DNA from: Phoronis australis
Taxonomy: Eukaryota; Animalia; Phoronida
DNA length: 64,000 bases
NCBI GenBank assembly: GCA_002633005.1
Contig: NMRA01000399.1
Coordinates: forward strand, 326,089 to 390,088
Direction of reading: 5' to 3'
In this document: positions 1-64,000 of the stretch, in pieces
How positions within the stretch are numbered: position 1 is the first letter of the stretch
Layout of the letters: each line of letters begins with the position of its first letter
Notes under the pieces: generated by a model
Seen by the model: the letters and a program-made list of their open reading frames with translations, nothing else
What the model was told of the DNA's origin: nothing
The model's database searches: none
Translations under genes and position numbers: made by a program

Positions 1-146
1 CCGTGGTCAATATAATAATCTTTGTAAACGCCGTGGTCAATATAATAATCTTTGTAAACGCCGTGGTCAATATAATAATCTTTGTAAACACCGTGGTCAA
101 TATAATACTCTTTGTAAACACCGTGGTCAATATAATAATCTTTGTA
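1..146. repeat. 30-bp minisatellite, about 5 copies (runs off the window edge)
   Basis: Unit ccgtggtcaatataataatctttgtaaac(g/a). Confidence 0.95.
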
Positions 147-656
147 TGGTGATAATAGCTACAACGAACAGCTCACAATTTAATGTTGTATTCTCGCTTC
201 AGAAGGAATAATTGTGTGAACTACATTCATAAATTGGAAAATTGATATACGTTTTCATTTGATTAGGAATAGATTTGTCTAATTGTGAACGAAGTGTTAA
301 GTTGGCTGGGTTTCATAACGTTAACGTAGGCCTGTTGTAGTAAAAAGTTGAATCAAGAGGAAGATTTTATTTGAGACAGCATCCACGAGACAGATTGCTG
401 GGATCTAGTTAAAGATAATACTCTATTTTAATTCAATGTATTTAGTATAAATGCTGACTTAGAAGATCAGTCTCACTACACTGTTTTGGTTTTAGTTGTA
501 CTCCCCGGATCCGTAGTGCATACACGTGCCTCGGCGGGGTTCATTCGTACTGCATACATGTACCTAGGATCATTGCACTGCCAACCTCTGATAAACTTTC
601 ATTCCTTCAGATTTGTGTATGCTTTTACAAGCACTTCGCTTGCCTTTGTATTTCAG

Positions 657-3600
657 AATTCTCCTGGTCCCCCGGGAAGGCCTGGACCTCCCGGGCCACA
701 GGGGCCCCCTGGAGACCAAGGTGAAAACGGTAGGGACGGCATTCCCGGATCAAACGGTATACCGGGACCCCCAGGACACGTGTTCATCATGCCGGTAAAT
801 GAAGATGCATGATCACTAAATCTCTAGCACTTGCATAGTAAACTGTTCGTTTTACTTGTTAACGTCTTTGATGTAAGTCACGGTTTTCCTTCCGGCTCAC
901 TAACCGGAAAGTGGCTCCTCTTCTGGGAATTCCATGAGAAAATAGTAAAGTTGCGAATCTGATGTCTACGATCTATGTTGAGAAGGAAGAAATGCCCCAG
1001 TTTTGGATCACGAATGGATTACTTTTCTGTCCTCACAGCCTGGAATGCGTGCAACAATCCATTTGTTAACCCAACCCTGGATTCTCCACCTTACGAGGAC
1101 TTTCACTTGATTTTTTGTCATGAGACTGCTACGTGGAAATCCCTTACTCCAGAAGTCAAGCAATCAAATTAGTATTAATACATTTTAAATCTATTATTAA
1201 AAGATTGCTGTGGTTTTACTCATTCTAACGAGACTATGGTCTATTATCGTAATCTGTTAAGTTAATTGTTTAATTTTTTAAATTTTATTGCATTGTACTG
1301 GTTTGTATTGTATTCTCTTTTGTACTGGTATTGGCTCTCTTGAAAAGTAGTGTTATTACTGCAGACGTCAGCCTCATTTTCAGTATCGCAATAAATGAAT
1401 AAATTTCAATCTAAAGTCATTTCATCCAATGGCCTTATGGAGCAACAGCCATTGTGAGCCGCATGTCATTCTCCCGCCATTGTGGGCCGCATGTCATTCT
1501 CCCGCCATTGTGGGCCACACGTTACACCTCGAGTTATTGTTATAGATTGTCCGTGGCGATAAGAACGATCAACAGCAGACGGCGGCTGTGCGACAGATGT
1601 TGACGCAACACATGGTAAGCCTACTCTATGCCCAACTTACGTGGGTAAACTATTCCTAAATGCAGGAATGCATACTTTGTGTGCTGTGATGGAAACAAAA
1701 CACTGCTTATGTTTTTTCTATCGCTTATTGAAAATTCAACTCTTCAGTATACAAAATGTCATGATTGAAGAGATGAAACAGGACTTGAATCACAGTATTC
1801 CACTCATCAATTCATCAATAAATTCCCTTTTTATTTTAGGTTCGATTCCTATTCTGTGATGTCTATAAGCACAAGCTGATGTACGATTTTGTAACCAACA
1901 TTCTCTTTCACAACCTGGTTCTGTGACCTCCATTACACGTTCCACTATTCGTTTCTCAAACCTGGATTCTATGAAATCCACGATAAACATTTTTCTCATA
2001 TGTTTCCCATCTCTTATTTCCGCGACCATTCGCTTCTCAACAGATGTCGATGAGAGGGGTGCCAGGCCCTCAAGGTATGACTGGCTTACCAGGACCTGTC
2101 GGTCTTCAAGGCGAGGAAGGTCCGAAAGGCGAATCCGGTGAGCCAGGTGAACAAGGTGTGCCAGGACTCAGGGGTGGACAGGGTCTGTCTGGCCGTAAAG
2201 GACGACGGGTATGAAATGCAGAGGCGTCTGAATTAATGAAGTTTGTTGAGGTTAATTCACATGTACTTTCTGGTAGTTACTAGTAGGCATGGCACGTGAC
2301 TACTTGACGCTCTTCTAAACTCGCTTTCCATCAAAGAAACTAAACTTGTCCTTTACTCAGATAAGAATTGGCCGATGGCCTGTCATGACAAGCTTGTTGA
2401 GCCATTACGAGTTGTGAGTTCTCTCTTAGTCCAGTCTATTCTTCTTACTTGAAATCGAAGTCGAAAATATTTTTCAAACTCATGACAATTGTCTGTCATT
2501 CCGTGTTCGATTTTTATTGATTACATGGAGGAGTGTCTAGTTCAGGTTTGCACTTGATGACCCCTATATAGGTGCTGCAAAGTCAGTAGAAATTCGAGAT
2601 TTGGTGTAAAACGTCGAGATTTCGAGTTAGGCTCGAACTTGAATATTGGGTGTCACAAAGTGCAAAGTATGATTACACAATCATCCGTGTAAACCTTAAT
2701 ATACTTGAACACAGTACACATTCATCCGTGTAAACCTTAATATACTTGAGCACAGAATTGTAAACAGTTATCTTGAGTTCGCATTACAGTAGAACGGGAA
2801 GTGTCAAGCATGTTCGAGTTGGGTTTCTAGTTGTTAAAAGAGTAGACGTCGGGCCCTGAAATTATCTGTGAATGGTCTAAATAAAGGGTGAGCGGTATTT
2901 TGACGGTAGGCGGCTCACTTAATTATAGACATCAAGATGTGCACGGGCCAATCGAAACATTTTCTCTTAAATGACGCTTATTTTTCGCTTTCATTTAGGG
3001 TGTTCCAGGAGAAAATGGAGCCCGTGGTTTGTCTGGGCTTCCAGGTGCCAAGGGTTTGCCCGGCTACCCAGGTCTGACTGGATTGCCCGGTGACAAGGGC
3101 CCCGCTGGAATACCGGGGTCACCTGGTCCCATCGGTGCCCCTGGTCGCGAAGGTGCAGCTGGCGATCAGGGTCCTCCGGGACCAAGTGGTGTGCCGGGAG
3201 AAATGGTAGGTGTCAGAAACTCTAAGAGAAAATATATGTTTCACATTTCGCAATTTGCAGCAAATGCCCCTGAGAAACACAGCTTCAATAGAGAATTATT
3301 CATTTTTATGCGCCCACAGTTATATGTGGTCGCATATTGCCGTCATATCTGTCCTGGTGTCCGGCGTCTGCGGCTGTATCTCCTAAGCCCCTTGCAGGAT
3401 GTTACTGAAATTTGGCAAGTGTGTTCCTATGGGGTTGACGACAGAGGGCGACGAGTTTTGGACCGACCCGAATACCGCTGTGCCCCCTAGAGGCAATTTT
3501 AGTTTTTTACGTTCGCCTCTGTTTCTTCAAAGGTCCTCAACCGATTTTCATGAAACTTGGCAGATAGTCATCTATTAATGAGTTGATGCTATCCTCTCGT

Positions 3601-6600
3601 TTTCGGATGGATTCGAGGCATTTTGCGCCATCTAGTGACCATTTTTACTATTCTCAAGTCGTTTTTTGGCGTTCGCCCATCTTCCAACCAAACCACTCTA
3701 AGGATGATTGTGAAAGTTGGCATGTATGTTCTTACTATGTAGAAGACAACTGACGATTTTTCGACGACTTCGACTACTGTGTCGCCTCCTAGTGGCAGTT
3801 TTGTTTGTTTTGTCGCCCATGACTGTATCTCCTAAACGCTCTACATGATCTTTATTACATTTAGCAATTGTATCAATATGAAGTTGACAACGGACGAGGA
3901 CGACTTTCGGACAGTGTGCCCCCTAGTGACAATTTTATTTTTTTACGTTCACATCTGTATTTTCAAAGGTCCTCAACGGATTTCCATAAACTGGCACAAG
4001 CATATTTATTAGTGAGGTGACGCTAGCCATTCATCTTCGGATTAATTCAAGGTATTTTGCGCCACCTAGGGGCCATTTTTTGTTGCTTTGGAGTCTGTTT
4101 TTTAGCGTCCGTCCCTCTGTCAACCAAACCACTCTAAGGATGATTGTGAAAGTTGGCATGTAAGTTTTTTCTATGAAGAGGGCAACTGACAATGATTTTC
4201 CGACGACTTTGACTATTGTGGCGCCTCCTAGTGGCGGTTTTGTTTTTTTTACCCATACCTGTATCTCCTAAGTCCTCTGCAGGATCTTTATCAAATTTAG
4301 CAGGTGTATCTATTTAAAGTTAACAAGAGAAGACGATTACTTTTAGACGGATCCGACGAACACTGTGCCCCTTAGTGACAATTTCTTTTTTTTTTCGTTT
4401 TCCTCTGTTTCTCTGAAGTTCCTCAACGAATTTTAATGAGATTTGGTAAATTGCTTGCTTTTAAAGAAACTATGACATTTTCTGGTTTTCAGACGGATTC
4501 GACGTATTTTGCGCCTACTAGTGGACATTTCAATGATACAAATAAGCAACCCTAAAAGCACACCATTTGAGATGCATTCATGTGTATTTCAACGCGCCGC
4601 GTTGCTCTTGTTAAGGTCATACGATTCATCTTGTGACTTAACGAAAAGAAACAAGATCTCTGTTATAAATCAAGAGGAGACAGTGATTCCTAATGGGTAC
4701 AGGACCCTGTCCCGTAGGAGCAGGGGTGTCACCAATTACAACAATTCCACAAGTGAATTATTTAATGTAAGCTGTATGGTGAATACTGAAAGAAAACAAT
4801 GAATAGTGTCAGTATGCTGTACCATTTACAAGGCATAAAAGCGCGCGAATGAGGAAGATAAAACAAACCCCACACAAGACAATAAGTCCAATGAAATACA
4901 GGGGAGATAATTTCTAAAGAGACCGAGCTACACCAAAGGGATATCTAGAAATATCTGGAATCTAAATAAACAACAATGAAAGTTAAATACTCTGAAACTA
5001 ATAGTGAAATGCACCACAACGACGCGTCTCGCAAAATCGGTAACAAACAATGGCAGATCGAAAGGACTGCAAATAAACCTACAGTACGGAAAATACGAGA
5101 ACACTAAGACAAATACCTACAAGAACGGAAGGGAATGTGACTAAATAACGAACTACTTACAACTATCCACTGTAACAAGGCCAAATTCTGGGAATAACTA
5201 CGTAAAATAACTCCAATAAAAACTGTGCCGAGCATGCGGCGTCCAAAATGGCAATCTAAAGGCGACATCTAACGAGATACTTAAAAAACTAGTCCAGGAA
5301 GGGAGAGTGAGGCAGAATGAGCATACGTGACACGACATTGAGTATCCACCTCCTGTTCAATACTACTGGACCCCATTGTTAGACCCGTCAGGCCTCTACC
5401 TCCTCAGCTCCGTGTAATTTGTGTGTAAATGTGTATCTGTGTTATATATGTATATTCACAAACGAAGGTTTCTGGTGTTTGGTACAATGGGCACGGCTGA
5501 GCGGAACTATGTGTAATGGACCACCTGCTCCATTTTTGTCACAAAATAGTGTTTCGAAATTTATCCGTCGCACCTGTGTGATTACGCGTGCATTTGATGA
5601 TACAGTATTTGTTATTGGAAGGCCTCGTTTGCGTTTAACATTTATTTGCATTTCAGGGCGTACGTGGATTTCTCGGACCTCGAGGAAGACCCGGGCCGCC
5701 GGGACATCCGGGTTTCCCTGGAGAACAAGGCGCTGGCGGGCCTACTGGCGAAATTGTAAGAAACTACTACTGACCGCATATTTGCTCACGTCGAGAGTGT
5801 TGCTGATAATATTCAACTGGCAGTAATACAATATGACGTGCAACGGTTCATATTTAACATATTGTGTTCAAGTCGTCACCTGGTGATATTTCCATTTGTT
5901 CTTTAGATTTGTTAAAAACAAATGTTGTCGAATTATTCAATTCAAGGAGCCATTTCCCTGAATATCAGTTTTACTTTTTCTGAAAAAATATTTAGAGGAG
6001 GCAGTGTGGCCTGGTTGATAAGTGCCCGCTTTCTTTACTCGAGGTCGTGGGTTCAAGTCCCACCAGGTCACACTGCTAAACCCTTGAGCCAGGTTTCTAG
6101 CTCCTCAGCTCGGTTTTAACCATATATCAGAAAAGCATAAAAATATTTCCAGGTGATCAGTGCAATGGGCCCACATGCGAGGCCTGCGCACGTCTGATAC
6201 AACGTGTATCAGACCGCCTGCAATTATTTTTTATATATTATATTCTGAAAAAATATCTTCCAGTTGATGCTTTCAAAAATAAACGCGGTTGTTTGATCTC
6301 TCGCGGTTGCAAGTTTTAACGTAAAAGCTCTTGACTACAGTTATACAGAGCTCTTGATTTGCGCAGTAATATACGCAACTACTTAACGAACCCATGTTGG
6401 ACCGTTTCATCATCCGCTAGTTTGTTAATCGGCATCAACTTAACTGCGATGTAATAATTCATGTACCTCCTCCCAGATGTTTTGTGGCATTTCATATTTT
6501 AAATTTCCATGTTACAGGGCGCAATGGGACCGCCCGGCCAGCCAGGCACGTCTGGTCAGACGGGTCAGCAGGGACCCCCTGGTCCTATTGGTTTCCTTGG

Positions 6601-9600
6601 TCCGCCTGGTGTCCCTGGTCCTATAGGGAAGCCTGGAATTCCGGGCCATCCAGGTGTGGATGGCAACCCGGTAAGTTGAGATGGACACGTTGGTGTTTGA
6701 ACGCTTACCGCCCGTCGTTGTGATTATTTGGTCACAAAAAGTTTCGTCGACGATCCGATGAATTTGCGATAAAAATATGGCATGTCTGGACCACCCGACC
6801 GGGCATCGGCATAAAAATCATCAAGCGTCACTACTGATCCAATGAAAAATCGCCCGATCATGCTGGGCATCGCTGCATCCCGAAATCCTCGTGCATTTCC
6901 GTACCCTCAAATTTCCCCTTGGAGGTGAACGCTGTATGCGTATATGTGGACTTCACTCATATGGCAGGTCATGTGACTTTCAAACTGGAGAATAATTGGC
7001 CACATGTCTGAAGTTCTCACATGCGCACATAAATTTCAGCGCCATGCAGAAATATGAGGCTACAAAAATACCTGAGATGTTCCAGATGTACACTGGTACA
7101 GAATACTTTCCGCGGGATCGGCCTAGCAACTTGTTGAGACTAAAAGGAATGGAGTGTGGCGTGTAAATTGCTAATTTACTTTAAGAACGAATTTTGTGCC
7201 AAGCAAGATCTGACGTAAATGATCAATCTTTATCCCATACGCTTTGAATCAGTCGCGTGCAATACGGCCATGCAATATATATAGTTTTCCGCACTACTTC
7301 AACAGTGACCTCTGACATGGAAAGTTCAAAAGGTATGTCAATGTTGACTAGACGTCGTTTGCCGGTTCGATCACCAAACTTTCCGAAATAGTTTAAAGTA
7401 ATTCAATTGCAGCAGTGTAAATAACACTCAAAATGCAATCAGGTCCCAAATGTAACATCTGGTACAAAACTGTTAATTATATGACACTTCTGTCTAAGAT
7501 TTCAATAGCTAAATATTATACCGTCTGCAACTCAGGCGCCGATTCCTCTGTAACAGTATCAAATATTGTTGTTATTTAACTATTCAATGCACGCACAATT
7601 GCCGTTGTTTTCATCTTTGTTATCTCTTTTCAAGTAAGAAATCGTTACATTTTAAACTTACTACAGAAAACTTGTAACCTAACGCGCAAGTATATACATA
7701 TAGAATGCGATCCGCCACGTGAACAGTCTGGGTGAAGTATTTAAAAAATCAGCCGAAAAGGTGAAAGAAACTTAAGAATTCGAAGCTTATGGTATAAATA
7801 CAAAATCCGTTCTCGGTCGATACGCGGAATAATGTCTCGTGGGATATTACTTCATCTACGCCATTCTCGGTACGTTTTGTGTATTTATTTAGTTTATACC
7901 GTGACTTAGTACTAGGCACCGTACTGTTTCACCCTTGTTATGATTTAAATCTACATTGCGTATTTTGACCAACAATTGTGTCTTGGCGTTGCAGGTTTTT
8001 CACGTTCTAATTTTCGTCTGTAGGGTATGCCAGGACCTCGTGGTCTATCGGGAGAAAAAGGCGAAAAAGGACCGGAAGGACAGCCAGGCCCGATGGGATA
8101 CCCAGGGCAACGTGGGTTGAAGGTAAACACGAAAACCTTAACTTAACGGTCATTACACTTTTTGTGACCTTGGGCATCTCGCGTAGTACATTGCAGTATT
8201 GGAATCGTTTACATTATAGCTCTCCTACTAAAAGAATTCGAAAGCTCTGATATAAAAACTCGTTCTGGTAAGGAACGCTCGCCACATCCTTGCTATGGAA
8301 ATTAACAATAGTTAAGGGATGTCGATACTGAGTACGAAACACGTTGTTTTGTGCTAATTTAATTTGATGTTTGGAAAATGTTAATTCTGCCTACACGTAC
8401 GTTTGTTTTAAGAGTTTATCCGATTTACCTTACTCAAACCTGCGCAGTCATTTTCCTTATTGTCGTCTTTCTCTACCTTCACGTTAGGGTGATTCGGGAA
8501 AACGGGGAGCTCGAGGCTTTAAAGGTGAGATAGGGCAGATGGGGACAGACGGACCAAAGGGAGCTATGGGCCAGAGAGGCGAAGTTGGATTGAAAGGAGA
8601 TAGGGGCGTAAGGGGCGACGATGGACCACAGGGACCAAAGGTATGGATTTGTGGTTTTAAAAGAAACCTCGGAAACGTGACATGCAGTAAATTTTCATTG
8701 TATTATACGGCGCTGTCGTGTATTTTGACAAGATGGGGTTTATTATTTCGTTAGTGTACAAGTTAATCTTTTTCTAAAATGTAGAATCACATGATCAAAT
8801 TCCGCTACTTGAGCTGGTATCTAGATGGCAATCCTTTGCAAACATTTTACATTGCAATCGCACCTGAAGCGTAATTATGGAGAACTCTGTCAGAGACGAA
8901 TCGCCCAATGAGTGCAAATTTGATTACAGGGTGCTGTTGGACCGGTCGGCGAGACTGGGCCTTCGGGACCACTTGGAGAGAAGGTAAAGTGCAATCCTTC
9001 TATACTTGAGCCATTCATTTTATCTGTTTTTTTTTTAAAGTTATGACCTCTGATCTCTTTCCTTGGAACATTGATCTCACTATCTTCTTCATCAAGACTA
9101 GAATGGATCTTTGAGTTGTTGAAGATTAGGAGTCCGTTTCTGCCTAACTCAGATCAAAGTCAAGCTAACTTAAGACCAAAGTCAAGCTAACTTAAGACCA
9201 AAGTCAAGCTAACTTAAGACCAAAGTCAAGCTAACTTAAGACCAAAGTCAAGCTAACTTCAGGCCAAAGTCAAGCTAACTTAAGACCAAAATGTCTTTGT
9301 CCCGTTTCATGAAATTTGTTAAGACCAAAATCAGTCTAAGCTAAGACTTGCTACGGAGTAGGTTTAAGATTGCACTATTATCACTGTAAACTGATGAGAA
9401 ACGAATTACGTTGACATTTTTCTCAAACTTATGTCCCTACCTAAGCAATGTCAAATTGAAGATAGTCTGTAATCGGCCATGTAAGACAATGCGGCGCGAC
9501 TTACCGGCATATGTGAAGTGATATTTTTCGGCTAGCTACACTGGGGTCTTCTCAGGCAAACAGGATCCAATTGTGTTCAAAATATACATAGATCTTTCTG

Positions 9601-12600
9601 ACCATCCGTCTTAACTTAGCCTGAATGTCGGTCTTATCTTATAAGTCACATTTACATCACAAAAGTTGACACGGATCAGTTGACACGGAACGTGATGATC
9701 GGGCGCAAGTATGTGTGTAAACAGGACTGACAAGGAGCAAACTGACACCACGGTGACAACTTTTGTCACCCGTTTGTGAGGCAGAGCAAGTTATGGCCGA
9801 TCATCTTACTCGCGTCGACAATATGTCTAAACACGAAACTGGGGCAAGACGGAAGGGATTATCTCTATTGCGCTTGTCAGTTGCGCCGTGTCAAAACTAA
9901 AACTTAATTTCTAATTAAAACCAGTTTCATATTGGAACCTTTTGTATTGTTTGCGCTTTAATAATTCGAATTAGCGTTCCTAACTACACGTGATGAAACA
10001 TGGACCAAAGTAAGTTCACTGAACGCGTCAAGGAGAAAATTCGCCATTTCTATATTTATTCCAGTTTGAAGTTCGCGTTCAGTTTGACCTTGTGAGCGAG
10101 GCGTCCCGAGACATGCAGAACAAGCACTATAAATCGATCCATAATTTCTAATGTTGCCAGAATTTGGGGTGTGGGATACGACTACCATTAAATGATGCCA
10201 TTCATTATTTAATTTTCACCTTAGTTATCAACGTATGATAGTTGACAAGAACTTACACCAGTTGAAGGCGAATTTTATTCCTTACGTGAACACTAACTTT
10301 TGAAATGAGTTAATATCTGAAAGTTCCTATAACTGAGTGAATTTTGGGACCTACAAGGGTTTCCTTGATAATTACTTTGAGCCTTGAGTTGTTCTATTCA
10401 AATTTATGCTAGACCTCAGAAATTATCAATTTTCTTTCTGTAGTTCATTTCTACTACGTTCTGAAACCAAGTTGAGAACACGAATGTGCCGTTCTGATTC
10501 CAGGGACAAATGGGTATTCCCGGATTTCCGGGCTATCCGGGTCCTCCAGGCGAGAAAGGTGGTACCGGAGCTACAGGTCGACGCGGACGAGATGGGCAGA
10601 AAGGTTCCACTGTATGTATATCTCAATGATAATAATAGCTTCACATTGACATTTCAGGGACAAATGGGAGTTCCCGGATTCCCGGGTTACCCCGGACCTC
10701 CGGGAATGAAAGGTCACCACGGCGCCACAGGCCGAAGAGGCCGAGATGGTGAAAAGGGATCACCCGTATGTTATAACTGTCTGCCACCGGTGTTTCACGC
10801 TTGTCGCCGAAAAAAAATTAAGCTGACGTGTGCTTTTGTCTTATTGTGTAACCGAAATGCTTGCTTCTTCTCGTTCTGTATGTTGTGTTGAAAGTACTAA
10901 GCATTTAGTATCTAAAGCTTCAGTGTTTTGAGCAGTGCTCTTCGAATAGCCATGGATTATGACAACTAGTTAGATGCTTTAGATTACGCTGTACATTTTA
11001 TAACAAAATTGCTTTTTAGTTTATAATTAATGAAAATAATTTGAGCAAATATCTGGAAAACCCGGAAATTGAAGCTTGTGATTGTGCTGTTACGTTGCGT
11101 GTGTTAACACAGTTACGTGCATTGTAGGCTTGAGGAAACAAGTGGCCTTTTATACTGAGACCAGGCTTCCTCCTTGAACTTCTTGATTAATTGCGGCCTA
11201 AGACAAGAGCTGATTTCCCATTGAAGTTTCACCGTGTTTTATGGAGGAATTTTGTGTCGTACAAGGAAGCGATTGAGCTCATATAATGACCACGCGTGAA
11301 TGTTTACTTTAGCTATCTATATTGTGATATGCTTTGTATTGTAGTTTGATTTTCCGAGATGAAAATGCTGTCGATGAAAACGTGTTTACAATATGCAGTA
11401 ATCAAAGAGAGTCAGGTCTGTCAACAGTTTTATAATACTGTGGTCAAATGATTAAGGAGTCTGGTAACCATATATTACATCTCCTCATTATGCTGTTAAT
11501 TTGCTGCAGGGAGACCCCGGTCCTATTGGAGAAAGGGGGTCACGAGGCCCACGGGGTCAGCGAGGCGAGCGCGGAGGCCCAGGTCCTGAAGGTGAGCTTG
11601 GATTGTAGCCGCGCAACACACGCCACAAAAGCAGAAAAATATCATTTTATAGTATCACTTTAATGGGAAAGGTTATGTTAGAACATTAGATAAAAACCAT
11701 GTACCAAAATTTGACTGTAGCCTCTTACATAGGTTCCGTATTTTGAGAACCAGTCCGATGTTCGATGGAGAAAACTAAATAAATTCTCAAAATGCGATAC
11801 CCTGTATAGCCATTACCCTAAAGCTGTTTGAAGGCAAAATTGGATGCAGCCACAAGAAATGTTTCATCCTGTGCATGTTTTGTGGAAATCTCACGCCATG
11901 AATGTTCTCAAACGCTGATACATTTTGCAGGACCCATTGGTGCAAAGGGGGAATCAGGTCCCGCCGGACCACCTGGAGCAACAGGAGTGCAAGGTCCCAT
12001 GGGACCACAAGGCCCACCAGGCTTTCTTGGACCACCAGGAGGTGCAGGGTTCCCCGGAAAGGACGGTCTTCCCGGACACCCTGGAGACAGAGGCGAAGCG
12101 GTAGGCACCTTGGCCTTTGTCTTACTTCTGCGACATAGTCTACTACATATTTACTGAACAGTTACAAGTTCTACTAGTCAGTGTTCTTGGGAGCTTACCA
12201 ATATGTACTATCTGCCACAGGTCTTCCTCTGAAGGAGAGTGGAAGGTAGAAGAACGATAGGCACAAATCCGTAGACATGTGAAATACGTCAATTTACTTT
12301 TATCTTGTTCCTGATGCATCAGCTGCAAGCCACAAAAGAATTTCTCAATAGATGGAGCTGCATACACTCATCCCCGTAGTGAGGAGTAGCCCTTTGAAAG
12401 AACCATGTAACGGCTTCTCATGAATTAACTGAACAAAGCCACATTCTGACGTTCCGATTGGTAGGAAAATAATACAAAGACGTTCCACTTAGATTTTGGT
12501 TAATACATACAAATACTGCGGCGTTGACCGATGAAAAAACTCTTGGCGAAGAGTGTGGCATGCTGGTAAAAATTCAAAGTTGTGTTTTACACGTGCTATT

Positions 12601-15600
12601 GTCTGTGTTGTTCATTTCTGTGTTTTACACGTGCCATTGTCCGTGTTGTTCATTTCTGTGTTTTACACGTGACATTGTCCGTATTGTTCGTTTCTGCTTG
12701 ACCATTTACATTCCTGACTTCTTGAGTATTTCTGTCACAAATGGACAATGTTTAATTTGTGGGAGGAGTTTATTGCATGCTCCACCTCTTATTGCGTAAC
12801 ATCTTTCTCGATTTCTATAGGGTATTCCAGGCGAGGCTGGCCAACCAGGACCTGTAGGCGTCCCAGGTTTGATGGTAAGGACAGTAGCGCTGTCTGTTGT
12901 TTAGTTTCTGCAATAAAATGTTCAAAACAAAAGTAAATGTACATCTCTAGTACAAACCTTTTCGATTCGAGTGTGTTTTACACCGTAAATAACTTCTACA
13001 TTCTTCCATTGTGACCCAAGTTTGTCAGCTTCATCTCTATTTTTTGGTTCAACGCTCGATTTTGCCGAATCATAGTAGTCGACAAATGAATTAGGGGATA
13101 TTGGTTTCATTGTGATAAAGATGAATGTCTATTCCGTTGAGATTCATATCTCTCGGCGTTTTAATCGTACGTAGCCTACAGAATTTAATCCACTGGAATA
13201 CGTGTACTGTACAATGTGTGACTAATTGTTTTACAAATGACTGTATATGAACTGTACAATGTGTGACTAATTGTTTTACAAATGACTGTATATGAACTGC
13301 AGGGTGCCCCGGGAGCTGTGGGTCAACCGGGAGAATCGGGCCCACCCGGTATTCCAGTAAGTGACAGCACTCCCTCCGAGCACCATTATGTTGATCCCGC
13401 TCATCCATCAATTAAACTCGACTTCACTTTAGTCTCAATACCCGTCTAGCGTCTCAAAGTGGTAACTGCTAATCCCAACCTGCTTCCTTCACACTACCTT
13501 ATGTCTTTTCCACCCACTTCCGTTTCCTCCATTTATCAACCTCTGCTTCACGCCTCAGTTTGGTTATGTATTATCAGGGTCCTATCGGTCTTCCGGGATT
13601 TCCTGGAGAGCAAGGTCAACGTGGAATTCCGGTAAGTATGATGTAACCGGAAGTAAATCGTGTTTCCATGTCACATTTGGCACAGGAATATTTCAGGTGT
13701 GAAAAATGTAATGAATTTTTTTCTTCAATTTAAAGTGTCGTCATTCGATTCTATTTTTGCGACTTTCTATTCAAACCAATACAATACAAGTCAGGTTTTT
13801 AATGAAAAGGCTTGAAATATTACTTTTCACAATCATCTGGAGATGCATCGCGTTACGCATCAAGACTGTCGTGACGACGCATTTAGCTCGTGCGCAAACA
13901 GCCACGTCCAGTCACACGGTAATCCGTTTTATAGGTCAAAAATGGGTAAGCTTATCATTGGTTGGAAACCTTATTTGGCAAGAGCATTACTCGCGCGTCA
14001 CCACTGAAGTCCCCAAGTCCTTAAAGTGGCCAGAGATGGGCACTTGAAGAGTTTTAGAAAAACAGGCTGCTGCTCTTTTGTTTTGTTTTGTTTTGTTTTG
14101 TTTTGTTGCGTTCCACTGCACGCTATATAAAAACCTGTGTATCATTTGATTTTAGCTTTTCGTCTTTTCCCACACCACTTACTGTGACAGTTCCGTTCAA
14201 AGGAACAGCGTTCTCCCATTTAGCCCGTGCATGTAACTGTTCCATTTCCTACGCCCATTCCGTGGCTCATGGCAAAGTCGATAGATGTTTTGGTGCATAT
14301 TTAATACTCGTATGGAAAGAACCGAGAATCAGTAGTTTGATTGATAATGACTACACTTGAATATTTTCGCCTGTTTCACAGAGTCGACTGGCTAAGGCAT
14401 CTGACTGGTACGTAAACCGGAAGTTGTCATCAATTTCACCGTGAACTTTCGTTATTTAGATGAGCTCGTTGTGTCAATTTGATCAGAGCTTCTGCTTGTA
14501 CTGGCTTAATCAAATTCTTCGTGAAGAAAACGTAACGGCTTCACTTCAATGACGTCATTCCTTCGTATAACATTTGCTTCATACATTGTATGTTGACTAC
14601 TAAACGATTACGAATCGTCACCTATGTTTTGATGGATAGTGTAATTACCACGATTTGTTTATAAGTTGTTTTGTGACTTACGAGCCTTATACAATGCGGC
14701 GTCATAACGCTTTTCTCCTTAGTTTGCGATTTCTGAACTGATTACAATCATTTTAAGGCGTTCTGCCGCAGACATGGCTTCGAGTAATAGACGAATCGTA
14801 TGGTGCTACGTTTTGAGAACGACAGTACTATGTTTTAATTAAGATTGTAAATGACCGAATTGTTTCTTGTTTCATGGCGTCGTCTTTAAAAACACGTGTG
14901 CGGTATTAGACGCCATTATAAGCAGCAGAATATCACAGTATAATGTTTTCTCTCCAGGGACCGCCAGGAACACCAGGACTGCCGGGTGAGACAGGTCGAC
15001 CAGGCCCTCCTGTAAGTATTCTTGACCTCTGTCCTTCAGCTGCAAAGGATGTTTTTACAGCCATTCGATCGTACACGTGGCAAATTAACGGATTATATGA
15101 AACGTATACACAGCGTGAATTATTTGTAAGTCGATGTAATTTCCAAAATTCGTCATGTAAAGAGTACTGTAAAAGACGACTGTAGTTACATTATTTGGGC
15201 CACAAATTACTTTAAACAGGTTTTTCAAAATAGAAGTTAAAAGGTACTAGACATAATGCTTCGCTTGCAGTGTGGTTACAGAGTATGAGTGATGAAAAAT
15301 TAACAAGCAGTGGTGTTGACTTTTAGCTCCATAAAAGTTCAACGAATTTTTAACTTCAGTACTTTCGTTCAAGAATGATTGTGATTTCATTTTTCCAAAT
15401 GTTATGTTATATCAGTCTGCCTTGTTTCAAATGACCCCATTTTACCAGCACACCACACTTCAAGATACTGGCGAGTAAAAGTTAGTTTGATCACGTGCTT
15501 CGCTTGTAATGCGTGGCGATATCTCACGAAGTCTTGCTTGGCCTAAGTTTTCTCGCTAGAAATTTGTTCCAAATAACGCAGCCCATACGTTGTTTTATCA

Positions 15601-18600
15601 TACAAACCATGCTAACAGTGAAATAAAAATGTTCATTTATGTTGAGAATTCTCCCAAAATAAAATCTCATTTCCAACAATACTATATGTTACACAGCTGA
15701 AGAAGTATGTTTAACCATTCCATCTACACATTGTAGGGTAACCCAGGTCCACAGGGAATGCCTAGCACGGAAATTGGTCCACCTGGCCCACCCGGTCATC
15801 CAGGCGATAGAGGTCTGCCAGGACCTGTGGTAAGTACGTCACGTGTTTTTGTTGGTAAGCTGCAAATATTAGATCACCTTATTCGTATTCAATTGAGAAT
15901 TATGGTGTTCGTCACGAAATTATCCCGTCCAGATTTGAACACTCTACTTTCGCGGAGATATTAGCGAATTGCTTTAGTAGATTAGTTTTTGAAATGTCGG
16001 GAAATTTTTAGTCTTGTGTGTTACTAGATGCTGGCGTCACCATTCAAACTGTCTGCGATAATAAAACATTGTTGTCTTGAGAAAGATATGCAACGGATTT
16101 ACAATATTGTGTGTAAATGACGCCGTTGTATTTCGGACTAATGGACATCATTAAACTACGTCAGGGATATTCATGGTGAAACTAATGTAATGCGCCTCCT
16201 CCAGAGGGCGCCTCGCTCTAAAAGAAATGAAAACGCTTTGTAGTAAACATGCCGCGCAGAATCATAGTTATTTGCTCTCTGATGATTCGAAGGTTATTGT
16301 TTCAAACGTAGTGTATACATGTTGACTTCTATTTAACAGGGTAAGGATGGTGGAAGAGGTGATTCTGGCACCCAGGGTCAACCAGGACCTCCAGGGCTGA
16401 AGGGAGAGATGGGTCCGGTCGGTGGCAGTGGAGACAAAGGTCCGCGGGGACGACCAGGCAGCATGGGACGATCTGGAGCATCCGGTCCGAAAGGAGAGCC
16501 TGTAAGAAGCTGGGCTATTGAGAATTTTTGAAATGTCGAAGAGTTAGGAACATAATGCTTAGAAAACTGAAGAATAAATGTATGTATATTGGAGATAAAG
16601 GTTGACACAAAAAAATGAGAAAAAAGCGATTATTTATTTGCGCTGATGTATTAGGTAAACGTCATTTTGTCTCGCTGTAATGTGTGCCATAATTTCTGAA
16701 GAACAACCTATGGTAACATTATTTTCATGTAAGTAAGTGAAGTTTTAATGGCTAAATCTGTTCCGAGAGCTTTCTGTTTTATACACGATGTTTTTTGAAA
16801 TGCAGATGTTTTTTGTTCAACTGCTCGTGGCTTGCCAAATAGACATTAGCACTAATGTTTTGTCACAGGAGATCTCTATGGTTATTACAGTATATCAATG
16901 TTTGTTGTGATTAACTTCCGTTGTCAAAAAGAATGCAAAAAGCGGCAAAGTCATCGTTAAACGGGCACTGGTCTAGACATCTTGAGAAGGTCTACTCATT
17001 TAAATGTTTGGTTAAGATTTTACGTCTATATTATTTTTTAGGGTTTATTGAAAATGTCAAAGAAACAACTTTGAACCAAGTGTTTTATTTCCAATATGAT
17101 TTCTTTCTAGGGCTTAGACGGCATGCCGGGACCAGGCGGGTCACCAGGCATACAAGGACCCACCGTAAGTAATTTGGGCGGGTCACCAGGTATACAAAGA
17201 CCCACTGTAAGTAATTTGGGCGGGTCACCAGGTATACAAGGACACACTATTAGTAATTTGGGCGGGTCACCAGGCATAGGAGGATCCACTGTAAGTAATT
17301 TGGGGCCAGAAATTCAGAATTAATTTAAAGCTGCATTTCGCGCTGTTCAGCTGGCTAAAAAGGAAATTCGAATTGAACCCTTTTATTCTCCCAGATTCCG
17401 TCTCGTAATAGTCCATGATTTAATCCTATTTCCATTACCAACCTTTGAGTATCAGCATAGTTATCAATCTTCCGTGATCACTTTTCGCCTGGGTATTTGT
17501 AACTTCAATTGCTCATTTGAAAATTGACGTGTTGACCTTGACTTTGTAGGGTCTTCCCGGCGAACCAGGACCAGTTGGGCCACCTGGTGAGCCAGGCGAT
17601 AGGGTAAGTCTTACCACCAGCAGAGGCATACTCCTGTAAATAGAATTAAGTTCGGAAGGAAGGAACTGTGATCACGTGCTTCGCTTGTAATAAATGGCGA
17701 TGTATCGCGAAGGGTTACGCGATCTTGTGTTTTCGTAAGGTTCTCGGGTATATGAAATGCACTCTAGATCCGTGACTAAGAAATTTTCAAATTGTGACCG
17801 TGACTAGTATGTGATTTACACGATGGTTTCTTGAATTACAGTTGATGGTTGCAGAAGTTGATGATTCATTTAATTTCGTTTTTGTTAAAGCGTAAATGAA
17901 GAGTAAAGAACAGAATTAATTCACGTATCCACGAACTCATTGGTACCATATAGTCTGGCAAAATCTTTATTACCACGTGATCTTATGTACTATGTTAACC
18001 ATTTTGTCGTTTGAAAACCACTCCATACTCTCATCAAAAGAGCCGCATCAAATATAGCTAGCGTGCGTTCACTCTTTCAAAATCTTAAATTTATCAGATT
18101 TACAAACAATTCTCAAGCAAATATACTAGATCCTAATTTAGATACATAGTTCACAGTAATGATAGCAACTGTCAGTTTTAGGTGACTATTGTGAGGTAGA
18201 GACGTGTAGTCACCTTAAAAATCATACTTACAGTAGAAGTTCCCTCCAATATGGCACCAAATCATTTAATTTTGAGGTCGGGATCATGGACTAAATAATT
18301 AAGCCTCGTTTTCATCATAGGGTGAATCGGGGACAGTTGGAAGTAAAGGTTCCAAGGGTGAGAGCGGCAGTGTTGGCAAGGCAGGACCTCAGGGTCCGAG
18401 AGGATCACAGGGACCGCCAGGCATTCCGGTAGGAAATTAACAAGTCCAGTGATTACATGATCGTATTTGTAGCATCGTATCTCTAATGTGCAACAGAAGT
18501 CCAGGTGCACGCGATGTGCACGCGCAGCCTTAGATTACTCTCGTCATCTATGCAGCGTTGTCTCATCGTCTTCTTGGAATTTGTCAGAGCCAAATAATTA

Positions 18601-21600
18601 CAGTATAAAGGTGAATCGACGAAAATGCTGAAAAGTGATCATTTCGCTATTTAGAAAATGTTTGATGAAATAGTATTCGCTAGAAGAGCCACATTTTTTG
18701 TAGTTGCTTTTATTCCAAATTTTATGTCGCATAATCTACTTCTATTGATCTCTGGAGATTGCTGTAACCTTAATGTATTTCACCATTTTCAATCGCAGGG
18801 TCCTAGCGGTGAAATGGGCTCCCCAGGCGCACAGGGACCCATCGGTCAGAAGGTAAGAATTTCGTGACGTGCTTACGGTCACACGTTTTCTCTCTTTTTA
18901 TGTTTTCCGAAAATTATCAATATCAGAGGACTCTCGAATATTTAAAATATTTTGGGCTCTCCAATTATTCACCAACTCTCCTGCAATCCTTTACCGTTTT
19001 ATAAAGAACTCTGAACTGTCTATTGTTGACACATAAAAATATAGGTTTTCTCAATCCCAGTACATATCAAATCATTTAGGTAAATTTTGATCAAAAGTTT
19101 CTTGTGTGAAGAACATTATTGCACGACCATGTTTTCATAGGGTGCGGACGGACCACGCGGCGGCCCAGGCCCAGCGGGTGTGCCTGGACGGCAGGGTATG
19201 CCAGGACCTGTTGGAGATAAGGGGCCTCAAGGTGACGATGGCAAGATTGGCCCGCCCGGTCCTCCGGGACCGATCGGTGCCACGGGTACTCCAGGAGCAG
19301 TGGTAAGTCGTTTTGCAAAGAATGAAATTTAGCGCATGTCGGAATCATCACAAAAGACGTTGCGTCTAAGAACTGTTCCTAACTAATTGCCACACAAAAA
19401 GTGGTAGGCTTACTTTATGTCCGTATGCTACTGATAGGCAAACCCGTTTGCCTGCCACACCCAAGTGCTAATTGAATCGATACAGGACTGTTCTGACGAA
19501 AAAAGAAAATCACGAATGATCCTGCAATATCACGGAGTGAGTGGTGAGTCTTTCGGAGTTACCACTGGAGTTTTACTTACGTACACGAACAAAATGGTTA
19601 CAACTGAAATGATTTGTCGGCTGGAATGTTGAATTATGTTAATATAATTGGCGTTTCCGTTCCTTAAGTGAAGATTTCTCACCTCAAGGTGTCTAGCAAA
19701 TGCTCAGCGTTTACGGAAGGTGCACCAGTTATACATGTACGTTGTGACCACTGTTGAAACTACTATATTTTCATGCAGAAAGCATTTAGTCTCGGAAAGC
19801 ACTTGCCCATTTATTTCCGTAGCTAAAACACACTGCTCTCGTCATTTGTTGCTGTTATGTGACCTTCGCTTGAAGTTTCCAATCTATCCATAAAAATGAT
19901 AATTCAAATCAGTTGGCAACACTTTAATCAATGAAAACGCTAAGATAAAATATAAATGAAGTGAAAACAGCTTACGTAAGCAAGTCACGCAAGCATAAAT
20001 CTCTTCGATTAATTTTTAGGGTAAACCCGGAGATCCTGGTTACCCTGGCAACGAAGGACCTCAAGGACAGAAGGGTGACCCCGGCGTAGCCGGCTCAGCT
20101 GGTGTAGACGGCAGAGACGGAGAAACGGTAAGCATTCTCAGTACAGGAGTTGGTCGCTGTTCATCTTAAAGGGATATGATAGGTTTTACGCCTTTTGGGA
20201 ATTATTGGTGGATAGGGTGAACTTGTTGCACTAATTAAATTCTTGCATTAATTAGCTTTGACCAAAGTTATAAAACAAGAAAATCCGTTGCGTTTTCATG
20301 ATTGCAAATCTCCAATTCTCGCAATGGTCGAAAATCTTGCAATTCTCGCCAGTTAAATACCCTTCAAGACTCTGTCGTTCATCTAGTGAGGTTAAGCTCA
20401 CCCAGTAAAGATTTGCACTGCGGCAGCGCGGTGGCTTGAGTTCAACTGCACGTTGGGGCTAATCTCGGAAAACCACTTTTCTCTTCGATAATGTTGCTTT
20501 AACCCAGATGTATTGACTGTGGTAGTTGAATTGACGTCAGTTTCCGGTTCCGAGATTGGCTGTAAATAAAGGAATTTACAATTTCTATTTTCATGAATAA
20601 CACCAGAAATTTTTATTGACGTAGGAGCGCTTCCTGCAACTTACGTAATTTTATGAAATAGTTGTTATACAGCAATGACCACGCCTGCATCCTTCTTGAC
20701 TGTATTAAAATAAAGCCTCACAGTCATCCCGTGACCTAATCGCTCTGAAACCGATGTCCTGGGTTTAACCAAACAACTCACATTGAACGATTCCACTTAA
20801 AACCAAGCGAAAGTGGCGACGCAGTGGTTAACTGAACAAAACCAGTTTATGTTTGGCATATGTCCCGAATTGTTAACTATTATTCTAGTACATAATATGG
20901 AGTGATAAATAGGTATATATACATCGTGTGGAAGATGATTTATCTCTGGAAACATGAACATGAAAATGAAAGTATTTTGCAGGTATATCACTGTCGCTTT
21001 TGCATTTGTTTTAGGGTGTACGCGGTCCACCGGGACCCAAAGGTGATTCGGGTTCTCAAGGTCTGCAGGGCCCTGCAGGAGAGCGCGGTGTAAGGGGTGA
21101 GGACGGACAGAAAGGAGAGGACGTAAGTTCAAAGAGGCTTTTGTGGGCACATTATTAAAGGCTTGGAAGTACTGGCCTATCTACATTGCTAGAGGCTTTC
21201 TCGCAAAATGTTCTCGAAGTTTGGCGATATTTTTTAATTATTTATCAAAAATTCAGCAAACATTTTTCTTATGAAGTCCTAGGTAAATCATTGCACACAG
21301 CTTGTTAATGCGGATAACAAATCGGATTGTGTTTTGATGTTATAGTTGCTGCCAGAAATTTAATTATTCTGTATCTGTATTCTTTCTTTGTCCCAAATCG
21401 CCATTGTTCGAACTAACACTTCTCCTCTTTGAGGTGTGTGTCGTATTTTGTTTTTCGTTCAGTTACTTTTTTCAGAAATTCATTTTATTGATATTTCTGC
21501 AAGCAAAAATAGCTCAAATCTTTATATCATCACTATCTGCTTAGAATGAAATCGACATATTCTATTGCTTACTGCAGTATTCATTTTCCTCTACGTTTAC

Positions 21601-24600
21601 TCTCGAATTTTGTCCCTGGGTCTTTTGTAAAACCTTGATTAATCATTTCAGGGTCCTATTGGTTACCCTGGTCCACCGGGCCCGGCCGGATACGTCGGAC
21701 CCAAGGGTGACAGAGGAAAACCAGGTAGCGATGGAAAGAACGGGAAAAGAGGACACGTGGTAAGATTTTAAGTCGTTGCAAAGCATTTTTTGAGGTATAA
21801 GACGTCAGCTTTTTTCATAGGCATATTTGCTCCTCCAAAGTATCGTTATCGCGTTTATTTCCTGTGTTTGAATTGTTATCGGTTACGATAAATTACCCAG
21901 AATCCTCCGACAGCCACACTGCCTTGATGACTGACACTAAACTGCCGTGACAAACAACTTCATCAATGCTGTGCGAAGCAGTAACCATTTGTGAGTTCTT
22001 CTCAAGCTTAAAACTAATTCTAGTCTGAATAAGAAACAGGGTGAGACCCTCTATGACATAAATCAAAAGTTTATTTTGACAGAAGGGACCCCTAAGGGAT
22101 TGCTTGATGACAGGATATCATTTATGTACTTATGTGTAAACATCGAATACTGAAACTTTTCATCAAAGAAATTTGCGCTGCAGGTTTTACTTCAATTTGT
22201 TGAAGACACTAAATGAAATCGTATCAAAGTTCTCCTTCACACTCGAAGCTATTACATCATAAGTACAGTCCAGATAAAAGCTTTATTTCTTCTCGTAGGG
22301 ACCGGCGGGACCTCAAGGCGAGCAAGGTTTGCCCGGACCCCCGGGCAAGTCAGGTCAACCTGGCGTCCCGGGCTTACAAGGTAACGACGGGGAACCGGGC
22401 GATAAGGGCGACACGGGAACGCGCGGTATACAAGGCGATATCGGAGTACCAGGACCCCCTGTAAGTATAGCGGAGCATGTTTTTGTTGAGAGACGTAAAG
22501 GAGGACGGCTATGTGGCAAACAGGGCGACATGCGAATACCACGTTGCCTGTGAGTATTGGGGAATATGTGATCATTTAGAGATGCAAAGTAAAACAGTTA
22601 TGTGCTAAACAGGGCGACGTGTGACTACAACATGGTTCTTACTTCACGATAACGTTCATTACACCATTAATTAACAAATGTCGTGTCCGTTTTCACAAGA
22701 ATCTGTGATCATGTGACCGACAGTTTCAGAGTATTTGCAGTAAATCGTGTGTTTCTACTGAAACTTCATGAAATGAAAACCACTTCGCGACTGAGAAACA
22801 AATTTAAGCGACTGCGAGGCAGATCTAAGATGGTGCAGAGACGTGACCCAATCACAAATTTGAAAGGAAAACTCTTTCGGCTCCCCCATAACGACGTGGC
22901 GGCTGCCTTTCTTGTTATTTTTGGTCGTGGGTCAGAGGGTAGGCACCCTTCCCCTTTCAAAGTCTGCCTATGCCTTGTACTTGGCAGGTGTTCCGCAGTT
23001 TTGGATGGTGCCTCACACGTGCACGACTTTGTTACGTATTGCAGTCTCCAAACACTACGTTATTTATAAGTGACAAAACAAAACTACCTCAACAAAATAC
23101 AAAAAATACAAGTGCCGCTATGTTACGTCATACCATGTTACATGTGAAAAACAATGAACGCTTATTATTCTAGGGAGCAACTGGACCACCAGGACCTACA
23201 GGGTTACCAGGACAACCAGGGCCTAATGTAAGTATCCAAGGGAACACTTTTTGTTCATAAATAAACGAAGAGCGCTTTTTGCGTTTTGAAACATAGTGCC
23301 ATATAAGCGACCTAAAATGGCGATTTTCTCAAGGTATGTAAAGATAACACAAAAAGGCAGGAAATGACGTCATAAGCCGAAGAGAGACTTGTGGACTACT
23401 ACAACATATAAACATTGATAACTCTAACGAATGGGATTGTTACACCTGACTAAATAACAAGCGACAGTTTGACAGATAGCGAGGCTACTAGCAAACTAAA
23501 TAACATGTCATAGTTTGTTTGACTGATATCGAGGCTAGTAGCAAACTAAATAACAGGTGACAGTTTGACTGATAGCGAGGCTACTAGCAAACTAAATAAC
23601 ATGCGACAGTTTGTTTGGCTGATAGCAAGGCCACTAGCAAACTAAATAGTATGCAAAAGTTTGTTTGGCTGACAGCGAGGGAACTAGCAAACTAAATAAC
23701 ATGCTACAGTTTTTTTACCAATAAGGATGCTACTATCAAACTAAATAACATGCGACAGTTTGTTTGACTGATCAGCGAGGCTACTAGCAAACCCGTATCA
23801 TTTTGACATTTCTATTTTTGCCAACATAATTGATGTATCAATATCGTCACGTAGGGAGACGCGGGCAGTACTGGTCCACCTGGTCCGTCAGGTGACGCCG
23901 GCATTCCGGGGGCGCAAGGACCACCGGGCGTTCAGGGTGACGTCGGTCAAAAGGGAACCAAGGTAACAGACAACTACTGTTGGCGTGTTGTTACAGCACG
24001 CGCTGGAGGTGCAGGTGGTCGCGTCATTTCTCTTCAAGTTCAGGGAGTGTTCAGAGACTAATAATTCGTTGTTTGAAATCTCTGGGGATAGCATTTCGTG
24101 TTAGTATTAAGTGATTTGGAGTGTACATATTTGATTCATGGTCGATTGTTTGCGATTTGTAAACATTATGTAATTAATGTTACTCACAATTAGAACTGTT
24201 GAAGTGCGAACTTGGATTGTTTCTCAGGCACAAAATCATAGTCGCATGTTCACCTGTGGTTCAAGTTTTCGTGTATACGTTTGAAAGCCGGGCTCATTTC
24301 TTTCTTAGGGTCATAGAGGAAATATCGGTGCCGGTGGCACTGCTGGAGAACAGGGTTCTAAGGGAGAGACAGGCCCACCCGGCCGAGATGGGCCTCCAGG
24401 TGGGAAGGGGGACCAGGTGAGTATTAGTTCCTGTTCCGCCGAATACTTTGCAAGTGATCTTGTTCATCTCAATATTGTGTTTGGGTATTAAAGTGACAAG
24501 ACAAACTTCAAGGAACTACCGTACATTTTTGAATTTGGTTTTCAAATCAAAATAACATTTTTGAAAGTGTGCACTTAATCACCCGTCATACTTCCGTTGC

Positions 24601-27600
24601 ATGGCCTTTTTATGCTCTTTTCTGCGCATCGTCCGTAGTGATGAGCGGAATCTGCAATTTTCTGACCACGCTTGGTCTCTGTTTGGTCAATGCACTGTTA
24701 GTTCCAACAAAGTTGGAGATTATCAAAACATACGTGTCACAGCGATCAGCTCATTTCAAGTGATCATCGTTATTTATATCCCTTTCGCTCTTTATCTAAC
24801 AGTAAACACTTTCAGGTAACTCGATGTCACGATTCCTAGTTCAGCCTGAACAATCACTGAAGATATTTAGAAAGTGAAATTGGGTAATCAAATCGTGCGC
24901 CGCCCCTAAAGTTGTAAGCGCCACTTCAAAATTAGTTTCTCATTACGTTTATTTTCACACACGCAGTGGAACAACGAGACTTTTTACAAAGCATGGAATC
25001 GTCTGTGCTATGAGTTATTACCAAATCATAACGGTAGGTGGCAGACGACGGCAATGGAAGCTCGTGTCTCTCGCTTGCTTTAATCGTAAGGCCATTCGGC
25101 CTCCCGTTCAGTAACGCTAGGTCCTCGCTAAAAAGCAAGACTTCGCGAGATTACATGAGATATTGCTGTGAATTTTAAATAAGAGCACGTGACTTTGACT
25201 AGGTTTTAGCTAGGTCCTAGCGTAGATCCTAGCGTCTACTGAACGCAAGCCAGGTATGGTATGTAACTCTATTTAATATGATAGATAAGGCCAAACCAAG
25301 CTAGTGTGAAACAGACCAAGAGCTGCGTGCTACTTGAGAGATCGTTGAAAGGCGTACACGTAGACTTACCTACTCGGCGACACACACGTAAACTTTTCAG
25401 TGAAGTATAGACCGGGAGAGTAGACCAAAATACCAGGTTTGTCGACATTTCAAAGTGTTGTAAGTCAATGTGGCAACTTTCGTTATTGAACTTGTGAACT
25501 ATTTGTCCAAGCTGTAAACCTGTCCACGTTTGCATTTCAGGGCCCAGTTGGCTCTCCAGGAGCGGTTGGTTCACAGGGCCCTATTGGCGACCCGGTATGT
25601 ACGCACACATTCGGTCCTCCTTACTGCTCTGTCTCATTATAAATAATCTCCTATGCATGCCTTGCGAATTGTATACAGTATTCCGTGAAACGAACAGAGC
25701 TGCACAGAACTATAAATTTAGTCAGAATACACCTGACACCGTCTGTTGGCACACAGTAGACTTACTCTCCTGTCTGCCACCTTTTTACACAGAACATGTA
25801 CAGAAAACACATTGTGATGTTTTAGTATCACGTGAGATAATTTACTGTTTTCGTGGGACAGACTGACTCAGTAGAGATCTGGTGGACCTTATTTAATGCT
25901 TCAAAATGGCTTGTCTCATTATCACGTAAGGGGAACACACCAACGCTTGTCAAATATATATTTTTACGTCTGTCTAACATTATATTTTTCACGCGTATGG
26001 AGAGCGTCTTTAGGATTACTCAAATGGGCTAAAACAACATTGGAAAATTTTAGTCAGTGAGCGTTACCCACTCAAAGTCAATATTCTTTAATCAGCCCCC
26101 TGTTTCATTGCATAATCTCATAGATAATAGCCTTTTGTACTTTATGCGCAGCAAATACCAACGAAAACATAAGCTAACCAGTCCCAAAATCGTTCATGTT
26201 TTGCATTAAAGTGCTTATGTCAATGGTAATGCTTACACACCTCTAACCAATGTTTATAACTCAGTATGTCCCGTGACGTCATATGGTGTGGTAGAAAATA
26301 CGAAGTAGGAAGACGATACATTGTATATAATGCAACCCATAGATGCCGTCTTTAGGGAGAAAAGAGAGAAAACGCCACACAAAATCAGGCGTATTGAAGG
26401 CGAGTTTTATTGGAGTACACCCCCTCGAGCGACTGGAAATAAAAAGCATTTCAAATGTATTCTCTGTACAGGGTGCACCTGGGAAAGTCGGCTCGAAAGG
26501 AGAACGTGGTAATACCGGACAGAAGGGTGAACCGGGTCTCGCGGTAAGTTTTCTTTTTGAGTGTACGTTTAGTAGAGTTCGTTAGATATATGCTCGTGAG
26601 ATTGCAACGACCTCTGCAGTACCAGTGCAGAACTTATAAAGCTGCTACCTAACCACCTGGGATCAACAAGTAACTTTTGAGTTTGACCATTTATATTGAT
26701 TTTAAGCTTATCTTATTGATTTCTGGACTCGTTATTGTTCGAGACCATGCCTTATATGTCGCCACCGTCAACCAGCCACACGTTAATGAATTCAATCTTT
26801 GTGTGCCTCCAGGGTCCACCTGGCCCACCAGGACCTCCCGGAGACGCCCAGCCGTTCCCCCTGCACATGTTGGGCGATGCCACTTCTGGTAAGAACAGGC
26901 GTCGCCGTCGCGCCGTGAGCGATGACAACAAAGGCGAAGAAGATGAGCTGCCCGACCTCAATGAAATCCCCATTACACCAACGATCGGACGTGTCGTCGA
27001 AACGTTGTTCGGTCAACTTGATGATATGCGGGAGGACATCGATTCCATGAGATTCCCCAATGGTTCCCGAGAAGCCCCAGCAAGAAGTTGCAAAGATATC
27101 TACTTGGGTCATCCCGACTCCAAGGATGGTTCGTAACTCATTTGAATTATCGAGTCAAAGCACACTATGTGGAAGAACAGAACTCACCGACATGATGTCT
27201 AAACCGTGCTGCGCCTTTGTCAAGTCTTGCGATGCCTTTTTTCGCTGAAATCAATTTACATGAGCACAATAACATTGTTAACAAATTGAATTTTTCTGAA
27301 CATTTCTCCAGGGACGTTTTTTGGTGTTTCTGATAAGGACGCGAGACACAAGAAAGCTCGTTGGCAAGTAACCATTAATGTCTGAAAACTCAGTTAAGAG
27401 GGTGAAAATTTGTTCTTTTCGCTTTTCATAGTCGAACTATATCAGGAGACTATGGTTAACATAACCTTTACGGAGACAGGAGTCTTCCATTAACATTCCT
27501 GTGTGTAACTACTCTAAGCATAAAGTTGTTTCTAGACTCTTCCATTTGAGCACGATGTTTTGCAGGCTGGTATTGGATAGATCCCAATCTGGGGGTCATC

Positions 27601-29316
27601 AACGACGCTATTCAGGTGATGTGTAACTTTAGCAAGGAATACCAACAGACCTGCCTATTCCCGACACACGACACGAGGATGGTGTCGCCGAGACATTGGA
27701 AGAAAGGCAAGGATAACACGTGGTTCAGCGAAATGGATCAAGGTTTTGAGGTGATTGCAACAGCTGATCATGTATTTTTATTATTATGTGTTGAAGGTAA
27801 TCCATGTTCAGATTATCGACGCTTGAATTTCGCATACTGTAGTACATCCAAAATAATGTCTGGAGTTCACTGAATTTTTGGAGAAGGTAAAAGGTGAATT
27901 CTACGATTCAGATTCATATTGCTTAAAGTCATATTTTAAGTATGGTTTTGAAAAAATCTGTGGTGTGAGTAGAATCAATGCACTGGAAATTACTCGACTC
28001 GATACAACCTTATGAGTTCATACTGTCATAACGAATAGTTCAAGTCGTCTTTATCCTTGCTCTCTGTGAACATAGTTATACAATCACCACTACTGCTACT
28101 AAGACAACATTTAAGCTGGTCACAAAACAACTTTTGATGTAAATCACTTACACTAATGAAATTGTTCGTTAGTCAAAACCGTGTGATCTGGGATTGTAAC
28201 CTTAATTTTTATTGTTGCTTGAGAAATGGCCTCGAGCAATAATAAGCTGTTTGTTCTTTGCTAGAGCAAAATCGCTTCTCATTCGAGCAACAAAGGAAAT
28301 TTTGTAAGCCAATTTTATAGCAGCTAATGCTCTGTAGTAAAAGTTCATCGCCGCTTTAATTTTATGCTTACTTGAACGCGCAACTTTGACCTGTTCCTTC
28401 AGATTGATTACGGACAGAAGACACAGTTGGCGTTCCTTCGTCTACTTCACGGCGAGGCTTCGCAAGAATTTACATACTACTGCAGCAACGCCGTGGCACA
28501 CTATAACAAAGCCAAGGGTAACTACGCCAAGGCCGTCGTGTTGCTAGGAGCAAACGAGCACGAGTGGACGGGTCCTACAATGAATGGGTTCGACGTAGTC
28601 TATGACGGATGTCAGGTAAGCACTTACGTCATGCTAGAAATAATTTTTGAGCATTAACTTATGTGTTTCTTTTATATTGGTCCTGTTGTACGTAACGCTC
28701 TTGGCCAGATCATAATGTGGGTAGGTTCAGTCTTTAGGAATGTTCAAAGTGGTGAATGTTTAGAGAATTAAACAATGACAGCCGGGAAGGTCGCCGAACT
28801 TTGCGGTGACCGGTAGAGAAGAGAAGACGACTGACATCCAAGGCGGGGGAAAGAAAAAATCTAAAATTCACCCGTCTTCTTCGAACAACTAGTAGCTATG
28901 AAACGTTGATCCTTGTGAGGTCTAAGTGCTTGGCTATTGACAGAAACCAAGAAAACTTAGAATCACATATCATTAAATTTAGTTAGTTGGCCTAAACAGG
29001 GTGTTAAGAAGTGATTGAATTGTTGAATTGTCGACTATGCAATGGACTAAGGTTACGATATTCCAAAGCGTGTGTTAGTCCTTATATTGGACCAGTGTGT
29101 TTTCCAATCAAACTGGTAACAGAATGATACACTTATTCGACAAAAACATTATTTTGATTTCCTTTTTTTCAGGAGAACAAAAATAAGCAGTACACCAAGT
29201 TCCAAATTAAAACAGTCAAAAAGAACAGGCTCCCAGTTATAGATTTCCAACCGAAAGATTACGGAAAACCATGGCAAAAGTTCGGCTTCGAAGTTGGTCA
29301 GCTCTGTTTCCGATGA
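657..29316 (+). CDS. Fibrillar collagen alpha chain, clade B (COL5/COL11-like); 5'-partial, spliced
   Basis: AG/GT-bounded exons read in frame: 657-794, 1546-1614, 2044-2208, 2999-3205, 5657-5755, 6518-6670, 8024-8122, 8488-8640, 8930-8983, [10504-10611 | 10658-10765], 11510-11591, 11931-12100, 12821-12874, [13303-13356 | 13578-13631], 14958-15011, 15737-15829, 16340-16501, 17111-17164, 17550-17603, 18321-18428, 18799-18852, 19141-19302, 20020-20127, 21015-21122, 21652-21759, 22299-22460, 23174-23227, 23855-23962, 24309-24416, 25541-25594, 26472-26543, 26813-27128, 27566-27750, 28403-28615, 29173-29316 (TGA). Helix exon sizes are mostly 54/99/108/153/162 nt. Minor-helix end [10 protein letters not shown], linker ...[14 protein letters not shown], furin site RRRRR, COLFI motifs [36 protein letters not shown]. 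Triplet-by-triplet similarity to alpha1(XI)/alpha1(V), recalled from memory. Confidence 0.95.
1030..1405 (+). mobile_element. Degenerate LINE (L2/CR1-like) 3' end
   Basis: AT-rich 3'UTR ending in a ctctcttgaaaagtagtg...ctgcag stem and an aataaatgaataaat tail; resembles the - strand copy at 56.7 kb. Confidence 0.35.
1448..1516. repeat. 28-bp tandem repeat, about 2.5 copies
   Basis: gccattgtgggccgcatgtcattctccc. Confidence 0.9.
3303..4612 (+). mobile_element. Non-autonomous Helentron/HINE (DINE-1-like) element with an internal tandem array
   Basis: Starts tttttatgcgcccac with an inner inverted copy (gtggtcgcat); internal ~145-bp monomers in a ~436-450-bp higher-order repeat; ends with hairpin aacgcgccgcgtt plus gctcttgtt. 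Confidence 0.6.
4685..5419 (-). mobile_element. Possible LTR remnant with a PBS-like sequence
   Basis: Inverted ends AATTACA...TGTAATT (4733/5419); on the - strand the end is followed by TGGTGACACCCC (PBS-like). Confidence 0.3.
5992..6242 (+). mobile_element. tRNA-derived SINE with a 14-bp target-site duplication
   Basis: Box A tggcctggttg, box B ggttcaagtcc, then cccttgagccagg core and an AT tail; TSD ttctgaaaaaatat at 5978-5991 and 6243-6256. Confidence 0.8.
6898..7067. mobile_element. MITE (second copy at about 38885-39045)
   Basis: TIR cctcaaatttc ... gaaatatgagg; internal gtca(t/c)gtgactttcaaa shared with the copy in cathepsin intron 2. Confidence 0.6.
9155..9290. repeat. 22-bp minisatellite x6
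   Basis: aaagtcaagctaacttaagacc. Confidence 0.95.
10504..10611 (+). CDS. Collagen helix exon 10a (108 nt; [36 protein letters not shown]), candidate mutually exclusive exon
   Basis: Acceptor ttccag|GGA, donor ACT|gtatgt, 12 perfect Gly-X-Y triplets; paralogue of the next exon. Confidence 0.88.
10658..10765 (+). CDS. Collagen helix exon 10b (108 nt; [36 protein letters not shown]), candidate mutually exclusive exon
   Basis: Acceptor tttcag|GGA, donor CCC|gtatgt, 12 perfect triplets; 30/36 aa identical to 10a; 46-nt spacer. Confidence 0.88.
12581..12696. repeat. 38-bp tandem repeat, about 3 copies
   Basis: tgtgttttacacgtgccattgtccgtgttgttcatttc. Confidence 0.85.
13206..13299. repeat. Exact 45-bp tandem duplication just upstream of the 13303 acceptor
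   Basis: actgtacaatgtgtgactaattgttttacaaatgactgtatatga x2. Confidence 0.9.
13303..13356 (+). CDS. Collagen helix 54-nt exon [18 protein letters not shown] (candidate alternative A)
   Basis: ctgcag|GGT ... CCA|gtaagt, 6 triplets. Confidence 0.85.
13578..13631 (+). CDS. Collagen helix 54-nt exon [18 protein letters not shown] (candidate alternative B)
   Basis: tatcag|GGT ... CCG|gtaagt, 6 triplets; preceded by a long pyrimidine-rich, AG-free stretch. Confidence 0.85.
17135..17302 (+). repeat. 42-bp tandem repeat x4 spanning an exon end and its 5' splice site
   Basis: ggcgggtcaccaggcatacaaggacccacc|gtaagtaatttg. Confidence 0.95.
23450..23790. repeat. 46-50-bp minisatellite, about 7 copies
   Basis: ctaaataacatgcgacagtttgtttgactgatagcgaggctactagcaaa. 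Confidence 0.9.
25098..25250. mobile_element. Small MITE
   Basis: Inverted ends ggcctcccgttcagtaacgctag / ctagcgtctactgaacgcaagcc. Confidence 0.55.
26813..29316 (+). CDS. Collagen C-telopeptide, furin site and COLFI C-propeptide exons
   Basis: Exons 26813-27128, 27566-27750, 28403-28615, 29173-29316 with standard COLFI motifs; stop TGA 29314-29316. Confidence 0.93.
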
Positions 29317-29713
29317 TGAGTCAGTCTCAATCCAATAATAGAACATTATTGTTCTTTATTTAGTCAATTTTACAAACTTTTGTATTTTGATAACAAAATG
29401 TCAAACGGGACTAGTGATACTGGCGGGCTTGTGGTTTGCATATGACGTTTCGGCACATCCTAAAAGTCTTCACCAGTCCCGATTCAAAATGGTGCTATCG
29501 TAGCTTCTGTGATTGTGTGTAAACATTGCATATATATTTGGAAGATTTTCGTCATCAGAACGAACACACGTGCTTTTTGCCATGGCAATTTTAAAGCTGC
29601 TTAATTTATATTAAGAGTTAAAGTTCGTCGCGTCCGATGCTTTGCACGTGGCAATTCGCACGTGCGTTCGTTTCTGGTGATCAAGAAGAATGTATAACTG
29701 GTGACGTGACTGT

Positions 29714-29719
29714 AATAAA
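29714..29719 (+). promoter_or_regulatory. Likely polyadenylation signal of the collagen gene
   Basis: AATAAA about 400 nt after the stop, followed by GT/T-rich sequence. Confidence 0.5.
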
Positions 29720-31017
29720 ATGATTATCAATAGAACGCTAGTTTGTGTAAGATTTGATTTTGCTTTCGGATGTGTAAGGTTTCTAAACCTCGACCATACA
29801 CTGCCAATTTTATTCCAATTATCGAAACACGTCTGTAAAGCAAAGTCATATCAACCTTTATAGCATAGAGAGGTAAAGTATGGTTTAATTACTGTTGCTC
29901 AAGAATACAATTTCATACTGTTAGAGACGCGGCTGTAGCGGTAAAACTTAGTGTTTTAGTTTGTACCTACTATTTACCACATCGTATTTAGACCTTACAA
30001 TATTGTCTGGCTTGACGCCACTAGATCTAGCTGACCACGTGGCGGATGTACATTGTGCCACCTTGCGGCGCCACGTGCTCTGGAGATATTTGATGTCGAG
30101 CGACCAAAAGAATTAAGTTACCAATTGAATCTATGTAAATTGTCGTTAATTTCTCGTAGTTATTTTCTTCAATTATCAGACCATTTACCGAACAAGGATA
30201 GACGATGTCAACACTTCTCATCAGTTTTGACGAGGCCAACGTATCTCGATCCACCGACTGCATGGCGCGTTCAGAGTATAGTAGAATACTTCTGAAGCCA
30301 GTATTTTGTCGTGAGCCATTACTTACTTGCCTAGTTCAGGGTTATTGTGATAATAGGCTTAAGTAGTGCTTTGATGTCTTGATGACGTAACACAACTTGT
30401 AGCGACTGAACCGTTGTTAAAACTGTACTAGCCGTGCAGTTCACTGCCATGTTTCATTAAAACCGTATTTCGAACCAAAGACGTTTCGTTTGTTCTAATG
30501 TGCATTAGTGTTACCCCACTTACAAACACGTATTTACCGATACAGAGATAAAGGTAGAAAACTTATGGAACACGTTTAAGTATAAGCTTTGAAAATATAG
30601 AGGTTACCCTTGGTAGTTGCAATGCCGAATTGGCCCGTCGCAGCCGCCGGGACTGGACATCATGAACATAAACCAGCTTCAGTTGGAAACTAAACCTCCA
30701 GTCACGAAAAGACTATAATAGTGAGCTAAAGAAATAATGTGCACGTAATTATTTTGGTGAATTAGCCACGAAACTGAAATCTACATACTTTTCGGGGGCC
30801 GCGGTTTCCCCTTCCGGGCCACAGAACCGTCAGGGCAAAAGCTATACAGTAACAATGATTTGAATGATGTATTTGTATATCTAAATAAAGAATCCCCTAA
30901 CATTTGACCGTAGAATATAAAATCGAGTTATTGTTTCACAACAACTTTCAGTCAGCAAACACTGAATTAGCATTCGCTAACACGGCATCGGTGCCCGGTC
31001 AATTACCTTTATTGTAT

Positions 31018-31762
31018 CTGAAGCCGGTAACGCAGTGGTCTTATTCAATGCTGGCTTCTCAAAACATTTGCACTCACGAATACTCCAAAGACATTACAAA
31101 TTGTATCTAACGAGACAGACTTTGTTTCAGTTTTATGTAAGCATTGGTTTGGGTGAAAATATTTCATTTTGAAACAGAACGCAGAATAATAAACGACATC
31201 ATGGCAACTAGCAATCCCCGTACTTGGACGAGTGCTCATCCGACGAAGACTTCACAGGTGGACCGTTATGTTTTACAGGCTATCAGTTCGAACCGAAATA
31301 CACTGATCAAGAAACATTACAGAGGCGCTGTGAACATGCAACGGAAGGTATGGATAGTTCTTTGGTAAGCCGGAATTCGTCAGAGAAATGACTGTCGACG
31401 AAATGCTGACGACAGACACGGAGATGTTTCACGGCCTCATACTTGCTATTAACAGCGTACTCTTCACTTTCTAAGCAATTCAGGCTCTCGAGAAAGTCTA
31501 TAAAACTATATAAACGCTTTCCTCGCAGCTTCATAGTGCGGACAAGTGGGAACGATCCACAGCAACATAGCGGCATTCACTCTGCAGATGAACCACTGAC
31601 GTCGCTGCATCTTTTCTTACCTTCCTCGCAGGTTAGCGCGACACCTCTCGGCAAGCGAAGATCGGGTGCCATTCTCCTTTAAAATACTTTTCCACAAAAC
31701 ACAGATTTGGAGAAAAAAATCTTGTGAAACGGAAAACAATTAACTGTTGTTTTTACCTTCAG
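31018..31762. mobile_element. Degenerate Kolobok-like DNA transposon remnant (THAP fragment plus convergent YQFEP fragment)
   Basis: - strand ORF 31576-31307 MPLCCC...RVCRQHF is THAP-like; + strand GYQFEPKYTDQE near 31278; imperfect inverted ends ctgaag...cagt / actg...cttcag. Confidence 0.4.
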
Positions 31763-33289
31763 TCAAATAGATATCTTGATGATCTTGATAAGCATTTCCA
31801 GTTCTCATTAATTGCTGTTCCCATAGCGTGTATTTAGTATCCATGAAGCATCAAAGAGTGACGTAAGAGGCCTTGCAAAAGAGGTGCATCTTGGTTAATC
31901 TACATTCATTGAACAAACACGTTATCTGAAGTTATCATTCAAAATCCGAATAATGTTGAAATTAAGACAGGTAATTTTGCATGTTGTTAAGTAAAGTAGC
32001 GACTTTTTGAAAAACAGAAAAGGTAGCCCTACAGCACTACCGCAGTGGACTACGGGTACGTTAAGTACCCTACGATATTAGGCCTACCTACGCTATCGTA
32101 TCGAGTTGAGTTACCAAGTGGAAACACGGTCTCCTTCGTGCACACATCTAAAACTGCTAAGCAACATGTGGTAATAATTGATGGGATTTCGTGAGTTCCC
32201 ACCAAAATGGTTAGACAAAAGGACAGTTTAAGTGAACAGGAAGCAGAACAATTTGTCACAGCAGAAATGGTCGCTTGACATAACCTTTGATGTCCCATAT
32301 TAAAAATAATGTCATACTTTTTGTATGAAAATACCGCATATGGAAATAATCTGATGGGGTCTAAGTAAGACAATGCGCTAGTGTTGGCGTACGAAGTAAA
32401 CGGTTGCATTCGTTACATCTCTCTTACGTTCTTTGCACCTCTCTTACGTTCGTTGCACCTCTCTTACGTTCGTTGCAACTCCTTTACGTTCCACTTAAAG
32501 CTACCACCTTGATCATGGTTACTATTTATCACGTAAATAATTATTTCTGTGCAAAAATCATACCGTCATTGATTCCATTTACAACATTCATTCATGAATT
32601 TGAATAACCAACTCAAGGTGTTTGCTAATGGTTCTACAATCAATTCCCGGGCACACGGAAGTGAACCACTTCGTCGATCTCAACTGTAAATGATTCTTAA
32701 AGAAAATATTCTGTTGCGAAAAGTACGTATAAGAGCTTCAGAAAGTCTTTATCAATCGATCAAAATTTTTAACAAATACCATTCACTTACATGTCGGTTA
32801 TACACGATAAACCAGAGACAAACAAACTCAGCGTATATATAGCAAGCACAGGGGAAGCTGACAAGCAGAACGACCCAAGCTACCAGCGATCTTAGCGGTG
32901 AAAAATGAAACATAAACCTGTGTTGAGTATCAACAAAATGATATCTATGTAAAAATTGTGCATGTACAATTACCTAGGGTTTACAATATAAACTACCGAT
33001 GCAATAATGGGAGAAACTAAAATAAGGAACAAATTAAGAATGATGTAGCCTAAGCTCTAACATGGTTGACACAACAAATGAAAATGTCTAAGCAGGCATA
33101 ACTACATGATTGAAATTCATTACACAGCGCATGGAAACAAGAATCAGAGATGATGGGTTAGACAAATCTTTTAAATACTTTTAAAATTCTAAAACTTTTG
33201 CGATCCTAAGATGCACAGATTCTGGACTTTGATATTGAGCATTTTTCTGAACAGTTTTGCAACAAGTGAGTTTTTGCGGCTGAGGAGAA

Positions 33290-35620
33290 GGCGTGAATGG
33301 AGTGAGTAAATATCTTTTCAATTAATATATTTTGTTTTTAACAATTAATAATTTTGGAAGAAAGTTGAAGAGGCTCTTGGCTTTAGTGAGTGGTATTGGT
33401 AATAATGGGTTGAGCGGTGGAAGTGTTACACAAAAATCGACGTATCTTGAGGGGACATTTTTTGTCGTTTGGATGAATCAAGATTGATGTCATCATGAAA
33501 ATCTGAGACAAATGGGGTAAGAGCTTATTACAAGACTGATAGAAAAATTTTAGGCAGGAAATATGAAAAATGTCGTTTAAGGAAAGAAGACTCAGTGATC
33601 GAAATAACGGGTCAGTATGAGCTAGGAAGCATGATGACGTAATATTTCGAACAGCACGTTTTTGTAATACTTGTAGTCGACGGCAGTTGTGGAAACCTCA
33701 ACATGTTACAGCATATTAAGTAAATTGTGGTAAAATGAGAGATTTATAAATTAAAAGAAGAACATGTTGAGGAAATGTTCTTTTTATCTTGTGCAGTACA
33801 CCACATGTTTCAGCAGTCTTGTTTGCTCTTTCTTGTATACGTTTGTTCCAAGATAAGTGTCTTTCTACATAGGCGGATTTAGGGGGGGCAGGGGGCCCGC
33901 CCCCCCCCCNTGTTTGGGGGGGGGGCTCAGATCCAATGTCAAGTGTCAAATTCGGAACACGGTTTATTCGTAACGGAACTATGGCTAAGTATAGGCTCTC
34001 CCGCGATATCCCAGGCGACCGGCAGTGGCACTACGACTCCGTTTCCGTCGTCTGCTCCACTGTGCAATGAAGAAAATTTACTTCATTTTTTAAAGAAAAT
34101 GGAACCTGAGTGACGATGAAAAAACAGAAGCTGCTGGTAAGATGTGAATTTTAATAGAAGCCTTAGTGAATCACTCAGAAACTCATAATTCTCTCTTTGT
34201 CAAACCTTAACTTAAGACGATTTCCAAAGCAATCCCGTCATTATTGCCAACACGAAAAACGAATTTGGTCTTTTAGGCATTTGAAGACTATTTTAAATAC
34301 AAAAAAATTGTTAAGAACCGATTGCACAAAATATAAAACGTGTAATAAGCATTACAAAAAGAAGTAGGTTTCGCGCGCAAACGCTGTGGACCATAAACAA
34401 GTAGGTCTCTTAGTATACGATCAGTAATTAAGGCGTGGTGGTGTAGTGGTAAAGCATGCGCGCTCTATTGACCAGTTCGAGTCTCTGGTATCTTGCAGTT
34501 TTCTTGTTTGACACGTTTTTTTGTTTTTTTTTGCCTTTTTTCTTGGATAATACTTCAGGAATCAAGGAAAATGTTTGATTTTTAGAGGAAAAAACAGAAA
34601 AATTTCCTGGGCAGGAGGGAGGAAACCCCCCTCCCGACCTCCCCCCATTCGGTGCTATGCGCATCTACAATCGTGGTTTGCGCAAATGCTTACAGCCGGA
34701 CAAAATGTTGGGTCCCCCTTGCGATATCCTAGATCCGCCACTGGTCTAGATGTAATCCCAAAAACTTAAATGTTTCGACATATGTGATTGCCTTGTTCAG
34801 GATTTGCAGATCAGGAATGTGTTGCTCTTTGAGATATTTCTGAGGAAAGCTAAATAACATGTATTTGGTTTTTGAGGAGTTAAGCGAGAGTTTATTTGCT
34901 ATCACCCAGGCAGTTAGACGTGAGAGTTCATTGTTTAAGAAAACAGCTGATGCATCTGTTGAGAAAGTGCTTATGTTAAGAGGGGTGATAAGGCACGTGT
35001 CATCTGCGTACATGAGTACATCAAGTGAATTGGATAGATGTAGACCATTTACATATACCAGAAAAAGAAAGAGTCCCAGAATGGAACTTTGAGGAACACC
35101 AGTGGTAATCTGTAAGTTGGCAGATTCTTCTTTTGTCAACAAATACGAATTGCATTCTGTATGATAAATAACTTGTGAACCACTGTATTTCATTGCCACG
35201 AATACCGTAGTATTGTAATTTCTGAAGAAGAATTTTGTGATCAATGGTTTCAAATGCCTTTGAGAGATCGATAAATGGTGTTAAAGGATTTTGACCTCTA
35301 GCTAGAAAAGTGTGCATTTTGTCAAAAAGTTCAAGAGCAGCACGTTCAGTAGAAAAATTCGCGCGAAAACCATATTTGATGCTTGTAGAGAATTTCATTT
35401 TTATTTAGTGATGTATATAACTGCTCAATCACAATTTTCTCAAATAATTTGAAAATTTTTACGTTAGTATGGATAATGAACAATAGATGGATAGAACAGA
35501 GTCATCAAGATCATTTCCTTTGAATACTGGAATTGTTTTGCAATTTTAAGTTGATTAGGAAAGACTCCCTGCATAAGCGATTGATTGATAAGAAACGTGA
35601 TTGGAGGTGTAAGTTCGTCG
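33290..35620 (-). pseudogene. Degenerate non-LTR retrotransposon (L2/CR1/Crack-like) reverse transcriptase, frameshifted and interrupted
   Basis: YGFRANFSTERA, FIDLSKAFETIDH, TGVPQSSILG..LFLVYVN, MYADDT, NKLSLNSSKTKYM, FKFLGLHLD | RHLSWNKRI, LLLIYKSLILP, spread over several frames. Confidence 0.9.
33868..34743. mobile_element. hAT-like non-autonomous element inserted in the LINE
   Basis: Ends cataggcggatttagg(G)n ... cctagatccgccactg; splits the LINE peptide LHLD|RHLSW. Confidence 0.7.
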
Positions 35621-37489
35621 GTACGTGCATGTCCCCAATTTTACTTCTGTACTGTGTAGTTAGGCGAGCGCGTCTGCTTGTTTGGTGAAATGGCTGTAAA
35701 AGTCAATTGGCTACAGGGCGGGTGAGCACGAAATCTTGTATGATTGAGACCAGATGTCAACCTGGAAGTGTGTTTGGATCATCACGCGAGCTACAAAATT
35801 GGACACGGTACACAACGTGACATGCCTTGCAGTCACAGGGCAGCATAGCAATGTTTTGTTTAGAAAACCTTGTGACAAAGTTGTGTAAACAAGAAGATTT
35901 GCTAACGACCAAAATATAATCCTGGGAAAAATTCCTTGCATGTGAAACAAAATATGCGTGCTTATTAAAAGTAATTCTTAAAAGTAAGACAGACAGTTGA
36001 AAATTTTTTAGCACAGTCTCACATTGATACGTCAGCTTCTGTTAGTCAAAATAATTGGTGAAAAGTTGGGTATGAGAGAGTGGAAGTTTGAAAATTGGTG
36101 AAAGTCTTTTACCCGACAGCACGTGCTACCACAGAATTATTCTCAAGATTCGGTGGCTGCAATTAAGTCAGCGAACAGCTTCACAAACTTAGGCAAATAC
36201 TTTTAGTAGAAGGGGGACACAAGTTTGTATTTATTTCAAATATTCAAGGCTCAAAATACTACAGAGGCACCATTACAAACATTTGTTAAGGTGTTGATGA
36301 TCCTCAACGAAGAGCTCTGATGTTAACCAGAACCAAGAGCCTCTGCTATCCCAATTCATACCATCCGGTGTTGCTAAGACGCTTGGTTTACATCTCTCGT
36401 AGTCTCGCGCGCTTATTGCGTGATTTGGTCTCGCGCGCGAAAAGCGCTGCGCTCGTCACATGACTCAAAGCATTACTGCTATTGTTTGCTGTGATGACGT
36501 AATTACAAGCGTAAAGTACATGTTAATGTCATGGATTTTAAACTTGAAAATTGAACATTCACAAGACGGAATACTTCATTACGTGCGCAAACTTAGATTT
36601 AGGGTAAAGCGGATAAAGCCGGAAACCAGCCAAAACGCCTATCTTCCCCTAGCAGTGATGAACGAATTTAAAGCCCAACTGGTAATGATAACCCACAGAA
36701 AGTATAGGTTAGATTGATTTAGAAATATTTTCGAGGGAGTGCAAAATTTTCAGCACCATGACAACGAATCACGATGAATGGATAAATCCCCAGGAAAGCG
36801 ATGATTATGCACAAGTAATAGAGATAACTTTGCTGAGTTTCGAGCAGTGGTCTACATTTGGACAGATTTCGAAATAATTACACCGTTTTATCATGATAAC
36901 ATTGTTAGGCTTATTTAGAACAACTTTAGGGTCACGTCATAGACAGGTGAGGATATTTAAACCAGCTTTACAAATTCTCCCAATTGAACGATTCCTCTCT
37001 AACCTGCATTTACTATAGAATGGAAACGTTTGATTAGAATCTGATAATTAGCATTGGACAAGGACTCGCGTCTCTAGAAATATTTCGTTTATTCATTTAA
37101 TACGTAAGAATGAGAACGGTTCCAATAAGAACAGCAAATGCGACGGATCACCCTGATTTATGACGCAACAACCCATCTCAATAATTTTGTTTCAAAATTC
37201 TAACACTTTTATAAAGAAGCAGTCAGTCAAGCTTTGAAAAATCCGTTTTGCTTTTGTATGTTACAACATGATGCCTATTACAGGATACAAGTAACGAATA
37301 CACATAATGTGTCAAAGTGTATATCAAGTGAAGTTAGATAAACGCTAAAATTAAACCCTAGAAGCTTTGGCTGGATTACCAACAATAATAACGCGAATGG
37401 GATCAGTAACAATAGGATATCGTATCTAAATTGTTCAGAGATTAAAACACATGACCAAATTCCCAACGTCATCCAAGCGAGAATATTGA

Positions 37490-37495
37490 TATAAA
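37490..37495 (+). promoter_or_regulatory. Putative TATA box of the cathepsin L-like gene
   Basis: TATAAA about 55 nt upstream of the ATG in context aaccATG at 37549. Confidence 0.5.
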
Positions 37496-37548
37496 TGTAA
37501 TACATCCCAAGGGAGAGCCAGATGCGAAGTTTCTCGAAAATCCAAACC

Positions 37549-42229
<4,681 letters not shown>

Positions 42230-45200
42230 TAACGTCAAAGATCACGTGCTCAGTTGCATTGCACCAATCAAAGTATTTTACACGAATCATCTCCTGATAA
42301 GCAGACTGAGTGAGCAACTTGTTGCTCCAATAAACCAGAAATGTCCTCACGTGAGCGAAGAACAGTTGCTTCCAAATCACTCTCGCAGTTTGTGACACTT
42401 TGAAATGTTACAAAGTCAAGTTGTATCTCAAACGTTGTAGCGCTCAGCCATTAACGTCATGCGAACCAAAAGAGTGTAGTCCCCTAATTCTGATTGAAAC
42501 TGTCAGACATGAATAATATTACGACCTGTTGCAACTTTGGGAAACTAGTTTGTGGTAATTTAAATTGTGATAGATATGATGACAGGTTTGGATTCAGGGG
42601 CCATGTTTTACAATACAACTGTGACAGTTTGGTGTTTTTGCGACAAGTTGTTCTTTTGGGTAGTCAATATATGAATTCCGATTCAAAAAAGAAACTTAAC
42701 GAGTTGAACAGTTTGGATTTGTAATAAATTTAATTGTAAACGGCGTGTTGTCTATTTCTGATTGCGCTCGTAGTTTTCGCAATGTTTTTCATTGACCTTG
42801 GCATCTGCATCAAGTGAAGATTGAGATTTTAATTCTTATCTGCCTTGTATAAGACATTTGAAGTCAACCTACAAACAAAGCAGACTACTACCACGGTTGC
42901 CCCAGTAGGCCCTAAAAAACTCCCGAAACACTTTCGGCAAGAAATGTTCGTTAAAAGAGCGAAATCAGTGAAGTCTATCATCAGTCCAATCTCACCGACC
43001 AATCAAATATGAGCGGCCGCCATTTTGTTAAGGTATGCTAAGGTCACGAGCATACTCGCGAAGCAATCACTTTTCGCATTCATGATCGTGCCTTTTGGTT
43101 AGATTCTTAGGTGTTCGTGTGAATTTAAAAGCTGCCCCATCTTCCCAGTGAAATTAAGCCATGATCTCTCAAGAGCTCCCCCCCCCCAGTGCCTGCATGG
43201 GGGAAATCAATTAAAATTAGCCATGGGCATGTGTTATTGCCTCCGCCACCTGTTGTATGGGAATGAGCTTAGCATGCCTCGTTTAAATTTATTGCTCTCG
43301 TGCCTAGAAGGGTTTGAACTTCAAACAAAGGTTCAATTGTTATCCACTTGTCGCAGTGAACGCAGTATAAGCTCCGGAAAGATCAATTTTCAATCAACCT
43401 AAATTTAGTATTCATCCTCTAGCTCCATCCGAACCATACTGACACTAACATTGACATTCCATAGCAATAATCTAATGCTCGGAAAACATTAAATCTGGAG
43501 GAAATACCATATTGTCTACTTAACATACAAAATTACCAACGGGACTGCGCCATTTTACTTAATCAGAACTTCCCATGTTTCAAACACTTTATTTTACAAT
43601 AGTTACCCAAACAGGCAACGCTGTGTCACAACCCCTGCTCATTTGAATCATCATCTAGCAGCAATACCACATTTGAGACCATTGATTAAACAGCTCAAAG
43701 AAATAAGGCTCTGACACAAACCTGCCTAAGATTCTATGTTCCAAAATTACTTAACAACAATAAATATCCTTTAACTGTTTTAGAAAAAGTAAAACGCACC
43801 GATTTCAAGGTTTCTCTCAATTAACTACTTAAAATGGAAGGTATATTGAAACAGAATGCTCATTCTACCAAAATAGTAAATATTAGAAGCAAAATGTTAA
43901 CAAATATTAACCAGTCACAGCCCGCTGTTGTCAACCGCAGTGACACCTCAGCGACGATACCTTCGGAGGCAACGAAGTTAGGCATTCTCTATCTACTAAG
44001 GCGTCTACGCTTCACTGTTAAATCCGGAGTAAACTCGTTTTGTTATTTTGACACAGTGTGCTTATGAAATGAGACAAAAATGTTGGTACCACTACATGTA
44101 CGAAGCAATGGATGTATTGTAGTTGCCAGTAGCTATTAAAACCGGGCATTTTTGTGTGTGTAGATGACTATGTTTTGTCGCAATGGATACATTGTGTGTA
44201 CGTGGTTGACAGTTTGCCAATCAACTCACTTTATGCCTGGTACATCGTAAGATACATGTAGCAGTGCTCCTCTCTTGGCCCTTTCTCAGTCGTAGTCCAC
44301 TGATTATTGGAGCAGAAGTATCATACACAGCTAACGAAGTGGTTGACAACAACATTCGAAAATTCCACCACGTGATCACATGGCCCTTTGATAATTGGCC
44401 AGCTCATTGTCTATTGATCATGTTGCTAGTGACTACAATGTGAGACAGCTATTGGTTGTGGGATGACAAACAACTTGTATCTTTGTTTTATGATTTAACC
44501 ACCAGATGGGGCAGCTATTGGTTGTTGGATGGCAACAAACCGTAAGGGGGGCAGAACAGTTCTCACAGGGGTTTGCCTAAAAGAACACATGTCAATGGAG
44601 TCGTCACCCTTTCTTCAACTGCGTGCAAAGAACAACAAGTTTTGAGTCATTTCACATCACAAGCTCTCCAGATGAGCACAGACACTCTATTCTCCGGCTC
44701 TTGTGTTTTGACCATGAGGTTTCACTCCTACCGAAGAGCAAGGTAGACTAAGAAAAAGGAACAAAAAAGAAACTGTCAACCAACTAGCAAATCTGGCTTG
44801 TTTGAGGGCTACCTGAAACCGAAGCCATATTTCAGTATCACTCGCTACCCAGCAATGCACAATTGCAACAGAGGGCCGCCATCTTGAAAGAGAGTACAGC
44901 TAAAGCCGAGCAAGTGGTCTTTTTTCATTCTCATCATGTTCACCAGTACGTCAAGCAAACCACATTCACTTGGCCGACATACAATAGCTAGCTAAAAATG
45001 CACCCAAGCCTGGCCTTCCCCTAGATTTTAATATTTTAAACTACAGATTGGCCGCGGCCGCAGCATAACTGTTCAGTGTCACCTAACTCCCAACTAAGCC
45101 GATCCAAACTCCACCCCATGGCCCTTTATTTAGTGAAGCAGGGATCACGTGACTGTGTGTGTACCTAACCAGTTGGGTGACATTCAATATGTAAGATTCT

Positions 45201-46169
45201 GACATGTATGCATCTTGCTATTTTATTTCAAATATTATCAAATAAGAATGTTCACCTTGACCTTCTAAAAAGTGTGTCAATTTCAAGATCGCAATTGCCT
45301 CGTTGAACAGTTTTCATGTTATACTGATGGGATGTTTGTTATTGTATTTTATATCTACATTTGTGTTTCCCGATTCTCATATTTAATATGATGTCATTGT
45401 GAAGTATGATGTCGTGCGCTCTTATTTAAAGACATAATGACAAAAACTCAAGCCAAAAAGTTTCAAAAGAAGAATCTGAAATAAAAATAATATTCAAATA
45501 ATAAATTAGTCAGTGCTGTAAAACAACGACTCCTTTGCTGCAGACAGACCAACTGCGCCGTGCCGCTTTACCGGGTGATATTGGGACGTACTACGCTATG
45601 TTCTGGGATAAGCAAAATGGATTGGTACACGCGAAACAGGCCAGAAATAAATAGATTGAAGTCATGATAATCTTAAAGACCTATATTACACGGGCGGTGC
45701 AGCACTTAAAAAAGTGGGTGGGGCTATAGCCCCCGCTCCCCCACCCCCCTATGGTGCGCCACCTAACATGTGAGTCCAAACACTAATTCATGAGTCTCAC
45801 TGTAGATTTAATGGCCTATCGATAATCGGTTTGCTTTTAAACAAGCCCCGAACCACTGTTTTCTTTAAAACGTGCTATGCGTTATGAATACCTCCGAATA
45901 TACGTGTAATCGATATAAGTTCTAGCTCTTCAACGACAAGTCATTGCAGTGTTTACATACGATTAAGATCGTTATTTGTGAGTTTTTATAACGGTAATTA
46001 GCAGCCAGCTCGGTGTTATGTACAACTCTTAATTTACATTTCACCGAGGGTTACTCTTGAATTGTTGGCCTTACATTTAGAAACAAATAGCCACGCATAC
46101 CATGCTAAATAGTAAGCACTTTTTGTCGCGTTAGCGAATACTAATTGATAATTATTTTATCTTTGTGAT

Positions 46170-46485
46170 ATTCACCAGTCATCATCGCCCTCATCAATAT
46201 CTTAACCATCATTACCATTATTATCAAAATACTATCCTCAATATCAACGTCATCATTATCACAGTCATCGTCCTGATACTCATCCACGCCTTTCAACACT
46301 ATCATCTTGTGACTAACTTCATAATCACCTTCACCATCATTCCCATCATTCTCATCACCATCATCACCGTGATCATTATCACCGTCATCACTATCACTGT
46401 CACCAACACTATTATAATCATCACCATCACCACCACCACCACCATAATCACCATCATCATCATCACCATTACCATCATCACCATC

Positions 46486-46531
<46 letters not shown>

Positions 46532-46551
46532 CCATCATCATCACCATCATC

Positions 46552-46582
<31 letters not shown>

Positions 46583-47290
46583 GATGNNNNNNNNNNNNNN
46601 NNNNNNNNNNNNNNNNNNNNNNNNNNNNNNNNNNNNNNNNNNNNNNNNNNNNNNNNNNNNNNNNNNNNNNNNNNNNNNNNNNNNNNNNNNNNNNNNNNNN
46701 NNNNNNNNNNNNNNNNNNNNNNNNNNNNNNNNNNNNNNNNNNNNNNNNNNNNNNNNNNNNNNNNNNNNNNNNNNNNNNNNNNNNNNNNNNNNNNNNNNNN
46801 NNNNNNNNNNNNNNNNNNNNNNNNNNNNNNNNNNNNNNNNNNNNNNNNNNNNNNNNNNNNNNNNNNNNNNNNNNNNNNNNNNNNNNNNNNNNNNNNNNNN
46901 NNNNNNNNNNNNNNNNNNNNNNNNNNNNNNNNNNNNNNNNNNNNNNNNNNNNNNNNNNNNNNNNNNNNNNNNNNNNNNNNNNNNNNNNNNNNNNNNNNNN
47001 NNNNNNNNNNNNNNNNNNNNNNNNNNNNNNNNNNNNNNNNNNNNNNNNNNNNNNNNNNNNNNNNNNNNNNNNNNNNNNNNNNNNNNNNNNNNNNNNNNCA
47101 TCATCCCCACGTCCGTCATCACCATCATCCCCACGTCCGTCATCACCATCATCCCCACGTCCGTCATCACCATCATCCCCACGTCCGTCATCCTCATAAT
47201 CATCATCATCTCCACGTCCGTCATCCTCATAATCATCATCATTCCCACGTACTTCATCATCACCATCACCATCATCCCCAACCTCATCAT
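46170..47290. repeat. (CAT/CAC)n microsatellite and 24-bp repeat flanking an assembly gap (N 46587-47098)
   Basis: Trinucleotide runs; catcatccccacgtccgtcatcac units; 512 N. Confidence 0.95.
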
Positions 47291-47914
47291 AAGCACTCTT
47301 ATGGTATTCTATTATTATTCAAATCCCATCTGAAGGAAGAATGTTTTAATTGACCGCTTTCCAGTAAAGACCAAACAGAAAGTGAAAACTTGGTTGACTT
47401 TTTTCAAATTCATGTCCAGAACCTCGTTTCTAAAAGATGAAATTAAATCTTTGTTGGAATGAAACTTGCATGTGTTCTCTGTGAGCAATACGTAGGCAGC
47501 AATATTAGCACTGTGTCCTTGAATTTAGAGATTTATATCATTCGAATCTAGTATTTAGCCCAAAATTACATAAACTGGTGTGTGTGACTTCTGAACCAGA
47601 CAATATTGTGCCCAGGTTACCTTAACACTCCTTAATCACGTGACTCACGCGCCCTTTTTGAGTAACCCCCGGAGATTTATTGATATCACGTGTCTATTTC
47701 CTCTCTATTTCCGACAGCAATTCTAAAGAACCAAAGGGCCAGTTAAGAGTTCAGTGTGTTGCTGAGCAGACAATTGTCCACGAATCACGTCAGTCTGGGC
47801 ATTGACAGCCTAATTTTACTGTTAAAATTTGAAAGCATTGCGTCCGTTGCCACTGGTGGCTAATCCTTTCTTAAGGGCGTCTCTGTTACTTGAAGTCAAC
47901 GGAGCAACGACAAA

Positions 47915-47918
47915 ATGG
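47915..47918 (+). CDS. Putative start-codon exon end (ATG G) of the TRPV-like gene
   Basis: caaaATGG|gtaagt is a strong phase-1 donor; joined to 51801 it gives M-D-P-L-A-L-A-N-H in frame with the long ORF. Confidence 0.5.
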
Positions 47919-50900
47919 GTAAGTTAGACAATAAATACGATTTTCAAAAAGAAATGGGTGGCGTCCTAAGTCAAGACAACTTTAAGCCAAATAAAATCTT
48001 GTAATTTTGTAACTTTGAAATTTCAATGCGTTTCGTTCCATTAAAAGTGCCTGTAAACAATAACTGTAAACAGTTGCGTTATGCCGTCCACCGTCTCTAC
48101 TTGACATTTACGGTAAAGTATTATCATTGTCGAACAGAAGTAATTGCCAGACATGTGCTTTTTAATTTTCAAACGCTTTAGTCCAACCATCGTTGTCAAT
48201 GTGCTTTGTTTTCAAAATATTGTCCGTTGCTATTTATAGTACAAAATTTTAATGTACTTTTCTCTTACTATGTATCATGTGTGAAAAAGTAAGAAACTCG
48301 ATTCTTTTTGTCCTAAACTGATGTTACATTACCGTGGGATAATGTCTTGTCTTGAAACAAATTAAAATTGTCTTGTCGTTGCTGGTCTGTTTACGTATCA
48401 AAACAGTACTGCACTGTCAGTTTGTTTCACTTGTTACCTTAGGTGGGGAAAAGGTTGTCATCAGTTTTATGTAATCGAGTTAGTTGTTTTGACAGAACGT
48501 GGTTTTTTATAAGGGCTTTAACTGTCCGATATCGGCTGTATGATTTGGATTGTGACTAAATATTGATGATTTATTTCGGTGGTAATGCAATCGGGACAAC
48601 TTGGAAGTAATTCGGAAAGCTACTTGAAAAGTGTCACATTCAGCTTCCCAATTATCTCTCGTACGAACGTGTTATTCTTGGACTTTATGAGACGCACGAT
48701 TTTCTATTTAACATTTTGCTTCTAATAGCCAAACAGTACATTTACAAGGAGACATGTCACAAAAATATACCTAATTTTCACAAGTTTGTTACATATACTT
48801 ATGAGTATTATAATGCTGAAAATTTATTTCGTATAAAAACTTTGTGTGTGACAGCTTCTCCGCGAAATGGGAAAATTTCATTGTTCACATTAACTCCATG
48901 TAGAAGTTGTTTACTTTATACGAGATACGAGAGTGGTCTTTCCTGAGGTGCGCAAGCGTGAATGAATGGATGTATTCATTTGTTTGTTTGTTTTTGTACT
49001 TGTTTATAAATGATAATAAATACACGAAAAAAATATATTTATTTTAGCAGTCGCAACGTTTCGCTCGTGTCAAAATCTAAGGTATGCGAATGAAACAATA
49101 AAAACTGCGTTTTATGATTTCGGTTGACAAAGGTAAGGCAACAAATGCGGTTCTCATTAAATTTTTACAAGAAGGTGGCCTAACCGCAGTAACATGTGTT
49201 ATTTTTATATTAGTTTATAAACTTTCAATGATATAATAGAAATTACCCAAAAGGCGAATCATTGCATTTGCCTACTGGATCAGGATTGGCTGGTTCCGTT
49301 GTTTCTCCTATCCAATGAGAATTCTTAATTATTGCTTTAATGCGACATTTTCCTCTTTGTGACATTATTTTGCTTTTTATCTTCCTGTAAACATTTTTCT
49401 CTTTAATTTAAGATAAACGTCAACCTTCGTGAAATCCTCTCACGTTGCATCAAATGATGAATCCTCGATCGATGACAAAAAGTCATGCTATGAAACGCAC
49501 CACGGCCGTTTATAAACACATTACCCGACGCCGTTTTTTTGAGAAAGTTATCATTTTTATTTGAAAACAAACTAATAAAAAGCTTTTTGTTTAAAAACTG
49601 ATGGCGAATTCGTGTTTGAACTATATGTTCTTACTGTCAATACGCAGAGAAGCTTGTCTCAGATTTTTTGTTTTTCAATTCCTTCAAACAACAAATATAT
49701 CAACCATCAAAGCCACTTTCTAAAATAACAGTATTTACGTGACTAAATAAACAGTTGCCGTTTTTTTATCTGCTGTCAATCGCGTTTCTAGATGTACCAC
49801 CAAAACGCGTTATTTGAATATACTTAACTATTGATGTAGACGCAATCGCGCAGAATCACGTCGACATGTCAATATTTGAACTTTTTGTGCAATTATTTGA
49901 TTAGAACTTAAGCAAAGGAAATAATAGGAAAACTTATTGTATTTTTTCACTGCTCAGAAATTATGAAAGACACATTTAGCTAAATTTGACCAACCTTGGC
50001 TAACGTGTCACTTTTCAAAATTTAACCCCTCCTCCTTAGCAATCGCCGATGTGGAAGTTTGGGTAATATTGATCGAGTTTAAGAACTATTTGTCAATATT
50101 GGATATTAAATTTGATTTAGTTTTGCCTGCACTGTTGGTTCGAGTGGAGTCGTTTCAATATTGCATAATATTAGATTCATTAAGAACTAATTAAAAATAA
50201 CTGAAGTCTGTTCCCTATCGAGACAATAATAGCAACTAATTACGACTCTGCTTGTATAACCACGCACGCCATTATACATAACGACCATCAATTTTGCTGC
50301 GTGACGTGACTGAAAATCGAAACAGAATCCAAATTTCCAATAAATTCTCACCAGTGTTTGGAGAGTGTCATTCTCAACTATAGACTTCCAATAAAACAAA
50401 ACACCATTTGGGAATAAAGCCAATCAAAACAAAACCACCTGCGACATCGTTCATCGTGAACTGGACAGGAAAACAACATAAGTTCCGGCCAATCATTTGT
50501 GTCACGATAGGGGGCAGTGTTGGTCCAGAAACAAAACCTGCTGGTCTCAACCCGCAGTGTTTACGAAGATGGGTCACTGGACTAGTGACCTCTTCCCAAA
50601 TGTTTCTTAATAATAAATCCGAACATGAAATGTCGAGCTTCGGAGAGAGTACTTAGAAGTCCGACTACTTAGTCGTTGGATCACCCTGGTAAAATTAACA
50701 TACTTGGGCAACCAGAAAAGCGAGTGTGATCACGTGGTTTCATTTCTGATGCTCGCAGACAAAAACGATCTCTTATGCCGAGATCTCGCGAATTCTTGCA
50801 TTTTGCGTTTTATTGAATTTCTTGCGTGTACTGAACGCAGCCCAAATGTATGTATGCTCGGGAGGCGTGTAAATGACCTTTTACTGACGTTAAGGTGACG

Positions 50901-51800
50901 TAATCGGCGACAATGAAGCAGGAATAAAAAACTAAACACTGACATTTAAACGAATTTATCTCAGACAATACTCACCACTTGTTCGGATTTTTTTATCAAA
51001 ATTACGTAGATTTTCTTTCGTGAATGTGTTTTTTCTTTTGCTTTTATTTTCGCTAAATCTGTGAGGCCAGAATCTCCCGACATCCCCACCTAATGAATCA
51101 CGTGTCCTTCAGGTAACGCCTTCACATTTCCAGACACATCTTAGGACACGGTGTCTTACAACACAGTGGTCCAAAAGTATATACGTTACCAGTTACAGTT
51201 TTCAGGTTATTGGGTTTTCAAAGCGAAATTGCCCATTTGTATATTATCATGCCGCCGACTGCCCGAGATCACTTGAAAATTTTGCGGATCAGAGAGGGAG
51301 TCAATCAGTTACATAGTCAAAAGCTAGAACCTTTTCAAAAACAATTTTACGCTTGTGCTTAACATGGGTTGAAACGCAAAAATCTATGAAAATTTTAAGA
51401 CTTCAACCCTACCCAAAACTAACCCCTAGCTTGCGTTGTTTTGGTTGAATACCCGATTGCGTTTTGAATTCATTGTTCGACTATCAACAGAAGTCAACGT
51501 TTGGAGACGAGGTGTTGTCAAGCTTTATAACGTGAAAATGGATAAACTCTTCAGACAAAATATAATGATGTGGATGTCGAACGATTGATTTTTTCTCTTG
51601 TCGTTTTTTAGTTAAGTAATCAATTTATGTACCAGACAAGCTTTGTTTAAGTACACGAAATCGCCACAGACGGACCTAGCATTGTATTAAGGGTCCAAAC
51701 TTTTCGCCACACTTCAGACGTTTTAATGTACGCCGTTGCTAAACTGGAATAATAATAATAAATTCACTACATATCCATGAGTTTGGTTGTTTTTTTACAG

Positions 51801-53824
51801 ATCCTTTAGCACTGGCGAACCACGCCCCGGTCTTTGCCAAGTCGTCGCGTGTGACGCCAGTAGCAGAAGATTTTCGTGATACCCCCTTGAGTCATGGACG
51901 ACTGAATCTCGAATTAGAAGACATGGAAATGGGCTACACAGATGAGATGGTGAAGATTCCAGACTTCTTCATCCAAAGCAAAGACTCGCAAGAAATGCCA
52001 CTGGAGCGCTATGGCTTCTGGATGCAAGCGTTGACCAAAGGCAATATGGCGGAAATCGATTCCATCCTTAAGAATGCCGATACATTTGAGCAGCAGAAGA
52101 TGATCTGCGGCAAGTTTGTATTTCCCAACGAAGAAGTAGTTTACGCAACGTTTGGCCCTTTGATAGCTAAAGAGATGCTGCATTCGTACGTAGACTCGAA
52201 GAATTCGACTGGTCAGAGTTTAGTGTCCACCAACGCGCTGATTACGCTCTTGTCTTATGGTCACATGAACGTTGTTTTTAAATTGATCAAGATGGGCGCA
52301 GATGTACACTCCGCCGTTATGTTCAACTGGAATTTCATTCACGTTCTTTCTGTAATGAGTGTTCAGTCACCAACTAGCCAAGAAGCTGTCCAGATATTTC
52401 GGCAGATGAGAGAGTTCATCGTGGACCACCCGGATCTTGGTATGCCAGCTTTACACAAACTTCTTATGGCTGAAGACGATGTCGGTTTCCGGCCTGTCGA
52501 ACTGGCAAGTAGAATAGGCGCTTTGGACATGGCCAACGAAATCTTCAACACCGAAGGAGTGTACAGGTTCACCAAAACCTTAACTGGCTATCACAACGTT
52601 GCTTACTACGACATCACGGATTATTCGCTGCACGGAAAACGCAACCAATTCAATCCTTTGGCTTTACTTCTGTTGATCTCGTACGAGAGAGTGGCGCAGC
52701 TGACAAATTCCTCTCTTTTCTTAATGACACCTTTGATGATATGGGCGCAGAAATATATCAAATCATATTTGTGGTTCATGAGGTTTTGGATGATGTACAG
52801 ACTCGCTTATGTCATCTGTTTCATGGTCTTCTTTCAAGACTTGCTTGTGGTTACTTTCTTTGGGTTGAAACGAGATGCCATGCACGCGAAGGCGCGAAAT
52901 CTCAACACGGTTGCCAACGTGTCGAGTGAAGGATTTGATTTTGGTTGTGATATGAAGAGTTTTACTTCTTTCAGTCCTACCACTTTATTCTTAATCCTTT
53001 CACCCTTGCTTGGATTCCGTTTAATGACGACAATTATTGGACATACCTTTGATATGAGGATGTTCCTTGGGAAACTTCGCAAGGCAATGACGAAAATTTT
53101 GGCGGACGAGAAAAATCTGCGCACCATTGGTAACTGTGGCTTTTATTTGAAGTGCGACTTTTTGCATGTAATCTGCGCCGGGCTTGTGGCCATTTCTGTT
53201 CGAGCCATGGACTTAACTGAACCAGGCCAACGCACCTTCGCATTCATCTGCATTGCCGTGACAAGCATCTGCAACGTCTGGTCCTGTTTGTATTTCCTAA
53301 GACTTCATTCGATCGTCGGTTACTTTGTCGTCACGTTCCAAGAGATGATCGGTAACATGTTTAACTTCTTGATCGTGCAGTTTCTCATAATTCTATCCTT
53401 TTCTGTCACTTTCTTTGCCATCATCGGAAGCCAGTGCTTGCACACTGGCTTCGACTCCTTTGGACAGTCTTTTTATACAACCTTTATTACCATGCTTAAC
53501 ATGGTCGCGTTCACGAACGAGGTCGACATCCTGACGCCAGAAGGCATCGTGGTCGTTATTCTACACGTGATCTATGTACTGGTTGTGGCCATTTTACTTC
53601 TCAACTTCCTCATTGCTCTCATGTCAGACACTGTCAATCAAGTGTCCAAGTACAAAACAATCATCAACAGACTTCACCGGTTGTTTGTCTGTCTTACCAT
53701 AGCCAACCGACTGGGCTTTTTTGTAAGCAAGTATAATCTCTTCCAGTCGGAGTATATATTGAAAAACAATAAGGTCTACTTCGCCTCTACTTACAAAGAT
53801 GCTAAGCTTAGCGTGACAGCATAA
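51801..53824 (+). CDS. TRPV-like (TRPV5/6- or TRPVL-type) ankyrin-repeat 6TM cation channel, main coding exon
   Basis: 657-aa ORF, open back to acceptor ttttttacag|AT at 51800. Ankyrin-like motifs (SYGHMNVVFKLIKMGADVH, GFRPVELASRIGA), YDITDY, six hydrophobic segments, pore helix FDSFGQSFYTTFITMLNM, S6 ILLLNFLIALMSDT (cf. TRPV6 LMLNLLIAMMGDT). Confidence 0.8.
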
Positions 53825-56000
53825 AGGATTCATGAAAACATGTCGTGTGATTTTTCATTTGCAACCATGCTTTCACAATCTGCCTTGATTTTGCGGTCAG
53901 TATTTTGGTCGCTGACAACCATGGCCACTGTTTTTAAAAAGCATTTTCCAAGTGCCTGGTGTGACGTATGTAGTAGTAGTTATCTCCCGTGGATATATGT
54001 ACTAACCAATCAGGTTACGATAATAAATATAGTCCTACATATCAAACACTTGGTACGCGGTAGTTAGGAACCGCGTGTGTAGAAATTTTATTAGGATTGG
54101 GCTGATTTCATAGCGCGCGGAGAACTTGAAAACTCCTACCTATATTACAGTAGCAGTGGAGTGTTTTTGCGACGAATTTAATAGTTCCTTTACTTTAAAA
54201 CTTCGCCAGTTAAAGGTTAACACCTCTCGTCGGAAGCCAGCTGCCGTCTTTCAAAAAGGCGAAGAACGACGCATCTTTTTCAGAACGACTCTGGTAGGGC
54301 TCTGCAAGGGCAACATGTAATCAGCCAATTGTGCACATAACACATGACTAACACATGTAGGCCTATAGTGCTGTATGCAGTCTAACCGTTTACTAGAAAT
54401 GTGTATCTCTGGACGTTGTCTTGTTCGTGCGAGCCTTCTGTTGGGCCGTTTACGTCACTCTTCGTTGTTCCATGTTAAGTACATTCACGTTAAGGGAACA
54501 GTTATATACACGCAAAATGTCTCTCTGAGACATCCTGGTATCCACACTTTTCTGAAAGTTAACTTTTACAAGGGGTGCTTTCTCCTTAAAGTTTCTTACC
54601 ATGGTGAACTCGTTGTAACACAATGGTGAGTGTCGAATTTTTCGATTAATTAATCAGTTGGGTTGTGAAATAGAGCAAATTAACGCTTCTTTACACTGTA
54701 ATCGGAGCTCATGGGAATTAGTTGTGACTAAGTAAACCGTTTCTTGCTTGTTTTATTTTACTTTAAAGTTTGTTATACTTGACCCATCGCTGTAGGGCAC
54801 AACTTAAAAAAATTTAGTGAAAGCCCAAAAATTTTACTTGCTTATGTAAATAATAAGAAAATTTGCAAAAAAAACAACATTTTATCCCAAGCTCATTTTA
54901 CATTACGTGAATGGATTTTGAAATAGTTAAATTTAGTCACTGATGATGTCGTGAACTTTAAGAAACGTTTCACAACGTATCCATGGAGCCTCTACAATAT
55001 TGTCGTTACATGTGATACATTTAATTGTCCCTGTCGTTACATGTGATACATTTAATTGTCCCTGTTGTACGGATATGACTGACGATTCATGTCGTCAGCA
55101 TATATTTGAATATAGATCATAATAGTCAGCATATATTTGAATATAGATCATAATAACATCTTGTGCATATACATCCAGGCGTGCCACTGAACCATGCAGC
55201 ACCAAATCGGCAGTTACTCGATAAACGAATTTCATTAAAAAACAAAATGAAGGGTTCCAGCCCAAAATACCAGCCTTAACAATAGTGCTGCATGGGACTT
55301 TAAAATATTGTTTTAATCAAGAATGTAGAATTTGTTGGTTGTTGTGGCAACTACGTTAGGATACCTGTGCAACGCTGCTGCCGTATTCGTAAGTTTAATT
55401 ACCGACTTGCAAACACGCAGAGCTCACCGATCTCTAACAGCACACAAAATACGGCTTATTGGCCCAAACTAGGCCTACTTCGCAGTCGGACTCCGCACAG
55501 ACCCTGTTCACTGACTTTACGTCCGTGTACCGTGTTGGGTGGTCACTGAACCGTGTTGGATGGTCACTAAACCGTGTTGGATGGTCACTGAACCGTATTT
55601 GTGAGCGAGTGTTTTTGGGTGCGTAAGCCGTGTTTTGCGATGTAGTATCGCGTGCGGTGTGCAGTGTGTATATGTGTATGCGTGTTGGTGACCCGTATTT
55701 GTAAGTGGAGGAATTACTTTACAAATCCGTTCGGCAGCCGCGTTTTTCGGTATCCTGTTGATATTGTTGTGTATTGATTGCCAAATACATGGTACAACGT
55801 TTAAATAGGTCAAGATTTTACTATTTATAGAAAACTTTATGAAATGTGGTTATCAATTCAATAAAGGGAAGAATGATAAAACCTGCATTTCCGTCTATGT
55901 AAACTACAAAAAACATGTATCCAACTAAACAAGATTTCATTTGTTGCCATAAAAAAACGACCAGGACACTACAAGTCAATAAACGTTTCAGGTTATCACA

Positions 56001-56229
56001 AGGTTGACCAACCTTCCACAGCGGCAGATCATAGGGTTGGCCAGCCTTCCACAGCGGCAGATCATAGGGTTGGCCAGCCTTCCACATTGGCAGATCATAG
56101 GGTTGGCTAGCCTTCCACATTGGCAGATCATAGGGTTGGCCAGCCTTCCACACTTGCAGATCATATTGTTGGCCAGCCTTCCACACTTGCAGATCATAGG
56201 GTTGGCCAGCCTTCCACAGCGGCAGATCT
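56001..56229. repeat. 33-bp minisatellite x7
   Basis: agggttggccagccttccacagcggcagatcat. Confidence 0.95.
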
Positions 56230-56689
56230 AGTATTTTTAAGGGGAAACCACAATTGTTGAAAGAAAATGTCCGCATAAACCTTGAAATGTATGCGGGCGG
56301 CGCATATTGGTCGTAACATCAAAACATTTGGAACGCGTTTAAACATCTCTCAAACAACAAGCGTCACTAACTCTTCAGGCACGGTAAGTTACTGTAAAGT
56401 ATCTTCAAATTTGAGTACAATATAGCGGAACAGTAAAATATTATTACATCATAATAAACACAAGAGTAAACAAGAAGACGTTTATTTTATTATTTGAAAA
56501 CTTTATATATTACTGCTGTCATTAACAAACACACAAAGAGATTTTGAGTTTTTTCGGAAAATACAGTGAGCGTTTAAAATGAAAAATGAAAATTTAGTCT
56601 CTTAATTCGAATTTAAGAAACTTAACGTAATCGACGGCTGAGTATAATGTTTTCACCTCCAACAGCGGGTGCCACAGCGAGGGGGTGCC

Positions 56690-56690
56690 T

Positions 56691-56721
<31 letters not shown>

Positions 56722-57310
56722 TTGTAATATTTAAAATGAGGGTGGTCTCTTCAGTGTCAGCACTGCTTTCCAAGAGGACCCTCAAGAACAAAATATAAAA
56801 CAGTAAAATAATACAATAAAGTAGTAAAACAATAATTAAATACATGTAACAAAGAAACAATTAAAACAGGTTTATAATTTAGATAATAAATAAATGACGA
56901 AGGATGATAACAATTTGACAGAGAGATGAAAGTAAATAAATAGATGATACTAAATAGTGTGAGTATTTACCACAATGAAGAATGACGTAATTAAGACAGG
57001 TAAGGTGTAAGAATGGATAAGGAAATTACAGCCACTTTTTTGAATTAAGTTTGAAAGTATTAATTGAATCGGGCCGATTAATATTTGAACAAAGACAGTT
57101 GCATATTGCAGCAGCAGCTGAATAATGTTCTTATGTCTCAGGGTGAATACAACAGCAGTTTACAACAGAACAAGTTCAGCATCTTTTTAAATAGCATGAG
57201 AAAAGGTAGACTCCAAGTGCAGCTGTATGCGATGTGTTGTTTGTTCGTCCCCACTGTTCGTTTGGTGGCCTGTTTGTTGTAGAACTACTCACAACATAAG
57301 CATTAAAATT
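56690..57310 (-). mobile_element. LINE (L2-like) 3' end with a (TAAA)n tail
   Basis: (ttta)n at 56690-56722 next to the gagggtggtctcttcagtg...ccaagaggaccctc stem-loop and a degenerate ORF2 end. Confidence 0.55.
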
Positions 57311-59168
57311 AAATGTCTATAATGTCTGGTTGAAGTGGGTATAAAGTGGCGTTAACTTATTCTCGAGTTCCACTTTACTACAATCAATATCAATGGCTGC
57401 AAAATGGAATTTGAAAGAGTTCATGAAATTTGTATTCACTGCATTATTGTAGCGGTAGTGGACACGTGAAATTAAGAACGGAGTATGAAATAAAACAATG
57501 TCATTTTCAGTCTTTATTCTAGGCAAAATTGCTACCCAGCAACGCCCTTGGAAGACTTTGAAAATACAAGCAAGGCATTATGCACAACTCTTGACCCATA
57601 GTGACCTCCTGAGAGTCTAGTGATGGTGACTGAAAATTGCAATATGGCAGTTTTTTTGTCAGCAGGAAAAAACTACTAGTTACTTCGGAATTTCTGACAG
57701 GCAGACTCAAAATGGAACAATTTTTACTTTCTGCTATCTCAAATTAAGCAAAGATATAATCTCGGAAATTATAGACTTTTAGCCAAACCGGAAGAGACAT
57801 CACGTAGGTAGTGATGGACGTTAGTCTAGTTGCGAATGCATCCCTGTTAATGAAGTAGTATTTAAAAGCCGGAAGTTAACACAAAGAAATAATAGAAGCG
57901 GAAGTAACTTTTTAAAAACTTTTCTGTATCATACTTGTCAACATAATTTCTGTTATTGTGTTTTTAAAATGTATTGAACTTTTATTGCTGACAAATAAAT
58001 CCGAACGATCAGTCGATTAGAATTGTGATTGGCTGTATACATGAATAAAGCTTAGTTATTGACTGATACCCGCTGGTACTAATTATTTTGGGAAGCATTG
58101 AAAATTATAATTTTGTCTCCAAAAGTACTAGGCCCATGGATCTGTATTCCAAATACAATCCAACAAGCGCGCGGTTCGAGGAGGGACGAGGGGAACATTC
58201 CCGGTTCGAAAACATTTAACTGATGTCCATAAAGGGCAAGGTGATAAAGTTTGTCAATTATGGTCCGTGTGGTGAATGGTGACATTTATTTAGGAGAACT
58301 CGAAAGTCTTGCTGTCTTGAGTTTACACACCACAAACTTCATTAAAAGCTGAATATTACCGTTAGTGCCGGCCATCATTTTCACGTGCTCGAACAAATGG
58401 GAGATAATTTCTTAAGGACGTTCACTGAAATACTAATGATTATCATCATTTAGAGTGGTAATGATCCTCAGTCTTCTGTCAACGATGAAATCGCTGTCAG
58501 ACGGGCAACCGTCAAACGCGCCCCTTCGTCAGTTCGGACACCTTTATCAGAGCCTGTCACAACGGCGTTATTTTTACGTTTTGTGTTCATCATAACCTCC
58601 ATCAATGTAGCCTACCGTACGCCAAAATGTTGTCACCCAAGTTGACGGCTAGTAACATACTCCTAAACGGTCTAAAACGTCCACTTACACAACTAACTCT
58701 GATGAAAACGGGAGTGCCCTATCTATGAATGTTCGTAACTACACAAAATTGTTCAAACTAATAAAACACCTTGCTAATGAAAGTACGACAATTCAACAAG
58801 GGCACAGACTACCGAGACGAAACAACGAACATTTTTTTCGAACTGGCAAAATGATAACAGTTAGGCACATGGCAACGAAAGAATATTAATATATCTTATC
58901 CCTGACGTCTTTTGTACACTTTGTCTTATACAAATCGAACTCCGTTATTTAAATGACTTGACTTGAAACATCCAGTCAGTGTTAAAGTCCAGTAAATTCA
59001 CTCGCGCCATCTATTGGATTGACACTCAAAGCGCAAGCCTTCGCACTGATTCCGTGAGAACATCTGCCCATAGAAATCTGATGTATAGCACACAAACAAA
59101 AACACATTTGTTGTGCAAAGTTTCTTCCTTTGCAATTTTCACATTTACAATGAATTTCACATGAACAA

Positions 59169-59420
59169 TTTTGTTTTATGACGAACAGGCCTGCGTATAT
59201 TTTGTTTTATGACAAACAGGTCTGCGTATATTTTGTTTTATGACGAACAGGCCTGCGTATATTTTGTTTTATGACGAAAAGGCCTGCGTATATTTTGTTT
59301 TATGACAAGCAGGCCTGCGTATATTTTGTTTTATGACGAACAGGCCTGCGTATATTTTGTTTTATGACAAACAGGCCTGCGTATATTTTGTTTTATGACA
59401 AACAGGCCTGCGTATATTTT
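59169..59420. repeat. 31-bp minisatellite x8
   Basis: ttttgttttatgacgaacaggcctgcgtata. Confidence 0.95.
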
Positions 59421-62011
59421 ATCGATCTATTCCTCCTCCTCCACGCCCATCTCCCATAATCCGTCGTCCATCGTTCATCATCATCCATCATCACTTTCGT
59501 CTTCTTCTTTTCCTTCTTCTTCGCCATCTTCTTCATCCTCTTCACCACTACAACCACCACCACCACCACCAGTATCACCATCCCTATCATCCACGCACTG
59601 TTCTTCCATTCCTCTGACAAGCGTGAATCCTCTTGCCGCTTTCAACATTCAGTCGAAATTGAGAGATAGGGCTGCTCAATTATTAGGAATTATCGAAACG
59701 TAATCGATATTATGAATTGACACGACATTTTGCCGGCATACTTTCAAAAATCTGTGCGTGTACAAAAGTTCTCCTTATGCGTTTGCCACCTGGCGTATTC
59801 ACCCAACTGTGTGGTATATTCACCTAACTGAACAAATTCATGTTTCGTACACAAACGCGTGGTGGCTGTTTTTGCTGCGGCTGGTGTACCGCGGGACGGT
59901 CCTGTGTTTCCAAGAATAACAGCTGCGATGCCACCTTAAACTGTTAAGATGTAAATTCCTAACATACTCCATGTATGTTCCCAATACCGGCAAGAAAACC
60001 AATGGTATCGATATTTCCCAGAAACTCATGGCGTCAGACGACACCCGTTGTACCTGAATTGAGTCTAACTAATGGTGTTTGAACAATCTTGCTTATTTGT
60101 CAATGTTCTCAGTGTACCTGTGGATTATTTGTGGAATGATAAGGTTTTAGACAAAGACTTGTCTGGTTGAGAACACTGGCTCGTAACCGTGCTCAGTAGT
60201 GATTGAATGTGAGTTGCGTCGCGTGAGTTGCGCCGCATGAGTTGCACCGCGCAACTGCCTGTTCTAGTCCGTGGCCTTATGGACGAAACAATTCATTTTC
60301 TGGCAACAACTACAAGTGCAACGTTCTCTAATATAAAGCTAAATCATTTTCGGATATAAAATCGGTTGTTATGTTTCTTGTGCTTATGTCCTTCAATCGT
60401 TTTAGGATTATTATGATAAATGCTGTCAAAAGTAATAAAATACGCATTCCATGAATAAATTATGTAAAGCCAAAGAGTACGCATGTTCAAGGTTAAAAAT
60501 GGCGAACAAGGTATTTTACTCAAAACAGCGTGTTTCTTGGCAACACAAAGCTGTTATGTATGAATATAAAACCATAGCCTTATTCTCAGGATTTTAGGGT
60601 AAGTGGCAAATGTCCCTTTAAGTCAGGAATTTTCTAGTACTTGGTGAGTAGTTGGTGTTCTTTAGTCTCTACCAGAGCAAAAGCTGCCCGCTCACCGCTG
60701 GAGAGACTCTTGAATTAAGGAACGAAAGTTTCGGAAAGCAGAAATTCGATTTATAAGGAAGACGGAGACATTTTACCACCAGGTGTCAGGAAGAACCTGC
60801 GTACTTTAGAAAGTAAATGTTCCTAAAAATTATCATTGTTATGGAAATGTAATCCGACGACAGGAGAAACTGTCTTGGCGCAAGAAATTTATGAAACTTG
60901 ACTATTTAGGAATATCCGTTACAGCAGGGACTATTTTAATAAAAACCAAATGTTTCTAATTTCGTCACAAATTACTTTCGTTATACAATGTCGAGCTTTG
61001 ATATTTATTGGATGTAGTCGAATTACTCGCATGTTGTTAAAAAATAAATTCGAATTCTGCATTGATTATACACACTTCAAAAAGATATGTTATACTGAAA
61101 GAGCGTCATTTTTGGATAATGTTTTACCAAGCGCACTTACTTTAAAACTCATTTCATGACGTTTTTGAAGAGTGGGCAGAGCCTACAGTTTATCTTCGTT
61201 TGCAGACGACAGCACGTGCGTCAGACATGACGCATGTTATGACGGAGATTAACTTCCAAAGGGCAAATTAAGTTATTATCAAAAGCCACGTAAAGTGTAG
61301 AACGAAAGATTGGCCACTGGCATTTTTCACAAAACGCGATTTTTAGTGATTAGGGCCGTTACTGCTGGCATGCCACTCGTGAAACTGCATGTTCCGACGA
61401 CGTAAGACAAAAGACACGAAAAAAGGTTATTCGTTCTGGCAAGCTTGGAGTTGGCTGGGGGTAACGGAACAATTTTGGTGTTGCATCACGAAATGAATAT
61501 TAAGCCCAATGTGGTGACGTAAAAGCACTACGTGTATATAATCAGAACTCAGCGATTTTTAAATAGAGCGTGTTTACCTTGAATCTTGTGCAAGAAGCCA
61601 GTAGCGTAGATTATAAAGTGACATGCAAGTATGTGCTTGGTTGTGCAAAAATTAAACTGTAGAGATTTCTAACTTTCTACGTTTCTTCGTGGTTGAGCGG
61701 AAGTCGTACTCATTTTCGACGACAGAGAATAAACATGTGAAAATTGCGCCTCTGATTTCGAAGTTTTTGTATTTTCAACTTTTGTTTAATTTCATGAGCT
61801 GAGTTTTTTATTACACTAGGTACGCCGTCGCAGTGGGTGTATACAAGGAAAATTCGCAGATACGACCAGGGCGTACATTTGGGAAAAATTATACATGACT
61901 GAATTCTAAAACTTTCCCTAGTTGTGATGAAAGATTTAGAACACGAAATGAGTTAAGACATTGTTGTCGATCTTGTTTTCTATTATAGCTATAAGATTAC
62001 TGAGATTAATT

Positions 62012-63760
62012 GATTACTCTGCGCGTGCAAGCTCAGAGTACTGTTGTTTCTGGGTTTTCTTCAATTTTATTATTCTTATTACTCCGCGCGTGCAAGCGCT
62101 GGGTTTTCTTCAATTTTATTCTTCATATTCTTATTCTTATTCTTCTTATTCTTCTTCCGATCAAGTTTGACGCTTAATAACTCCAAATTGGGTGCAGGTA
62201 CGGTCTTTAAATTCAGCATATGATTTTTGACAGTATATAAATTTTAATTCGTTATATAATCATATTCCGTAATGCACCGGAAGAGGTCGTTTGGTGCAAA
62301 GGTCATAAAATTTTCAAAATGCTACTCCTTCTTCAGTTTTAAAGCTATCTTTTTCAAATTCGGTGCACAGGTATAAGTCAATAAGGCAATTTAAAAAATA
62401 CTTTTCTAAATAATCGGGTCATCCAATCAGGTGAAATAGGTGAAAGGTCATTAGGTGCAAACTCAAATTTTGAGCTAGACACTTCAAATAAACAGATCTG
62501 ATTGGCAAATGAAATTCAATTCGGAATCCAAAGTTTCAGGTCATTTAGTGCAAACATGGGGTCATTATGTGCATTTTACTTCTGAAAATTTGACCTTTTC
62601 ATTCACCAAGTGTTCTGATGTGTCAACCGTTAGACAACTGTGATTTTCAGCATTAAACACATTTTTCATGGGCTTTGCAACAATTCTCCTAAAAACGCTT
62701 ATAATTCTCCGGATAGGTTCAATTAGTGCAAAGGTCATGTAACGTTCAAAATGTTATATCTCTTACGTTTTACAAGGAATTCTGTTCAATTTCAGCACAC
62801 TGGGGTAAGTCAACATGCCAGTTGAACACCCTACTTTACTACGCAATAGGCCTAACCAATCAGAAAAAAATAGGTCAAAGGTCATTAGGTGCAAACTAAA
62901 ATTTTGAGCTAGACTCTTCAAATTCACAAGTCTGATTGGTACGTCTAATTCAATTTGAAATACGAAGTCTTAGGTCATTTAGTACAACAATGGGGTCATT
63001 AGGTGCATTTTTCTTCCTAAAATTTGTTCTTTTCATTCACCAATTAAGTATTCTGATGTGTCAACCGTTAGACAGCTGTGATTCTCAGCATCAAACACTT
63101 TTCACGTGCTTTGCAATGATTCTCCTGAAGACGCCGCTTATAATGCACCGGATAGGGTTAATTAGTGCAAAGATCATATAACGTTCAAAATATCATATCC
63201 CCTACATTTTTCAAGGAATTCTTTTCAAGTTCAGCACACTGGTGTAAGTCACCATGCCAATCGAACGTCTTACTTTACTATGCAATAGGCCTATCCAATC
63301 AGAAAATTAGGTCGAAGGTCATTGAGTGCAAGCTAAAATTTTGAGCTAGAGACTTCAAAACTACATATCTGTTTAGTAAATGTGATTTAGTCTGAATTCG
63401 AAATTGTCAGGTCATTTGGTGCACCCATGGGGTCATTAGGAGCATTTTTCTTCTGAAAGTTTGACCAATTCATTCATGTTTTATTCTAAAGTGCTTAAAG
63501 TAAAACATCTGTGATTCTTAGCATTAACCACACTTTTAATCGAGTTTACAATTATTCCCTCATCCGGGCTCATAATCCACCGAAAGAAGTCAATTAGTGG
63601 AAAGGTCATCAAAATATTAACATGTTATTTTCCCTACAATTTTAAAAAATTCCTTTTCATATTGGTAAACGGGTTGCTGTCAGTAACTTCCCACAACAAT
63701 TCCAGTAATACGCACGCGCAGAATCCATTGTTGTCAAGCCGTGACAATAATCTTTCTAGT
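62012..63760 (+). mobile_element. Non-autonomous Helentron/HINE-like element with ~436-bp internal tandem repeats
   Basis: Subterminal IR ctctgcgcgtgc ... gcacgcgcagaat; ttattc microsatellite near the 5' end; units recur at 62452, 62887, ~63322; 3' hairpin ttgtcaagccgtgacaa then ttctagtt. Confidence 0.65.
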
Positions 63761-63819
63761 TGTGTTCATAATTACTGGATGAATTTAAAATTAGATCTAA
63801 ACCTCTCAAAACGACATAA

Positions 63820-63828
63820 ATATATACA

Positions 63829-63861
<33 letters not shown>

Positions 63862-63867
63862 TTTTAT

Positions 63868-63953
<86 letters not shown>

Positions 63954-63963
63954 ATATACATAC
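63820..63963. repeat. Compound (TACA)n/(TA)n/(TATATG)n microsatellite
   Basis: Directly visible. Confidence 0.97.
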
Positions 63964-64000
63964 CAGCTTCAAAATATCCCAGTAAATAACCTGATTAAGA

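Follow-up and report, generated by a model that had tools for sequence, protein, structure and literature searches.

Either/or splicing of duplicated exons 10a and 10b, and likely of a second exon pair, at constant length in the major helix of a fibrillar collagen gene

Can a single fibrillar collagen gene change the sequence of its major triple helix while holding the length of that helix constant? The question is raised by a locus of Phoronis australis (contig NMRA01000399.1), where the window, our term for the whole 64,000-nucleotide stretch analysed, contains two places in the helix with an additional exon of fitting length: exons 10a and 10b, and exons A and B. Vertebrates use gene duplication to vary the helices of their fibrillar collagens, and the skipping of helix exons is harmful. 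Alternative splicing of the COL11A1 variable region and of the COL5A1 C-propeptide exons lies outside the major helix. The alternative splicing that gives COL2A1 forms IIA and IIB is in the propeptide (PMC2148200). The original prediction for this locus was that one member of each pair is used at a time, giving two by two isoforms of equal length. We conclude that the gene splices either 10a or 10b, and likely either A or B, so that the helix stays at 338 triplets and the chains vary at helix positions 307-342 and likely 445-462, a reading to which we assign a probability of about 0.75. Up to four chains of equal length are likely produced from this one gene. This is a known mode of splicing in a domain for which we found no printed case, established for the first pair and likely for the second.

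Layout and class of the gene

The 3′ part of the gene occupies 657-29316 on the forward strand, as do all features described here, and comprises the end of a minor helix, the major helix, the C-telopeptide and a COLFI domain. Only the end of the minor triple helix (657..795, with 13 triplets at 666-782) falls within the window, upstream of which the gene starts. The major helix opens with seven exons (2044..8983, triplets 1-102), placed by their splice sites and by register with an intron-free invertebrate contig (L008) and with P0137/P0077. Exons 10a (10504..10611) and 10b (10658..10765), each of 108 nt and assigned to triplets 103-114, follow with an intron of 46 nt between them (10612..10657). 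Three exons common to the isoforms seen, 11510-11591, 11931-12100 and 12821-12874, supply triplets 115-148 (11510..12874) and are supported by RNA joints. Exons A (13303..13356) and B (13578..13631), each of 54 nt, stand at slot 149-154, separated by a 221-nt intron (13357..13577), and B is followed by an intron at 13632..14957. A 93-nt exon (15737..15829) carries an interruption, the STEI break, at triplet 164, and the rest of the major-helix exons (16340..26848), placed by sequence and register, provide triplets 171-338. The C-telopeptide, an RRRRR cleavage-type site and the COLFI C-propeptide (four exons) lie at 26849..29316. Every Gly-X-Y exon from 2056 to 26848 has AG/GT borders, and the exons form one stop-free frame when joined. 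Helix introns other than the 46-nt one are all at least 221 nt long. A scan of 21,586 intron bases on both strands found no further Gly-X-Y run of at least four triplets, so exon A is not a chance run.

Judged by its sequence, the gene is a clade B-like fibrillar collagen. Nearly all named protein matches were type V/XI chains, and PF01410 scored above its cutoff in all three C-propeptide exons scanned. COLFI identity was highest with L008 (101/219) and reached 88-93 of ~222 residues with fish V/XI chains. Three fish V/XI chains gave COLFI scores of 436-449, compared with 213-224 for types XXIV/XXVII (P0072 had no usable COLFI end), and helix register is absent with P0109 and P0117; of the types compared, the gene stands nearer to V/XI than to XXIV/XXVII. 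One COLFI exon used as query in a search for homologues returned no match. The gene shares with vertebrate V/XI chains and L008 a COLFI domain, a minor helix and a 338-triplet major helix in the same register, whereas the duplicated helix exons and the break at triplet 164 set it apart from these chains. The C-propeptide has six cysteines, with Cys2 and Cys3 missing, a loss shared with L008 and unlike vertebrate V/XI chains.

Helix length and register

Summed over all major-helix exons, with the STEI break counted as one, the helix has 356 triplets, as originally claimed, and we verified both the frame and the exon borders behind this count. Keeping one exon from each pair leaves 356 - 12 - 6 = 338 triplets; the prototype fibrillar helix has ~338 (PMC2852846). 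The predicted register of the 338-triplet chain also held. The reference was L008, which encodes a full helix of 338 triplets with one frame break that we filled with X; register scores are ungapped. Gapped alignments proved too noisy for use. The four chains with one exon from each pair scored 878-888 against L008. Shifted registers had a mean of -94 (sd 68, maximum 80) compared with 878 in register, and longer chains scored at most 414 (344 triplets), 539 (350 triplets) or 451 (356 triplets). Offset 0 was best in 11 of 13 helix blocks, the block of the second pair being among the two exceptions, and 218 of 674 X/Y residues were identical to those of L008.

Among the 203 routes to 338 triplets by dropping whole exons, the top six all lose 10a or 10b together with a single exon from among 12821, A and B; comparison with L008 by itself therefore cannot fix the extra exon of the second pair. 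Exon 12821 sits in slot 143-148 in all five fish chains compared, and RNA places the second choice 3′ of 12874. The 338-triplet register also matches fish type V/XI chains. The vertebrate references are partial helix runs, and no protein among those retrieved had an unbroken run longer than 196 triplets. When 20 fish, frog and mouse runs were scored, four (P0072, P0109, P0117 and P0176) were in register with no isoform, and two (P0046 and P0075) scored best with A and B both dropped; both sets may come from faulty gene models or belong to clade C.

At the STEI break a glycine is lost and one residue is added. An RNA contig from set X1 (described below) runs over the break exon with 0 other letters and 0 gaps, and the break is present in RNA. 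Because of this one-residue insertion at triplet 164, the helix is 1015 residues long and is not perfect, unlike that of the prototype vertebrate type V/XI chain, which is uninterrupted.

Splicing of the two exon pairs

RNA came from a contig set (X1, study P1) and from three raw-read runs (X2, X3 and X4, study P2), of each of which some 18-19% was sampled. Mapping covered 8400-16600, junction data reach 16502, and joints with fewer than three reads in a run are absent from the listing; read counts are given below in the order X2/X3/X4. The joint 8640>8930 is present in RNA, and RNA confirms the phase 1 assignment of intron 11592-11930. The animal is polymorphic, several differences being seen between its RNA and the window.

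Exons 10a and 10b are each spliced to the same upstream and the same downstream exon, and all four joints occur in RNA. Entry from 8983 was seen in 4/2/1 reads for 10a (sum 7) and 5/12/22 for 10b (sum 39), exit to 11510 in 1/0/3 reads for 10a (sum 4) and 8/16/49 for 10b (sum 73), and the X1 contigs, from the other study, contain 8983>10b and 10a>11510. Neither a 10a>10b joint nor a joint skipping both exons was listed in the four runs at the three-read threshold, below which rare transcripts with both exons may lie. RNA joints from two studies thus bear out the either/or use of 10a and 10b at equal length, with 10b the major and 10a the minor alternative. The share of 10a among junction reads was 5/18 in X2 and 6/105 in X3 and X4 together (Fisher p 0.01, in a post hoc comparison where mates may count twice), a hint of regulation.

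The two exons are adjacent, have the same length and phase, and are identical at 30 of 36 residues. They share 18 of 24 X/Y residues, and the next best among the 28 pairs of 108-nt exons shares six. Twenty-three of their 36 codons differ, 17 silently and six by replacement (dS ~1.8, dN ~0.14, dN/dS ~0.08), and the low dN relative to dS indicates that both exons have long been under selection at the protein level. It is extremely improbable that the extra exons are an assembly artefact, with two haplotypes set in tandem, or dead duplicates: the polymorphism of the animal is in keeping with such an origin, but the codon differences between 10a and 10b go far beyond those of alleles and both exons are spliced in the same runs. 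For the first pair, RNA splicing of both copies refutes this reading. The 10a/10b duplication occurs in none of 11 metagenome loci, none of them from a close relative. Seven of these are genomic, nearly identical to one another and carry a fused 162-nt exon; the others comprise a further genomic locus, two contigs without introns and a collagen-like gene that is unrelated.

Exons A and B have the same upstream partner and equal length and phase. B is the major alternative, entered from 12874 by 3/21/48 reads (sum 72) and left for 14958 by 7/7/30 reads (sum 44). Entry into A from 12874 was seen in 0/0/7 reads, that is, in one of the three raw-read runs, and 72 of the 79 entry reads past 12874 skip it. 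Neither A>14958 nor A>B was listed; for X4, ~4.4 exit reads from A would be expected with the threshold at three, and the probability of fewer is ~0.19. A and B have 4 of 12 X/Y residues in common, within the background of 45 pairs of 54-nt exons (best 5/12), and similarity by itself would therefore not mark them as a pair. Exon A keeps its frame, all six glycines, its splice sites and a slot score equal to that of B, which argues for a working exon. We consider A and B likely to be an either/or pair, and the predicted two by two scheme accordingly stands on RNA for 10a/10b and as likely only for A/B. The main product is the 338-triplet chain with 10b and B. A routine 356-triplet chain, as would arise if both members of each pair were regularly included, is ruled out by the RNA junctions. 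No reads joined the first pair to the second.

An unlikely alternative is that only the first pair works, giving two chains, and that A is minor, allele-dependent or unproductive, with A transcripts keeping the next intron and stopping early. The acceptor of A in the window is weak, with eight pyrimidines in -20 to -4 (only one of 31 acceptors has fewer), and A is entered only in X4, where all five reads over 13299 carry eight extra bases, absent from the window, that make the acceptor more pyrimidine-rich; whether A is used may thus vary with the allele. The exit joint of A is unlisted, translation continuing out of A would run into a stop at 13447, and the introns after A and B both carry sense RNA. 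In the intron 3′ of B, sense-strand RNA is present in all three raw-read runs at a depth of ~3.2/3.4/6.6, most other introns having ~0-1 apart from repeats, and we read this intron as slowly removed or retained. However, the missing exit joint is within chance, and A retains every glycine, exactly 54 nt and a slot score equal to that of B even though its DNA likeness to its neighbours is gone, which needs long selection as protein. Very unlikely, in our view, is that A is an optional cassette exon before B that yields a minor 344-triplet chain. The 221-nt A-B intron is long enough to splice, inclusion keeps the frame, A is as like 12821 as it is like B (4/12 each), and an A>B joint could lie below the listing threshold; yet this joint is itself unlisted, and the 344-triplet chain is out of register with L008 (414 vs 878-888) and with the fish chains.

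Mechanism, known systems and chain assembly

For the preferred reading, either/or use of 10a and 10b and likely of A and B, we suggest that 10a and 10b arose by tandem exon duplication. What likely prevents the two from being included together is the intron of 46 nt, whose joint is absent from the RNA listing and which the spliceosome probably could not accommodate, an explanation also put forward for let-2. In C. elegans, the 30-nt let-2 intron and others of <40 nt that separate such exons are considered unspliceable (PMC4165533). The choice between A and B would likely be made by regulated competition, to which two features point, the slow removal of the downstream intron and the pyrimidine content of the spacer: the last 200 nt of the A-B intron have a C+T content of 0.66, the highest of the 31 introns scored. 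For B, no clear distant branch point emerged from a branch-point scan. The constant length is likely maintained by selection, since chains must register in the trimer and in the D-staggered fibril.

The closest printed case that we found is let-2, which encodes alpha2(IV) and in which exons 9 and 10 are developmentally switched (PMC2119826). Both are collagen genes in which homologous exons of ~108 nt are used in a mutually exclusive way (PMC2119826; PMC4165533), and in both a very short intron lies between the exons, of 30 nt in let-2 and 46 nt in the present gene; steric interference was proposed for the let-2 case (PMC4165533). As described in those texts, let-2 encodes a network-forming collagen and has one pair, of 108 and 111 nt, differing mainly by a Gly-X-Y interruption, whereas the present gene encodes a fibrillar chain and has pure Gly-X-Y exons of identical length in likely two pairs. 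Literature searches on collagen splicing and evolution, in which subscription journals were thinly covered, turned up no published example of such exons within the major helix of a fibrillar collagen; supplementary genome-wide exon tables could hold cases. A hydra collagen study may report alternatively spliced chains. Splicing goes unmentioned in passages of PMC9966395. Exon duplication with either/or splicing at a constant 338 triplets would be a second route to helix variation. The isoforms are natural matched pairs, differing at 6/36 or 8/18 residues, for questions of packing, cross-linking and ligand binding. For annotators, a gene model with all exons yields a false 356-triplet chain.

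The original prediction also proposed heterotrimers built from one locus, an idea that finds no support for heterotrimers of defined make-up. The C-propeptide is the chain-selecting domain, stable homotrimers of vertebrate chains need Cys2 and Cys3 (PMC6181919), and both are missing in some invertebrate chains (PMC2852846 for the first and last points). Here a single C-propeptide, without Cys2 and Cys3, is common to all isoforms, so in a cell making both the isoforms could mix only at random.

The effect of exon choice is likely a local change in fibril surface chemistry: 10b introduces two histidines together with KGHH, and B supplies an arginine, a residue missing from A. Cross-link sites in the helix have the conserved motif KGHR, and one D period spans 234 residues (PMC4825002). 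Exon 10b turns GEKGGTG into GMKGHHG, placing KGHH at Lys324, a lysine that occurs in 10a and 10b alike. The C-telopeptide lysine lies 15 residues past the helix, at 1030, and 1030 - 3 x 234 = 328, near Lys324. That the KGHH of 10b is an added cross-link site is speculation from the sequence. We regard as doubtful the joint reading in which splicing switches cross-link and surface pattern at constant length through a second KGH-type site, with the pairs independently regulated and four chain types giving tissue-tuned fibrils. KGHR itself is found at Lys925, and Lys84, the N-terminal helix lysine, stands without the motif.

Helix break and comparison with the L008 chain

The major helix of the collagen gene is interrupted at triplet 164 ([10 protein letters not shown]; window 15737-15829, + strand), ten triplets downstream of the paired 54-nt exons A and B, and this break is also present in the RNA. 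Helix comparison found no break like it in L008, the locus used as register reference, or in five fish chains. The L008 collagen (517-3557, plus its C-propeptide) is a full-length, intronless, invertebrate clade B-like chain of 338 triplets and, as shown by sequence comparison, Cys2 and Cys3 are missing from its COLFI, as they are from the window collagen COLFI.

RNA and repeats around the collagen exons

The intron after exon B (13632-14957, +) has sense-strand RNA coverage in all three raw-read runs (X2, X3 and X4), whereas most neighbouring introns differ; this coverage would reflect slow removal or retention. Directly upstream of the exon A acceptor lies a short tandem repeat (13205-13302, +), in which X4 reads carry an 8-nt insertion with a better pyrimidine tract for that acceptor. 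When read by eye, the exon at 17111-17164 is followed by three decayed tandem copies (17165-17305, +) of ~41 nt from its 3′ end, including the donor site, which would be a snapshot of exon-end duplication. A tRNA-like sequence, also found by eye within a collagen intron (~5998-6075, +), is possibly a tRNA-derived SINE.

Other coding sequences in the window

Two overlapping ORFs at 34729-35398 (-), with a YADD motif, resemble pieces of a LINE reverse transcriptase. Domain matches identified a four-exon papain-family (cathepsin L-like) gene at 37522-42230 (+) carrying I29 and Peptidase_C1 domains. The intronless 633-aa ORF at 51923-53824 (+) has an Ion_trans match and resembles a TRP channel.

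Follow-up and report, generated by a model that had tools for sequence, protein, structure and literature searches.

Twin triple-helix exons, very probably used one at a time and likely kept from joining by a 46-nt intron, in a type V/XI-like fibrillar collagen gene of Phoronis australis

The main helix of fibrillar collagens is regarded as fixed in length and sequence, and an in-frame gain or loss of an exon upsets the register of the chain. What, then, does it mean that a gene of this kind carries two near copies of one helix exon side by side? The question is raised by a stretch of 64,000 nt of Phoronis australis DNA (the window, from contig NMRA01000399.1), where two exons, called a (10504-10611, + strand) and b (10658-10765, + strand), are separated by a spacer intron of 46 nt (10612-10657, + strand), which contains the acceptor of b and is likely too short to excise. 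Overall, we think it likely that a and b are a duplicated pair used exclusively, with the 46-nt intron blocking their joining.

What kind of gene is this? A six-frame scan of the window finds Gly-X-Y exons in a run from 666 to 26848 on the + strand, and a 37-exon model from 657 to a stop codon at 29316 reads open once a single member of each alternative pair is dropped. The window begins inside the gene, whose 5' end lies upstream. The order of domains is minor helix, major helix and C-propeptide: the minor triple helix of the N-propeptide has 13 triplets (666-782), the major helix has 1015 residues when each alternative pair contributes one exon, including one Gly-X-Y-Z imperfection, and COLFI (PF01410) is above the Pfam cut-off on 3 of the 3 C-terminal exons tested. 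The best named database matches are COL11A1 and labels of type V/XI/XXIV/XXVII, at 31-46% identity. Judged by its sequence, the gene is a type V/XI-like (clade B-like) fibrillar chain. The helix of human types I-III, V and XI has 1014-1020 residues, as given in PMC2852846, and the predicted major helix agrees with the clade B type both in this length and in colinearity with alpha1(V)/alpha1(XI).

Some features of the gene and of the window should be recorded here. The Gly-X-Y-Z imperfection lies in a helix exon of 93 nt (15737-15829) and gives one residue more than alpha1(XI)/alpha1(V). The intron between 11591 and 11931, confirmed by RNA reads, is the sole phase-1 intron in the major helix. 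At 17135-17304 there is a 42-nt repeat in 4 copies, which reproduces the end of exon 17111-17164 on its 3' side together with the donor; the repeat is in frame and without stops, and the RNA comparison described below covered 7800-13800 only. Judging from the letters, the downstream donors in this repeat could add units of 14 residues with an interruption. Elsewhere the window holds a papain-family (cathepsin L-like) protease gene with Peptidase_C1 (37550-39768, + strand; introns seen >400 nt), and an uninterrupted ORF of 693 codons with an ion-transport domain, PF00520 (51743-53824), which resembles a TRP-type channel. Fragments at 33383-35404 on the - strand, broken over several frames, resemble a non-LTR retroelement reverse transcriptase.

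Are a and b true copies, and how old are they? An earlier note, made from the letters of this DNA, had described them as matching in length, phase and donor, and so they do: each is 108 nt, phase 0-0, with an AG acceptor and a GTATGT donor. Its count of 30 identical residues out of 36 with 17 synonymous codon differences is reproduced exactly, the other codons being 13 identical and 6 non-synonymous; the residue changes from a to b are I5V, E17M, G20H, T21H, Q32E and T36P. At the nucleotide level 78 of 108 positions agree (72%), and the similarity stops about 7 nt beyond the exon borders. Identity at the X and Y positions is 18/24, more than in any of the 49,455 in-register pairs of segments from this helix (maximum 11, mean 3.0), and thus a and b are a duplication. 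The divergence is dS 1.6 and dN 0.14 (dN/dS about 0.09), or dS 1.22 and dN 0.21 when Gly codons are left out (dN/dS 0.18, Fisher p=0.002), and all 12 glycines are retained in a as in b. These values support the view, already put forward in the note, that one triple-helix exon was duplicated in tandem long ago and that purifying selection has acted on both copies. An assembly duplicate, which the note had also argued against, or collapsed alleles are excluded by the 72% identity, by changes that are mostly synonymous and by RNA that maps separately to each copy. Retention of the spacer shifts the frame, again as claimed, and brings in four consecutive in-frame stop codons.

Are both exons used, and are they ever used together? 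RNA was compared with 7800-13800 at 85% likeness in four runs. Three of them are stranded raw reads from a single study, of which 18-19% per run was covered, and the fourth consists of contigs from a second study (X1). Exon reads show few differences from the window sequence, and first mates map to the minus strand, which agrees with a transcript from the + strand. Dispersed repeats at about 7811-7890 and 9650-9870 are transcribed on both strands.

The constitutive helix exon upstream (8930-8983, + strand, 54 nt), itself entered by the junction 8640>8930, is joined to b with a skipped (8983>10658) in 39 reads (5/12/22 in the three raw-read runs) and one contig. The constitutive exon downstream (11510-11591, + strand) is joined from b (10765>11510) in 73 reads (8/16/49), and from a with b skipped (10611>11510) in 4 reads (1/0/3) and one X1 contig, mismatch-free over 10519-10611. 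Exon b is the dominant form: it makes 73 of the 77 downstream joins and a makes 4 (5%, CI 1-13%), or 1/9, 0/16 and 3/52 by run, with run X3 showing no a. The contigs, which carry no levels, reach the downstream exon through a and connect upstream through b, and hint that a makes up more of the messages in the X1 sample. The earlier note had named these junctions as the ones to count. Of the two joins that would connect a to its neighbours, the exit was seen, and the entry (8983>10504) was not among the best 15 of 23 joints. Nor did these best 15 of the 23 joints in 7800-13800 include the double skip (8983>11510) or the join of a to b (10611>10658), whose abundance the note had regarded as a sign against exclusive use; a deletion of 46 nt was not among the RNA rows listed.

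Could a fraction of the messages still include both exons and encode a helix of 1051 residues? Both are in frame, and the a-b join was sought among the best 15 of 23 joints. Against this, a 46-nt skip or deletion is absent from the joints listed, and the depth from bins in the three runs is 2.6/1.6/2.0 on a, compared with 9.2/19.9/52.7 on b and 7.5/21/64 on the downstream exon. With such low depth relative to b, a cannot sit in most b-containing messages; joining of a to b is restricted to a few percent in runs X3 and X4, and the reads from a to the downstream exon together with intronic background explain the depth that a has. The helix register also fits only one exon. In the alpha1(XI) segment 9wxp_BC, exon 8488 matches residues 8-58, exon b 77-112, and exon 11931 from 140 on. 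Between the outer two of these matches lie 81 residues, the sum of 18+36+27, which leaves room for one of a and b only. Five exons map colinearly on the 9WXP alpha1(XI) segments (helix positions 52 and 307 among the colinear points), and the sixth, 16340-16501, gave an uninformative match. When the register was compared with fish COL11A1 proteins, which are mostly broken gene models, models with double inclusion often scored equal or higher. All considered, double inclusion is very improbable.

Should b rather be seen as effectively constitutive, and a as a leftover duplicate spliced as noise? The 4 of 77 downstream joins and the absence of a from X3 would fit this. However, at a dS of 1.6 a neutral copy would lose glycines, frame or splice sites, while a retains all of them; its acceptor ranks among the strongest, and the X1 assembly reaches the downstream exon through it. 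This explanation seems to us just as hard to believe as double inclusion. Since junction reads skip either exon and the register fits one, we are highly confident that a and b are mutually exclusive, as the earlier note had proposed. A transcript would take in either a or b at helix residues 307-342, a giving the minor and b the major form, and skip the other; with either exon the helix has 1015 residues and keeps the register of type XI.

Then what keeps the two exons apart? One answer may be the spacer. The introns of the gene other than the spacer number 35 and all measure 221-2451 nt in the 37-exon model, in line with the earlier statement that they exceed 200 nt, and the two shortest introns of the gene are the two that lie within alternative pairs (46 and 221 nt). 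Branch-point candidates lie at nt 14, 18, 21, 24, 32 and 38 of the spacer, the last two being those pointed out in the earlier note. A distance of <50 nt between donor and branch point serves as the steric criterion in PMC5740500, where 57 human clusters (9%) are so classed. As the spacer is 46 nt, every branch point inside it is less than 50 nt from the donor of a. This donor would then be too near any branch point serving b for the spliceosome to assemble. In C. elegans, excision was never seen for introns of less than roughly 40 nt that separate exons of this kind, the 30-nt intron of let-2 among them (PMC4165533); the 46-nt spacer exceeds this minimum. In humans, splicing removes introns of 43, 49 and 56 nt, with a G-rich enhancer in those of 43 and 49 nt (PMC4463651), and the spacer is A/T-rich without such an enhancer. 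The 35 other introns of this one gene, each at least 221 nt, suggest that the species has no short-intron class; the two cathepsin introns in the window are >400 nt. Given exclusive use, a steric cause is something we infer with good confidence, although human introns of 43 and 49 nt are spliced and the floor of intron length in this species is here a one-gene estimate. Note that double inclusion would be in frame and escape nonsense-mediated decay, so decay cannot police it.

A different explanation accepts exclusive use and holds that the 46-nt intron can be spliced, the choice being enforced by regulators, by RNA structure or by removal of chains that are out of register through double inclusion. 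The splicing of human introns of 43-56 nt (PMC4463651) agrees with this, and so does a second pair of exons in the same gene, which looks exclusive with a spacer of 221 nt, so that the gene may need no steric lock.

The second pair follows a constitutive exon at 12821-12874 (+ strand), which is joined to both members. The minor member (13303-13356, + strand) is entered by 12874>13303 in 7 reads with 6 starts, all from run X4, and the major member (13578-13631, + strand, helix 445-462) by 12874>13578 in 72 reads (3/21/48); loose read ends there match exon 14958. An exit junction from 13356 was not among the best 15 of 23 joints. Each of the two has 54 nt that encode perfect Gly-X-Y, and a helix with both would have 1033 residues. 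In 9WXP both clade B chains leave 54 residues between exons 11931 and 15737, with the segments assumed contiguous; this equals two constitutive exons of 18 residues plus one exon of the pair, and thus fits exclusive use. X/Y identity between the two is 4/12, a value reached by 3201 of 53,301 background pairs, so homology is undetectable. Taken together, it is somewhat probable that 13303-13356 and 13578-13631 are mutually exclusive. The intron between them (13357-13577, + strand), the second shortest of the gene, has 65% pyrimidine, the highest of 36 introns. There is no clear steric case for this spacer: AG dinucleotides occur along its whole length, and a candidate branch point (YTNAY) lies 116 nt from the donor. 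The second pair probably acts by a non-steric route, which with a and b would give up to four chains of equal length. Just upstream of 13303, an ACTAAT branch-like motif is present twice owing to a tandem duplication of 45 nt (13203-13292).

Are there signs of regulators around a and b? By a gene-internal matrix the acceptors of both exons are strong and both donors are below the median, so the choice between a and b probably needs regulators. Of the 36 introns, the one after b is richest in YGCY and in TGT, which would favour control by regulators rather than by the spacer. The earlier note had pointed to a Muscleblind-type YGCY cluster after b and an ACTAAC at 10292 as possible regulatory elements. 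Both exist, but neither is enriched beyond chance: the 7 YGCY in the 200 nt after b, the top value of 36 introns, are reached by 167 of 1000 dinucleotide shuffles, and ACTAAY occurs 14 times in 24.4 kb of introns, with 0.87 expected in an intron of the size of that holding 10292. Control by Muscleblind (YGCY) or STAR proteins (ACTAAC) through these motifs has no statistical support, both being at background, and was dropped. A 22-nt tandem repeat in 6.7 copies (9144-9290) is the source of most CTAAC in the upstream intron. Pairing between docking and selector sequences was likewise rejected: a search for long complementary arms linking the pair to the flanking introns found none, only short imperfect ones, the best 18-19 nt at 74-83%. 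With motifs at background, no long arms, no G-rich enhancer in the spacer and no short-intron class in the gene, exclusive use with a spliceable 46-nt intron is possible, yet we rate it as unlikely, and the steric block by the spacer is preferred.

What could be gained from such a choice? Twin exons may let the gene vary six helix residues without upsetting chain register or fibril stagger. By analogy with let-2, one might guess that tissue or developmental stage decides which of a and b is taken. A more specific lead concerns cross-linking. Three of the six changes from a to b create M-K-G-H-H in b, with K-G-H-H at 10709-10720 (+ strand; Lys at helix 324) where a has K-G-G-T. K-G-H occurs at two sites only in the helix, 324 in exon b and the C-terminal site 925, compared with a chance expectation of about 0.7 (33 Y-position Lys, 7 X-position His, 337 triplets), and a collagen chain in the PDB aligns its K-G-H-R to the K-G-H-H of exon b. 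At the N-terminal site, K84-G-P-A (3095-3106), the His is missing, and 17 of 17 long fish chains compared have K-G-H there. Helical acceptor sites of cross-links are K-G-H-R in most clade A chains, in a survey that omitted clade B (PMC5120351), and in type I the sites are 87 and 930 with D = 234 (PMC4450265). Lys324 is 240 residues, roughly one D-period, past the N-terminal site, 324 modulo 234 is 90, and at 3D stagger Lys324 shares its axial band with the lysine of the C-telopeptide (1030). We know of no cross-link at 3D stagger. Splicing might thus switch the cross-linking chemistry of the fibril, b adding K-G-H-H and a removing it, with four rods when the second pair is counted, but we regard this as quite doubtful. 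If it were true, one fibril-nucleating collagen gene would yield four rods of equal length whose surfaces for cross-linking or binding differ, with tissue or stage controlling the choice.

How does this pair compare with known systems? Word-index searches and a phmmer search found no relatives closer than about 55% identity, and mostly fragments, and none of 196 other proteins compared matched the peptides of a and b at more than 21/36 residues. Among the matches listed in the literature search, which left subscription journals mostly outside its scope, none describes twin Gly-X-Y exons in the main helix of a fibrillar collagen, and the nearest published case is C. elegans let-2, a type IV gene. 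The earlier note had cited alpha-tropomyosin exons 2/3 and had missed this much closer precedent as well as the second pair and the dominance of b. In alpha-tropomyosin, as here, a donor lies near the downstream branch point and rod segments of equal length keep the register. The tropomyosin branch point lies far upstream within a longer intron, whereas for a and b the entire intron is short.

The let-2 gene encodes alpha2(IV) collagen with mutually exclusive exons 9/10 (PMC2119826) of 108 and 111 nt, separated by a 30-nt intron (PMC4165533). Both systems have duplicated collagenous exons of about 108 nt that preserve the frame, are exclusive and enclose a very short intron as a steric block, likely so in the present gene. 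They differ in that let-2 makes a network chain and its exons, unequal in length, differ mainly in an interruption of 9-10 residues, while a and b are equal, are 46 nt apart and belong to the uninterrupted Gly-X-Y of a fibrillar chain. For let-2, unlike a and b, a developmental switch and the regulator ASD-2 have been shown. The STAR-protein motif of let-2 is CUAAC; the intron after b (10766-11509) contains 0 CTAAC and 0 ACTAAY, and in this too the pair is not the let-2 system. Closer in clade are COL11A1, whose variable-region exons 6a/6b/8 are alternatively spliced (PMC7558312), and COL5A1, with an exclusive pair of 69 nt among the rows listed in PMC5740500; these share with a and b the collagen clade and an exclusive choice, but their exons are non-helical. 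In the COL24A1 and COL9A3 candidates among the same rows, the partner of a helix exon is no Gly-X-Y twin but a non-collagenous exon that differs from it in length.

Compared with these systems, what is new is an RNA-supported exclusive pair inside a fibrillar main helix, likely steric, with a probable second pair. Twin exons of equal length vary the surface of the rod and leave the register unbroken, and the RNA shows this in use here. The isoforms, which differ at six residues, are a natural matched pair for studies of cross-linking, ligand binding and fibril diameter, and the 46-nt spacer, alongside other introns of more than 220 nt in the same gene, offers a borderline test of the steric model.

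Follow-up and report, generated by a model that had tools for sequence, protein, structure and literature searches.

Exons A (13303..13356, + strand) and B (13578..13631, + strand) of a fibrillar collagen gene from Phoronis australis are probably alternatives for one slot of 18 residues in the main helix, giving two chains with the same 1015-residue helix. In the RNA, the donor at 12874 chooses between the two acceptors, and B is joined onward to the exon at 14958; no listed joint connects A with B or passes over both, and the length register of the helix has room for one of the two. A finished, translated message with A is likely. The RNA evidence comes from three stranded raw RNA-seq runs (X2, X3 and X4, 18-19% of each being read; counts separated by slashes follow this order) and from a contig set (X1); reads were compared with positions 8400-18500 and then with 12760-14950, and joints were counted from 3 reads and 2 starts upward.

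The two exons lie in the 3' part of the gene, which on the + strand of the window (the whole stretch of DNA analysed, 64,000 nt) runs from 657 to about 29,315, the 5' part lying ahead of the window. It encodes, in this order, a minor helix of 13 triplets, a main helix spread over about 30 exons, and a C-propeptide of the COLFI type, recognized by PF01410 matches on two exons (E 1.8e-16 and 2.5e-9). With one of A and B, the main helix consists of 163 triplets, four residues and 174 triplets (337 triplets plus 4), 1015 residues in all; human fibrillar chains have main helices of 1014-1020 residues, according to the survey in PMC2852846. The four residues are a single imperfection, S-T-E-I, near the middle of the helix, in an exon (15737..15829, + strand) with joints on both sides. 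Outside the Gly-Gly columns, helix identity is 0.26-0.36 to seven type V/XI chains and 0.23 to two type XXIV/XXVII chains; with the minor helix and a main helix nearer V/XI than XXIV/XXVII, the gene is, as judged by sequence, a type V/XI-like (clade B) fibrillar collagen. In a tree of C-terminal regions (20 rows, last 235 residues), in which the window model lacks about 11 residues at its end and row P0187 is misaligned, it groups, not firmly supported, with the invertebrate chains Mytilus P0136 and rotifer P0137 (93/89), in none of the starred sets; together with the low identities, this placement suggests an invertebrate chain. Clade C (type XXIV/XXVII), as defined in PMC2852846 by a short helix (997 residues), the lack of a minor helix and a Gly-X-Y-Z imperfection at a set place, was considered and rejected, the helix having 1015 residues, not 997, and a minor helix being present; S-T-E-I resembles the S-T-V-L of type XXIV (P0240), yet aligns elsewhere and is not the clade C imperfection.

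Further features of the gene are recorded here in their own right. A phase-1 intron at 11592-11930, where phase 0 is usual for collagens, splits a Gly codon of the main helix between exons of 82 and 170 nt, its joint being found in 3/12/39 reads. The C-telopeptide (within 26813-29315) has a run of five Arg, which we take to be a furin-like site. The C-propeptide has apparently six Cys (five counted and one by eye in the last exon), and the chain may thus be one of a heterotrimer.

Four Gly-X-Y exons of 54 nt, at 12821, 13303, 13578 and 14958, follow each other in this part of the main helix, all with AG/GT ends, as the original prediction had them. The outer two are the common flanks: the exon before the pair (12821..12874, + strand) is entered by 12100>12821 in 4/21/54 reads and feeds both A and B from its donor; the exon after the pair (14958..15011, + strand) is entered by 13631>14958 and left by 15011>15737 in 12/13/32 reads. 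Exons A and B are equal in length (54 nt), both in phase 0, and fill one slot in the protein, each supplying six Gly-X-Y triplets as helix residues 445-462; they share P-G-E at positions 9-11, both end in G-I-P before gtaagt, and are 221 nt apart, again as predicted. Beyond this they are no more alike than any two helix exons of their size: 29/54 nt and 4/12 X/Y residues agree, which is background (the 45 pairs among the ten 54-nt exons of the gene have a mean of 26.0 +/- 3.6 nt alike, and 7 pairs surpass A/B). The pairing is therefore not fixable by likeness alone, and a duplication is suggested by position and size only. In their X/Y positions, A has the small residues Ala, Val and Ser with five Pro, and B has Ile, Leu, Phe, Arg and Gln with four Pro.

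That a chain has room for one of the two exons follows from the spacing of two anchors in the helix, GxDGxPGHPGxRGE and the next GxPGxRGLPG, counted in type V/XI chains. In the window gene this spacing is 74 with A or B alone and 92 with both. Among the best 120 of 1125 matches, 84 have the first anchor; 37 of them lack the second pattern and were left out, and of the remaining 47 chains, 23 have a spacing of 73 and none exceeds 79 (the other 24 comprise 23 at 55-69, which we read as automatic gene models missing an exon, and one at 79). The difference between 74 and 73 is due to the S-T-E-I imperfection, which adds one residue. The type V/XI chains thus bear out the 18 triplets that the prediction had given for this place in alpha1(XI), and with A and B together the helix would be 18 residues longer and lose its register with type V/XI.

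In the RNA, the donor at 12874 is joined to either exon, mostly to B. The original prediction had proposed to compare the junctions around the pair; 12874>13578, into B, is found in 3/21/48 reads (72 of 79), 12874>13303, into A, in 0/0/7 reads with 6 starts, in X4 only (7 of 79; 9%, 95% interval 4-17%), and 13631>14958, out of B, in 7/7/30 reads (44). The A-B joint 13356>13578, the joint 12874>14958 that would skip both, and the A exit 13356>14958 are all absent among the 15 joints listed. A and B are thus alternative exons with 12821-12874 and 14958-15011 as their common flanks. Had all four exons been constitutive, extending the helix by 18 residues, 13356>13578 would dominate; 72 of the 79 reads from 12874 skip A and no such joint is listed, which refutes this reading for these three samples and leaves it with next to no probability overall. 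The predicted mutual exclusion holds in that no listed joint connects A with B; its other half, the completion of A messages, is inferred, the joint from A to 14958 not being among those listed.

This missing exit of A is what weighs most against the preferred reading. From the ratio seen for B, about 4.5 reads of 13356>14958 are expected, and P(<=2) is 0.17. Among reads over 12760-14950 there are no loose ends behind 13356; those behind 13631 (6/7/32 reads) match the exon at 14958, and in X4 the 5 reads with a short overhang ahead of 13578 (agreement 0.99) match the exon ending at 12874, not A. The entries into A amount to 7/55 in X4 and 0/24 in the other runs (Fisher P=0.09). Joints below 3 reads or 2 starts are hidden by the counting threshold, so up to about 6 of 78 reads could join A to B. 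The X1 contigs stop at 12862 and start again in the exon at 14958, which makes them uninformative on A and B.

It is unlikely, though it deserves the most serious hearing among the alternatives, that exon A is a duplicate which is being lost or yields no product, its acceptor being used at times and its donor not, so that the intron is kept, a stop is reached and the message destroyed, leaving the B chain alone. The upstream joint of A is the only one seen, and read-through of the A-B intron (13357..13577, + strand, 221 nt), whose removal as an A+B joint is not seen, does reach a stop codon; the depth of 5.0 in X4 over 13352-13425, past the A donor, could include A reads entering the intron. 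The acceptor of A is pyrimidine-poor in the reference and stands behind a 45-nt tandem duplication (13203..13292, + strand; copies 98% identical, each with the branch-point-like word ACTAAT), with CTAAT at -81 and -36. All 5 unspliced X4 reads (2 starts) carry 8 extra bases behind 13299, which lengthen the pyrimidine run; the region of the A acceptor is thus polymorphic or unstable. X4 is also the only run with A joints, which may reflect either allele or tissue, and together with the 45-nt duplication the 8-nt difference may indicate loose constraint on this acceptor. The A donor has a 10-bp perfect complement at 13192-13201, longer than that of any other of the 34 donors (next 7 bp), which is a weak lead in the same direction. 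Against all this, the missing exit joint is within sampling error at the P of 0.17, the 10-bp stem is absent from the predicted fold (around A, z -0.72, no better than shuffles), and A, though deeply diverged from B, has kept all six Gly codons, contains no stop and ends at a consensus GTAAGT donor. An open frame with six Gly codons in register plus AG/GT is above chance. Outside the first two bases of the Gly codons, A and B match at 17/42 positions (about 1.2 changes per site), and had A drifted neutrally after the two separated, its chance of still having 6/6 Gly codons, the AG and the GT would be about 8e-5 (16 bases kept, assuming that half of the A/B change fell on A without selection); the 16 kept bases show past selection on A, not its present use. 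In its mean BLOSUM62 score to the matching vertebrate 18-mer, A is no further away than B (6.5 vs 1.4).

Improbable, too, is the reading of A as a cassette exon that precedes B in a minority of messages, lengthening the chain by 18 residues in a non-exclusive manner. As both exons are multiples of three, decay cannot remove messages with A and B, double inclusion of such tandem exons being described as beyond its reach in PMC4165533; nor was a steric block found, the best branch-point candidate lying 116 nt from the A donor, where the limit is about 50 nt, and A+B joints of fewer than 3 reads would be hidden. However, no 13356>13578 joint is found, the 7 entries into A in X4 predict about 4-5 exits (P about 0.17), and the 18-residue insert would break the type V/XI register, at a spacing of 92 vs 73-74.

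A strict exclusion of the two exons with a finished A chain, as the preferred reading has it, could be enforced in two ways, by regulation, which is the probable one, or sterically, through a branch point near the A donor, as in alpha-tropomyosin or OGDH, which is very improbable. In the accounts consulted, a steric block works only where the branch point is no more than about 50 nt from the upstream donor (PMC7969005), and exons with distant branch points have no AG between branch point and acceptor (PMC1431707). Branch-like words do occur 38 and 47 nt after the A donor (13394, 13403), inside the limit of about 50 nt given in PMC7969005, with a long pyrimidine tract further on; but they are followed by AGs at 13431, 13448, 13458 and 13557, so that four lie between them and the acceptor used, where the verified cases described in PMC1431707 have none. 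The original prediction had seen the layout of a distant branch point before B in an AG-free stretch at 13460-13556 (97 nt) after a CTAAT; the stretch is present as described, the CTAAT being a candidate distant branch point from a motif scan (13469..13473, + strand; A at 13472, 116 nt from the A donor and 106 before B). The layout itself fails at an unused AG at 13557-13558 (-20), which leaves a formal AG-free zone of 17 nt before the AG that is used. AG-free runs of at least 90 nt are found ten times in 1-29,300, including one of 119 nt before exon A, and the run before B is not above chance. An ordinary branch point is suggested by the same kind of scan at TTCAC (13547..13551, + strand), whose A, at -28, precedes the unused AG by 7 nt.

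What does set the acceptor of B apart is the C-rich pyrimidine tract before it (13477..13556, + strand), a candidate regulatory element which at 77.5% C+T ranks first among 34 introns and whose C+T content is reached at only 2 places in the 64 kb. The Rbfox-type TGCATG words pointed out in the original prediction are in place at 12774 and 14228; their number is at chance level (6 seen vs 7.0 expected in 1-29,300), with 2 seen vs 0.9 expected locally, in 12100-15737. The fold around B is no better than shuffles (z +1.34), and the 34 inverted repeats in 12875-14957 reach 21 nt at most, at 76%. Under the regulated choice that we prefer, two acceptors would compete with no steric block between them: the B acceptor, with the longest pyrimidine tract in the gene, would be the strong default and the pyrimidine-poor A acceptor the weak one, and A would win only in cells in which a putative factor on the B tract represses B, as in tropomyosin-type pairs. 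The upstream intron would be removed first, with the downstream one lagging, and the raised intron reads around the pair agree with this order. The intron after B (13632..14957, + strand), which has an in-frame stop at its fifth codon, is removed slowly or partly retained: sense reads over it amount to about 0.37, 0.16 and 0.13 of the depth of exon B, far above the other introns of the gene, where none of the runs has reads in bins such as 15140-15476; the intron reads in 12875-13577 have a lower depth than those in 13632-14957. The pattern agrees with regulated splicing that settles the upstream choice before the rest; partial retention would give the same. As to their origin, A and B would most likely descend from an old tandem duplication, and the pair may have been retained since a fibril depends on a constant length of the helix and leaves surface residues free to vary.

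The same gene has a second pair further upstream, for which the RNA supports exclusive use. Exon 10a (10504..10611, + strand, 108 nt), the minor member, is entered by 8983>10504 in 4/2/1 reads and left by 10611>11510, a joint found in one X1 contig and in 1/0/3 reads; exon 10b (10658..10765, + strand, 108 nt), the major member, is entered by 8983>10658 in 5/12/22 reads and left by 10765>11510 in 8/16/49. They are separated by a spacer of 46 nt and alike at 78/108 nt and 30/36 residues. A joint of 10a to 10b (10611>10658) is absent among the joints listed for X2-X4, and the X1 contigs show an entry into 10b as well as an exit from 10a. One may speculate, at somewhat short of even confidence, that the two swaps (10a/10b and A/B) together give up to four chains of equal length, that the choice is made by cell type, that A/B is old and exclusive by regulation alone, and that such recoding of the helix is commoner across animals than the literature shows.

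Beyond the collagen gene, the window contains a gene for a cathepsin L-like protease (37501-38714, + strand), with exons matching the I29 propeptide (E 3.2e-20) and Peptidase_C1 (E 1.9e-39); an intron-free frame of 693 codons (51743-53824, + strand) with an Ion_trans match (E 7.4e-10), which by eye looks like a TRP-type channel; and, at 34729-35404 (- strand), two overlapping frames with a YADD motif seen by eye, which resemble a broken reverse transcriptase of the LINE type.

In PMC2852846, fibrillar collagens are presented as having an invariant main helix of about 1014 residues, and splice variation as a matter of the propeptides. If the reading of A and B as versions of one slot is true, swaps of equal length could act on lateral packing, on stability or on binding sites with the fibril period kept, and one gene would tune the surface chemistry of its fibrils at an unchanged period. 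The pair would then offer two natural tests, one of the effect of 18 surface residues on a fibril, the other of how exons that are multiples of three can exclude each other with neither steric block nor decay. It also carries a warning for annotation, as a gene model containing both A and B would wrongly make the helix too long.

The literature covered, which includes few subscription papers, yielded no mutually exclusive exons inside a fibrillar helix; exon catalogues might list some. Among sequences, word searches for an orthologue with two C-terminal exons yielded 0/25 and 0/93 passing candidates; the named matches of a search with the helix exons, among the best 120 of 1125, are all from vertebrates; a search of the full library has none above 54% identity among the best 150 of 294; and the Atlas search returns generic fibrillar collagen clusters only. 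Vertebrate chains resemble the window gene in their architecture: COL5A1, COL5A3, COL11A1 and COL11A2 have a minor helix before the main one, the same register and a C-terminal COLFI domain, and vertebrate type V/XI has three 18-residue steps between the anchors. Unlike the window gene, the vertebrate type V/XI chains compared have one sequence at the A/B slot and do not have the four-residue imperfection. The known alternative exons of COL11A1 (6A/6B) and COL5A1 (64A/64B) are in the propeptides.

In the published accounts consulted, the only near parallel is the alpha2(IV) collagen gene let-2 of C. elegans, with its mutually exclusive exons 9 and 10 (PMC2119826). As described there, it is like A/B in offering two exons, each a multiple of three, for one slot of the collagenous domain, one being used at a time, and it is regulated by a factor acting on a flanking intron (PMC4165533). 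It differs in that it encodes a network-forming type IV chain, where the window gene is fibrillar; in that its exons differ mainly in an interruption of Gly-X-Y of 9-10 residues, where A and B are six perfect triplets; and in that its 30-nt spacer forces exclusion (PMC4165533), where A and B are separated by 221 nt. In this last respect the pair 10a/10b, with its spacer of 46 nt, is a nearer match to the let-2 exons, as reported, than A/B is. For A/B the closer likeness in arrangement is with exons 2 and 3 of rat Tpm1, alpha-actinin, and exons 4a/4b of OGDH, in which, as described, the downstream exon is the default and follows a long pyrimidine tract, the upstream one being rarer (PMC1431707, PMC7969005). 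The accounts of these three give an unbroken AG-free zone and place the branch point at most about 50 nt from the upstream donor, whereas the A/B pair has an AG at -20 and its CTAAT adenine 116 nt away.
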